The position numbers were made by a program, and so were the translations under genes. A DNA stretch of 62,585 nucleotides, counting the filler, from Collodictyon triciliatum (Eukaryota), in assembly GCA_043381765.1 (NCBI GenBank). It is 8 parts of 8 records of this genome, joined end to end, with 100 filler letters (N's around TTAATTAATTAA, not from the genome) between each part and the next. Parts side by side here need not be neighbours in the genome. Positions count along the whole stretch, not along the records: positions 8,258 to 16,415 come from JBHJMP010003562.1; 7 more parts are not named here. One strand, given 5' to 3'. The notes below the pieces were generated by a model. That model did not search any database and was not told the origin of the DNA. It saw only the letters and a program-made list of their open reading frames with translations. Below are positions 1-62,585 of the stretch, piece by piece (position 1 is the first letter of the stretch; the number at the start of each line of letters is the position of its first letter).

Positions 1-165
1 AAAGACAAAAAGACAAAAAGACAAAAAGACAAAAAGACAAAAAGACAAAAAGACAAAAAGACAAAAAGACAAAAAGACAAAAAGACAAAAAGACAAATAG
101 ACAAAAAAACAAGACAACAAGACAAAAAAACAACAAGACAAAAAGACAAAAAAACAACAACAAAA
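1..165. repeat. (AAAAGAC)n microsatellite, degenerating
   Basis: Direct inspection. Confidence 0.95.
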
Positions 166-260
166 AGAAGAGCGAACATGCACGGCGAAAAAAGGAGCTA
201 TTCTTCTACCCTTCTTTTATTTTCTAAAATTAGGCCATTTTGCTTCTAACGAAGGTGACA

Positions 261-3200
261 ATGACAGCGCTTGGGCTATGCTTGTTGGATGATTTTGGTT
301 CATTGATCGGGCTTGTCACGTACGTATTCCCCACGACATCACTTTTTACTGTTCTTCCAGTGTGTTGTTGGCCATCCCAAAGTGACTTTCACCCCCAAAA
401 TGTTTGGCTCTTTATGTCATTCTAGTTTGATGTTTTTTTTCTTTTTCGTCTATGATACGTTCCGAAAGCTTTCTTTTGTTATCAATTTTGGGCACAACTG
501 AGACCACCACAATCATGATAGAAAGGAAAGCTTCTCTATAAACACAGCCTCAAAGCTCACATTGGATTTCTCATCCTCCATACTGGAACTTCGCAAAGAC
601 GATGCATCTTCAGGGTAAGGAATTACCATAATATTTTCAATTGATATCAATATTCATAATCGGTTTTTTTGGGCAAATCCAATGAAAAGAAATGGAAGCT
701 GTCATCGTCTGCCTACAATAAATCCCCTCCCCTCTTTCTCTTTACTTTTATTTGTTCCATATACTCAACATTTCGTGCATGATTTGGTTAAGTGAAGAAA
801 ATGCTTCTTTTAAAAGAATATTGTGTTCTTAGCTTTCCTCTGAACTTCACTTTGAATCGAATAAAAGAAAAAACGTTCCTCTGAACTTGACATGTATTTT
901 TTTTTTTTTTTTAGGGAATTGCGGAATAAGAGCGCAAACTCCTTCACTGGCGAAATTCCACTAGGGTCTTCTTTCAAGTGCTGCTACTAGCTTTTTGGAG
1001 AGGTTAGAGGAGCATGAAACTCAATACCGCCTATGAATATACTTCTTACATATCATACCAGTATGTAAAACAAGAAAAAAGAGGGGTCTATGAAAGGAGA
1101 TACAAAACCCTTTACCCCTTTCCCTTGAATCTAATAAAGTAATTTTTCCACACCCTTGAGCCCTAGATACAACTGTGAAACCAAACTATTTGCTTCATTT
1201 TCCAGGTCTATGTCATGGCCTTTGGGCTCATAGTTGACCCTCCACTATGTTGCAAGAGAATCGTTGATGCTGGTATTAGGTATTATGATTTTTTTCTCAT
1301 TCACTGTATTATATCCTTCAGTGGATTCAATGTTCAATGAATTACCATTATTGCAATTCAATCAACTGAATACAATACCCTCTCCCCTTTATTCGAATAA
1401 AGGAAAAAAAAAGCTCAAGACACCACATACTCTTTGCACATGCTCTAGTCATGGATATACTCTGTTAGAAACTTTGTTTCTAACTATTCAACATAGACTA
1501 ACCTCCATTATCTAAAGCGCGCTAGGCAATCTCTAAAAACAAGAGGTAACATGCTCCAATATTCAAAAGAGATATGCCGACATCTACTGGGTTTTGGATA
1601 GGATTCTGCAGGAAGAAAAAAATGACTATTCTGTTAAGGTTATTATATATTGTTTAGTTATCTTTTAATCGAATAAAAGAAAAAAAATATATTGTTTAGT
1701 TATCTGTATAATACATTGGTGTTTCTGGCATACTTGGATCATTTTATCATATCGCAATATACATAGTAAATGCATTTACAATTTATTCTCTATTTCAAAT
1801 CAGATGGATGACATTGACCGTATTCGCCTTTGGGCGAATATCAAACATGACTTTGACGGTCGAAACAAAGTGTATGGCTTGATTCTTATTCTTCAACTTT
1901 ATAGAGGCACTCTGTCATACCATGCCATTACATTCTAAGCCAATCAACGAAGCGCCATATAATGACCTTGTAATTTATTTTGTGTTCAATATGCAAAAAA
2001 AAAAATAAAATAAAATAAAATAAAATAAAAAATTGAACTGGATACTTACCAAAATGAAAATTCTGTTTCTGGAAAATAGCTACTCCCAACTAGATACAGT
2101 GGACTTTTTTCTCCCCATGGCAGTTTCCCGCCTCGTTGTCCCCAACACTATCAAACCCATGAGTGAAGCATTCAAGTATGCTTGTCATTTAAATAATTTT
2201 TTTTTCTCCATGGATTATATGCTATTTTATGTATAGAAACCGATAAGACCCTATAAATCATAATGTTGATATTATATAGAAAGCTTACTTCCTTCCTAAA
2301 CCTTATATACAATCATTCACAAAGGTGTGGCGAGGGTAATTTTGGAAATTTGCTTCCGGCACCAATCGCAACCCCTCTGGTGCCAACAGAAGTATCCTTT
2401 TTAGAGCAAGATATGAACGAAGCATCATTTGGGTTTGAAGCCAATTTTGACGATGTTTTTGTTGAGGCACCACTTCAATCAGTCCGAACAATTTCAGAGC
2501 TTATTGGAGAACAAGCAACTGCATTGCCATTTCCATCAAGAAAAGCATCTTTGGCCAGATTTGATATTTCAAAGAATTTACCACACGAAAAAATGACTGA
2601 AACTGAAGCCAAGAAATCACCAACAGAAAAAATTAGCTTGAGGGAGGTGTCATTATCCCCAAAGAACCCATATTCTGATAGAGTCACTCCACTTTCAGTG
2701 ACCACAGCAAAGCAAGAGCAATCAAAACCCAAGGCTATTTCTACTCTTCGAGCGGACTTGTATGGAAATGTGAATATATCGGCATCGCAGGACCCATTCT
2801 CTGAGAAATTTGGCATCCAATCAGGCGGGGACCAAATGCGCTCTGGGAAACAATCAATTGTTGCACCATCCCAAAGGCGTAAAAGTTTGGATCAAGGAGC
2901 ATACTACTCAACTTCAAACCCTGCCGCCCCTCCAAAAACAAGCATCGGAGTTTCACCAAGTTCATTAAAATCAAGAAAGTTTTCTGAAATGCCATTGTCA
3001 CAGCCGTACTCCACATCTCCCTCAACTGCTATGTCATTATTTTCCAATTCTATGCGCAACTCACACTTAGAGCGCACAGAGCCAGTGGCATCCAAAATTG
3101 TAGAAAACAGCGGACTGCAATCAACCAAACAAAACCAAAAGAGTGCGAGTGAAAAGACAAAACCACCCACAACCCCACCTGGGAGCTCGAGTCGAACAGC

Positions 3201-4609
3201 AAGCCGCGCAGGGACAGTGTACACAACACCCTCTCCAAAGACAGACGCGCCACTTCCAAGTCAACAGAGAGCCTCATTTGATTCTGGAACATCGAAAAAG
3301 CCATACCAGTCGTCCTCCAATGTTTTAATAGACGATTTGCTAGGACTAGGAGATTCTTCCTCTCCTGTAGCCATACCATCAAATTCTTCATTCAAGAGTG
3401 CCACTGGGGTGTACGCAGCGGGTAACCAAGATTTATTACTATTCATGGATGATATTGCAACACCCTCAAGCGCCTCAGCACCGATTCCCAGCAATATTTT
3501 GAACCCACAAACCCAATCATTCCATAATACAGTTGATAAATCATCTGATTTCAACTTAAAGTCTTCATCAGACTTACTGAAAGGTGACTCAAAAGATCTG
3601 TTTTCATCTTCATCAACTTCAGTTAACGAGAAGGTAGAGTTTTTATCTATATCTGGGGCAGCACCGCTCAACTCATCTTTTTTGTTTGAGTCAAAGCTGG
3701 GTTCTTTTGATGGCAGTTTCCCGTCGTCTGGAATGAGTACAGGCACTCTTGGGTTTAGTACGGCATTTAAAAACAGTGATGAATTCTCAGCAACACCCAG
3801 CACGCAAACAACTCAACCATTTTCCACATCTTTCCCACAACCCGACCAATTCAACCAGTCAACATCATTGCAAAATTCATTATTTGAGTCCAAATCTCAA
3901 TCGCAAGGGTTTGAGAGTTCGTTTGGTAGCGAATCGAATTCATTGAAGCAAACTAGCACATCATTTTTTGGGACAAGCTCTCAGTCACACTTGTTTGAAT
4001 CAAGTGTTTCGCTATCTTCTCAGTCGAGTTATAGTCACCTCACACACCAGATTGAAGCCTCTCAGATAGGCTCAACCCCAGGAAATCCGAATGTTCCCAC
4101 AGCATATCTTGCATCTCAGATAAGAGTGGCAATATCCGAAACTGTCAATGCAAGTTACGTGGGTGGAAAGTCAGAAAGCTTATCAGTCATGGGTCAAATA
4201 GGATTTTCTTTTCCAAATGTTTCCAAGTACCCCCTCCCAAAGAGCTTTGTTTTCCAAATCAAAGGCTTTGAAAAGTTTGAGTCTGCACAGCCCAACCCAA
4301 CTTTTCTGCAAACCATGGAGAATGGAAAATATCTTTTTACATGCTCAGATTATTCTCGATTCGATCCAGCCAAGCCACTTACCATTATACGCTATAAACT
4401 CAAGCAAGAATATAACCTGGAGATGGTTCGTGTGGCACCAGTATGGAAAAAAGATGCAACCCATTCAAGTGTCATGATTATGTGTGCTATCAACCCCGCT
4501 CTTAAGTTTAACCTTGATGATTTCTCTGTCACTCTAACCTATTCTGGAGATGTCAAGAATGCTATTTTACAGCCCGCAGATGGAGTTTGGAGTAAAGAAG
4601 AAAATAAAG

Positions 4610-4642
<33 letters not shown>

Positions 4643-5085
4643 TTAATTCTCGTCCTAGTTTTTTTTCCGGATTATTCGCTTATCGATATTTCTCATTCTA
4701 ATGATATTTCTAGTTTATTTGTTTAATTAAATGTTAACCTATTTAAATGTTTCATTTTATCCAAACCGGACAGAATGAGCTTACTCTTCTATGGGCCATA
4801 AGACAAACTTTAATTTTTTTTGGGATTACTGTGTTATTCTAATTTTTTAAACTCTAAACACAGGTCACATGGAAAATCCCATCCCTTCAACCAACCACAC
4901 CGAAAACCAAGTTATATGCCCGTATGGACCACACTGGCAACTTCCAGGCCAACCCACTAACAATCAAATTTCATTCTAAGCATCACTTGGTTTCTGATTG
5001 TCTTGTCGAGAGCGAAAATGGAGACACTTTTAGGGTTGGTTTGTCTCAGGTCAACACAGGCAAGTTTGAAGCATCTGGTGCCTAG
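261..5085 (+). CDS. TML: TSET/TPLATE complex subunit TCUP/TML (N-terminal longin-like region, long low-complexity linker, C-terminal muniscin mu-homology domain); multi-exon
   Basis: The 5' exons read MTALGLCLLDDFGSLIGLVT|DFHPQNVWLFMSF...VYVMAFG...KRIVDA...EVTCSNIQKRYADIYWVLDRIL...LDTVDFFLP. This is colinear with the plant TML N-terminus as I recall it (MSCLALAL..WFPP..IYVLG..EVTPEKLGRKYAEVYMALDIVL..FELP). The large exon in ORF 2263..4701 ends in a muniscin MHD (IRVAISETVNA..MGQI..PNP..VAPVWKK..LQPADGVWSKEENK). Donor GT at 4609; last exon 4864-5085 (VTWKIP..TGKFEASGA-TAG). Splicing around 1290-1545 is not resolved. Confidence 0.8.
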
Positions 5086-6359
5086 AAATCCCAAGAAAAC
5101 CGAAAGGGGAGTCGCTGGGGAAATCAAAGCCTCTTTCAGTCCAGTCATCACCAGTCTAAACAAGAACCGAAAAGAAAGAAATACAAAACCACATGATATT
5201 CGAATAAATCAGTCCGCTGACAAAGTTTAAACAGCTTGCCTTCTTTCTCATAATTCAGATATAACATTACATTTTTTTTAATGCGACTTCAAAACAGAAA
5301 TGAAAAAGATGTTGAAGAGAATGTCGATCATGTTTGGATGAAGCTAGCAAATAGCCGTGGAGAGTAAACAAAAGCATGCTATTTCTAGGTTACAAAGGAC
5401 TTACGAGGCCTTATGAATTACCCCATTCAAAGATGATTTTTTTCTTCTCCCCCAGTATTAGCCCCTGTGTGGCCGTGTCCAAACTTGCGATGTAACACAA
5501 AACATTTATAGTCTACCACTCATAAAATATTTTCCCCCTCTTTTCGTAAGATATCTATCACAGCATATTCAACCCCTGCTACTCACGCAGCCAATCAACC
5601 AGTTGGGTCGCCCACCTGACCAACTCGCTATCACTGATTTCTCTCCAGTGCTAGCCTCTCCGCGGTAGTTGCGTCTTCTACTCACGTTTGCTCTCTACCA
5701 TGCGCACCTATCTCGCCCCTTTGTATGGCATAACCTCGCTACACTTTGAATTGATTAAAGAAAAAAATATTTTTTCCTTTTGAAGTGATAAAACCCCCGA
5801 AATACCATTAAGCTACGCTGTGTCTTGTGTTTACCCTCGAAATGGTTAGATGGTTTGCATGGATAGAATGAAACGAGGCAACCCCTAGCCGCAATGAATC
5901 AGAGGTATCAGAGTATTACCGTATATAAAATATAGCACAATTTATACCACTTATTCGCTTTATATGGTAATCATTTCCCCCAATTTTGTGCAGACAGAGA
6001 CATACGTTGAATCACACCCAAATCTGCACAACGCAGGCGATGTCAGAATCAAAAAAAAAATAAATAAATAGCGAGCACTGGGGATGAAGCCAAAAACAAA
6101 AGCAAAAAACAAGGACTTTGTTCAGGGACGAAAGCTCCATATCCAACATGCCATCTCCCAAAGCAATAATCCGCACTGTTGACACCCTAACCCATACAAA
6201 GAATCATACGACTCACATGCGCCCAAAAGCAACTACTCAACCACTTGACTGACACCTTGATACTCTGCTGATGTCCCCGGCAGGTGTCAAGCAGGAGCAA
6301 GAAAACGCCCCGTACTCCAAAAAAGAAAAGAAAAAAAAGGGACTCACTCTTTGCAAAAA

Positions 6360-7790
6360 ATGTTTGAAAAAAGAGACGCCCAAAAGCCATTCACAGACGC
6401 GGACGAGGAGGCTGGCCCATCCACAGGAAAATGGGCTGAGAAGCAACGGGAGACCTCGCCGAAGAAAACGGGCTTGTTCGATGCCTATATCGACTGGGCC
6501 TCAGGACTTTTAGCCAGAAACCAGATCAAGTATCGTCTGCTTTCGCTCCTTATCATGGCTGCAGTGGCCACGTTGCTAGCGATCTACAAGTACAATTTGT
6601 CACTCAACGATGAAAAAAATGCAGCACGTTTATACTTTGCATCAACGGCCCAGTCTGTGGCCAGCTCACTAGAGAGCGAATTCTACGCGGCAGCTCTCTA
6701 TCACAAGATGCTTCTCAACCATATCATCACAAACAAAAAGATACCGACGAAGGACGAATACGCCCAGTTTACAGACCAGAATGTCTTTTGGAACATCACC
6801 AAAGTCATACTTGGGGAGAGCTTGGCTCTGTATGTCACAAATGACACCCGTGCCGCGTACGAGGAGTTCGGCCGTTCTGTCTATGGCCCTTCGTTTCGAT
6901 TGACCGAACGCAACGCTCAAAGCATCCTTGTTGATGCTGCTGATCGCACAGAGTACTATTCTGTCATCTATATCGAGCCTTTCAATACTAACCGGGCCGT
7001 GGTGGGGTTTGATATTTTTAGTGAGCCTCGAAGGGCAGCTGCAATCAACATATCGGTACGCACTGGTTCCATGGTCCCCTCAAATAGAGTCCAGTTGGTT
7101 CAGAGCACCAAGCCAGAGTTTTCCACTATTGCCTTGATTCCGTTCTATCGCATCCCATCTCCTATCCCATCTCCTTACACTGAAATAACTGCAACCACCA
7201 TTCGCGAGTATGTTGCTGCTTTAAAGGCTCGTAACATCCCTCTAAGCTTGGATCTCTATCTTTCTGCCGTGAACTCTGGGAGCTACACTGCAAAACCACT
7301 GCCAGGAGCTGAAACGATGGGTGTCTTATGCGCTGCATGCGTGTACCAGGTCATCCTAGACAATGCCATTAAGGAGATTGATTTGTTTATGGTGGATGTT
7401 ATTCTTTACATCGCCGATGCCCCAGAAGGAGTCCGCTATTTGGCACATCACTCAGGTCCGAGTGATGACCCTTCCTACTTAAAATACACTATGGATGAGT
7501 TACAGGCCTCTGGTCCTGGATCGATTAGCGGAGATATTGTAATCACCCACAACCTTTTATTCGGAATTCGTCCATACCGTCTTGACATCGTCGCGAGAAC
7601 AGGGTTCTTTGAGGCCAAGATGACAGATGTCCCAGTTACACTATTGGTTGTCTCGCTCCTGGGGTCTTTCCTTGGGCAGTTCACAACTATGATAGCTGTT
7701 TGGTACATATTTTATCAGCGAAGGAGAAAGACATCAGCCAAGGATGATGTCGTTCGCGTACAAAACTACTCACCTGACACTCCGCCGTGA
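6360..7790 (+). CDS. Intronless CHASE-domain membrane protein (TM-CHASE-TM, no kinase or cyclase output domain)
   Basis: Uninterrupted ORF. Hydrophobic segment LLSLLIMAAVATLLAIY, CHASE signature RTEYYSVIYIEPFNTNRAVVGFDIFSEPRRAAAINISVRTG..RVQLVQ, second TM VTLLVVSLLGSFLGQFTTMIAVWYIFY followed by QRRRK, then a short tail and TGA. Confidence 0.85.
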   Translation: MFEKRDAQKPFTDADEEAGPSTGKWAEKQRETSPKKTGLFDAYIDWASGLLARNQIKYRLLSLLIMAAVATLLAIYKYNLSLNDEKNAARLYFASTAQSVASSLESEFYAAALYHKMLLNHIITNKKIPTKDEYAQFTDQNVFWNITKVILGESLALYVTNDTRAAYEEFGRSVYGPSFRLTERNAQSILVDAADRTEYYSVIYIEPFNTNRAVVGFDIFSEPRRAAAINISVRTGSMVPSNRVQLVQSTKPEFSTIALIPFYRIPSPIPSPYTEITATTIREYVAALKARNIPLSLDLYLSAVNSGSYTAKPLPGAETMGVLCAACVYQVILDNAIKEIDLFMVDVILYIADAPEGVRYLAHHSGPSDDPSYLKYTMDELQASGPGSISGDIVITHNLLFGIRPYRLDIVARTGFFEAKMTDVPVTLLVVSLLGSFLGQFTTMIAVWYIFYQRRRKTSAKDDVVRVQNYSPDTPP

Positions 7791-8103
7791 GGCTCACTGC
7801 CTTACTCACTCGTCCACCTACTTTGATGGTGGTCTCGAGAAGAGTTTTCCACCATATTATCTTTTATCTCCCTCCTCCTTGAGATTAAAGCGACCTTATC
7901 CGCACCTTCGCTTGGTCATTGCATTTTGGAAAATAAAAAGAATAAATTTGTGTCTCATATGCCTTGATATCAATATATACTTGATATTAAGTATATATTG
8001 ATATCATGCCTCATTTTTCATTTTTCTTCCTATTTATTATTGTAAAGGTAATATGACTCTCACCAGTACGTTCTTTTTTTTTTTTTTTTTTAAAAACGCC
8101 TTC

Positions 8104-8157
<54 letters not shown>

Positions 8158-8257
8158 NNNNNNNNNNNNNNNNNNNNNNNNNNNNNNNNNNNNNNNNNNN
8201 NTTAATTAATTAANNNNNNNNNNNNNNNNNNNNNNNNNNNNNNNNNNNNNNNNNNNN
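8158..8257. other. Artificial contig spacer (44 N + TTAATTAATTAA all-frame stop linker + 44 N)
   Basis: Linker at 8202-8213; the same structure recurs six more times. Confidence 0.98.
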
Positions 8258-8601
8258 AAAAAAAAGAAAAAAAAGAAAAAAAAGAAAAAAAAGAAAAAAA
8301 AGAAAAAAAAGAAAAAAAGAAAAAAGAAAAAGAAAAAAGAAAAAAGAAAAAAGAAAAAAGAAAAAAGAAAAAAGAAAAAGATGAAAATGAAAACTGTGGA
8401 TTGTGGTTGCTGTGCCATTATTTGCCGTTCGTATCAACAATTTCTCTTCTGTCGCTTGTGATATAGTGTGCTTGTTTGGCAGTAATCATCGCGGTTGAAT
8501 AATATCTTGGATACTAATTCGGTCACATTAGAAGAATTTGGGGGTTTCTAAAGGCGCTTTGGGCAGCATACATAACCAAGTTTATTCAGGAGGACAACAC
8601 A

Positions 8602-11600
8602 ATGGTAATATATATCCCATCCACCATGTTGTGACCTACGCTGGCATTTGAGAATCTATTTCTTGAGTAAATTCACCACGAGCCCTTCCGCGACATCGTA
8701 TTACGCATTAAGTTACTAAAGTGTGTTTACACAAAGGTGGTCGGCCAAATGATGAGAGACAAGACTGAGACAGAAACACCAACCGCCGAGCAATCCCTTA
8801 TCCTGGTATTTGCTAGCTGCTGATCTCCCAATCACTTAATGTTATTAAAGTAGTTGTGCTGACTGTGTCATTTTTTTGAAAAGGTGAAAAACCTATTGAG
8901 AACTTCAATTTCCACCATCACTTACCTTCGGGATATATTCCCAGAGGACCAATACACCGACCATAGACTAACAGGTGAGACAATATGCTGCTACTTTTTT
9001 CGATGTTACATCCTAAAAAAAGAAAATGCAATAATTACTTTTTTACAGGTATTCAAATAAAAGCTCTTCGAAGAGACGGATCTGACGAGGCAAGCACACT
9101 CGTAAAATGGCTTGAAGATGGAGCCTTTGATGCGCTGAATAAAAAATATGTAAGAGCAAAAAAAGAGTGACAAAGAAAAATTTGCTTCCTTTTTTTTTTC
9201 TTAAAAATAAGTAATGCTTTTTTGTTTAATTTTTTTTCGCAGCTTCGAAAAATAGTTTTTGGGATTTCTACAGAGGATAATGGAAAAGAGGAGAGCCTGA
9301 TAGAAAGCTACATATGTATCCTCAATCCTATTTTTTTTAAAAAAAAATCATTTGATTTGTATCACAATTATCTTAAAATCATTACGTGATTTCTTCGCCT
9401 GTAGTCGATGTATCCTATCCTGAAAATGGAGACGTTTGTGTAAATATTGGAAGTTCAAAAAAGAAAGGACCAACGCAAAACCAGGGAAAATTTCACACAA
9501 AGGCAGAGATTAAGAAGGCCACTATCAAGTAAACATCTTATTATATCACCATATGCTTTAAATCTTGCCATCCGATTCTATAAATCTAATTTCATTGATA
9601 CTTAACAAGGATATTGAGAACCCTCATGATTATGTCTGAGACTCTGGAGCCTCTACCTAGAGACCGATTCTTGACCTTTCGGTTATTTTATTACGACGAC
9701 AGAACCCCCGTTGATTACGAGCCCCCATTTTTCCGACCAGCTGAGGACGGTAAGGTGGCTCTGAAAAGAGAAGTAAATATAAAATGAATATATCATATGT
9801 ATAATTCAAGGCCATTATTCCTACATAGACAACTTGGAATACTGCAGAAAGCCTGTTCATATGGTTATTGGAAACGTTTCCACGCCTTACCACACCATGG
9901 TAATGAAGAAGCTATTTTCAGGTGCGCTTCAAAGTAGGCATATTCCTATTTTCTAATGAAATTAAAATATAAATACAGAATCTCCGAATCAAAACTACAG
10001 CAGACGCTATAGATGAATCTATTGACCCAGCAGATAATTCCGATGAAATGTAATGATTAAATGATCTCATATGTTTCATAACACTCAACTCGAGAAAAGG
10101 AATATAAATATCTTTCAAATGATTAACCACCATTTCTGGTTGAAAATTGGTTGTATAAAAGATTAGCAGAAGTTGCTTCCATAAGCGTGGCTGACAACAG
10201 TGAGGCCATTCCAAAAGACTCGGATACAGCAGTGTGTGCAAAAAATAATATTAAAATAGCTTAAAGATTTTGATAATCAGAAACATTCGATTTTAAAATG
10301 ATTTGATTCGTTTTTTGAGCTGCTTCAATGCTTTAGGAAAATGAGACTTGCAGCAGGAAACCCCTATTGAGAGGTTCCCTGTCATGATTTCAATATAAAA
10401 TTTTTTTTATTTTTTTTCTAAGAAATATGTCAATCTTCAAGGACTTTTAATATGCTGGAAAATAAAAGGATTTGAAAAAGATTTATCACTTCATAATATT
10501 GTGCTTTATATTGCCAGCTGGTGAATATTCCAAGGAAAGAGACGAATTGGTGGATTTATCAACGCAGGAGAATCCAAGAGATTTTGGGGCGGACATATTG
10601 AGCTACATTGCCAAGCAGCCAACGGGATGCAATTTATCGGGCTTAAAGCAGATGTTTGGTGATTCAAATCACCACACTATCAAAGGTATCTACCACCGAT
10701 TTCCCAAGCACACCGTTATATTGCAAAGAAATTCTTCGATGCCAATATCACATGCCGGTTATCCTTACGAATATGTCCTACGACAAAAGAAATTTTTTTA
10801 AAAAAATAAAAAATAAAATAACAGAGACGCTCGACCGATTGATAAAAGAGGGACACATAGTTCTGAAAGAAGGATATTACTTGAGAAGGTTCGCTCCACC
10901 GAACACAGAAAACATCGAAAGTGTACGCATTACTTTAGATATAAAAAACCAGAAAAATATTTTTTTTTATATCCCGAGACTCGCATGGGAAAAAAGGTCA
11001 CACCAAATAGCCTCAACCCCCAAACAAGGGATGAAACACCAAAGAAAAGCATAAAAGGCACATAATATGCAGGCGAGTGGCTAATAAAAGGCAAACGATC
11101 AATACATTACTCAGAATTCAACCGAGCTAAACGAAGAAACGCAAGATGAAGAGAATGACGAGACTTCAGCTTTGGAGGAGGCCGAGATTCTCTACCACCG
11201 CGCAATGTTGTGGATTCTTCCTCAGAAATATGTGAGTGTAATCCATTCATACACCATTCGCTCAATTCTTATTTTCGAATGCAATTTTAATTGTAATAAA
11301 AACAAACAAAAAAAGCAATAAACTATGGACGAACCACTCACAAGAGATATGGTTTTTTTTGTTTTGCTTTATTCTTTCGGCATATGAATTAAAAACAAAC
11401 CAAAAAAAACAAACAAACGTACAGGTGACGAAATCAGCGATGGCGAGAGACATGAGTATCAGCGGTGATGTGGTCAACGCACTTCTGCAAAAGATGGAGC
11501 GAGAGAAGCTCATAAAAAAGAACAGCAACAGAAAGCGTAACTGCAGAGATACATCATATATCATATTCATATTTGCCGATGGAATCGCTAAAACTCTTTT

Positions 11601-12969
11601 GTGCGCCGCCCTTTTAATACATTGCAGTCGGAAGTATCCAAGTCTGCGAGGGAAAAATCGTCACCGATGCCTTGGCGGGCGCAAAGAAGTTTATGCAAGA
11701 ATACACAGACAGAGCGATGCAAAAAAGAGGTCGGCTGGAGATGCCCGCTGCCATTCTCCCACAAAAGGAAGCAGGTTTTTCTTTCAAAACAGTGCGATGA
11801 GTTGTCGATTACTTTCTGTTTCTGTGGATATGCATAAAGCAGTCCACGCCAAAGTGACGCACGTGTCTCGATTACTTGCTTCGGGGTTCCCATTGAACCT
11901 CTCCATTGCTTTTCATCTATTGTCAAAAGGAAGCACCATTGTATCGGCCACTGTCCAGAAATCACCCGAGCAGCCGATAAGGACGCCTCCCGCGGCGGTG
12001 AATATAGAATCGAGCAGGACAGATGTAAGAAATCGTTCTCGGTGATGCCGTTTGGCATAATAATGATTAATCTCGTTTCACTTCCTTTCAATAGAACCAC
12101 AGAGCGAAATCATCCTTTATTTACTGACAATTTTATTTTGTTTTCACCCACTCTGTTATATCGAGCTCCGCGTATTAATCTGGAAAATAAGATAAAAAAC
12201 ATAAAAATTACTAGACTCCTAATACATCGCAGTTGACAGCAATGGAGACTACCATCCAAGGAAATAAGACATATCGGGTCTACCCTGATACGGATATTGG
12301 CGCGGATACAGGCATTCTTACGCGAGAAAAGTAGATTTATCGTAACATTCAACTTAGCATACATGGTTGAGGACTTTTTTTTTTAAAAAAAAATCGTTCG
12401 AGGATAAAATCATTCATAGTCTCGCTACATCAAAAAATACGATGCGACAAAGGGTATAATATCGTCTCTCATGATAAAATTTTATACAGAATGGTTGGAA
12501 GCATAACGGCAAACGCGATGGCATATCCAGAAACCGTGAAGCATCGCTTTCCCGACCACATTTCAGATACGCAGGTGCGTGACAATACAACTAATTCCCT
12601 GAATTTCTTTTTTTTTCTTTTCTTTCCTTTTCCTTTTTTTTCTTTCTCGCTTCTGACCGCACGCAGAAAATCTTTTGGAAGTGTAAAAGCGAATTTCAAT
12701 TCTGGACGGAGAATCATATATGTCTATCGATGGAACACTACTTGATTATTGTTTTTATTTTTTTTTAGTGATGCTTTCCATATTTTCATGTAATTCTGCC
12801 ATACCTGCAGCACAAAGAAATATAAATGAATAAACACATTTGTTGAATCTAGGAGACAACACACCAGAAAAGGGCTCGTTGCAGCGTCACTGAATCTTCG
12901 CTCGATGTCACTGACCTGAATCTGGAACACCCGAGAAATCGTCGCCGCCTGTCGCTGAGACATTCCTAA
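8602..12969 (+). CDS. HOP1: Meiotic HORMA-domain axis protein HOP1/ASY1/HORMAD; multi-exon
   Basis: Spliced exons give EQSLILVKNLLRTSISTITYLRDIFPEDQY, LVKWLEDGAFDALNKKY|LRKIVFGI, LIESY, ILRTLMIMSETLEPLP, LFYYDDRTPVDYEPPFF and IGNVSTPYH (HORMA domain). LYHRAMLWILPQKY|VTKSAM..LLQKMEREKLIKKNSNRK resembles the ASY1 SWIRM/winged-helix region. A probable last exon 12853-12969 carries a closure-motif-like KRARCSVTESSL. Start and 3' end are inferred. Confidence 0.88.
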
Positions 12970-13289
12970 GGAAAGGTAATCGCTTACCTGTCTACTCTTT
13001 CTTGCAGGGTGAGAAGGAACACCAAAATCAAGGGATTCCTCCGATTCATCTCGTTGACACACCTTTGTTTTAATTGGGGGGTTTAAATCTTCCAAAAAAG
13101 CCGAATTTCATCCCAAGACGAGCATCAATAAAATCAAAAGGGATGAAACAACAGTTCTCAAGTGAAATGTACTACCCTGAGACGGATGTGGTTTTTCTTT
13201 CCAGTGTTCTTTACTGGTGGTGTAAAATAATGAGAAAGGGTTAGCGTAGCGGGCTTCTTCGATAATCAAGCGATTTTAGGTTGATGCTG

Positions 13290-14893
13290 TTGTTGGACAC
13301 TTCGACCGTCTGCGAGTCTGTCTGATCGGACTGTATTTTTGCACTGGGTCGAGCAAGTCGTTTATAACAAGAACAAGGCCCGCAGGCTCACAGATGCGCT
13401 CGCCTCCTTCTTGAAAGCGAATAAACCTTGGGAAGAGTCCATCCAATTGCGCTTACCGGACAGCGAAGGCCTTTGCCTGATCGCCTTCCGCACTGCAGAA
13501 AACGCCCGAAAGCTTCTGGAACTGAAGAAGGTAAGTTTGAGCGATATTATAATCAGCTTCACCAGAAGTAAACCAACAGACCTCGGTGATGCTCTACCAA
13601 CTACCGCTAGACGTGTGGCCGCAACTCCGTGAGGAGCTGAAGCCGTTCAGACCGACCCATGTAGAGATCAAAAAGGACAAAAGCTTCTTCACAGACACGG
13701 CCGTGGTGAAGCTTCTTTGTCACAAGAACCAGCTCCCTGCAAAGTTTACGGTCATGGGCAAAAAGTTTCCAAAGCGCATCCTCAAAGAGCGTCCGCCAGT
13801 CGCGAACAACGAACGACAAGTAAAAGCCCCGCAAAAGAATGCACCTGCCAAGCACACAAGCAGAAACAGGGTCAAGGAAGCCAAGGCCAGGCAAACAACA
13901 GAGCCCGCAAGATTCACAGCAGATACGCGCATACAGCGACAGCGACGATGACATGGAGGGAAATCTCGGTTCCTCTTCAGAATCATATCACTCGAGCCAT
14001 CATCGCCAACACCGGACAATCCCGCACACCGCAAGACCCAAGAGCAGCGCATCCACATACCTCAAAAGAAATCTCCCTTAAACTACCCATTCAGACTGAC
14101 GTGAATATGGTTAACATAGGAGGCCTCAAGGCAGTCTTTGTTACTTATCCGAAAAGTATACTCCAAATCGAAGGCAACACAAGAGCCAGCGCCCACCAAA
14201 GAAGTCCGTTTCCCCTGCCCCACCCCGTCGCACCAAGAACCAAGAGCAAGAGCAAAAAGCACAAGTCGAATCCAAGCTTGGAACTTCACACACCAAAGAC
14301 AGTTTGAGTAAGCAGGAGCGTATGTTTCTAAAACCACAAACACGTAATCATACTCCGGTTAAGCAAAGTCCACCGCTGGCTACGCATGGTCCCGAAACCA
14401 GGGGACGGTCAAGCACCACTTCCGATATTATCAGGCAAACAACGATGTATCGCTTTTTGTCTGAGTCGCCCAGCAAGAAAGCAAGGAAAGTGACCCGTTG
14501 TCCCCTCAAAAGACTCATCCTGTGGAATGAAATAGGATGTAAACCTTGTCTGGGATATTCGGTTGAATGATACTCGTCGGAATCGGTTTGAGAAGTTACT
14601 GCCACGTGCGTACTTTCATCAACCCGACAACTTTATCCGCTCTTCTGTTAGTCTCGAATACAACCAGAAACCGCGTTGGAGCTTAACCACTTCGGGTAGA
14701 ATAGTCTGCGTGTGAAAGAATACTATCTCTTCTCTATCCTGTTTTTTTCTTTTTTTTCTTTCCTTCTTTTTCTTTCCACCGAAAACACAAAAACCCCAAC
14801 CACACAATCCGGGATTTCCACTTTCTCATTCACATCTCGTTTCTTGTCCAAGAGGCGAAGGCGATTTCCTCGGCATTTCTTTCTCTCAATAAA
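13290..14893 (+). mobile_element. Degenerate ORF1 (gag/RRM-like) unit of an L1/Tx1-like non-LTR retroelement with 3' region ending at AATAAA; probably ORF1-only (HAL1-like)
   Basis: Frameshifted, intronless reading frame LSDRTVFLHW..LCLIAFRTAENARKLLELKKVSL..ISF / VMLYQLPLD..LREELKPF..FFTDTAVVKL..LPAKFTVMG (RRM-like LINE ORF1 pattern), then a basic/Ser-rich tail ending TGA at 14528-14530. 14365-14893 is repeated, diverged, at 24772-25288. The 5' boundary is uncertain. Confidence 0.65.
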
Positions 14894-14916
14894 CAGTCAA
14901 TTGTAAACATAAAACC

Positions 14917-15569
14917 AATAGGGAGCTATGGATAGGCACACGCGCGGCAAAAGCTGGCAAAGTCACCCAACAATGCACACTTTGCAGCAACAGTGATGAA
15001 TTCATCGAGCACACATTTGTGCAATGTCCCTTCGCTCAAAACCTGCGCGAAACAGCCGGCGAGATTCTTCGACTGACACTCAAGACGGCTGCGGCTGTTG
15101 GCCCAATCCAGGCGATATTTTTGCCTCTGCAACAGCTGCGTCCAGATGCAAAAACATTCTGGGCAGTGATACGAGGCCATTTGCTATGGACTATGCGTAT
15201 AGCGCGCATATACTCACGCAAAGCAAGACTCAACAACCAGCCACTCATTCCTGATAACAGGCTGAATGACATCATACAAATCTCTTTCCTCAACAGCTTC
15301 CTTAGCCACCTGCACGTTCTCTAATAATCAGACCCTGTGAGAAGAGACATGTGGAAATGAGCTGAGAAGGATATTAAACCTCGCCCTTGTATCTCTCATG
15401 CAAGCACAAGACCCAGGCTATTGGCCAAACCGCAGGATGCAATTCCTGATTACCGACTACTTCTCCGCCACCCGGCCCCCAAGTAGCGTCCATGCAAACG
15501 ATGGCTAGCGAACCAAACCCAGCATCTCCACCATCCTGCACAAAATTGAAAGGAAGAATAAAAAAAAAA
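14917..15569 (+). mobile_element. 5'-truncated L1/Tx1-like LINE: ORF2 C-terminus (zf-RVT), short 3' UTR and poly(A)
   Basis: RELWIGTR..QCTLCSNSDEFIEHTFVQCPFAQ is the CxxC..E..H....C zinc knuckle typical of L1-clade ORF2, followed by FWAVIRGHLLWTMRIAR. Ends GAAGAAT(A)n at 15560-15569. The 3' part recurs at 37143, 37624, 40964 and 53918. Confidence 0.8.
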
Positions 15570-15622
15570 TTATTATGATGGCAATTAAAAAAAAACTATT
15601 TCTGACTATTTTATTTTTTGCT

Positions 15623-16248
15623 TTATAAGTCGTGTTCAGGTTTGCGCCCCGCAGCCGGGTCCTCCGCAGCCGGCAAGTGTATCCCGACCGCCCCAAGGGC
15701 ATCGCGAACCCACTCGGGGTACGTATGGCCGGGGTGAATCCTTGCGAGGGTCTCTGCCACAAACTCCTTGAATCTGCCGTCCACAATGGCCGCGCGGATC
15801 TGGCGCATGAGCAGAAAGTGATGCGCAAGATTGTGGTACGTCAGCAGGCGCGTCGCAATAGACCCGGTGTGGTGGGCATCCGGCCCGGAAGCAAGCATGG
15901 CGTGGAGCGAGGCGCGGGTGTACTGCGCGCACACTGTGCAGATGCAGTGCGCATCGAGAGGCCTCAGGTCGGCCTTGAAGTCGGCCTTGCCCAAGGACAG
16001 GAGGCCCTCGCGCACAATGGCCGTGCCGAATCGTGCCGTGCGGCACGGGTAGACGCAGTCGAACATGTCCACGCCCAGGGCCACGCACACGAGCAGGTCC
16101 ACGGTGTAGCCGACGCCCATGAGGTAGCGCGGCAGGTGGGGCGGCAGGCGCTGCGTGCAGCGGAAGACCGTTCTCCAGAATGCATCCTTGGCCTCTCCTC
16201 CCGATAGCCCGCCGATGGCCAGGCCCAGTGGCCGCCGAGCAACAATCC
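15623..16248 (-). CDS. QTRT1: Queuine tRNA-ribosyltransferase catalytic subunit, last exon (5' part lost at contig end)
   Basis: AIGGLSGGEAKDAFW..PRYLMGVGYTVDLLVCVALGVDMFDCVYPCRTARFG..HCICTVC..YTRASLH..LLTYHNLA; acceptor AG at 16249-16250. Confidence 0.95.
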
Positions 16249-16311
16249 CTGCGTTGTGGGGAGGGCTGGTTACTCACCCGGCCGGTTTTGGTGGATGTCT
16301 TTTTTTTTGTT

Positions 16312-16415
16312 TTTTTGTGTTTTATGTGTTTTATGTGTTTTATGTGTTTTATGTGTTTTATGTGTTTTATGTGTTTTATGTGTTTTATGTGTTTTATGTG
16401 TTTTATGTGTTTTAT
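16312..16415. repeat. (TGTGTTTTA)n tandem repeat in a QTRT1 intron, at contig end
   Basis: Direct inspection. Confidence 0.95.
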
Positions 16416-16515
16416 NNNNNNNNNNNNNNNNNNNNNNNNNNNNNNNNNNNNNNNNNNNNTTAATTAATTAANNNNNNNNNNNNNNNNNNNNNNNNNNNNN
16501 NNNNNNNNNNNNNNN
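16416..16515. other. Artificial contig spacer
   Basis: 44 N + TTAATTAATTAA (16460-16471) + 44 N. Confidence 0.98.
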
Positions 16516-16547
16516 CCTGTCTTCGTCGCTCCTGCTCGTCTCTATGG

Positions 16548-16658
<111 letters not shown>

Positions 16659-16753
16659 GTTAATTCGCTTCTCTGTTCTGCTCTTCCTCCCCTTCTCTGT
16701 TCCTCCTTGCTCCATGTCAGCCACACAACCCTCACCGAATCCCCGGCCCACAG

Positions 16754-17165
16754 GCAGACGCACCCGACTGCAACCGGATTCCTGCAGCCGACCTGATCGG
16801 CGTCACTGTGGTGCTTCTCACGAGCAAGTTTCAAGGCCAGGAGTTTCTGCGCATCGGCTACTACGTGGCCTGCGAGTACGAAGACGAGGAGCTGAGGCTC
16901 AACCCACCCGAGATCCACGTACGCCGCCTTTCCCCGTCGCCTGCCTTCCTCTTGCTCTCTTTCTCGCTTGCCTTGCCGTGCCTGCTTCAACAAGCCAACC
17001 AACTAGTCAGTGAGTCGGTTTCTGTTCGCACACCAGGTGCCCGAGAAGCTGACACGCAACATCCTGAGCGACAAGCCCCGCGTCACGCGCTTCCTCATCG
17101 ACTGGAACACGGCAAAGCCCACCGCAGGCGCAGCTGGCAACCAGGAGACGGAGCCGTCTGCATAG
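16754..17165 (+). CDS. ASF1: Histone chaperone ASF1, last two exons (16754-16918, 17037-17165)
   Basis: ADAPDCNRIPAADLIGVTVVLLTSKFQGQEFLRIGYYVACEYEDEELRLNPP|..LTRNILSDKPRVTRFLIDW; GT/AG boundaries in phase. Confidence 0.95.
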
Positions 17166-17424
17166 GCTGCATTCCTCCTTTCTTCCTTTCCTCCTTTACT
17201 CCTTTCTTCCTTCCACCCTTCTCCACCTGTTGCCCCGCTTCTCTGTCTATACCGCGCCACAAACTCCCAACAGCACACCGTGTAACCCAACCTTGCAATT
17301 ACTAAAGGCAAAACTGAACCGACATGCTGGGCACAAGTCCGTTGTGTCTCGGGGGAGTTTTTTCTTTGATTTCCACGAGCTTTTTTATTGCCTTGTCTTC
17401 TGAATGTTTGCGTCCTGCTTCGAT

Positions 17425-18727
17425 CTAAAAAGTCTCCTCCACTTCGCCGTCGTTGACGTTGTCGTTGGCGTTGTCGTTGTCATCTCCATCGCGTCCGGTG
17501 TCCTTCTCTTCAACACCTTCGCCGTCCTCTTCGGCCCCATCCGCCTTATCAAGCATGGCCAGCAGTAGCTCTTCGTTTTCATTCCGCAGCACTTCGAGCA
17601 GGTCGCGTTTCTCTTGCAGTTCCGCGGACAGCATCCTCACCGATTCCTCCATCGACTAGAGAACGAGTCCAAGAAAACACACCGACGAAAGTCGCGCATT
17701 AATCGGGTTGACACATCCCTCGAACAAACACGCAAGATAAAGTAAAACAAAGTAAAACAAAGTAAAACAAAGTAAAACAAAGTAAAACAAAGTAAAACAA
17801 AGTAAAACAAAGTAAAACAAAGTAAAACAAAGTAAAACAAAGTAAAACAAAGTAAAACAAAGTAAAACAAAGTAAAACAAAGTAAAACAAAGTAAAACAA
17901 AGTAAAACGAAGTAAAACAGCAGCATCAATATGCCGCGTTAGCATCGGCCTATCGCTTGATACAAATATTGTCCAGCACAAAAAAGGTTACCAGAATGGA
18001 AGCCTCATCCGCTGTGTTTCCCTCGACTTTTTGGAGCTGTGACTTGCATCCCAGGAGCCTTTGGTGGAGCTCTTCAACCTGATGTAGACCCAAAACACAT
18101 TCATGAGGCATAAACGACACAAACACAACCCAATTGTTGTCAAAGATATTCCCGAAAAAGCCGAAAACAAAATGTTTTTTTTTTCAATCACTGTGTATTT
18201 TACTCTCTGCGCAGCCTTTTCCTCCGACTCCTTTGATTCGCTTAATATCTCCTCCAACCGAGCATTTGTAGCCACCATAGCGGACATTTCTTTGCTCAGC
18301 TAAGGTTTAATATCTCCTTTATTTAATCTTTCTGAAGAAAAGAAATATATGAAACATGATTTTTTTTTTATTAGCCAAGACCTACTGTTTTATTTTGGTA
18401 TACTGCTTTTTTTCTTTTATAAAAAAAAAACCTGTTCAATGGTAATTTCATAATCCTCCAACTTAAAAGTATCACGCTTCTCCTGCAGTCGCGCAATCTC
18501 AGCCTCAATCACCATGCATGTTTCCGCCTCGTCAAGAAGTTGCTGTTTCAAACGCTCCATATCTTGATGGCTCACACCTCTTTGAGGCTTGAGCTGCTCT
18601 GATACCGAAACTTTTTGTCGCAGTTCATTCAGCTCTCGGTCCTACACAGCCCAAATAAAAACAGAAAATATCGTGTTCTTGACTAACTCAGAAATAAATA
18701 ACATGCCAATAAACCATTGTTAAGTAA

Positions 18728-18775
<48 letters not shown>

Positions 18776-21700
18776 AACGAATTACCACAGTGTTGTTGCG
18801 AGCATAAATACCATTTACCTGACTCTGTATAATGTCGCTGTATGAGCGAACCATGCCTGCTAAAGTAGAGTCTTCCGACGCCAAAGAGACACCTTGCGGA
18901 ACGTGGGTTCTCAGAGTTTGTCGCATCTCCTGTAATTTCCTCCTCACACGTTCTGTACTCACCAAAAGTAATAATTAATTTTTGAAAAAAATCATGAAAA
19001 AGAAAAGGTATCTGATGAAAAATGTCTTTGGATGGAACAGCGGCGTCTATATATGTATATGTGTGTACTTTTAATCCATCTTACCATATAGCTGTTTCGA
19101 GGCAACAACAAACGAGAGTGCAAATATCTCATATATACCGACAGATTCCACTCGGAAATTCGTCCGCCTCTGTGTGGTGGGCATTCAACATTAAATAATA
19201 AGCGTGCTTCATCACACAGCGCATCTTGTTCAGAGTGGATCAAAAATCATACCTTGGCATTTTCAAATGCGCCACTACGACAAAGATTATCTAGACTCTC
19301 GTAAAAGATTTCAAGTCCGATTTTATTGTCTATGATTTCCATCACTGACCGACTGACAGTTTGGAAACGGTCAGCGTTAGGCAACGGGTAGGATAGTATT
19401 AAAATATTTTAATTGTTTCCTTTAATTCCAATAATACCATAGCGAAGTATCCACGCACGAAGGTTAAAAGAAAACTAAAATTTTATTCCTTGTGGCAGTA
19501 TATCCGGATGTTTTCGAATCATGTGAGTTGTTCCCGCTCAAGGTACAACAATAAGAGATTTGTCATACCTGCAGGTGTCTGACGTCTCCGGTGCATCATT
19601 TGCATCCATCAATATGGCTAGTAACAGGCAACTTAGTCCTGAAATGTAATCAGTAAAATTGCCTACATGTTCGCTCGATTCAGGTTTCTTGACCGACAGT
19701 CGTACAAGGTCCATGCACTTAATACATGGGTATGAATTTTAAAATTAGATAATATTCTTACTTTGGGTTTATTTACACACATCGGAACAATATACTAGTT
19801 GTAATCACCATAATACCGTACACGGGCAAGGGCTATGCAATATTTAATGAATGAGATGATACCTTGCCAATATTTACTGGTGTTTGAAGGAAGCTTGCAA
19901 TAGCATTTGGACATTGTATCATCCATGCACAAAGCACGATGAACATGTTGATAATTCTGATTTCCTCAGGAGACATCATACTACCATATTGTAAATGTTC
20001 TTCTGTCATCTAGAGATGTATCAGTCAATTAAAGTCTGTACCATACATGAATGAAATTTAAAGNNNNNNNNNNNNNNNNNNNNNNNNNNNNNNNNNNNNN
20101 NNNNNNNNNNNNNNNNNNNNNNNNNNNNNNNNNNNNNNNNNNNNNNNNNNNNNNNNNNNNNNNNNNNNNNNNNNNNNNNNNNNNNNNNNNNNNNNNNNNN
20201 NNNNNNNNNNNNNNNNNNNNNNNNNNNNNNNNNNNNNNNNNNNNNNNNNNNNNNNNNNNNNNNNNNNNNNNNNNNNNNNNNNNNNNNNNNNNNNCTGAGC
20301 TCGAGCTCCAAAGAGCTTTGGTTAGATGGTTCATGTATGGCTTTGAGTGTAAGGTTTTGGCTGTAAAAATTAACATTGTTTTTAGAAGTATTTCTTTCAT
20401 TTTCACCCCATTACGTACTTATCGTGGATAAAAAACATTGAAAAGAAATCAACGATATGTAACATGATTTTTTTCTCATCAAAACCGATACATATATACT
20501 AAATACTGCATGATAGAGATATTGTCTTCTCTAATTTCTTACAAGATAGTTTAAGGCGCAGGAGCATTTCCTTAACATCTGGATTATTTGTGCACATCCA
20601 CCCAAATATACCAGATGAATACCTAAGTTTTGATAAATTCATATGGAATGAGCTGAGATATATCCCCTCCATTCTTCTTTTTACATATCTATTTACCAGA
20701 AAAAAATACAACGCTTTTAAAGTTATCAGGATTATAGTGATTATAACCATGGATGAAGTGGGTGATTTGATTCAGTCACGCCAAACAGCAAGCGCTCCCC
20801 AGCACTCAAAGCCGCTGTCTTCTTTGCTGTTTTTTTTTTTTAAAGAGGTAAAAACACAAATTTACCTATCATAATGTTTGGTAATAGCTCTGTGATAGAA
20901 TATTGACATACACATAGTAGCATGTCCCAAATAAGCTGTCATCAATGATGCCATCATCGATAGCTGGTTTTCAGGATTATCGACCAAAAATACCTGAGAA
21001 AACAATCAAGCGAATACAAAAATTAATCTGAATTTATATATAGCTACTTATTCATTTACAAAATTTGAGCATTTACTATATGAGAAATGGCTTTGGTTGA
21101 GTTTTTAACCAACCTCAAATATATCCAAAATGCATGCACATTCTTCAATACTATTTGAATTGAAGAGAATATCCAAGAGCTGCATAGGGGATTCTACACT
21201 TTCATCATTCTGTAAAATTGCGTGATAGGACCGAAGAGCTGCTTGATTTGGAGAGTGCCCTTTGATTATGATGGCGATGCAGTTGAGGCACTTTTTTTTT
21301 TTCAGCCATCCATGATACACCACGAGAATAGTTTGCGTTAATACGGGAAAGGATAACACATATATTTGGGCAATGTAACACTAATTTGCAGTGTCGGGTT
21401 CTCACCTTAATGCGAAATTGTGGATTTTCATATGGCGAGAGTGCAAGATGAAGAATTTTGGTCACAATATCGTTCTTTTTTATCTGATCCTGTTTTCCAA
21501 TTAAAAAGTTAAGGGGAAACAAACAAACAAACAAACAAACAAACAAACAAACAAACAAACAAACAAACAAACAAACAAACAAACAAACAAACAAACAAAC
21601 AAACAAACAAACAAAAGTATGACTCGTCAATCTTCAAAACCATCTTACAAAAATAATAGTAAAAATGATGTGATAGCCAGTTGCGTAGACACTTATATTA

Positions 21701-23864
21701 AGTTATATATAAATTAACTTATGTTAATCGAAAACATTAAAGTCCACCTGAACAGGTACCGGGGTTGGCTGGGATTGTATAGTCAATATTTCTAGTAGAT
21801 TGAATATGACAGATAGAATGTTGACCTATTTTGAATGATGCCTTAGAATACTGTCCGCATATTTATGGTTGTCATTAATATGTCAATACTTTATCCAAAA
21901 AGAGAAAAAAACTAGAAGTGCATACCTTATTTTCTGAAAAATCGTGAATATTATTTGGGGTTTGTAACAAATTGGCGATATTTTTAAAATATCCCATTTC
22001 TCTAAAGTATTTCTAATAATTAAATACAAATTAAGATAGATAAAATAAAAATTGAGCATTCAAAGAGATATTTAGAATCTCTTTGTAAAGCAATTAATTA
22101 CATTTCATGACCATGATTATAAAAATTTAGATAGTTCATCACCTGATTGTTCGAATTATCTCTCAACATATTGGTCATCAAGACTAACGTATCTACTACG
22201 ACAATCCCTCCATCTAAGCCACTTATGTATTTGTATGTCATGTCAACATTATTTTTTTATAAGAAATATCATCAACTGATGCCTTGTAATATACCCCCAT
22301 ACAAATAGGAGAAACAACTACATACCCTTCCGAGGTAATGATTCTAATCAAATGGTCAATTACACCATTGAAAACAACTATTTTCTGAATCTCCTCATTT
22401 TGGTCCGTAAGTGATGTAACAAGTAAAAGAAGATCTGCAGTTGGAACATATAACGAAAAAGAAAACAAATTTTAAAAAAGATGATCCATGAATGGATTCA
22501 GCCGCCACCTCTGAAAAGATATATTGAAAGTACGTATATTGTACCATCTACCATTTCTGATGACCTCGTTTCGGTCATTTAGTGCATCGACGAGACGAAC
22601 CACGCCTTGGAGGGATTTCATGATAGTTTCCTGAACAAGTTCTTTGTTTCCTTCCAACAAACTTCTCAGTATTTGAATTACGTTATACTTGACGTGGAAA
22701 TCTCTTAGCTCGAGCAAATTGAGGAGGGCATTAATCACTCCGACATCCTATGTTGATAAAAGTGAAGATCATATTTTATACTAATATTATGCTGCCGGGT
22801 TTCTCTTTCTCTCGCTACTCTGATAGTATATTGATATAAGAATAATCTCAAACGTAGAAAACAAGCGATATGTGGGTGAATATATACATACAAAATCAAA
22901 TATGTAAACATATTGGTGAACCTTTGATAAATCTTTGGAGTTGATTGTGTAGTAATGAAGCATATCCTTGTGGGCCTTAATTGGTCAATGCAAAAAACAT
23001 AAAATAAAACAAGTTCGTCAGATCGAAGCAGAGGAAGGAAGCTTGTGCGGAGGTTTTCACACAAAATTGGGGAAGGCAGAAATAAGTGCCCAATACCGGA
23101 TTTGTGGGGCGGCTTATGAATATCATGAGCATCTCAAGAATGGGATTGATAAAGTTGGGCATCGTTTCCCCGGAAAGGAGAATGTCAATCAGCACAGGCA
23201 GGGACGCGTCTACAAAGTTCTTTAGACGAGAGACAGACGTATTTCAATACACAGAACACATGGCAAGACATACAGAGAAGCAAAATGGAAGCTTGATGCA
23301 TAGAGAAGGATCGTGAGGGAGAAAAAGGAAGTGAGAAGACGGAAATGAATCAGAGAAAGAGAGGGAGGGAAAAGAAAAAAAGAGCAGAGAAAGGGAAGGG
23401 AAGGGAAAAGAAAAGCGAACCTGCTGGACAAGCAGTTGGGCGGCCTCGTGGAGATTGGCCAAGGCGGATCCGCGTTCGTCGGGGCGTCTGCAGGCAGCGA
23501 TTGCGGCAACGACTCTGTCGCTCAGGGGCGTCTGCGGAGTCGTGTAAACGCGGGGCGGCGCCGGAGATCGGGGCTGCGGCTGAGCGACGAATGAGCGCGG
23601 CAGTGCGGGAGACGCAGACACAGACGGAGACGGAGACGGAGACGGAGACGGAGACAGAGTTGCAGAGGCAGAGGCAGAGGCAGAGGCAGACGGGGCCGAG
23701 TGTGGGCGATCGCTGCTGCGCGGAGAGAGAAGTGTGCCGAGCGTTGCAGAGAGGGCGCCCGAGGCGTACGAGGCGAGGTCACCGGCCGGGGCGGACGCGG
23801 GTGTTTGGCCGGGGCTGTGCTGCGGTTCGGGCAGCGGCGCAAGCAGGTTGGCCAGGAAGTTCAT
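17425..23864 (-). CDS. USO1: General vesicular transport factor p115/USO1; multi-exon, spans a 231-N scaffold gap
   Basis: Starts MNFL. Armadillo head motifs LLNLLELRDFHVKYNVIQIL..GVVRLVDALNDRNEVIRN|DLLLLVTSLTDQNEEIQKIVVFNG..IITSEG|GLDGGIVV..NMLRDNSNNQ|KYFREMG, coiled-coil exons, and C-terminal ENEELLLAMLD plus acidic tail. Confidence 0.9.
17738..17918. repeat. (AAAGTAAAAC)n in the last USO1 intron
   Basis: Direct inspection. Confidence 0.95.
20064..20294. other. Intra-scaffold N gap (no linker) inside USO1
   Basis: Run of 231 N without TTAATTAATTAA. Confidence 0.95.
21517..21613. repeat. (AAAC)n intronic microsatellite
   Basis: Direct inspection; the same motif occurs at 25626-25727. Confidence 0.95.
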
Positions 23865-24129
23865 TGCCCTGAGAGGGAGCGAAGGGGGTGGAAGGTGGGT
23901 TGGGGAATGGAAACAGCAACGGGAGCGGAAAGGGGCAGGAGAGTCCAAAGAGCAGAGGGAATGAGGCCAACGAGCAATGCCGCTGCCTGATTCACAGCGG
24001 CCTTGTCGTCGCAAACAGCGCACGCCGCGTCTCTCTGATCGCTGCTGCCTTGCCTTGCCTTGCCTTGCCTTGCCTTGCCTTGCCTTGCCTGTTTGCCAAC
24101 GCCGCAGCCCCTCCACAGAGCCCGGACGC

Positions 24130-24360
24130 ATGCGGCGCCGCCTGTCGCTCGTGCCCGACCTTCCTCCCGACGCGGCTGCCACGCTCCTCGGCCGTCCGCC
24201 CCGGCTCCGCGCTCTGGCGTGCTTTGCGCTCAGCTCGCACCCCGAACCCTGGTCGCTGCCCCGCTGTGCATGCCTCCTGCTGCTCGAGGCTGCTGCCCGC
24301 GTGGCCCTCGGCCTGGCCTTCCTGTCCCACCTGCTCCGTGGCCTGCTGTCCTGGCTGGCT
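24130..24360 (+). CDS. Possible first exon of an unknown (membrane?) gene divergent from USO1
   Basis: ATG at 24130, 77 open codons ending in hydrophobic ARVALGLAFLSHLLRGLLSWLA, then canonical donor GTGAGT at 24361; the rest is lost at the contig end. Confidence 0.35.
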
Positions 24361-24374
24361 GTGAGTGGGGCGCA

Positions 24375-24671
24375 CATATCCACATATCCACACATCCACA
24401 CATCCACATATCCACACACATCCACACATCCACACATATCCACACATCCACACATCCACATATCCACACACATCCACACATCCACACATCCACACATCCA
24501 CACATCCACACATCCACACATCCACACATCCACACATCCACACACCCACACATCCACACATATCCACACATCCACACACCCACATATCCACACACATCCA
24601 CACATCCACACATCCACACATCCACACATCCACACATCCACACATCCACACATCCACACATCCACACATCC
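24375..24671. repeat. (CACATCCA)n-type tandem repeat at contig end
   Basis: Direct inspection. Confidence 0.95.
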
Positions 24672-24771
24672 NNNNNNNNNNNNNNNNNNNNNNNNNNNNN
24701 NNNNNNNNNNNNNNNTTAATTAATTAANNNNNNNNNNNNNNNNNNNNNNNNNNNNNNNNNNNNNNNNNNNN
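24672..24771. other. Artificial contig spacer
   Basis: 44 N + TTAATTAATTAA (24716-24727) + 44 N. Confidence 0.98.
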
Positions 24772-25288
24772 AAAGTCCACTGCCGGCTACGCATGGTCCC
24801 GATGCCAGGGGACGGTCAAGCGCCACTTCCGATAATTCCAGACAAACAACGATGTATCGCTTTTTGTCTGAGTCACCCAGCAAGAAACGCAAGGAAAGTG
24901 GCCTGTTGTCTCCTCAAAAGACTCATCCAGTGGAATGAAATAGGATGTAAACCTTGTCTGAGATAGGCGGTTGAAAGGACTCGTCGGAATCGATTTTCGA
25001 AGTAACTGTCATGTGTACTTTCATCGACCCGACAACTTCATCCGCTCTTCTGTCAGTCTCGAATACCACCAGAAACCGCGTTGGAGCTGAACCACCTCGG
25101 GCAGAATAGTCTGCGCATGAGAACACTTTCTCTCCTTTCTATCTTGCTTTATCTTTTTCTTTCTTTTCACCCAAAACACAAAAACTCCAACCACACAATC
25201 CGGGGTTTTACTCACTGTCTTGTCCACAGCTCATTTTTGTCCTAGAGTCGAAAGGTGGTTTCCTCGGCTTTGTTTTCTCTCAATAAAA
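24772..25288 (+). mobile_element. Second copy of the ORF1-unit 3' end (ORF1 C-terminus to TGA 24936-24938, then 3' region to AATAAA)
   Basis: Colinear diverged match to 14365-14893. Open frame SPLPATHGPDARGRSSATSDNSRQTTMYRFLSESPSKKRKESGLLSPQKTHPVE*. Similarity stops at TTCTCTCAATAAA; an A-run follows at 25306-25317. Confidence 0.8.
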
Positions 25289-25360
25289 CTGTTGAAATGA
25301 GACCGAAAAAAAAAAAGACTCATCCGAAATTGAAAGGAACGTCTTATTGGAAAATTTATT

Positions 25361-28300
25361 TCAGCTTAAAACACAAGGTTCAGAACTTAACCACCTCTTA
25401 CGGCTTGATTCATCGCATATTTTTTCGCCCTGTCCGTCATTAGTACGTATTCCATCCGACTCTTGTCCATTTGTTGAGGCAATCGCTGCAGTTCCCAACT
25501 CCTCCGTTAAATTCGCATGAACAAAAGTAATCTGCGTATAAATAATTACAATTACAAACATAAAAAGCGATACATATATGATGAATGCTTTGTTCGGATC
25601 GAGATATTTCCGCAAGTAAAAAAAGAAACAAACAAACAAACAAACAAACAAACAAACAAACAAACAAACAAACAAACAAACAAACAAACAAACAAACAAA
25701 CAAACAAACAAACAAACAAACAAACAAAGAGAAAGAAAAAATAACATAACATTAAAAGTTGAAATAGATGTAGAGGAGTTTTATCAACAAAAAAAATTCA
25801 CTAATCTAAATTGGAGTCTTACCATATTTTTAGACAGATCCAAAACTTCCAACGTGGTGATGAAAAATAAACAAGCAGGAAAGGCCGTAAACTATCGTTA
25901 TTTTTAAAAAAAAAAATTAAGAAATTATGATTGAAAAGTGGGCGAGTATCTCAGTTCGGATTTATGGCAACGCTTCACCTTATTATTTGATAATGAAAGA
26001 ACTCGAAGATTATTGAGTGTCGACATAGAGTCCGGTAATATGGACAACTACACGATTATTAATGTTAATTCGGTTCAAGGAGAATGTAATGGATAGATAT
26101 GCAATTGATAGGTGAGAACTAGATCAGAGTAAAGTTATCCTAAAGAACACCTGATTATCTGATAAATCTATGGAGCGGAAAAGTGTCCAACTATGTATTA
26201 TATGTGATAAATTTGTAATGTTCTTTCCAATCTGGATAACATCACATAGTTGAAAATGACTCGATATAGCTGCTGAAGGATTTCCACTTGTGCTTTCCAT
26301 TGGAATCCAAAATGGTAATTCGGTAATAGCTCGAGGAGATTTGACTGGATTTCCCATATATTTGTCTATTTCAAATGTCTCCAATTTTTTCAAGCAAGTG
26401 ATATTTTCCGGCAGAAAGCTAATCTATTATAGATTTTGTATATAAAAAATGGAAAAATGAATGAAAATTCAAACATGTGGCAATCAATGATACACGTTCG
26501 CTTACATTATTTTCACTTAAAATCAACTTCTTAAGATTGGTGAGGTTGAAAAGATATTCTGGCCATTGCATCACTTTTGTTTTCCTTAACGACAGATATT
26601 CGAGACAAGTCATTTTTGTAGCATCCATCGGAATTTGAGTCAAAGGATTACAACTAAGTTCTAATATGCTAAGGATTGGCCAAGATGTAACCACTTCTGG
26701 GAATTGAACCATGAGGTTTTCATGAAGTGAGCACTCTACTAAGCCAGACAAAAGAGACATACACTGGGGAATTGACGACAGGAAATTGCAGCTTAAATCG
26801 AGTTGCCTAATCCAAGTCATCTGGGAAAACCAATCGGGTATCAAAGTGATCTATGAAAGTTTTTTTTCGTGAAGGGCTTCATAACACTTATTCTTTTCGG
26901 TGAATATTTCTCTAGAAGAAAAAAAAGAATGTACAAACCCTATTTCTTGATAGATTTAATTTCAACTTGCTTGGCAGGTAAATGAGTTCGCTAGTAATTT
27001 CACTGTAAAGCCTATTGGAAAAGTCGAGAGTATCTTTCCTTACTGGTGTGAAATTTACCAGTAGGCATATATTTTTTGGAAAAGGATTCTGCCTTAGGTT
27101 GAGCGTCTCTAAGTGGCTCATGTGAGCCATGTTGGGCAATACTGAGATCTATTTAAATATTAACAATCTCTATGATAACAGTATATAAAATAATCGTAAC
27201 AATTAAAAAATTATGGAGGTAGCATTACTTTGATAAAAGAGAATGAGCTATCTTACATGATTTCTTGATACATCTAAATACTTTATGGATGTCATTTTCA
27301 AGAGAATAGATGGAAATTCAACAAACTATAGCATGAAATAAAGTCTTTAATACAGTCTTTTCTTTTCTTTTTTTTTACTTAATGTTCTTCAAACTTCAAG
27401 AGAATTATTTACACACAATATGAAGGCGAAAATAAAAGGTATTATATAATCATTGTATCATTTACATCGTTGTTCATCAAATATAATCGCGTCAACCGCT
27501 GAAGATTTGAAAAGTTGTCTGAAAACCTTGTTATCTGACGGAAAAAAAAAGAAGCGAATTTAGAATAAAAAAAAAACAGTGCGGGTAGGTAATCCAAGTA
27601 TTTATATGTACGCATGAATAATTTGGGTCTGATGAAAGAAAAATCTACACTATTAAATGACAAGTCGATCGACTCATAATCTCCCCAAGAACCCACTTGG
27701 TGTGATATCTCTGAAATTTGTTTGCCGGCAAATACAATGTCGCACAAGTGTAACTTTCTTAAAACATTTGACATCGGCTGAGACCCATAAATTCTATCAT
27801 TATTCCATCATGGAAGTGTGGTCAGTCCAACTGGTGCACGTTTGACAATTGTTTTTACTTCATTGGAGACAATTTGCAAAACTGTCAGCTTTTTGAGACA
27901 GCTGATGCCTTGGGGAAGAAACTCAAATAGCTAGTTTCATATGATTATTAGAGAAATATTTCCCTATAAGGATATGAACGAATGCATTCTTATACAGGCT
28001 ATTTCATGATGAAGATTACCGAAGCATGGTTCTTTGGGTTGTCATGAATATATAGTGCTGATAAAGTTGTTAATCTAGACAGAGAAAGGGGAAGACAAGA
28101 CAACATGTTCCCACTTATGTTAAGGGATTCAATCCATGTCAACTCGCAGAACCACTCGGGCAAAGAGCTTATCTGGGATTTTTAGTTGCAGATAATGATA
28201 ATATGTGGTGTTCGATACTTGCGTTCATTTAAATAAAAGAAAACAAACATACCGGCTTTTATGTGTTTAACACCGATTCGGAAAAATGGAAAAATCATGC

Positions 28301-28680
28301 GAAATTTACAATTTCTGACTGTAAACCTTATTGTTTGAGAAATCTATCTTTCTTATCACGGTTGGAAACATAAGGAGTTCGTGAGGGATGTCGACCATCT
28401 GCATCCCAGAATATATGATTCCATCACCCACAAGGTTCGAACACCCGAGGAGAGAGTTGACAGAAGCATGGAAATTGTTTCGTCTGATATTGAGAGTTTT
28501 TAACTTGTCCATGTGTCGGATACTTGGTAAAGCAGATATCTGAGTTGTTTTGTTTTTAATTTAATTTTTTAATTTGTTTCCAACTTGTTTTTAGATTCTT
28601 TGTTACTTGTTACAAAATAATCGTATACATCAAAACATATTCTCGGAGATAAAATGAAATTATATATGAGGATGTGCTTA

Positions 28681-28779
<99 letters not shown>

Positions 28780-29947
28780 TAAAAAGACGAGAGATAAAAA
28801 ACCTTATTATCGGACAAATCTATGTGCTCTATCCAGGGCATCTTTAACAGAGTAGAAGGGAATTCCATGATCTATTATTAAAGGTTAGTTCAATTCCCGT
28901 GAAATAATTAAAGTATTGCTCCAGTATTCTAGTTTAGCATAAATAAAACATTTACACTATTGCTAGACAAGCAAATCATTTTTAATGCGCTTAACTTGGT
29001 CAAGGAATCATGTAACTGGATTATCTATGAAATAATTTTTGTTTGACATGTGAATGAAAAAAAAGGCATCATTTATTCGATTCAAAGTGGAGTGCGAGTA
29101 GAATGGCATATTGTTCAGTAACGAAGCCATTTTTCTGTATGATAGTGTCTTGCCTGGTTGAATGATAAATCGACAGATCTATATCGGATCCAAGCCTGGG
29201 TTAAATCTGATATATCCGATAGGTTATCCCCGGAAAAGACTGCATCGTATAGTAGCAATTTGCGCAATGTTGTTGATATTGCCATTTTCTCATACTCCTC
29301 ACTGTTAGTCCAGCATGGCAAGTTTGAAATACCCAACGGAGCCCGCTTTATGGAAACGCTTCCATTGTAGCCTATTTGGAGCACTTTTAGTCTCCGAAGA
29401 CGGGTGATGGAGCTTGGAAGTGACTCGATCTGGGTGGATATCGAGCCTGTGTTTAGTCCATGCAATGTGCATCGATACAATATCAGTGTTGTTATCTCTC
29501 CTTTTTCTTTATTGTTTATACATACACATCCATACATATATATATAAGCATGCATCCTTTTCCTTTTTGTTGTTGTTTCTGCTGAACTATTCATCGTTGA
29601 AGCGATAGCCTTACTGGATTGTTGTGGATGAGCAGTGCAGTGAGGGACACTAGCTTTGAAATGGAGTTTGGGAGGAGAGAAACACAGTTTGCCGAGAAGG
29701 ATAAACGAGCGAGGTTTCTGAAAGAAAAGACTGCTTCGGGGACTTGCGTCAAGCTTCGTTCGTCGATGCCCAGGTGCGTGCAAAGCCGGATCGGAACGTC
29801 CTTTGGAGAAAACACAGGATGCAGAGCAAGAATCTCGCCCAGTAAGGACGCGTCGATGACCTCCTCCGTTCGTCTCAGGAAGTTCATCTGCCAACGGAAG
29901 AGACGTGAAGGAGACTTACTCTGATGACAAGCAGGACATTGACTCAC
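25361..29947 (-). CDS. Leucine-rich repeat protein of about three tandem super-modules with C-terminal CaaX (CVLS); one in-frame TGA at 27808-27810
   Basis: Many LxxLxLxxN exons split in phase 0 after the Asn (e.g. LARLSFSANCVSLLPNSISKLVSLTALLIHNNP|IESLP). A non-LRR insert repeats three times (KRAPLGISNLPCW / KRAPVGLTTLP*W / KSPRAITELPFW). The last exon ends RKRWLSSEPCVLS-TGA. Confidence 0.8.
28683..28780. repeat. (AAT)n intronic microsatellite
   Basis: Direct inspection. Confidence 0.95.
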
Positions 29948-30174
29948 TTACACACAAGCCATATGCGACGGGGCGAGAGAAGGTATCAAACATATATTGG
30001 ATACGATGTCAAGAGGCGCAGAGTCGTCGGCTTATCTCCCACTTCGCAGGCTGTTTATGTGCGCCATTCTCTCGCTTCCATTCCCCTTTTACATGATGCG
30101 TTTATTACCTCTCGTTTGGTTTTTCATCGAGCACACACACGCACAAATACACACAATCACCAATCGGGAGCGGT

Positions 30175-32124
30175 TTATTGGGCTGGCTTCTTGCTGTTGA
30201 CGAAGGCGACGAAGCCCTGGAGGCCCTTGTGCGACTCTTCGTAGGCAGGGAGAGTCTGGAGCGCAGCAAGGAAGATATTGAGTTTAGATATGCAGATATT
30301 ATATGTGTATATATGTGTATATATGTGTATATGTGTGTATATGTGTGTATGCGAAGGATGAATGAATGATTTTAGTGTCTTGTTTTTTCGCTTGGATGAG
30401 AAAAAGAAGCGGTGATGACTCCGGGTGGCCATGTACCTCCATCTTCTTCATCCAAGCGGCAATGGTGGGGAAGGCCGAGAAGTCGTAGAGCTTGAGAGCC
30501 TCCAGCTGGTCCAGTTCGCAGTAGAGCGAGATGTCGGCAATGGTGGGCTCGGCGCCAAACTACATCCACAGGCAATGAACAGAGAGCAAGACGAGCGAAT
30601 AATCCATCATGTGACTCACCAAATAAAAGGAAATGATAATAAAGAGAAAAGGCAGTGTTTTTTTTTGGGGGGAGGGGGAACCAGAGACTAGCGAATGGTT
30701 GCATTTGTGTGGCTGGGTCGCAGGCATACCATGAATCCACCCTCGGTCTTAAAGTATTCGTTCTGGGCGGTCGTGAGGAACTTGGTCACGGTGGACGCTC
30801 CCTTCTCCTGTGTGTGTGCGTGTGTGATTATTAGAAGATAGATATGTTTGGAACGATGGATGAAACAGAGAGGCAGCAGCATCGCCAGACTTTTGAATGA
30901 TAGAATGAGTGGGTGGGATTGTGGGAGATTAAGTGTGTGGGTATGTGTTCATGGCCAGACCAAATCCTCCTTTGACGGAGCAGTGCCGGACATGGTTGCC
31001 AGCAGGACAGGGCGGAAGAACTGGGTGGTGGTCAGGCGGGTGTTTCCGTGGTGCCAGTGAAGGTATTGGTCAACCTAGTGAGCGGTTGTTTGCTTTGATT
31101 AATGTGTCTTGTGTCATAGACTTCCCTCTTTTTTTTTTTCCCTTCAATCATTTCAATTTTCATTCATTTTAACTTCTTTGATTTTTGCTCATTTCTTTGT
31201 TTATTATTTTGTCTTGTACACAATTGATTGTTATAGTTATTATTGTTTATATCTCTTCTTTTTTTTAAAAAAAAATAGTGTTTTTGTCAGCAAGATTTTC
31301 ATATGATACAAAATAATGGAACAAGGCAGTATTCAAGAGGAAAATCCAAGGTCGCTGGCTTTGTACACTGAGGGCGGAACAAACCTTTCCGCGAACTTTG
31401 GCGTCGGTTGGGTACCAGCTGGTCAAGTTGAGCTTGTTGCAGAGATAGGTGAGGATGGCATTGCTACAAAGAGAGAGGGTGAGTGGCAGTGTTGTTATTC
31501 TTTTATGTTGTTTTCTTTCCAACACAATTAAAGAAGCGTATTATTCTGTGGAAGGACCTCTCGTAGAGAACATAGCCGTCGTCGTTGATGGTAGGGACGG
31601 TGCCGTTGGGGTTGATGGCCTTGAATTCGGCAGTGCTGAAAAGAGTGGCAGAAGCCATTAGTATGAGCCAGCAAGAAAAAGAGAAAATTGGCTGCGTCAA
31701 GTAAAATCAAGGCAGAATAAAACAAGATAAAAGAGAGCTCTTCAAGTTGCAATTTGGCAATTCAAGCTGCTCAGGAATATGCTTGAGGAAGAGTACAAGT
31801 CTCAGGGGAGGCGCTGAACATACCGGGTCTCGCCCTTCATGAGGTCAAGCACCTTGAACTCAAACTCGACCTTGTTGGCCATGAGGAACCACAAGACAGC
31901 CTACACGGAACCATATGACTTCCTGAAAGGCTCGTAGGCGCAGAGATTGGAAAACATCGTCGGCCGGACAGACGGATATTGCCAGCAGGGAGGACAGTTG
32001 CAAGGAAAGTGGAAGGGAGGTGGAAGGAAAGCTTCTTTGGCGATTGCAAACAAGACAAAGAGGAACAATGGGGACTTACACGGGACGGTTGGCTGACGGG
32101 ATGTGCGTACAGAATCAGAGGCAT
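30175..32124 (-). CDS. Glutathione S-transferase, theta-class-like; multi-exon
   Basis: MPLILYAHPVSQPSR|AVLWFLMANKVEFEFKVLDLMKGE..EFKAINPNGTVPTINDDGYVLYE|SNAILTYLCNK..WYPTD..WHHGNTR..PTIADISLYCELDQL..FPTIAAWMKKM..LPAYEESH. Confidence 0.92.
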
Positions 32125-32734
32125 TGCAAAGTTGCGAGGAAGGGTCGATGGCTATTGGGTGTTGCGGTCGGGCATTGAGTGGGTTGCGCTTGCTTGCTTG
32201 CTTTCGTGGTGGAGTGGGAAGTGTGTGTGTGGCAGGTGTGCTTGTCATTGTCGTTTTGATTGTTCTTGTCTTTGCCTTTGAAGTTGGTGCCAAGCGGCAA
32301 AGCCACATGACGTTTTAGAGGTGAGTGCTTCGCGGGCAACGCGAGCCTTCTGGATTCAGCTTTTCTACTGCGCCTGTCCGGTGGCGGCTTACGACTGACG
32401 CGTTTGGTGACGCAGCCTTGTGCGACTGCTTGTCAAAGTGTCTGTGCCGTTCATTGGGAGAACGCTATGATCACCTGTCGCATTGTGGGTGTGGACATCA
32501 TCGAACATTCGACGATACAATACGCCGCTACTTCGCAATGTGCTTTTATTATTTATATATATATTTTAATGTATATTTTATTGTTTTTAAAGCATTCTTA
32601 GAGATCTTATGAGGATAAATGAAAATTAATATAAATTCCAACTTGAATCAATTAAATCATTTTGGTATGAATAAAATTCGTCTGTCAACGGAATCGAGAA
32701 GCCTAAATTGTCATACCCTTTCATCACCACTTAT

Positions 32735-32925
32735 AAAACACACAAAAAACACATAAAACACATAAAACACATAAAAACACATAAAAACACATAAAAACAC
32801 ATAAAAACACATAAAAACACATAAAAACACATAAAAACACATAAAAACACATAAAAACACATAAAAACACATAAAAACACATATAAAACACACATAAAAT
32901 ACACACAAATACACACAAAAACACT
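32735..32925. repeat. (CACATAAAAA)n at contig end
   Basis: Direct inspection. Confidence 0.95.
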
Positions 32926-32927
32926 CA

Positions 32928-33027
32928 NNNNNNNNNNNNNNNNNNNNNNNNNNNNNNNNNNNNNNNNNNNNTTAATTAATTAANNNNNNNNNNNNNNNNN
33001 NNNNNNNNNNNNNNNNNNNNNNNNNNN
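32928..33027. other. Artificial contig spacer
   Basis: 44 N + TTAATTAATTAA + 44 N. Confidence 0.98.
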
Positions 33028-33079
33028 CCTTATTTGAGTCGAAAGTGTATTTTATAAATATTCATAAATCAAAATATAC

Positions 33080-33150
33080 CTTTGACGTGGATGAATTGAG
33101 GATGCCGATGAAACAATGAAAACGATGGCAACGAAGGCAACCAGAAGCAT
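33080..33150 (-). CDS. Possible signal-peptide first exon of a secreted protein (rest off contig)
   Basis: MLLVAFVAIVFIVSSASSIHPRQ followed by a GT donor; no further support. Confidence 0.3.
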
Positions 33151-36100
33151 CGAATTTCTGGTTATATATTTAAAATTAAGACTAATTAATCCAATGTATT
33201 TATCGCAGATTGAATTATGAAACGCACGTTGCAGGAATTTTGGGAAATGTCCTTCTCGATTCGAAGTTATTATCGCGTCGGGAATCAGTTATTTTTTTAT
33301 CTGGCGAGTGCATTCCTATCCTATTGCAACCAATTTCTCAGTATAAGTTGAATATTATCAGTTCTGCTGATATTTTATTCACCAAACATAGGAATATTCA
33401 GCAAACATGATTTCAAGAATATTCAGTATTAAATAAAGGAATTCTCTAATGGAAACTTAATTTTGTGTCTATTTATCAAATATTATAGATTTTTCATGTG
33501 ATATAATGTTGATACGATGAAAATAATGCATTATTTATAAAAATTAATCAACACAAACATATTGCGTAGGAAAAAATGAATGAATTTTTCAGTGCACAAA
33601 TTTATTTTTAATTCTATTTCATGATTTTTTTCATTAACTGACTTATTTTTATTTTTAACTTTCCTTCTGATATATCAATCTCATATCAGTAAACCACTTG
33701 TCTTTTCGTACACTCATATATCTTAATTCAATATTTATAGTCATCTCATCTTTTAATTTCAAATAAACCAGATAAATAATCTATTATTCAGAATCTTTGG
33801 ATATTCAACAATAAGCATAAACGTATGATTGCAAATACAAAGAATTTTGATAGATAGGAGTATTAAATTTTTGTGCTTCATACGGTTTGATTAATAAATA
33901 AAATAATTAAAAGATAATGTAGCTATTTGCATAAAATCATCGTGCTGGCTAGAACTTTGGTCATTCCTAAAATTATAAATGTCAGTTCCAAATTATAAAA
34001 AAAAGTTCTTGGTTGTTGCATTCGTATAAATTGTTATTAATCATCAAATTGAAAAAATGTTAGGATAATAAGCACCATTTATTTGAATCCTCTTAGTGTT
34101 AACCATATAATCATACAAAGTAATTAATCAAACAATCAGAGATTTAAACAGCCATATCATCAGATAAATTATATTGAATCAAATTATTAAAGAAACCCTG
34201 TTTGCTTGACTATATCGAATAATTATTATATGAGAAAAATGATATCGCCCTTGAACATGGCTTCCGATAAAATTTGTTCTGGATTTAAAAGTCTAAAATT
34301 GAGTCTTTATGAAATCTTCCTTTAGTTAGCTGGATTACTAATTGTTTTAGAACTATGCTTACTCATGAAGTACGCCCATATGTGTATGGAAATGGCGTCC
34401 AAGCGATGAGTCACATCCTAATATTCGGTAAACTTACATTAACAACTGATTGAAACACCAGAATATGTTTTGTGAGAGCTGGGTATCATTTCTAAGAGGT
34501 TCAATGATTAGCAATAAGTTTCACTATAGATTTGCATGTATCTGTTTCGTCGTGATTATTTCATTCTCTGTAAAAAGGCTCTCAATTTGGATTCAAATCA
34601 ACCAACTATCTTAAAAATCCAATCTTATGTCAGTTTCCATATTAATATTATTCACTGAATCAAATCCAAAGCACTAATTAGTTATATCGATAAAAATTTG
34701 ACTATATTTTTTGACTATTAATAGCGATATGTTTTATGTAAATCTTTTATTTCATTGGGCTCTAAACCATGTGATATTTAAGTTTCTTTGGAACCCAAGA
34801 TAAAATCAGTGTTATAAAAAGCTAAAACATATTATGATACAAAAAAACAAAAAAAAGGTATTGATATTATTCAATTTACAAATCACAATCATTTCAAGAG
34901 ATATTTTAGAACTGAAAATTTAGCTATTCAATTAGTTTAAATTTCTATCAATGCATACATATTGAATCCTTGTATTTGAATATTTGATAGAAAAATGAAT
35001 AATATAGAATATCAATAAAATTGTATGTGCATTAATACTTGTACTCGGCCATATTTTGACCAAATAGGAATAAACCGAGCAATATCAAGGATTTTATTAA
35101 AATGATAGAATCATCGATATGAAACAACCATAGAAGCCATACTGCATGTATTGAATAAAATAAATAATAAATCATTATATAAACCAACACAAATATACGA
35201 AAATATTATGTATGCATAAAAAGAATTTTTTAATATATTTGAACGATGGTAATCGTAAAACAAAAAAGGGCGTGAACTGTCTACCATATCCCTGGTTAGT
35301 CGGGGGCAACATAATAATACATATCACAAATACCTTTTCATTACCTCTGATTGGTTTGGAATTGGAAGGGGGAAGGGTGGGTTTGTTGGATTTGATAAAT
35401 CGACATCTAAATCTTTAAGGGAGAAAATTAAACTAATTTAGATGATATAACAACGATTAATTATCAGATAGGTTTATTTATTGAGCAGTAAACTTACAAA
35501 TCATTTCACTTGGAGAAAAGAACAAGGTCTAGTAAGATGAGGGGTATGGGTGTGAAGCTGTGGACAAAAGATTGCAGGTAGGTCAAGGGGAGGGGTGGTG
35601 TATCATTCAGCGGCAAACTGGTTTTTAGCGGGGATATGGTATGTGTTTTTCGATTTGGATATTATAATGGTTCATATGTTGGTTAGTTGGTTTTTTAAAA
35701 TTCACATTTGATGCAAAAGTATATCTATTGATTTAATTAAAATGGAATGTAAAATACGGACACCAAGAGTATGCAGATAACTAAGCTTCTCTAGTGGATA
35801 CGTAATTTAACGATTTTTTTTGTAGATTTAGTATTCACAAGGCGATACGTAATAAGATTATTGAAAAATAAACGACATAGCGATGCAGATGCATTAGACA
35901 GACTATTCATCTTGATTAAAATTTATTAGCAAATATGTAGCTGTATTTATTGTAAATATTACAATATTGATTCCATGTTTTCATACTATAAATAAATCTA
36001 CCAACTGAATAATAAAATAACTAGCATGGCCAGACTCCGATGATAATTCTTAATTTTATAGATTTTGTACCATCATCAGTAATAGTTTTACAACTAAATT

Positions 36101-37142
36101 ATTTTTAATTAAAATTGATTCGACTTTATGCAAGCTGTATTATATTTGGTAAATAGGCAACGTTTTCAAATTAAATAAAGTCTCCTTGCCACAAAGAAGG
36201 ATGCATGACTCTTGATTACAAAAATTTACAACGAATATTATTCTATTTATTTTTGGTCATGAATGACTGGACAAAGACATACCTCCTTCCACACAAAACA
36301 CACCCAACACCCCCACCGTACGTTCTTAGACCTTTACTTCAGACCATCGGGAAAAAATAGGAGCCGCCAATCCACCACCCCTCCCCTTCCTCCAAGTAGT
36401 AGATCGAAACAGTTCCCTTTCCCACGGATTTTGTCTATTGTCCCTTCCAATTGCAACTGTATCTGAGTTTTGTCCATGACTTTAGTTTGAACCTTTACTA
36501 ATTAAAGATGAAAAATTAATGCTTGGTATCATAGATTAAATAAAATAATGTGATTTTTGAGCTAGTCCATGAAGTTGTCAGATTGAACCATTTATCAAAA
36601 CGAGACCTAAATTAGGAATGAAGTTTGATTGACAATCTGCTAAAAATTAGGCTTTACACATGTACTTAAAATGTGCGTATTTGGTTTTTCTACCGTTGAA
36701 TATCAAACATGTGACGAATTTTCTGTGATACAAATTTTAATTTTTTCGCGCTTTTCACTTATGAAGAGAATTAGAAGGTAAAATTAGACAAGAATCATAC
36801 TGTTTTACTATCAGATTCTTGGTCAATCTGGCGCAAAGATTGCACTATTCTTTGTAATGCCCTCAAAGTTTTAATTATGAGTTTCTTTAATTATTATAAA
36901 AAAATTAGATTAATGGAACTTGAAACCTTGAAATAAATTTCCTCTCGATGCTATGAATTGGCTCGGTCAACATATTGTATGACTTGTTTATCACCAAAAA
37001 AATGAGAGCTCCAGAGTTCCTTGTACGATGAAATGGAATGACAGATGGGCCCTTTCTGAAAGTTCATGAAGTGCTATTAAAAATGTTTTTTTGAGTTCAT
37101 CCTGAGAAATAATCAAGATATTTAAATAGTTGAAAATTTTGT

Positions 37143-37325
37143 CCTGGTCTTCCTCATGCAAGCACAAGACCCAGACTACAGACCAAACTGCAGGATGCAA
37201 TTCCTGATTACCGACTACTTCTCCGCCACCCAGCCACCAAGTAGCGTCCATGCAAACGATGGCTAGCGAACCAAAGCCAACATCTCCACCGTTCTGCACA
37301 AAATGGAATGGAAGAATAAAAAAAA
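37143..37325 (+). mobile_element. 5'-truncated LINE 3' end with poly(A) and degenerate ~19-bp TSD
   Basis: Matches 15395-15569. Flanked by aaatagttgaaaattttgt (37124-37142) and aaaaggtcgaaaattttgt (37322-37340). Confidence 0.85.
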
Positions 37326-37623
37326 GGTCGAAAATTTTGTATTAATCATATAGATATTTTTCGTTTCATTGAAACCCCCTTTAATATCGTTGAAATTAAC
37401 TCATGATTGATTTTTTCCAACTTGGCTATTTTTAATTTCATACATTATTCACTATTATCTACGCCTTATGAAAAGTAAAGGTAAAAATTAACTAAGATAG
37501 CAAGGTATCAGAATCTACCGTTTATTTGGAATCATAAAAAAACATTTAGAGAAATTCCCAAAAGTGTGTCATACCTGAATCTGGTTGATTAAAGTATGAT
37601 TTTGAGATTCAAAGAGTCAAGTT

Positions 37624-37668
37624 TCTTTTTTTTTTTTATTCTTCCTTTCAACTTTTGTGCAGGACCGA
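37624..37668 (-). mobile_element. 45-bp LINE 3'-terminal insertion with perfect 17-bp TSD
   Basis: Reverse complement tcggtcctgcacaaaagttgaaaggaagaat(A)n; ATTCAAAGAGTCAAGTT at 37607-37623 and 37669-37685. Confidence 0.9.
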
Positions 37669-39635
37669 ATTCAAAGAGTCAAGTTGAACGGATGAATATC
37701 TTCAGACTATAAGAATGGATAATGCATTATTTATGTTTTCAAGATTTAATTAATACTGTAGTTGCTAATTAAAAAATAAAGGAATATTTCTTCGGAGTCT
37801 GCAAAAATAATTTACAATATTCTTGCCGGTTCCGCTAATGCCTATGCTGAAGAAGTTATGCTGGTTTGTCGGCTGAAATATGTTCTCTGTTGAATACTAG
37901 ATATACATAAGTCAAGGATATTGAATTTGGAGTCGAATAGAATGAACGAATATAAGGAATCTGGTAGTAAAGGAGGGCAGGGTAGTCGCGTGCACTTTCG
38001 CCCCAGGGATAATTTGGCCTCCGATCAAATTGAAGTCAGAGTCCTTGGTAGTCGCACCTCTTAAAGGTTGCAACTATTCTCGACCCTATCGGTTGCATAT
38101 TGATGCGCCACAAATCCAGATTCCGTACGCTGCTGGCCTGAACCCCTGAACCGACACGTGCCACTGCTTTCAACCGAGATGCAACAACTACGGCGTATTG
38201 TAAATTTTTTTAAAAAACCTTCATTCACTTGTATCGAATAAAGGAAAATATGTATAAACGAGGGATTTATTTTTTTCCACCGATAGGCGAATCCCATGAA
38301 AAAGGTCAAGTTGATAAGAGAAAAGCAAACAGATCAAAAACCAACCTGAAAGTAAATTCAAGATCTAAGAGATGTTCTTAAAGTCTACGTTTGAAGGATC
38401 TCCATCGAAGTGATCTTACTGTGGGCAGAGCAACCAGAGATTCAATCGCCCCGAAGCTCCTAGAAAGCATCACAAACTGCATGAGATTGGAACAGAATTC
38501 ACTTAAAATTCTTAGAAACAGCAAAATGACAAATCAGCTAAAGCTTCAAAAAAATAAAAATAGAATCAAGGGATATTTCATACAGTGTGTATGCGTGGCC
38601 AACAATTCTTTGCAACAGAAAGGCTCGGAAATCCGGAAGATGCCAGCTCTCCTTGGCTTTCGAATATTTGTTATGATGATATGGGCCCTAAAACCTTTGC
38701 ATAATGGAGGAATAGTTAAATCTAATGTTATTTGGATATGTAAATAAGTTTTCATGTGTTTTGTGTTTTGGTCGGTTGGTGAATGACATAACCCAGGGAT
38801 TATGCTGGGCAAGACTAGAGCCAATCACATGAAGTTTTGCTGAAGGAACCCATCTTGGGCCCGTTCTTGTTTCTTTCATTTTATTTTTATTTGCCAGCTT
38901 TTGATAGACTACCCCATTCTTCTCGATCAAGTCTTCTGACTTTCTGACATAGGTAAAAGACTTGCTTAGGTATAAACCTCCGCTTTTTTTAATAGAAAAT
39001 AAAGGTATGTTTTCATGTTGTATTCAGTTTGCTTGACCTTATGTTGATCGGTGGTTTTTATTTGTGTTTTGTTAAAAATAATTGGAGTCCAAGCAAAAGG
39101 GATTCAATAGATCAGTTGTGTTGTGCTGGTCTTTGGCTTTTGTTCTTGGCTGTCTGTGTGTTTTCGTTGGTGGAAATGTGCTTGTTGAGTGATCTGCTAT
39201 ATACACAGGTGAGCCGGTTTGTTTTTTAAAGGCTCGAAACAAAGTTATTGTGTCGCATATAATGTGGTACTTATTTTTTATAATGAAGGAGAGAGACATA
39301 GGTAAATTTTGTTTTCTTATAAGAAATTTTAGTCGAGCAGAGAAATCCAAAGCAATCCACCATAGCAAAAATCATAGGAAAAGTGATGGACGGAGCGAAG
39401 GGGAAAAAATGGGGCTAGTGTCTTGGTTATCTGAATAAGCGGGTTTGTAATTGTCTTGAAAGTAAAAATAGCCTGGAATATATATTGTTTTCTAATACTG
39501 CAACCCAATCCATCTCTTCCATCACATTATCAACTCTTGGTTGATTCTTTTTTTTTTCTGTAACGGCCTATGAACAGAGGGGAATATTACAACTGCAAAT
39601 AATAAAATGTGTACCTATGGAAGGTATATTAAAAT

Positions 39636-39738
39636 TAACATTAACATTAACATTAACATTAACATTAACATTAACATTAACATTAACATTAACATTAACA
39701 TTAACATTAACATTAACATTAACATTAACATTAACATT
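39636..39738. repeat. (TTAACA)n microsatellite
   Basis: Direct inspection. Confidence 0.95.
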
Positions 39739-40963
39739 CATATATCAAGACAAAAGCACCAGAACATTGCATTGTATTAGTTGAAGAAAAAAGCACACTG
39801 TGCGCAACAAATGGCCCACATATCGACCTTATCCAATCAGATATCTGATGGAAAGGGATGCAGTCCGTGACCTAAAAAACCAGTAAATCAAAGCACTTTG
39901 ATACATTTCACTGCTTATTGTTGCTCTTGAAAGCACTGCAGGCGCATATCGCTATTGAAATCCAAAGTCTAGTTTACTAGCTTGTTAACTTCTTTTCTTT
40001 TCTTTCTTTTCTTCAATAGTATATTGATCAAACACATCGCCAAAGATGAATACTGTTTCTTTGAATATTTTTTTTGAAAAGGCTGATATTTGATGCGGGT
40101 TAAGTGACACGCACCACCTTTCGAGTATCTTTATTGACTCATTATAGCGGCTTACAAAACCCAACACAAAGCAAAAGGTTTATGCTATAATATTACTTTT
40201 TTTTTAACTTTTCAAAAGAAATATATGATATTATTGGATATTCTGTAAAAATAATAACTTATTAGACCACTGCTAGAAATCTCTTTTTTGTAAGTTACTG
40301 ATCTCAAACTGTCGTTAAGGTCAATGTGGCAAATTGATTTTTTTCCTTTCATATTTTTTTTAAAGAAAGGGTTTTATTATTATCCTACAGCCCGCCCTAG
40401 TTGTTGCGCCTTGGTTGAAAGCACGAACGTGTTTTGGATTCACATGCAGGTCGGTGTAGTATAGAAACAAAATTCATGACTCATCTAAATATATATCTAT
40501 TGTGGGTCGAGCCTCTACATATAATCCTTAAAAGCTGTAACTACCAAAGCCCTGACTTGGATTCAATCCGAGGCCTAGCTTCCGGCTAAGTCCAAATGAT
40601 GCAGCCGATTTAAATCAGACAATGAATGCGCAACCAGTAGACGCAACATGTGAAAGTCGCAAATTTTATTTAAAAAAAAGGACTTTCAATTTGGATATAG
40701 TGCTATATTGCAATTTCTTGTATCGTTATTTGATTGTATGCCTTTAGCCTGTGATAAATATATGTATATGAACTATGCTGACTCAATACAACCCATTTCC
40801 TGAGTAAACTCATTCCACCATTTGATGCAATGCTCTGTTTAAATGCATCGTTCAAAGAATACATCCCGTTCGTAATTTATTTTTCCACGAAGCCGAAGTC
40901 AAAGCCAATTTACTTTGCTAATAAACCCATCTTACTGGGACCATTCTTTGCCATTTCATTTTG

Positions 40964-41183
40964 TTTATTTTTCTTTGCGTGTGGCGATGGAGTTCCTGTC
41001 TCTAAGGTGCCAGCCATCGTTTGCACTAACGCTACCTGGTGGCCGGGTGGCGGAAGTAGTCGGTAATCAGCAATTGCATCCTGCGGTTTGGCCTGTAGCC
41101 TGGGTCTTGTGCTTGCATGAGAGATACAAGGCGAGGTTTAATATCTTTCTCAGCTTCTTTCCACATGTCTCTTCTCACAGGGT
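40964..41183 (-). mobile_element. LINE ORF2 C-terminal copy cut by the contig end; different 3' tail (subfamily)
   Basis: Reverse complement matches 15332-15505; open frame PVRRDMWKEAEKDIKPRLVSLMQAQDPGYRPNRRMQLLITDYF. Confidence 0.85.
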
Positions 41184-41283
41184 NNNNNNNNNNNNNNNNN
41201 NNNNNNNNNNNNNNNNNNNNNNNNNNNTTAATTAATTAANNNNNNNNNNNNNNNNNNNNNNNNNNNNNNNNNNNNNNNNNNNN
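41184..41283. other. Artificial contig spacer
   Basis: 44 N + TTAATTAATTAA + 44 N. Confidence 0.98.
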
Positions 41284-41337
41284 AAAAGAAAAAAAAGAAA
41301 AAAAAGAAAAAAGAGAAAAAAAAGAAAAAAAAAAAAA

Positions 41338-41378
<41 letters not shown>

Positions 41379-41462
41379 AAATCAACTGCAGCTTTACTTA
41401 AGATTTCAATCGTTTTGTTTAAACAAGCAAAAAGAAAAAAGGTTTACAAAGATATTTACATT

Positions 41463-48814
<7,352 letters not shown>

Positions 48815-48919
48815 GAGAGAAGAGAGGGAAGGAAAGTATAATATGGAGTGTATGAATGAGCTTCATTTTACTTTATATTTTACCTTCTTTATTTAGAGTT
48901 ATATTTTATAGTAGTATAT

Positions 48920-49075
48920 ATCATTTTAATTCATTACATTTTAATTCATTATATTTTAATTCACTTTATTTTAATTCACTTTATTTTAATTCACTATATT
49001 TTAATTCACTTTATTTTAATTCGCTTTATATTAATTCACTTTATTTTAGTTCACTTTATTTTAATTTACTTTTAT
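48920..49075. repeat. 15-bp minisatellite (TATTTTAATTCACTT)n upstream of the C2 gene
   Basis: Direct inspection; imperfect units. Confidence 0.9.
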
Positions 49076-49329
49076 TCGGCCTATCTTCGTTCTGGAAAGG
49101 AAAGCCACTTTTTTATGTCACTACGTAAAGATAGGTGTATTGCAAACCTGTGACACAGAGCGTCTGAGCCATTCTATCGAGGTTAGATCTTGTCTCTCAA
49201 CTATTATTTGCTGCGAAATCTTCAATTATGTTAACAATTTTCGTGAATATCACAGAGTTCGACAGGGTTTTGTATTGTTGAATTATAAACTGGTTTTGGC
49301 TCTTTTATTTATTTAGCAATCTTTTCTTA

Positions 49330-49438
49330 TTTTTTGGTTTTATTGGTTTTATTGGTTTTATTGGTTTTATTGGTTTTATTGGTTTTATTGGTTTTATTGG
49401 TTTTATTGGTTTTATTGGTTTTATTGGTTTTATTGGTT
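49330..49438. repeat. (TTTTATTGG)n at contig end
   Basis: Direct inspection. Confidence 0.95.
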
Positions 49439-49538
49439 NNNNNNNNNNNNNNNNNNNNNNNNNNNNNNNNNNNNNNNNNNNNTTAATTAATTAANNNNNN
49501 NNNNNNNNNNNNNNNNNNNNNNNNNNNNNNNNNNNNNN
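49439..49538. other. Artificial contig spacer
   Basis: 44 N + TTAATTAATTAA + 44 N. Confidence 0.98.
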
Positions 49539-49980
49539 TTCTTTTTTTCTTTTTTTCTTTTTTTCTTTTTTTCTTTTTTTCTTTTTTTCTTTTTTTCTTT
49601 TTTTCTTTTTTCTCTATCCTGCGACTGGATCTGATCCGACAGTTTTGATTTTGCTGCGCTAAAGTTCGAAATTTTATCAGAATTCCTGATTCGTTACTTT
49701 TTCCTCAGGACGTTGTAAAGATTACTAAATTTTCAACTTATGGTGTTGATTAAAACCTTAAACTAAAAAAACTAATAATAATAATAATATCATGAAAACA
49801 TATATTTATATTGAGGAATCTTGCATTGAGTTGTTCTGGCAAATTGAAACAGGTATCTTTCGCGCTTAAACCGCGGCATCACAAACACAGATGTAACTAC
49901 AATCATCTTGATGAAAGCATATCACTTTACGTCGTCAGTTTGTTTGTTCGTTTATTCTAAAGGAGTGTTGGACGATTTTA

Positions 49981-52042
49981 TTACTTATCCTTTTTGTAAT
50001 CCAGCCCGGCCAGCCCATGCTCCATCAAACGTTCCTCTCGCTGCTCATGCTCCTCTTCGGTCATCTCGTCGATGTCGTCGTCATGATTGCTCGCATTACC
50101 CTTTCTTACGTGTCTCTTTCGAATGCTAACTGAAGGCTTCGGTGGGTGCAGTTTTTTCTCACGCACAGCCTCAAATAGATTTCGTACACTCGGGTCATTC
50201 TGCATCAAATCAGCGATTATATCGTCTCCACTGGGCCCCGATAATCTCCCTGAAATGAAACCAAACATAAACACTAGAACGATGACCAGTGCAGCCGTAG
50301 AAGCTGGGAACCAAGCCGCGTAGTTCTATGATTTGGTTGTTTTTTTTTTTTAAAAAAAAAAAAAAGGTTTTGAATAATCTCCCCGATGTCACTTTTTGGG
50401 AGGATATATTTGAGATACGACCATTTGGGCATCGGGGAGATGAATCGCCCCCTTTAATAGCATCTAACCCACGGAAAAGGGTCACCCAAAGTACATCTAT
50501 TCACTCTTTTGAAGTATTCATAACAGCAGTATTCATAAAGTAAAACATTGTATTCGACACTCACTAAGGTTGGCTCGATCACACTTTTCAACCAATTTTG
50601 GAGTTTTGAAATCCTGCATGAAAAATAATCATGCTAAATGCAACGAGTCACGGGATCTTCATTAAACTTGATTATATCGCATATATGCATTCAAGAATCG
50701 AAATGGTGAATAAGAATACAATGTGTATGTTCTTGATAGTGATTTGTGATGCGAAGCTACTAAAAACAAACAGTTGCACTTTCAGAGATGGTGGTGGGAC
50801 ATAGCCTTCCTTGGGAAGGGGAATGCTTTTGCCTGGATTCTGTTTTTTTGCAAACTCTGCAATTGCATCTGAATCTCTTGCTCCGGTATATTCGTACATC
50901 TGCGCTCCCTCAATGAGGAATATTGTTGGGTATCCTATCAACTCGAAGGATGCACATGTTTCTGTCAGTGCGCATAGAATAGAAAATTAGTTTTATGCAT
51001 TTATAAGAGCACTTAAACTTTAATTGACATTTTCCTATTTCTGATTAAATGATGGTATATATGGACGGGTAAAATCCATCAAAATATTTAAGATATACGC
51101 AGTGAAAAATGGAATATTCCATAGATTGGTTAAAAGTCTAAATATCTTGTTATGTATCATACTTTTATTTTGGGTGCAGTCTATTTCAGAAACCATCACC
51201 CCAAAACCGACCTTTTTGGGTAGCTATGAAAGAATACTTGAGCCATTTGTGATCAAATTGTAACATGACGAATTTAACTATCATATTCATCTTGTTTTTT
51301 TATCTTGCACGTATTCCTTTCATTCAGGGTACTAGAACCGCTGAAGAGAAATCTATATCTTATTCCATGGATTATGCTAATCACTTTGAATTTTATTATT
51401 TTCGATTCGAACTTCAAGGAATGATCGTAATATATTCTAGGTATAGTCTCTTTACGAACATTTACATTTGTTTAACATATCTTCTTTTTAAATGAATGTA
51501 TAAAAAAAAACTATCAAATGTATATAAGGGAGTATCAGGAATGAAGTCTCATATATGGTCATTAACGCTCACCTCCTCATATATCGGAGCCAGATTTTTG
51601 CAATGCTCACACCATGGGGCGTAGAACTTGACAAGGAGACGACCATTCGTTTTTGCCTGAATCTCAACCTAAACAAGGACCATTCTTAATCTCACAAACG
51701 GTCCTGACAGCCCCTTTGTGGGGGGGGGGGGGGGGCAACTCAGGCCACTGCAACGCCTTAGTACATTCCCAGCATTTCAGAAGAAAATAGTGTCTTTTAT
51801 CGTGTTGGATATTATATAAACAGTATGCACAGGAGAAAGAGATAACAAAGTAACTAGTGACTGCCAATAAATAAATAAAACATATCATAAGAGAGACCGC
51901 ATACATGATTGTAAAAGTCTGCATCCGTGAGAGAGTACACGCGGAGCCCTGTGGAAGAAGCAGCCAAATCAACCGCGAGTAAAAAGAACCCAACAAGGAG
52001 CATCGCTGGAAGAATCAACGATCGGCTTTTGACTCCCATCAT
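49981..52042 (-). CDS. ER thioredoxin-related transmembrane protein (TMX/PDI family); multi-exon
   Basis: Signal peptide; [21 protein letters not shown] (WCEHC at 51600-51614); [42 protein letters not shown]-terminal KKDK dilysine retrieval signal. Confidence 0.88.
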
Positions 52043-52236
52043 TTGTTTTCTTTCGGCCTCCTCTGGGCTGCCTCTTTGTGACGAGGGTTATGTCAGTATG
52101 TTTTGAAAGATTAGGGCGGTCTGCCTCCGCGTTGAGTTGGCTCGGCTGTTATTTCCGTCGTTGCTTTAACAAGCGTAATATTGGGAAAAAGAAAAAAAAA
52201 ACAAGTCCGGGAGAGTTCCTATGCCTTTTTGAGTTG

Positions 52237-52373
52237 GTATTGTATTGTATTGTATTGTATTGTTGGTTGTTGGTTGCATTGTATTGTATTGTATTGTATT
52301 GTATTGTATTGTATTGTATTGTATTGTATTGTATTGTATTGTATTGTATTGTATTGTATTGTATTGTATTGTA
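52237..52373. repeat. (GTATT)n microsatellite
   Basis: Direct inspection. Confidence 0.95.
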
Positions 52374-52536
52374 GTTTATGGATAGACAGCTTTGGGAGAG
52401 AACTCTTTCTGTTGATGAGCTTTCAACATGGACTATGTTTGGTCTCTTGTATCTACTCGTTTGGGCGGAAGAGGTTGGGCAAAGTGGTGGAGTTTGTTCG
52501 GTGCGCCATGGCTATGGTTTTTTCATCTGCTGAAAC

Positions 52537-53574
52537 CTAGACGTCCTCTTCGCCATCATCGCCCCCGTGAACGTCGTACTCCTTCAGTAACTTGCGAAGT
52601 TTGAAGGTAACATATGACACAGGAAATGAATACACAAACAGGATGATCAACAGCACAGAACTTGTTCCGATTCGGGCTTCGGTCCTCTCACGCGGCTATG
52701 CGGTGCGGTGAGATGCAATGTGATGAATTACTGTGCTTTTGTGTTTCGTGTTTTGTTTTTCGCATCAAGAAAAAATCAGCATACATCTATACTCAAGTCA
52801 TCTCCAGTCTCCCTTAATGACTGGTGGGCGTTTCCCAACCAAGATGCAAACGCAATCATTACGAAGAACGAAGATGTCATGGTCGCAAAAATTGGTGTTG
52901 TTCTCTGTGTTAAATACCAGAGCAGTATTAAAAACAAAATCGATGATATGTCTGCTACTTATACATGCCCCTTTTTTTACTTTTTTTTGTTGTTGTCAAT
53001 ATTGTTGTTTTTTGTTGTTTCTTTTTCTTTTTCTTTTTCTTTTTCTTTTTCTTTTTCTTTTTCTTTTTCTTTTTCTTTTTCTTTTTCTTTTTCTTTTTCT
53101 TTTTCTTTTTCTTTTTCTTGTTTTCTTTTCCAGAAAACAAACTGGAAGGGCAAAAAAAACTGAATCCGCACTGGGTGTGGCCCATAGAGAAAAGAGCACA
53201 GCAGCAAAGCAATACGATTGTGTATAAAGTCTTTGACAAACCCGCATGTAGATGAGCAGCGCGGCGATAAGATAGGACATAACGGAAAGGAAGGCAAAGG
53301 TGAAAACCACAGCTCCGCTATCCCGTATTGTGTCGCACTCAAGCCCTTGAACTTGCCCGCGGTAGTTTTTGCAGTCGTCGTAGTCGAAACTGACTGATCC
53401 GTCTTCCAAACGAGCCTTGTTGAATCCAAAAGTGATGAGAAGCTTACCCTCTGGATTTACCTCAAGTCTTGAGTAGTTGTCCACCCCAAGAGCTGATATA
53501 TTGAGGACGACCGCACCAAAGACGAGGCCAATAGTAATCTCAGTCATGGAGAAGAAGGCCGGAGGTGACACCAT
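52537..53574 (-). CDS. Four-TM protein of the claudin/PMP22/amastin-like superfamily; three exons
   Basis: TM1 ITIGLVFGAVVLNISALG; loop with two Cys (DDCKNY..LECDTIR); TM2 AVVFTFAFLSVMSYLIAALLIY; TM3 IFATMTSSFFVMIAFASW; TM4 GTSSVLLIILFVYSFPVSYVTF; TAG at 52537-52539. Confidence 0.55.
53017..53118. repeat. (TTTTTC)n intronic microsatellite
   Basis: Direct inspection. Confidence 0.95.
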
Positions 53575-53917
53575 GATGAATTATATCCTGCATATGTTTC
53601 AATCTAGGTTGTTTGAGGCGAAAAAAAAAAATATGCTTCGTTGTTATTTTATTTCATAGCTATTTTTTCTAGAGGTGGACTAGGCAAACTGCTGGTAGAA
53701 GGTCGTGCGGGCTGATTACCCACTCGATCTCAACGACAGAAATATTCCCTTAGCTGTTATATTTTCCATATTTGATCAACTATTCTGGAAACTATATTCT
53801 CTGTTTTGTATACTGGCATAGGTTTCAGGTAGAAGAAACCACAGAGTGATAAAAGAAATGTGTGTGCTACATCCATCGTAGTATTTCCATATACAATTCT
53901 TATTTCTCCTCACCGTT

Positions 53918-53968
53918 TTTTTTTTTTATTTATTCTTCCTTTCAACTTTTGTGCAGGACCGAGGGGGG
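53918..53968 (-). mobile_element. 51-bp LINE 3'-terminal insertion with perfect 17-bp TSD
   Basis: Reverse complement cccccctcggtcctgcacaaaagttgaaaggaagaataaat(A)n; TATTTCTCCTCACCGTT at 53901-53917 and 53969-53985. Confidence 0.9.
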
Positions 53969-54048
53969 TATTTCTCCTCACCGTTATGTGTGATGTGTGT
54001 TTTTATGCTCGCGTAGGATTTTCGGTTGGTGGTCGTTTATTCTTGCCT

Positions 54049-57000
54049 TCAAGAGCGCACAGCAACCCAAACAACACGCCCATTGGCGGCAGATTTGAGG
54101 CGGCTGTTGGAAAAGCCGTTCTTGGGCGCAACAAACTTGTAGCCCGAAGGGCAGGAGACCTTAAAAAAAGAGAGAAAAGAATCATAAGGTTTGAAGATTT
54201 AGAATAAGATAGTAATTGGAAAAGAAAAGAAAAAGACTGCGCAAATAGCTACTAAAAGCAACATATATAAGGCCGAATATATTGCCAAGGGGATCTGTAA
54301 GTTTTTATAAAACATAATAGTTCCATAAAAAAAAAAAAAACATGAAAAAGTATATGCTCTCCAGTAAGATAGAACACATGTCGTGGCCAAATGCCCAATT
54401 ACATACCCGATCAAAGGTGCTCCCAGAGCTGGACAGAGTCCATGTATTCGGGTCGTTCTGGCTGACACATGCAGCTTGATAGGTAGAACTGCAACTTGTG
54501 CTCGCCCATCGGCCATTTGATTTCATGGTGGTGCACGAGTTTGTCAGCGAGGGCTCATCTAACGCGCAGATTCAGAACAAGTTGGAGTTCAATTCAGCAA
54601 ACGGTAAAAAGCATAAGACAAGAAAGAGAAATTAATCAGATGAACACAGAGAAGGAAACGAAAGGTGACGATGTAGGGGAACGTCAAGTTTGACCATGTA
54701 AATTTTACTCACTGCGGTCCCAACTCCAGATATAATGCTGGATGTAATCGTGTTGCACTTGGTCCATGGCAATAAAGTTAGCACCGCACGCTAAGTATAT
54801 GTTAATTGTTCAACTTATTGTTTGAATGAATACTTTTAAAGAAAAAACACAAAATAAATAGTATATACCAGCGAAGTTTTGCATGTCAGTTGTAGAGAGT
54901 TTTGAGTTTGGGTTGGGTTGTGACACTGGGCCTTTGGCAATCGAAGTATCCAATGCGCGAATGAATTGAGAACCAAGCAGGAAGCGACCATTCACGGTGC
55001 ATTGTGGATATGGAACAAAGGCATCTCTGTAGTTTTTATGGGTGGGAAAAAATGGGGAGAATATTATTTTGGAGTGGTTCCACTGGTTCATTTTTTTTTC
55101 TTAATTTCGTTCGGCATTTTGATAACAAGTTGCTAAACGCGTAGATGATCCATGCGTTCTTTATCGGCAAATTGTTGTATAATGATTTCAAGAAATTCGG
55201 GTCAACCGTACTTTCCAAACTGTGCGCCACTCCACAATGGCGGAGTAAAAACGGCCTCTGCGGCTGCAGGAATTGAATTCCAATAGTCTGCATTATTTTC
55301 CGCGAGAACTAAAGCACGCGTAATGGAAAAAATTAGACTGTCCATCAAATGTTTGTAGACAATATAGGCTTTTCGGGAGATAAAGATAAGTGTGATAGAA
55401 TCAACTAGATAGCCATGATTATTTCTATAATAAACAGACCTCGCTTCCCAAGACCAAAGAGTTCGTTCAAGGATGGCCAGCGATTGGGGAAGTAATAGTT
55501 CTTGTCGGCCTTTGTGAAGAGGGTGGAGCCGAAGGTTTGAAAGAGGGCGTTTATTGCCCACATCACTTTCTCGGAGTCTCCGACGACTATGAAAAGCAGA
55601 ATATAAAAAAAACCATCGCTATGTGCTATAATACTCGCTATCTACAGTCATCTTAAAGAAAATATCTTTGGTGTAGCAAACAACAGGAAAATTGACAATC
55701 CTTTTTTAAGCGGAATCATGTTCTTTTTTTTAAAAAAAAAAATAGAGAAAAATTAAATACATTTGGTGTCGAAGTAAATAAAGATGAATTCTTTGCTGTT
55801 CTGGGGAAGGTTGAGCCAGTCTTTGATTTGAGTCAGTGCCGTCTCAAGTCTATCAGTATTTGGACTGTAACATCCCAAATTTTCTGGGTCCCAAACAGGA
55901 CGAGGGCGACCCAGTTTGTCAGATGCCTCGTTCACGGCACTGGTGAAGCGTGGATCAGCTGTTGGCATCGAGCAAACGTCAAAGTGACAGCATTAGATCT
56001 TTATTGATTAGATATTCGATATAAATACTGCCACCTATGTTTCAAATGTTAAATAAAAAAATTATGAAGAAAAATATCTATGGAAAATACCTCCGGGGTC
56101 GTGGCACAATGAGATGTAGTTTCGGCCAGGAACCCTATCATGGTGCAAAGGAGAATGAGTATCAGATATCATGCAATGCCTAGTTCTTCAATGTGAGAGT
56201 GGGGTTGGAGAATTATCTAGTCTGAAACAGAGGACGAGAAGGAACGAAAAAGGACGTAGATACGAAATCTTACCACCAAATATCAAGCTCAAAATGTCGG
56301 ATGCCCATATTCATCATGTCCGTCAGACTGTATCTACACGATTTTAATGATGTTAACAGCGCATTTTCGAATTCTATAGGAATTTCTCTCAACATTCATA
56401 TATGGGCCTTGCATAGAATATGCTTTGCTTATACCTTTGGTTTACCAGGACCACAGAATTGTCTGTATACTTGGCATCCACAAAAAGTTTGTGCGTAAAC
56501 TCTTCCTCTACTCCGACACCAGTCCACTTATAAGGAAATTTTATGAGTGAAGGATAAAGGCTCATTGTGAGTATTTTAAATCAACCTTTCCATGAAACAA
56601 AAAAATTAACCTCAAAAATAAATCGTGATATTTTTCAATCTTATATCCAATTTGTGCAAGATGACAAGTAGGTATAAAGCAATGTATATATTTGACTCTC
56701 TTTTAAAGACCTGCGACTGATACCCATTGTGTGTACCAGGAATTTCAAGAGTCAATATAGACTCATCTGCCTTGATTTGGCGCTGGAAGCGAAGTGCTTG
56801 GTCCGCCCACTTATCAATCTGGACTGTCCCCTGCACATGTTCAAGAAAAAGAAATTAATTGCTATTTCTGACTTTTCTCTCTAACACGACAGAAAATCTT
56901 GTCTGCAGCTTTGTTTAATTACAGACAATGGTGTTTCAAACGGGATTATCTCACAAAGAGTTGCACATAATATTGCAAATGAATATAAAAGTCTCGTCAA

Positions 57001-57358
57001 TAAGTATGTTTTTGAACGTACATTAAGAGGACTGGCAAAATTATACTACTAGAAATTTTTCTTTAAAAAAAACGTCATCTTAGAGGGATAGAAACTTAAA
57101 CGAAGAAATATACGTGCAAAAGAAGCGTAGCAAGATATAGGAGGGAAAACATCGTTTCTGCAAGAACAGAGAGGAAAGAAGTAAGAGAAAATTGACTGAA
57201 CACTATACCGGTTTGCACACGCTGTCGCACATTTCTCCGTTGCACTTAGTCTCGCGCTGGCAGGTCGCTCGATCAGGTGCCTGAGAAGAAGAGGCCATGT
57301 GCACGCACAGAGCACTCACAAAAAGGACAAGGACAAGCACAATAGCCGACGGTCTCAT
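54049..57358 (-). CDS. Secreted PI-PLC X-type (PLC-like phosphodiesterase) protein with C-terminal C-type-lectin-like region (Rv2075c-like architecture); multi-exon
   Basis: Signal peptide MRPSAIVLVLVLFVSALCV; ALRFQRQI..IPGTHNGY; NQ|RYSLTDMMNMGIRHFELDIW; ISLCH; ALTQIKDWL..EFIFIYFD; CGANFIAMDQ..IWSWD; GRWASTSC..AAC..W; SCPSGYKFVAPKNGFSNSRL..VVWV. Confidence 0.78.
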
Positions 57359-57476
57359 CCTGCAACACAACCAGTAAGTGAGATTCTTGTTTGTTGATGA
57401 ATCTTTCCAAAGCCGCATGTTCTTCGAGCGTCACCCACAAATGCAATGAAGCTAACAAACTCGGAATCGGGTTCCT

Positions 57477-57642
57477 TTTTGTTTTGTTTTGTTTTGTTTT
57501 GTTTTGTTTTGTTTTGTTTTGTTTTGTTTTGTTTTGTTTTGTTTTGTTTTGTTTTGTTTTGATTTGTTTTTTGTTCCTTTTTGTTTTGTTCCTTTTTGTT
57601 TTGTTTTTTTTTGTTTTGTTTTGTTTTTTTGTTTTGTTTTTT

Positions 57643-57693
<51 letters not shown>
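57477..57693. repeat. (GTTTT)n grading to poly(T) at contig end
   Basis: Direct inspection. Confidence 0.95.
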
Positions 57694-57793
57694 NNNNNNN
57701 NNNNNNNNNNNNNNNNNNNNNNNNNNNNNNNNNNNNNTTAATTAATTAANNNNNNNNNNNNNNNNNNNNNNNNNNNNNNNNNNNNNNNNNNNN
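57694..57793. other. Artificial contig spacer
   Basis: 44 N + TTAATTAATTAA + 44 N. Confidence 0.98.
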
Positions 57794-57943
57794 TTTATGT
57801 TTTATGTTTTATGTTTTATGTTTTATGTTTTATGTTTTATGTTTTTATGTTTTTATGTTTTTATGTTTTTGGTTTTTGGTTTTTGGTTTTTTCCCTTTTG
57901 TTTCAGTCATTATTCTCGTAGGTAAAAAGAAAAGAGATCGCCC

Positions 57944-60900
57944 ATGGGAGACTTCCTGAATGAGACTCACGACTCTGACTTTGAAAGTAAACGACTTTGT
58001 TGCCCATTTCTGCTCATTTTTTGTGTCTTGTGATTTCACCTTTGTATTTGTTTCTTTTCTTTTCTTTATTTGTTTGTTTATTTATTTTCTTTATTTTCTT
58101 TATTTTCTTTATTTTCTTTATTTTCTTTATTTTCTTTATTTCTTGCAACGCTCATATTCTCGTGCAGACGAGTTTAGCGAACACACAGCCAACTCGGACG
58201 ACGACACAAACACGAGTATCCACTCGACTCCATCTACGGTGGCTGGGCAAACAACAAAGTCTGAATCATCCTACACACGAATTACGGTTAAAGTCGACGG
58301 ATATCCTGCCTCTGATTCATCCATGACCCCAACATCGTCCGGAAATGTACGAACTCCGCCAGTTTCTCGCCATCGAAAGACTTTGAGTCTGGACAAGTAA
58401 GAAGCGTAATTGTATGGTTGATTTCTTGAAATCTAACTACGAAAGTAACAAATGTATCCCTGAACAATACTAGCCTCGTCCCATTATAACTTAAGTTATT
58501 TTATGGTCAGTGCCAAACATGAATGGGGTGGAAAGCTCAACAAGTTTATGGAGAAGTTAAAGGGAACAGGTTACATTTCGAATGACACTCATCACACCAA
58601 CTGCTCACCCCTTTGTGCGGCTAATTTTATGTTGGGCTTGAAATATCAGAACCCAGATTAACATCACAACTCTATATATGTATGTATCGGTGTAGAAAAA
58701 GCAGATGGATCTCAAAGGATGGCAGACGCGGCCACAAGGGAACAAACAATTATGAACGTGAAAGAGATATGGGATACAGAAATAATCCCCCATTTTCACG
58801 AACAGTAAGCTGATTCCATATCTTGCTTTTGGAATATTGGTATGATAAACTATCAGCAGCATTAAGTTCAGCACACTTTTAGAAAAGGAACAAAGCGATT
58901 CAGAGAACTTGTCTGGAAGGGTATTCCCACAAAACATCGGGGTAGAGCCTGGTTTCTTGCCATCGGAAACAGTATGAATATTACCGACGGTCAGTAGAGA
59001 GAAGTAGAAAGTAGAATCATAAGCATCTACATTTTTTTTTGTTTGTTTGTTTGCTTCAATAAAGAAACCCAAAGAAAATACCTCATAATTATTCCTATAC
59101 CTAGAGTTATATCATATTATGGTCAAAAATGCCAGAACAAGTCGAAATGCTGTTGAAGCCGCCTTTAAGGTTTGCGTGTGCATTTTTCACTCTTTCGCTC
59201 CTATTCTTATTTTCGTGGTATCTAAAAAAAAAATGTGAACTGAAAATTTTCGATAAATTTGAAGTTGGGGTATTTTGCTTCTAGAATGATATGATAGTCT
59301 TATCTCTATGGTAAATATATAAACTCATGTCCTAACAGCGAGGATTAAGTGAGGAAGATATTGAACTAATGTTCCCTGGAAAGATGAATAGCCTTTCGTT
59401 AATTAAACTCGATCTTGAGAGAACGTTTCCTGAGCTTGGATTTTTTCACCAAGGAGTGAGATTTAATATACCTTTTATCCAATTATATGAATTAGTAATA
59501 CGCACAAACTTATCCCCACACAAGAAAATGTGTTGATTAAGCATATGTATTCATTCGTATATTTATTATGTTCATTGAATCGTAATTTTCACACCACGTT
59601 TTTTAGACACCTGAATTTGAGTCGCTTCAAGATGTTTTGGAAGCATATGTTGCATATCGTCCAGACATGGGCTACGTACGTTCCATTAATAACCTATATC
59701 GATATAGAATGAGTATTAATACCTCGTCAATTTTTCAGTCTTATCATTATTATTATTATTATTTGCCATAGGTTCAAGGTTGGTAGAGTTAGATCCGTGT
59801 AACGAAATTGCATTCGTTAGATAAGCATAAGGAACCATCAGCCATATCACATCAAATTGATTCACTAACATCGAAATATATGTTACATCAAACCCTCTAT
59901 TTATCCGGCCCCAACACTGCATAGGAATGTCTTACATAGCTGGAATGTTGTTGCTGAATATGTCCGCTTATGAATCATTTGTTTGCATGGCACATTTGCT
60001 CAACTCCAACCATATGAGGGCACTCTTCAGAATGGAATCTCCTGATGTAAGAGAGCCATGTAAACCGACGATATCAGTAGAAGGGGGCCGATGTCCCAAA
60101 TATTTGAGTTTTTCAAATGTGAAACGTCCTTTTTCTCAGCTTTCTATTGATCATAGATTGACCTTCGCTTCGCAGTTTTTGACCATCTCCTAGCTGAATA
60201 CCTCCCCGAAACATCAAAGTAATTTTTATTAGTGAAAGAATTGTTCCTGGTGGGTAAATCCCAAAAAAAAAAAAAAAAAAATTAAAATAGTAATGGTCTT
60301 TGTTTCCTGAAATTCTCCAGAAAAAATAATTGGTGGAATGTTACTTATATTGTGTAGGTATTTGACTGAACTGAGTATTTCATCAAATCTCTATGTCGTG
60401 GAATGGTGAGGAATCTTATCTCGAATTCTCGGATAATATTTTTGAATCGAATATTAATCACCAATCGTGAGCCATATTTTTTCTTAAGGTCTAATCCATA
60501 AATGATTCGGATTATGATAAGGTTCATGACCATTTTTGCGCGCTTGCTGAATCTCGAGTTGTCTTCTCGTCTTTGGGACCTATACGTTCTTGATGGAGAA
60601 ATTTTTGCTTTTCGGGCATCTTTGGGTAAACATTGTCATGCTTCACTTTTCCCACAAATGATTATAGTTAAGACATTATAATGATACAATTTCTTAAATT
60701 TCATTATAGTATTAAAAAAAAAAAAAAGACAAAGCATTCACGTGTTTCTTTTCTGTCGAATAATTGCTCTGCTGTCACTTGACTGTACTTTTTTGTTTGA
60801 TTTATTTTCTTCTTGCTCAGGTATTATGAAAGTTCTAAGTCCAAAATTGATCGGTTCTTCATTTGAGGAGTGTTTGGGTGTGCTTCTGAATATACCTAAG

Positions 60901-61173
60901 GTTTCTTTTTTTTTCCTTTTATCTTAATTCCTTCCCGACATCCTACTCATAAAACATACGATAATGTTTTTTTTTCTACCTTTTCAGGAGCCTTCAGTTC
61001 ATACATTCTCTCCGAATAAATTATTTTCTAAATCAAAAGAGTAATTTTCTCTGCAACAACACCAGGAAATGAGCGAATCAAGAACTGTTAAGATTATCCG
61101 ATCAGTAAGTTTGACTCCAGCAAGATATCAGGCGGCGATTACATCATGCAAAAGAGCCTTAAGCATTAATTAG
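57944..61173 (+). CDS. Rab-GAP TBC domain protein, TBC1D12/TBC1D14-like; multi-exon
   Basis: RELVWKGIPTKHRGRAWFLAIGN; LIKLDLERTFPELGFF; VLEAYVAYRPDMGY|VQ|GMSYIAGMLLLNM; LYVVEW|FMTIFAR..SRLWDLYVLDGE; stop TAG at 61171-61173. Start inferred. Confidence 0.9.
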
Positions 61174-61327
61174 ACATGTAAACCCTTGTGTACCATCCGC
61201 CAGTCTTTTCTCCAAATTTTATGTTTTCTGTGGAAAGTGATTGTTCTATCCTCATTTTTTTTTCACCCTCTCATTTTTTTGGAGAACAATCAGTCTGCTG
61301 GAAATATTAGGGTGTCACAGTGCCGTT

Positions 61328-62324
61328 TCAAATCAGAGTCTTTCTTAACCATTGGAATGCCTTACTGATTTTTTTATTTCATTTCCGAAGTTCTCTCTAT
61401 TTTCACTCCGATATTTATTCGTTACCAATCGCATCTTCTCTCCTTCTCGCCCTCTAGAAATCTCGGGCGATGTAAATCTTGCTCAAAAAGAGTCCGAGGA
61501 ATAAAACTTTGAGAAAAAATTATCGTATAACAAACCGATACATTTTTCCACTATCGTCTCTATTATTCACCAAATCAAAGCATCACATTGTCATCGCGAA
61601 AATCTACACTTTGTCTCTTAAGTATATACGAGTATGGCATCATTTTGCGACTTTTTTTTTTTTATTAAACCAGTCAGTGAGGAAAAGTACAAGCCAGGTA
61701 TTCCGGCTCCGATTTCTTATGTCTGTCTCACAGTCGCGCCTTATCCACGATATGCTATCTTATCTTTGACAACAAGAAATGCATTGTTTCCGTCGATGTG
61801 TTCAAAAGAAGAGGATATTAGCGAATATCCAATGTGTTCGTGTTATATTATATCGTTCTTTTTTTATGTAAAATTATCTGGCGCTTACTGAAAGGTTCTG
61901 GGCGCTGTCATTTTAGCTCAACTGTTTGTTGATTAATACGTGTGTCCTTTATTGCTTCCCATGTAACCTTGAAGAGACTTCACCGCGCATGCTTGTTTAC
62001 TGATTTTATTTATTTATATATCTATCAAAAAAAAAGCTCACCAAGGTGCTCAAAATCGTCTTTTTGAATGCTTTTGACATCATCTTCATTTAACCCTTTT
62101 TCCTTAGGATTTTCCCAGTCCTACTTCCGCCGGGCTCTATTGACACAGCTGCTCTAAGCTTTCAATTGCGCGCTGTACTTGAGAATTATATGCAACCATT
62201 ACAATCATCTATATGTATATTTCGCTGGCTATTAGATATCTTCGAACGCCAACCTCTGTAATGATAATAATAAAATATATTCCAGATATGAATTCTCCCT
62301 TCATGGTTGTGGTTTTTTGTGTTT
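61328..62324 (-). CDS. Possible short multi-exon gene of unknown function
   Basis: Exon-like open segments with GT donors (DWENPKEKGLNEDDVKSIQKDDFEHL; LFKVTWEAIKDT; ISWIRRDCETDIRNRSRNTWLVLFLTD; AFQWLRKTLI*); no family recognised. Confidence 0.25.
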
Positions 62325-62446
62325 CCCATTTCGACGTGGCAGACAAATCAGATTCTTCTGCGGGATGATCAATGAATCGGATGTCCCTGGCCGAAAGCAA
62401 ACGAAGCGCGCTGCTGTGAGAGGCTCCGTTCTTTCTCGCCAAAGCG

Positions 62447-62585
62447 TCTTTTATGTCTTTTATGTCTTTTGTGTCTTTTTTATGTCTTTTTTATGTCTTT
62501 TTTTATGTCTTTTTTTATGTCTTTTTTTATGTCTTTTTTATGTCTTTTTTTATGTCTTTTTTTATGTCTTTTTTTATGTCTTTTT
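62447..62585. repeat. (TnATGTC)n low-complexity repeat
   Basis: Direct inspection. Confidence 0.95.

What the first reader, a model, noticed from the sequence alone, without database searches (positions are those of the whole stretch)
15328..15508. LINE ORF2 appears to end in a full PCNA PIP-degron hidden in what looks like 3' UTR
Seen: the repeat shared by 15332-15508, 37153-37266 and 41010-41183(-) translates in one frame. The 41k copy is open as PVRRDMWKEAEKDIKPRLVSLMQAQDPGYRPNRRMQLLITDYF, in the same frame as the upstream zinc knuckle of the 15k copy. The 15k copy has TAA TAA, a TGA where the 41k copy has GAA, and a 1-nt insertion. All three copies keep Q-[FL]-L-I-T-D-Y-F (15440-15463, 37198-37221, 41053-41076), and the 15k copy continues SATR. 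Established: Q-x-x-[ILM]-T-D-[FY]-[FY]-x-x-x-[KR] is the PIP-degron recognised by CRL4-Cdt2 on chromatin-bound PCNA (Cdt1, p21, Set8). Human L1 ORF2p has a plain internal PIP box between EN and RT, not a C-terminal degron. Inference: this retroelement's RT protein is recruited to PCNA and possibly destroyed in S phase or at repair sites, i.e. built-in cell-cycle control of retrotransposition.
Basis: partly seen in the sequence, partly recalled or inferred. Interest (0 to 1): 0.8.

Follow-up and report, generated by a model that had tools for sequence, protein, structure and literature searches.

The report
LINE reverse transcriptase ends in PCNA-binding motif
A jumping gene (LINE retrotransposon) of an unidentified freshwater eukaryote encodes a reverse-transcriptase protein whose true, conserved C-terminal tail is a textbook docking peptide for the DNA sliding clamp PCNA; the copy in this window hides it behind its own stop-codon mutations.

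Summary
The 15k copy (14914-15569) is a decayed, 5'-truncated LINE tail. Its TAA TAA, its TGA and its extra C are private damage. Contigs of other copies in four metagenome runs read TAC TAC, GAA and no extra base. Natural database proteins P0015 and P0018 run uninterrupted from the zinc knuckle through ...YYSDPVRR...QFLITDYFSATRPPSSVHANDG and then stop.

Two diverged sister lineages keep Q-x-x-I-T-[DN]-[FY]-F 7-14 residues from the end, while the 11-residue linker in front shares 0-2 of 11 residues. A fourth lineage has only a degenerate version.

An AlphaFold model puts the motif in a low-confidence tail after a confident last helix. That helix is also encoded downstream of the false stops. 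The best structural match is the C-terminal domain of human L1 ORF2p.

A functional C-terminal PCNA-binding box is therefore likely. The degron reading is only partly supported. TD and a +4 arginine are the consensus in two lineages, but +3 is never basic, one lineage lacks D and +4, and nothing could be tested about Cdt2, binding or turnover.

My literature searches found no C-terminal or degron-type PIP in a retrotransposon protein. I rate it a new variant of a known kind.

The parts
14914..15569 (+). 15k copy: a 5'-truncated, decayed copy of a non-LTR retrotransposon. It holds the 3' end of the RT-protein gene, a short 3' UTR and poly(A).
   Evidence: tblastn of P0001, P0004 and P0008 starts at 14914. 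Contigs of other copies run on, unlike the window, upstream of 14914 (table 7). AATAAA lies at 15557-15562 and an A10 run at 15560-15569.
14929..15321 (+). Recognised part of the C-terminal domain, with the CCHC zinc knuckle (zf-RVT).
   Evidence: Pfam PF13966: E 1.4e-6, 29.3 bits against a cut-off of 27.5.
15322..15327 (+). TAA TAA: false stops private to this copy. Other copies have two Tyr codons here (TAC TAC).
   Evidence: 15324 A>C in 10 contigs (depth share 0.84) and 15327 A>C in 13 contigs (0.98). The aligned column is YY or RY in P0002, P0015, P0016, P0018, P0020, P0004, P0006, P0007 and P0011.
15358..15360 (+). TGA: a private stop. Other copies have GAA (Glu).
   Evidence: 15358 T>G in 12 contigs and 15359 G>A in 13 contigs. 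The 41k copy reads GAA.
15384..15386 (+). CCC run holding a private 1-nt insertion that shifts the frame.
   Evidence: One base is left out at 15384 in X1 (10.3 of 10.3 depth), X7 (15.4 of 15.4) and X2 (12 of 26.5). It is absent from the 41k copy.
15328..15505 (+). True last ~59 codons of the RT protein: the last helix of the C-terminal domain, a variable linker, the PIP box and a short tail. In this copy they are read in two frames.
   Evidence: P0015 and P0018 are open through ...SSVHANDG. Of 11 listed variants, 8 are synonymous third-position changes. In the model of P0007 the equivalent helix 294-317 has pLDDT 79-92.
15440..15463 (+). PIP box Q-F-L-I-T-D-Y-F.
   Evidence: In A7, Q and the last F are invariant, and I and T are each present in 18 of 19 sequences.
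15464..15475 (+). S-A-T-R: the four residues after the box, with arginine at +4 (codon 15473-15475).
   Evidence: +4 is R in 11 of 16 in-frame database proteins.
15506..15508 (+). TAG: the true stop of the RT-protein gene.
   Evidence: P0015 and P0018 end ...NDG, and P0003 ends ...KNG at the same place. Similarity between the 15k and 41k copies collapses just past the stop.
15509..15569 (+). Real 3' UTR (about 50 nt) with AATAAA and poly(A).
37143..37329 (+). 37k copy: a 187-nt 5'-truncated insertion holding only the tail (PIP box 37198-37221, TAG 37264-37266, poly(A) 37318-37325).
   Evidence: It is flanked by an exact 11-bp target-site duplication, GAAAATTTTGT, at 37132-37142 and 37330-37340.
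41009..41183 (-). 41k copy: the tail-coding part, cut by the linker at 41184. Its PIP box Q-L-L-I-T-D-Y-F is at 41053-41076, followed by a 2-nt deletion.
40975..41008 (-). Different 3' end of the 41k subfamily. The stop position reads TGG, and the sequence beyond it is unrelated to the 15k 3' UTR.
   Evidence: The same alternative end appears as a loose end in run X2 at 15506 (table 7).

Best explanation
The RT protein (ORF2-type) of this LINE family does not stop at 15322. In intact copies it continues for about 60 codons.

Those codons encode, in order:
1. the last helix of an L1-like C-terminal domain;
2. a fast-evolving, probably disordered linker of about 11 residues;
3. a canonical PIP box of the high-affinity type, Q-x-x-I-T-D-[FY]-F;
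4. 9-14 more residues, then the stop.

Shown: the open frame in other copies, the conservation pattern, and the position of the motif in a low-confidence tail of the model.

Inferred: the box docks the RT protein, and with it the RNA-protein particle, onto DNA-loaded PCNA at replication forks or at the nicked target during target-primed reverse transcription. This would fill the role that PCNA binding has in human L1, but through a separately placed, exposed peptide like the one at the end of pogo transposase.

The copy in the window is a dead, truncated insertion whose private mutations disguise the tail as 3' UTR. Whether the box also works as a CRL4-Cdt2 degron is left open and is treated as a rival.
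For: 1. Other copies are open.
- laid 122 contig pieces from 4 runs. Searches give TAA TAA>TAC TAC (10 and 13 contigs) and TGA>GAA (12 and 13 contigs). The extra C is absent in 6 contigs.
- P0002 and P0015, P0016, P0018 and P0020 read straight through YYSDPVRR...
- P0015 and P0018 end ...QFLITDYFSATRPPSSVHANDG.

2. Homology crosses the false stops. tblastn of the diverged P0004, P0006, P0007 and P0012 extends to 15354-15375. The stop columns are [YR]-Y in every relative.

3. The tail shows a coding signature.
- In 15328-15505, 8 of 11 listed variants are synonymous third-position changes.
- None is listed between 15423 and 15477.
- The 15k and 41k copies are about 94% alike up to the stop and unrelated after it.

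4. The conservation is that of a short linear motif. One search compares P0015 with four family-B members, P0004 and P0012.
- Linker: 0 of 11 identical against family B and P0012, 2 of 11 against P0004.
- PIP 8-mer: 5 of 8 identical against family B, differing only at x2, x3 and Y/F.
- Across the 19 sequences of A7: Q 19, I 18, T 18, D 16, aromatic-7 17, F 19.
- Of the 16 database proteins that reach the motif in frame, 13 are canonical.

5. Chance is unlikely. The TD-type motif occurs 0.01 times per shuffled window.

6. Structure. The model of P0007 has its folded core at 172-322, including helix 294-317 (pLDDT 79-92) downstream of the RY at 290-291. Residues 323-345, which hold the box at 329-336, are below pLDDT 50 and carry a short helix at 328-335. 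The top hit of 48,161 chains is human L1 ORF2p 9hdo_A: Z 9.8, rmsd 3.9, 167 aligned, chain residues 1096-1268.

7. Chemistry.
- The pogo box QKKITDYF shares I-T-D-Y-F with this box.
- The pogo box in a p21 frame binds human PCNA with a KD of 8.82 nM.
- TD is linked to high affinity (PMC8191301, passages; PMC4103810, Table 1).

8. The element is a real LINE. The 37k copy has an 11-bp target-site duplication, poly(A) and a 5' truncation.
Against: - No binding test was possible.
- The most distant lineage (P0012, a single Logan protein) has only Q-N-F-P-S-Q-Y-F, with Pro at position 4.
- Three in-frame proteins have damaged boxes: P0002 has lost the Y, P0025 has L at position 7, and P0020 has TN.
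- All relatives come from short metagenome contigs (570-2129 nt). No full-length element, RT domain or endonuclease was seen, so the clade and the name "ORF2" rest on zf-RVT, a Z 9.8 helical match (which ties with an unrelated prenyltransferase at Z 9.1) and the insertion anatomy.
- hides 45 further differences, so "no variant in the box" holds only for the rows listed.
- The model is weak overall (mean pLDDT 52, 15 sequences in the alignment). Low pLDDT is only a proxy for disorder.
- In human L1 the role of the canonical PIP is itself disputed. PMC7617806 (passages) places PCNA on a "PUB" site in the wrist domain.
Confidence: 0.7

Rival explanations
1. The tail is a complete PIP degron. Once bound to chromatin-loaded PCNA, the RT protein is ubiquitylated by CRL4-Cdt2 and destroyed. 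That would limit it to S phase or repair sites, or remove it after one round of target-primed reverse transcription.
For: - The definition in PMC8871960 (passages) is a PIP box plus T5-D6 plus a basic residue at +4.
- Eight of 16 in-frame database proteins and the 15k window copy have all three features.
- R at +4 is the majority in both family A (...SATR) and family B (...AV[PSI]R), although the three residues before it differ.
- The exceptions are single substitutions in single copies: Q, L and H.
Against: - +3, which is also important in human cells (PMC8871960), is never basic. It is T, P, S, I or L.
- P0004 has T-N and P at +4. P0012 has neither feature.
- TD and flanking basic residues also raise plain PCNA affinity (PMC8191301), so they are not specific to a degron.
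- Self-destruction of its own enzyme is not obviously good for the element.
- The host is unknown, so the presence of Cdt2 could not be checked. No turnover data exist.
Confidence: 0.2
2. The conserved C-terminal peptide is functional but does not act through PCNA. It could be a PIP-like motif used for another partner, such as a Rev1- or Mlh1-type FF-binding site (recalled, no call). Or it could fold back on the RT protein or its RNA, as the human L1 "PIP helix" packs on palm and fingers.
For: - In human ORF2p the canonical PIP sequence is a structural helix contacting the palm and fingers (PMC10830420, passages).
- PCNA was predicted and tested to bind elsewhere (PMC7617806, passages).
- No binding evidence was obtained here.
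Against: - All six defining positions of the canonical box are kept, and the two x positions vary freely.
- The box sits behind a linker with 0-2 of 11 identities, in a tail below pLDDT 50. It is not packed in the core.
- It shares I-T-D-Y-F with the pogo box, a proven nanomolar PCNA binder in a p21 frame (PMC8191301).
Confidence: 0.08
3. The stretch is ordinary 3' UTR. The open frame and the motif are chance, or the sequence is conserved for an RNA function such as 3'-end recognition by the RT.
For: In the window copy the stretch lies behind two stop codons. LINE 3' ends can be conserved as RNA.
Against: - The frame is open in natural copies and in diverged lineages.
- Variants are biased to the third codon position.
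- The motif is expected 0.01 times per shuffled window.
- The RNA fold is not unusual: z -0.89, with 32 of 200 shuffles folding as well.
- Similarity between the subfamilies ends at the stop codon.
Confidence: 0.02

Closest known systems
Human LINE-1 ORF2p and its PCNA interaction (canonical PIP at residues 407-415 / helix 404-419; "PUB" site in the wrist domain)
   Same: - Both are RT proteins of non-LTR retrotransposons with a CCHC-bearing helical C-terminal domain. 9hdo_A is the best structural match: Z 9.8, chain residues 1096-1268.
- PCNA binding is required for L1 retrotransposition, which peaks in S phase (PMC10830420, PMC5821460, passages).
   Different: - The L1 PIP lies between the endonuclease and the RT and is a structural helix packed on palm and fingers (PMC10830420). 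PMC7617806 argues that PCNA binds a non-canonical wrist site instead.
- Here the box is at the extreme C-terminus, behind a variable linker, in a low-confidence tail. It is of the TD type with +4 R.
- Sequence identity in the structural match is 10%.
- Whether this family also has an internal PIP could not be checked.
Pogo/Tigger/Lemi1 DNA transposases with a PIP box
   Same: - Each is a transposable-element enzyme carrying a canonical PIP.
- The pogo box QKKITDYF shares I-T-D-Y-F with QFLITDYF (PMC5371812, PMC8191301, PMC4103810, passages).
   Different: - Pogo is a DNA transposon (DDE transposase), not a reverse transcriptase, so the likeness would be convergent.
- The functional relevance of the pogo motif is described as unclear (PMC5371812).
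- That the pogo box is C-terminal is recalled. The original paper (PMC147798) was not held.
PIP degrons of Cdt1, p21 and Set8 (CRL4-Cdt2 substrates)
   Same: A PIP box with T5-D6 and a basic +4 residue, lying in a disordered terminal region (PMC8871960, passages).
   Different: - No basic +3 residue.
- The +4 residue is not kept in all lineages.
- No evidence of degradation or of a host Cdt2.
- The carrier is a selfish-element enzyme, not a cell-cycle regulator.

Membership tests
Canonical PIP box (PCNA-interacting peptide) | Sequence Q-x-x-[ILM]-x-x-[FY]-[FY] | tested here: met
   All 3 window copies. 13 of the 16 database proteins that reach the motif in frame.
Canonical PIP box (PCNA-interacting peptide) | Exposed or disordered context, typically at a terminus | tested here: met
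   The box lies 7-14 residues from the C-terminus. In the model of P0007, residues 323-345 are below pLDDT 50, after a confident helix at 294-317. This is a proxy only.
Canonical PIP box (PCNA-interacting peptide) | Defined positions conserved among relatives while flanks and x positions vary | tested here: met
   Counts of 19 sequences: Q 19, I 18, T 18, aromatic-7 17, F 19. The linker shares 0-2 of 11 residues between lineages.
Canonical PIP box (PCNA-interacting peptide) | Physical binding to PCNA | not testable with these tools
No host PCNA sequence is held.
PIP degron (CRL4-Cdt2 substrate) | Thr-Asp at box positions 5 and 6 | tested here: met
   T in 18 of 19 and D in 16 of 19. Exceptions: P0004 and P0020 have TN, and P0012 has SQ.
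PIP degron (CRL4-Cdt2 substrate) | Basic residue at +4 | tested here: inconclusive
   R in 11 of 16 in-frame database proteins and in 1 of 3 window copies. It is the majority in families A and B. The others are L, Q, H, H and P, and P0012 lacks it.
PIP degron (CRL4-Cdt2 substrate) | Basic residue at +3 (important in human cells) | tested here: not met
   +3 is T, P, S, I or L in all 19 sequences.
PIP degron (CRL4-Cdt2 substrate) | Host has Cdt2, and degradation depends on chromatin-bound PCNA | not testable with these tools
   No genome is held for the window. No experiment was possible.
Non-LTR (LINE) retrotransposon, L1-like RT protein | C-terminal CCHC zinc knuckle (zf-RVT) | tested here: met
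   PF13966: E 1.4e-6, 29.3 bits against a cut-off of 27.5. The same domain is precomputed on P0001, P0004, P0006-P0010 and P0012.
Non-LTR (LINE) retrotransposon, L1-like RT protein | Insertion anatomy of target-primed reverse transcription: 5' truncation, 3' poly(A), target-site duplication | tested here: met
   37k copy: 187 nt, poly(A), and an exact 11-bp duplication. 15k copy: truncated at 14914 with poly(A), but no duplication of 7 bp or more was found.
Non-LTR (LINE) retrotransposon, L1-like RT protein | Reverse-transcriptase and endonuclease domains | not tested
   No copy in the window and no database protein reaches that far upstream. The longest is P0015, 427 aa.
Non-LTR (LINE) retrotransposon, L1-like RT protein | C-terminal domain fold like L1 ORF2p | tested here: inconclusive
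   9hdo_A is the top hit of 48,161 chains (Z 9.8, rmsd 3.9, 167 aligned), but it lies within 1 Z of an unrelated helical protein and below the tool's caution line for helical models. Foldseek gave no match at E<=0.001.

The most novel reading that the evidence does not exclude
A retrotransposon has built a genuine CRL4-Cdt2 PIP degron into the end of its own reverse transcriptase. The enzyme would be tethered to DNA-loaded PCNA and then destroyed there. That would make it a single-use RT whose removal hands the integration intermediate to host repair and confines retrotransposition to S phase. It would be the first degron-controlled transposable-element enzyme.
Probability: 0.2. Interest if true: 0.85.

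Novelty: new variant of a known kind. Interest (0 to 1): 0.62.

Why it matters
PCNA is required for human L1 retrotransposition, but where and how it binds ORF2p is disputed. One view is a buried canonical PIP helix (PMC10830420). The other is a non-canonical wrist site (PMC7617806).

This LINE family appears to have solved the same problem in a clear way. It carries an exposed, canonical, high-affinity-type PIP peptide at the very C-terminus, kept across lineages whose neighbouring residues have all changed.

- **Evolutionary support.** It is independent evidence that clamp binding is a general need of LINEs.
- **A simple system.** It offers a peptide-level system in which the role of PCNA in target-primed reverse transcription can be tested.
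- **Convergence.** It parallels the pogo transposases and the bacterial transposases that bind the beta clamp (PMC5371812).
- **Cell-cycle control.** Because two lineages also keep TD and a +4 arginine, it makes the idea of cell-cycle-coupled destruction of a transposon enzyme directly testable.
- **Annotation.** It is a caution for annotators. A decayed copy can make real coding sequence look like 3' UTR.

Tried and rejected
- **Whole genome.** None is held for the window, so no genomic copy census or full-length element was possible.
- **Metagenome contigs.** The protein scan matched 303 pattern stretches, none of them a relative. An exact 27-nt pattern gave 0 matches.
- **Viral contigs.** The single protein P0007 gave 11 pattern matches and no relative.
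- **Protein atlas.** Closed for new sequences.
- **Complex prediction.** I tried an archaeal PCNA stand-in with the tail alignment.
- **PDB by sequence.** The A3 profile gave only E 0.34 and 1.5 hits to unrelated proteins.
- **Foldseek against PDB.** No match at E<=0.001.
- **RNA explanations.** Rfam gave 0 matches and the tRNA scan 0 genes. The fold of 15328-15550 has z -0.89, so the RNA-structure explanation is not supported.
- **Earlier findings of this scan.** Nothing by place, words or sequence.
- **Target-site duplication of the 15k copy.** No shared word of 7 nt or more.
- **Empty site.** The paralogous segment at 25287 onward resembles an empty site only loosely.
- **Warbrick 1998 (PMC147798).** Not held.
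- **RNA run X15.** Its contigs cover 14921-15385 and 15496-15557 but left 15406-15474 without cover. The run is a poly(A) metatranscriptome, but contigs cannot show transcription.
- **Sequencing-run search.** It found no holder with half of the words or more. The best share was 0.22, in freshwater, lake and subsurface metagenomes. I draw no habitat or host conclusion beyond "the family occurs in the four runs that were laid".
Full report
**1. What is in the window**

The window is eukaryotic DNA. It is made of pieces of about 8.16 kb joined by N44-TTAATTAATTAA-N44 linkers. No whole genome is held for it.

At 14929-15321 (+) an open frame encodes a CCHC zinc knuckle. Pfam zf-RVT matches at E 1.4e-6, 29.3 bits against a cut-off of 27.5.

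Read on in the same frame, the sequence gives ...HLHVL**SDPVRRDMWK*AEKDIKPR. The next frame gives LVSLMQAQDPGYWPNRRMQFLITDYFSATRPPSSVHANDG*. After that come about 50 nt, AATAAA and A10.

Two further partial copies exist.
- 37143-37329 (+) is 92.5% identical to the 15k copy over 173 nt.
- 41183-41009 (-) is 91.6% identical over 178 nt and is cut by a linker.

The mean in 100 shuffles is 0.01.

**2. The element is a LINE, and these are dead copies**

The 37k copy is only 187 nt long. It ends in poly(A) and is flanked by an exact 11-bp duplication, GAAAATTTTGT, at 37132-37142 and 37330-37340. This is the anatomy of a 5'-truncated insertion made by target-primed reverse transcription.

The 15k copy begins abruptly at 14914. 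Related proteins and contigs of other copies continue upstream from there. No target-site duplication of 7 bp or more was found for it.

No other part of the element is in the window.

**3. Does the reading frame really continue past TAA TAA?**

I tested it in three independent ways.

(a) Other copies in sequencing runs. No run of the source organism was found. Freshwater, lake and subsurface metagenome runs hold up to 0.22 of the sampled words. I laid Logan contigs of X1, X2 and X7 (DNA) and X15 (a poly(A) RNA library) on 14900-15560 at 80% likeness or more. In all, 122 pieces were laid. Summed over the runs:

| Place in window | Change in other copies | Contigs | Share of depth |
|---|---|---|---|
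| 15324 | A>C | 10 | 0.84 |
| 15327 | A>C | 13 | 0.98 |
| 15358 | T>G | 12 | 0.95 |
| 15359 | G>A | 13 | 1.00 |

- So TAA TAA is TAC TAC (Tyr-Tyr) elsewhere, and TGA is GAA (Glu).
- One base of the C run at 15384 is left out in 6 contigs. That is all of the depth in X1 and X7 and 12 of 26.5 in X2, where three single contigs show other small indels nearby.

(b) Natural proteins of the same family.
- P0002 reads ...HLHVLYYSDPVRRDMWKEAEKDIKPRLVSLMQAQDLGYRPNRRMQFLITDFSATRQ.
- Its cluster mates and those of P0001 include P0015 (427 aa) and P0018 (201 aa). Both run from upstream of the zinc knuckle to ...RMQFLITDYFSATRPPSSVHANDG and end there.
- P0016 ends ...SSVSANND. P0020 is frameshifted only after the box.

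(c) Diverged lineages.
- A profile search of 1.84 billion representatives gave 5 hits. A profile word search gave 13. With cluster members, that makes 26 database proteins.
- In family B (P0006, P0007, P0011, P0022-P0026) and in lineage C (P0004), the aligned columns of the false stops are R-Y. The frame continues for about 55 more residues.
- tblastn alignments of P0004, P0006, P0007 and P0012 cross the window's stops and reach 15354-15375.

The stops and the frameshift are therefore private damage of this copy. The true stop is TAG at 15506-15508.

**4. Coding signature of the tail**

One search lists 11 variants inside 15328-15505, leaving out the two that undo the TGA. Eight of them are synonymous third-position changes. 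These are at 15330, 15336, 15360 (on the GAA background), 15369, 15372, 15391, 15421 and 15478. Three change the residue: 15361, 15376 and 15422.

None is listed between 15423 and 15477, the stretch that encodes PNRRMQFLITDYFSATRP. The caveat is that the table omits 45 less well supported differences.

The 15k and 41k copies differ at about 10 places up to the stop. Beyond it, 17 of about 30 aligned places differ, so the 41k copy belongs to a subfamily with another 3' end. The same alternative end appears as a loose end in X2.

An RNA-structure explanation finds no support. The fold has z -0.89.

**5. Conservation of the motif**

Alignment A7 holds the 16 database proteins that reach the motif in frame and the 3 window pieces. 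One search counted each position.

| Position | Count of 19 |
|---|---|
| Q1 | 19 |
| I4 | 18 |
| T5 | 18 |
| D6 | 16 |
| aromatic 7 | 17 |
| F8 | 19 |

The x2 and x3 positions vary freely: F, T, L, S or N at x2, and L, V, A or F at x3.

Comparing P0015 with family B by segment:

| Segment | Identical residues |
|---|---|
| Domain core | 39-46 of 114-116 |
| Last helix | 10-11 of 28 |
| Linker | 0 of 11 |
| Box | 5 of 8 |

A conserved island behind a scrambled linker is the usual signature of a functional short linear motif.

Against this reading:
- P0012, the most distant lineage and a single protein, has only Q-N-F-P-S-Q-Y-F.
- P0002 has lost the Y.
- P0025 has L at position 7.

Ten of the 26 proteins end or shift frame before the motif and say nothing: P0001, P0005, P0008, P0009, P0010, P0013, P0014, P0017, P0019 and P0021.

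**6. Structure**

I modelled P0007 with AlphaFold2 from a 15-sequence alignment. The model is weak overall: mean pLDDT 52, with residues 1-171 unreliable. It has a folded helical core at 172-322.
- The R-Y that matches the window's false stops is at 290-291.
- The helix after it, 294-317, has pLDDT 79-92. The segment "behind the stops" therefore contributes an integral helix of the domain.
- Residues 323-345 fall below pLDDT 50. They hold the box at 329-336, with a short helix at 328-335.

Against 48,161 PDB representatives, the top match is human LINE-1 ORF2p in the TPRT complex, 9hdo_A. It has Z 9.8, rmsd 3.9 A and 167 aligned residues, covering model residues 142-327 and chain residues 1096-1268. 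This fits an L1-like C-terminal domain. It is not proof, because an unrelated helical protein scores Z 9.1 and Foldseek found nothing at E<=0.001.

**7. What the motif is likely to do**

The box meets the canonical PIP consensus.
- It shares I-T-D-Y-F with the pogo transposase box QKKITDYF. In a p21 peptide frame that box binds human PCNA with a KD of 8.82 nM.
- The T5-D6 pair of p21 and pogo is linked to high affinity (PMC8191301, passages).
- The pogo-ligase peptide is among the strongest competitors listed in PMC4103810 (Table 1, passage).

Transposable-element enzymes that bind sliding clamps are known. They include pogo, Tigger and Lemi1, bacterial transposases, and human L1 ORF2p (PMC5371812, passages).

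In human L1, PCNA binding is required for retrotransposition, the complex is chromatin-bound, and retrotransposition peaks in S phase (PMC5821460, abstract and passages). The L1 PIP is internal (residues 404-419) and packs on the palm and fingers (PMC10830420, passages). A 2025 study places PCNA on a non-canonical wrist site instead (PMC7617806, passages).

My best reading, at about 0.7, is that this family's RT protein uses an exposed C-terminal PIP peptide to dock on DNA-loaded PCNA at forks or at the integration intermediate. Binding itself is inferred.

**8. The degron question**

A PIP degron is a PIP box with T5-D6 and a basic +4 residue. A basic +3 is also important in human cells (PMC8871960, passages).
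- TD is well kept.
- +4 is R in 11 of 16 in-frame database proteins and in the 15k copy. It is the majority in both families A and B, although the residues before it differ (SAT against AVP, AVS or AVI).
- Eight of the 16 proteins carry the full signature.
- +3 is never basic.
- P0004 has T-N and P at +4. P0012 has neither feature.

TD and nearby basic residues also raise plain affinity, so they do not discriminate between the two readings. I put the degron at about 0.2. It is worth testing but not shown.

**9. Novelty**

I ran three full-text searches.
- "PIP box" + PCNA + retrotransposon + ORF2 gave 7 papers.
- PCNA + "non-LTR retrotransposon" + PIP gave 26 papers.
- "PIP degron" + transpos* gave 11 papers.

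In the first two searches, the listed papers that deal with retrotransposons are, by their titles, about human or mammalian L1. In the third, the listed titles are about other topics (cell-cycle reporters, genome editing, replication). I found no report of a C-terminal PIP box, or of a PIP degron, in a retrotransposon protein. The library lacks most subscription journals, and I read no supplements.

I class the finding as a new variant of a known kind: LINE-PCNA coupling through a differently placed peptide of a different type.

**10. Limits**
- The host is unidentified. A CHASE-domain ORF in the window argues against an animal; that CHASE domains are absent from animals is recalled.
- All relatives come from short metagenome contigs.
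- The RT and endonuclease domains were never seen.
- No DNA of the diverged lineages was available for dN/dS.
- Binding and turnover are untested.

Noticed in passing
window 8158-8257, 16416-16515, 24672-24771, 32928-33027, 41184-41283, 49439-49538, 57694-57793; also 20064-20294: Seven identical linkers (N44, then TTAATTAATTAA, then N44) sit at a spacing of about 8256 nt. Most are bordered by long A- or T-rich simple repeats. There is also one plain 231-N gap. The window is a chain of ~8.16-kb pieces, so neighbours across a linker need not be neighbours in the genome. The 41k LINE copy is cut by one of these linkers.
   Followed up: partly
window 6261-7790 (+) and 2257-4701 (+): Two long uninterrupted ORFs. 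A 509-aa ORF has a CHASE sensor domain (PF03924, E 5.4e-22). An 814-aa ORF has a muniscin mu-homology domain (PF10291, E 6.6e-22). A CHASE receptor in a eukaryote points away from animals (recalled). The host was not identified.
   Followed up: no
window 14365-14893 and 24772-25287: A 530-nt segment just upstream of the 15k LINE copy is repeated at 84% identity at the start of another piece. The LINE fragment is absent there, and the sequence after it resembles the 15k 3' flank only loosely. It may be a diverged empty site or an older repeat.
   Followed up: partly
window 40975-41008 (-), and loose end at 15506 in run X2: A second subfamily of the element has TGG in place of the TAG stop and an unrelated 3' end. 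Read in the corrected frame, the protein would run about 15 codons further, into a basic stretch, before a TAA. The 41k copy itself is frameshifted by a 2-nt deletion just after the PIP box.
   Followed up: partly
window 15636-16415 (-): A GC-rich open frame of about 259 aa lies on the opposite strand directly after the LINE poly(A). It has no Pfam match and is cut by the linker at 16416.
   Followed up: no
window 23244-24719 (-): A 491-aa open frame without any Pfam family lies in a region where several overlapping long ORFs occur on both strands. This suggests skewed composition rather than several genes.
   Followed up: no
window 1-177, 17732-17911, 24355-24694, 48878-49100, 52278-52380, 57479-57690: There are many long microsatellite or minisatellite arrays: 8-nt AAAAAGAC units, 10-nt GTAAAACAAA units, a 15-nt ATTTTAATTCACTTT-like array, ATTGT units and TTTTG units.
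   Followed up: no
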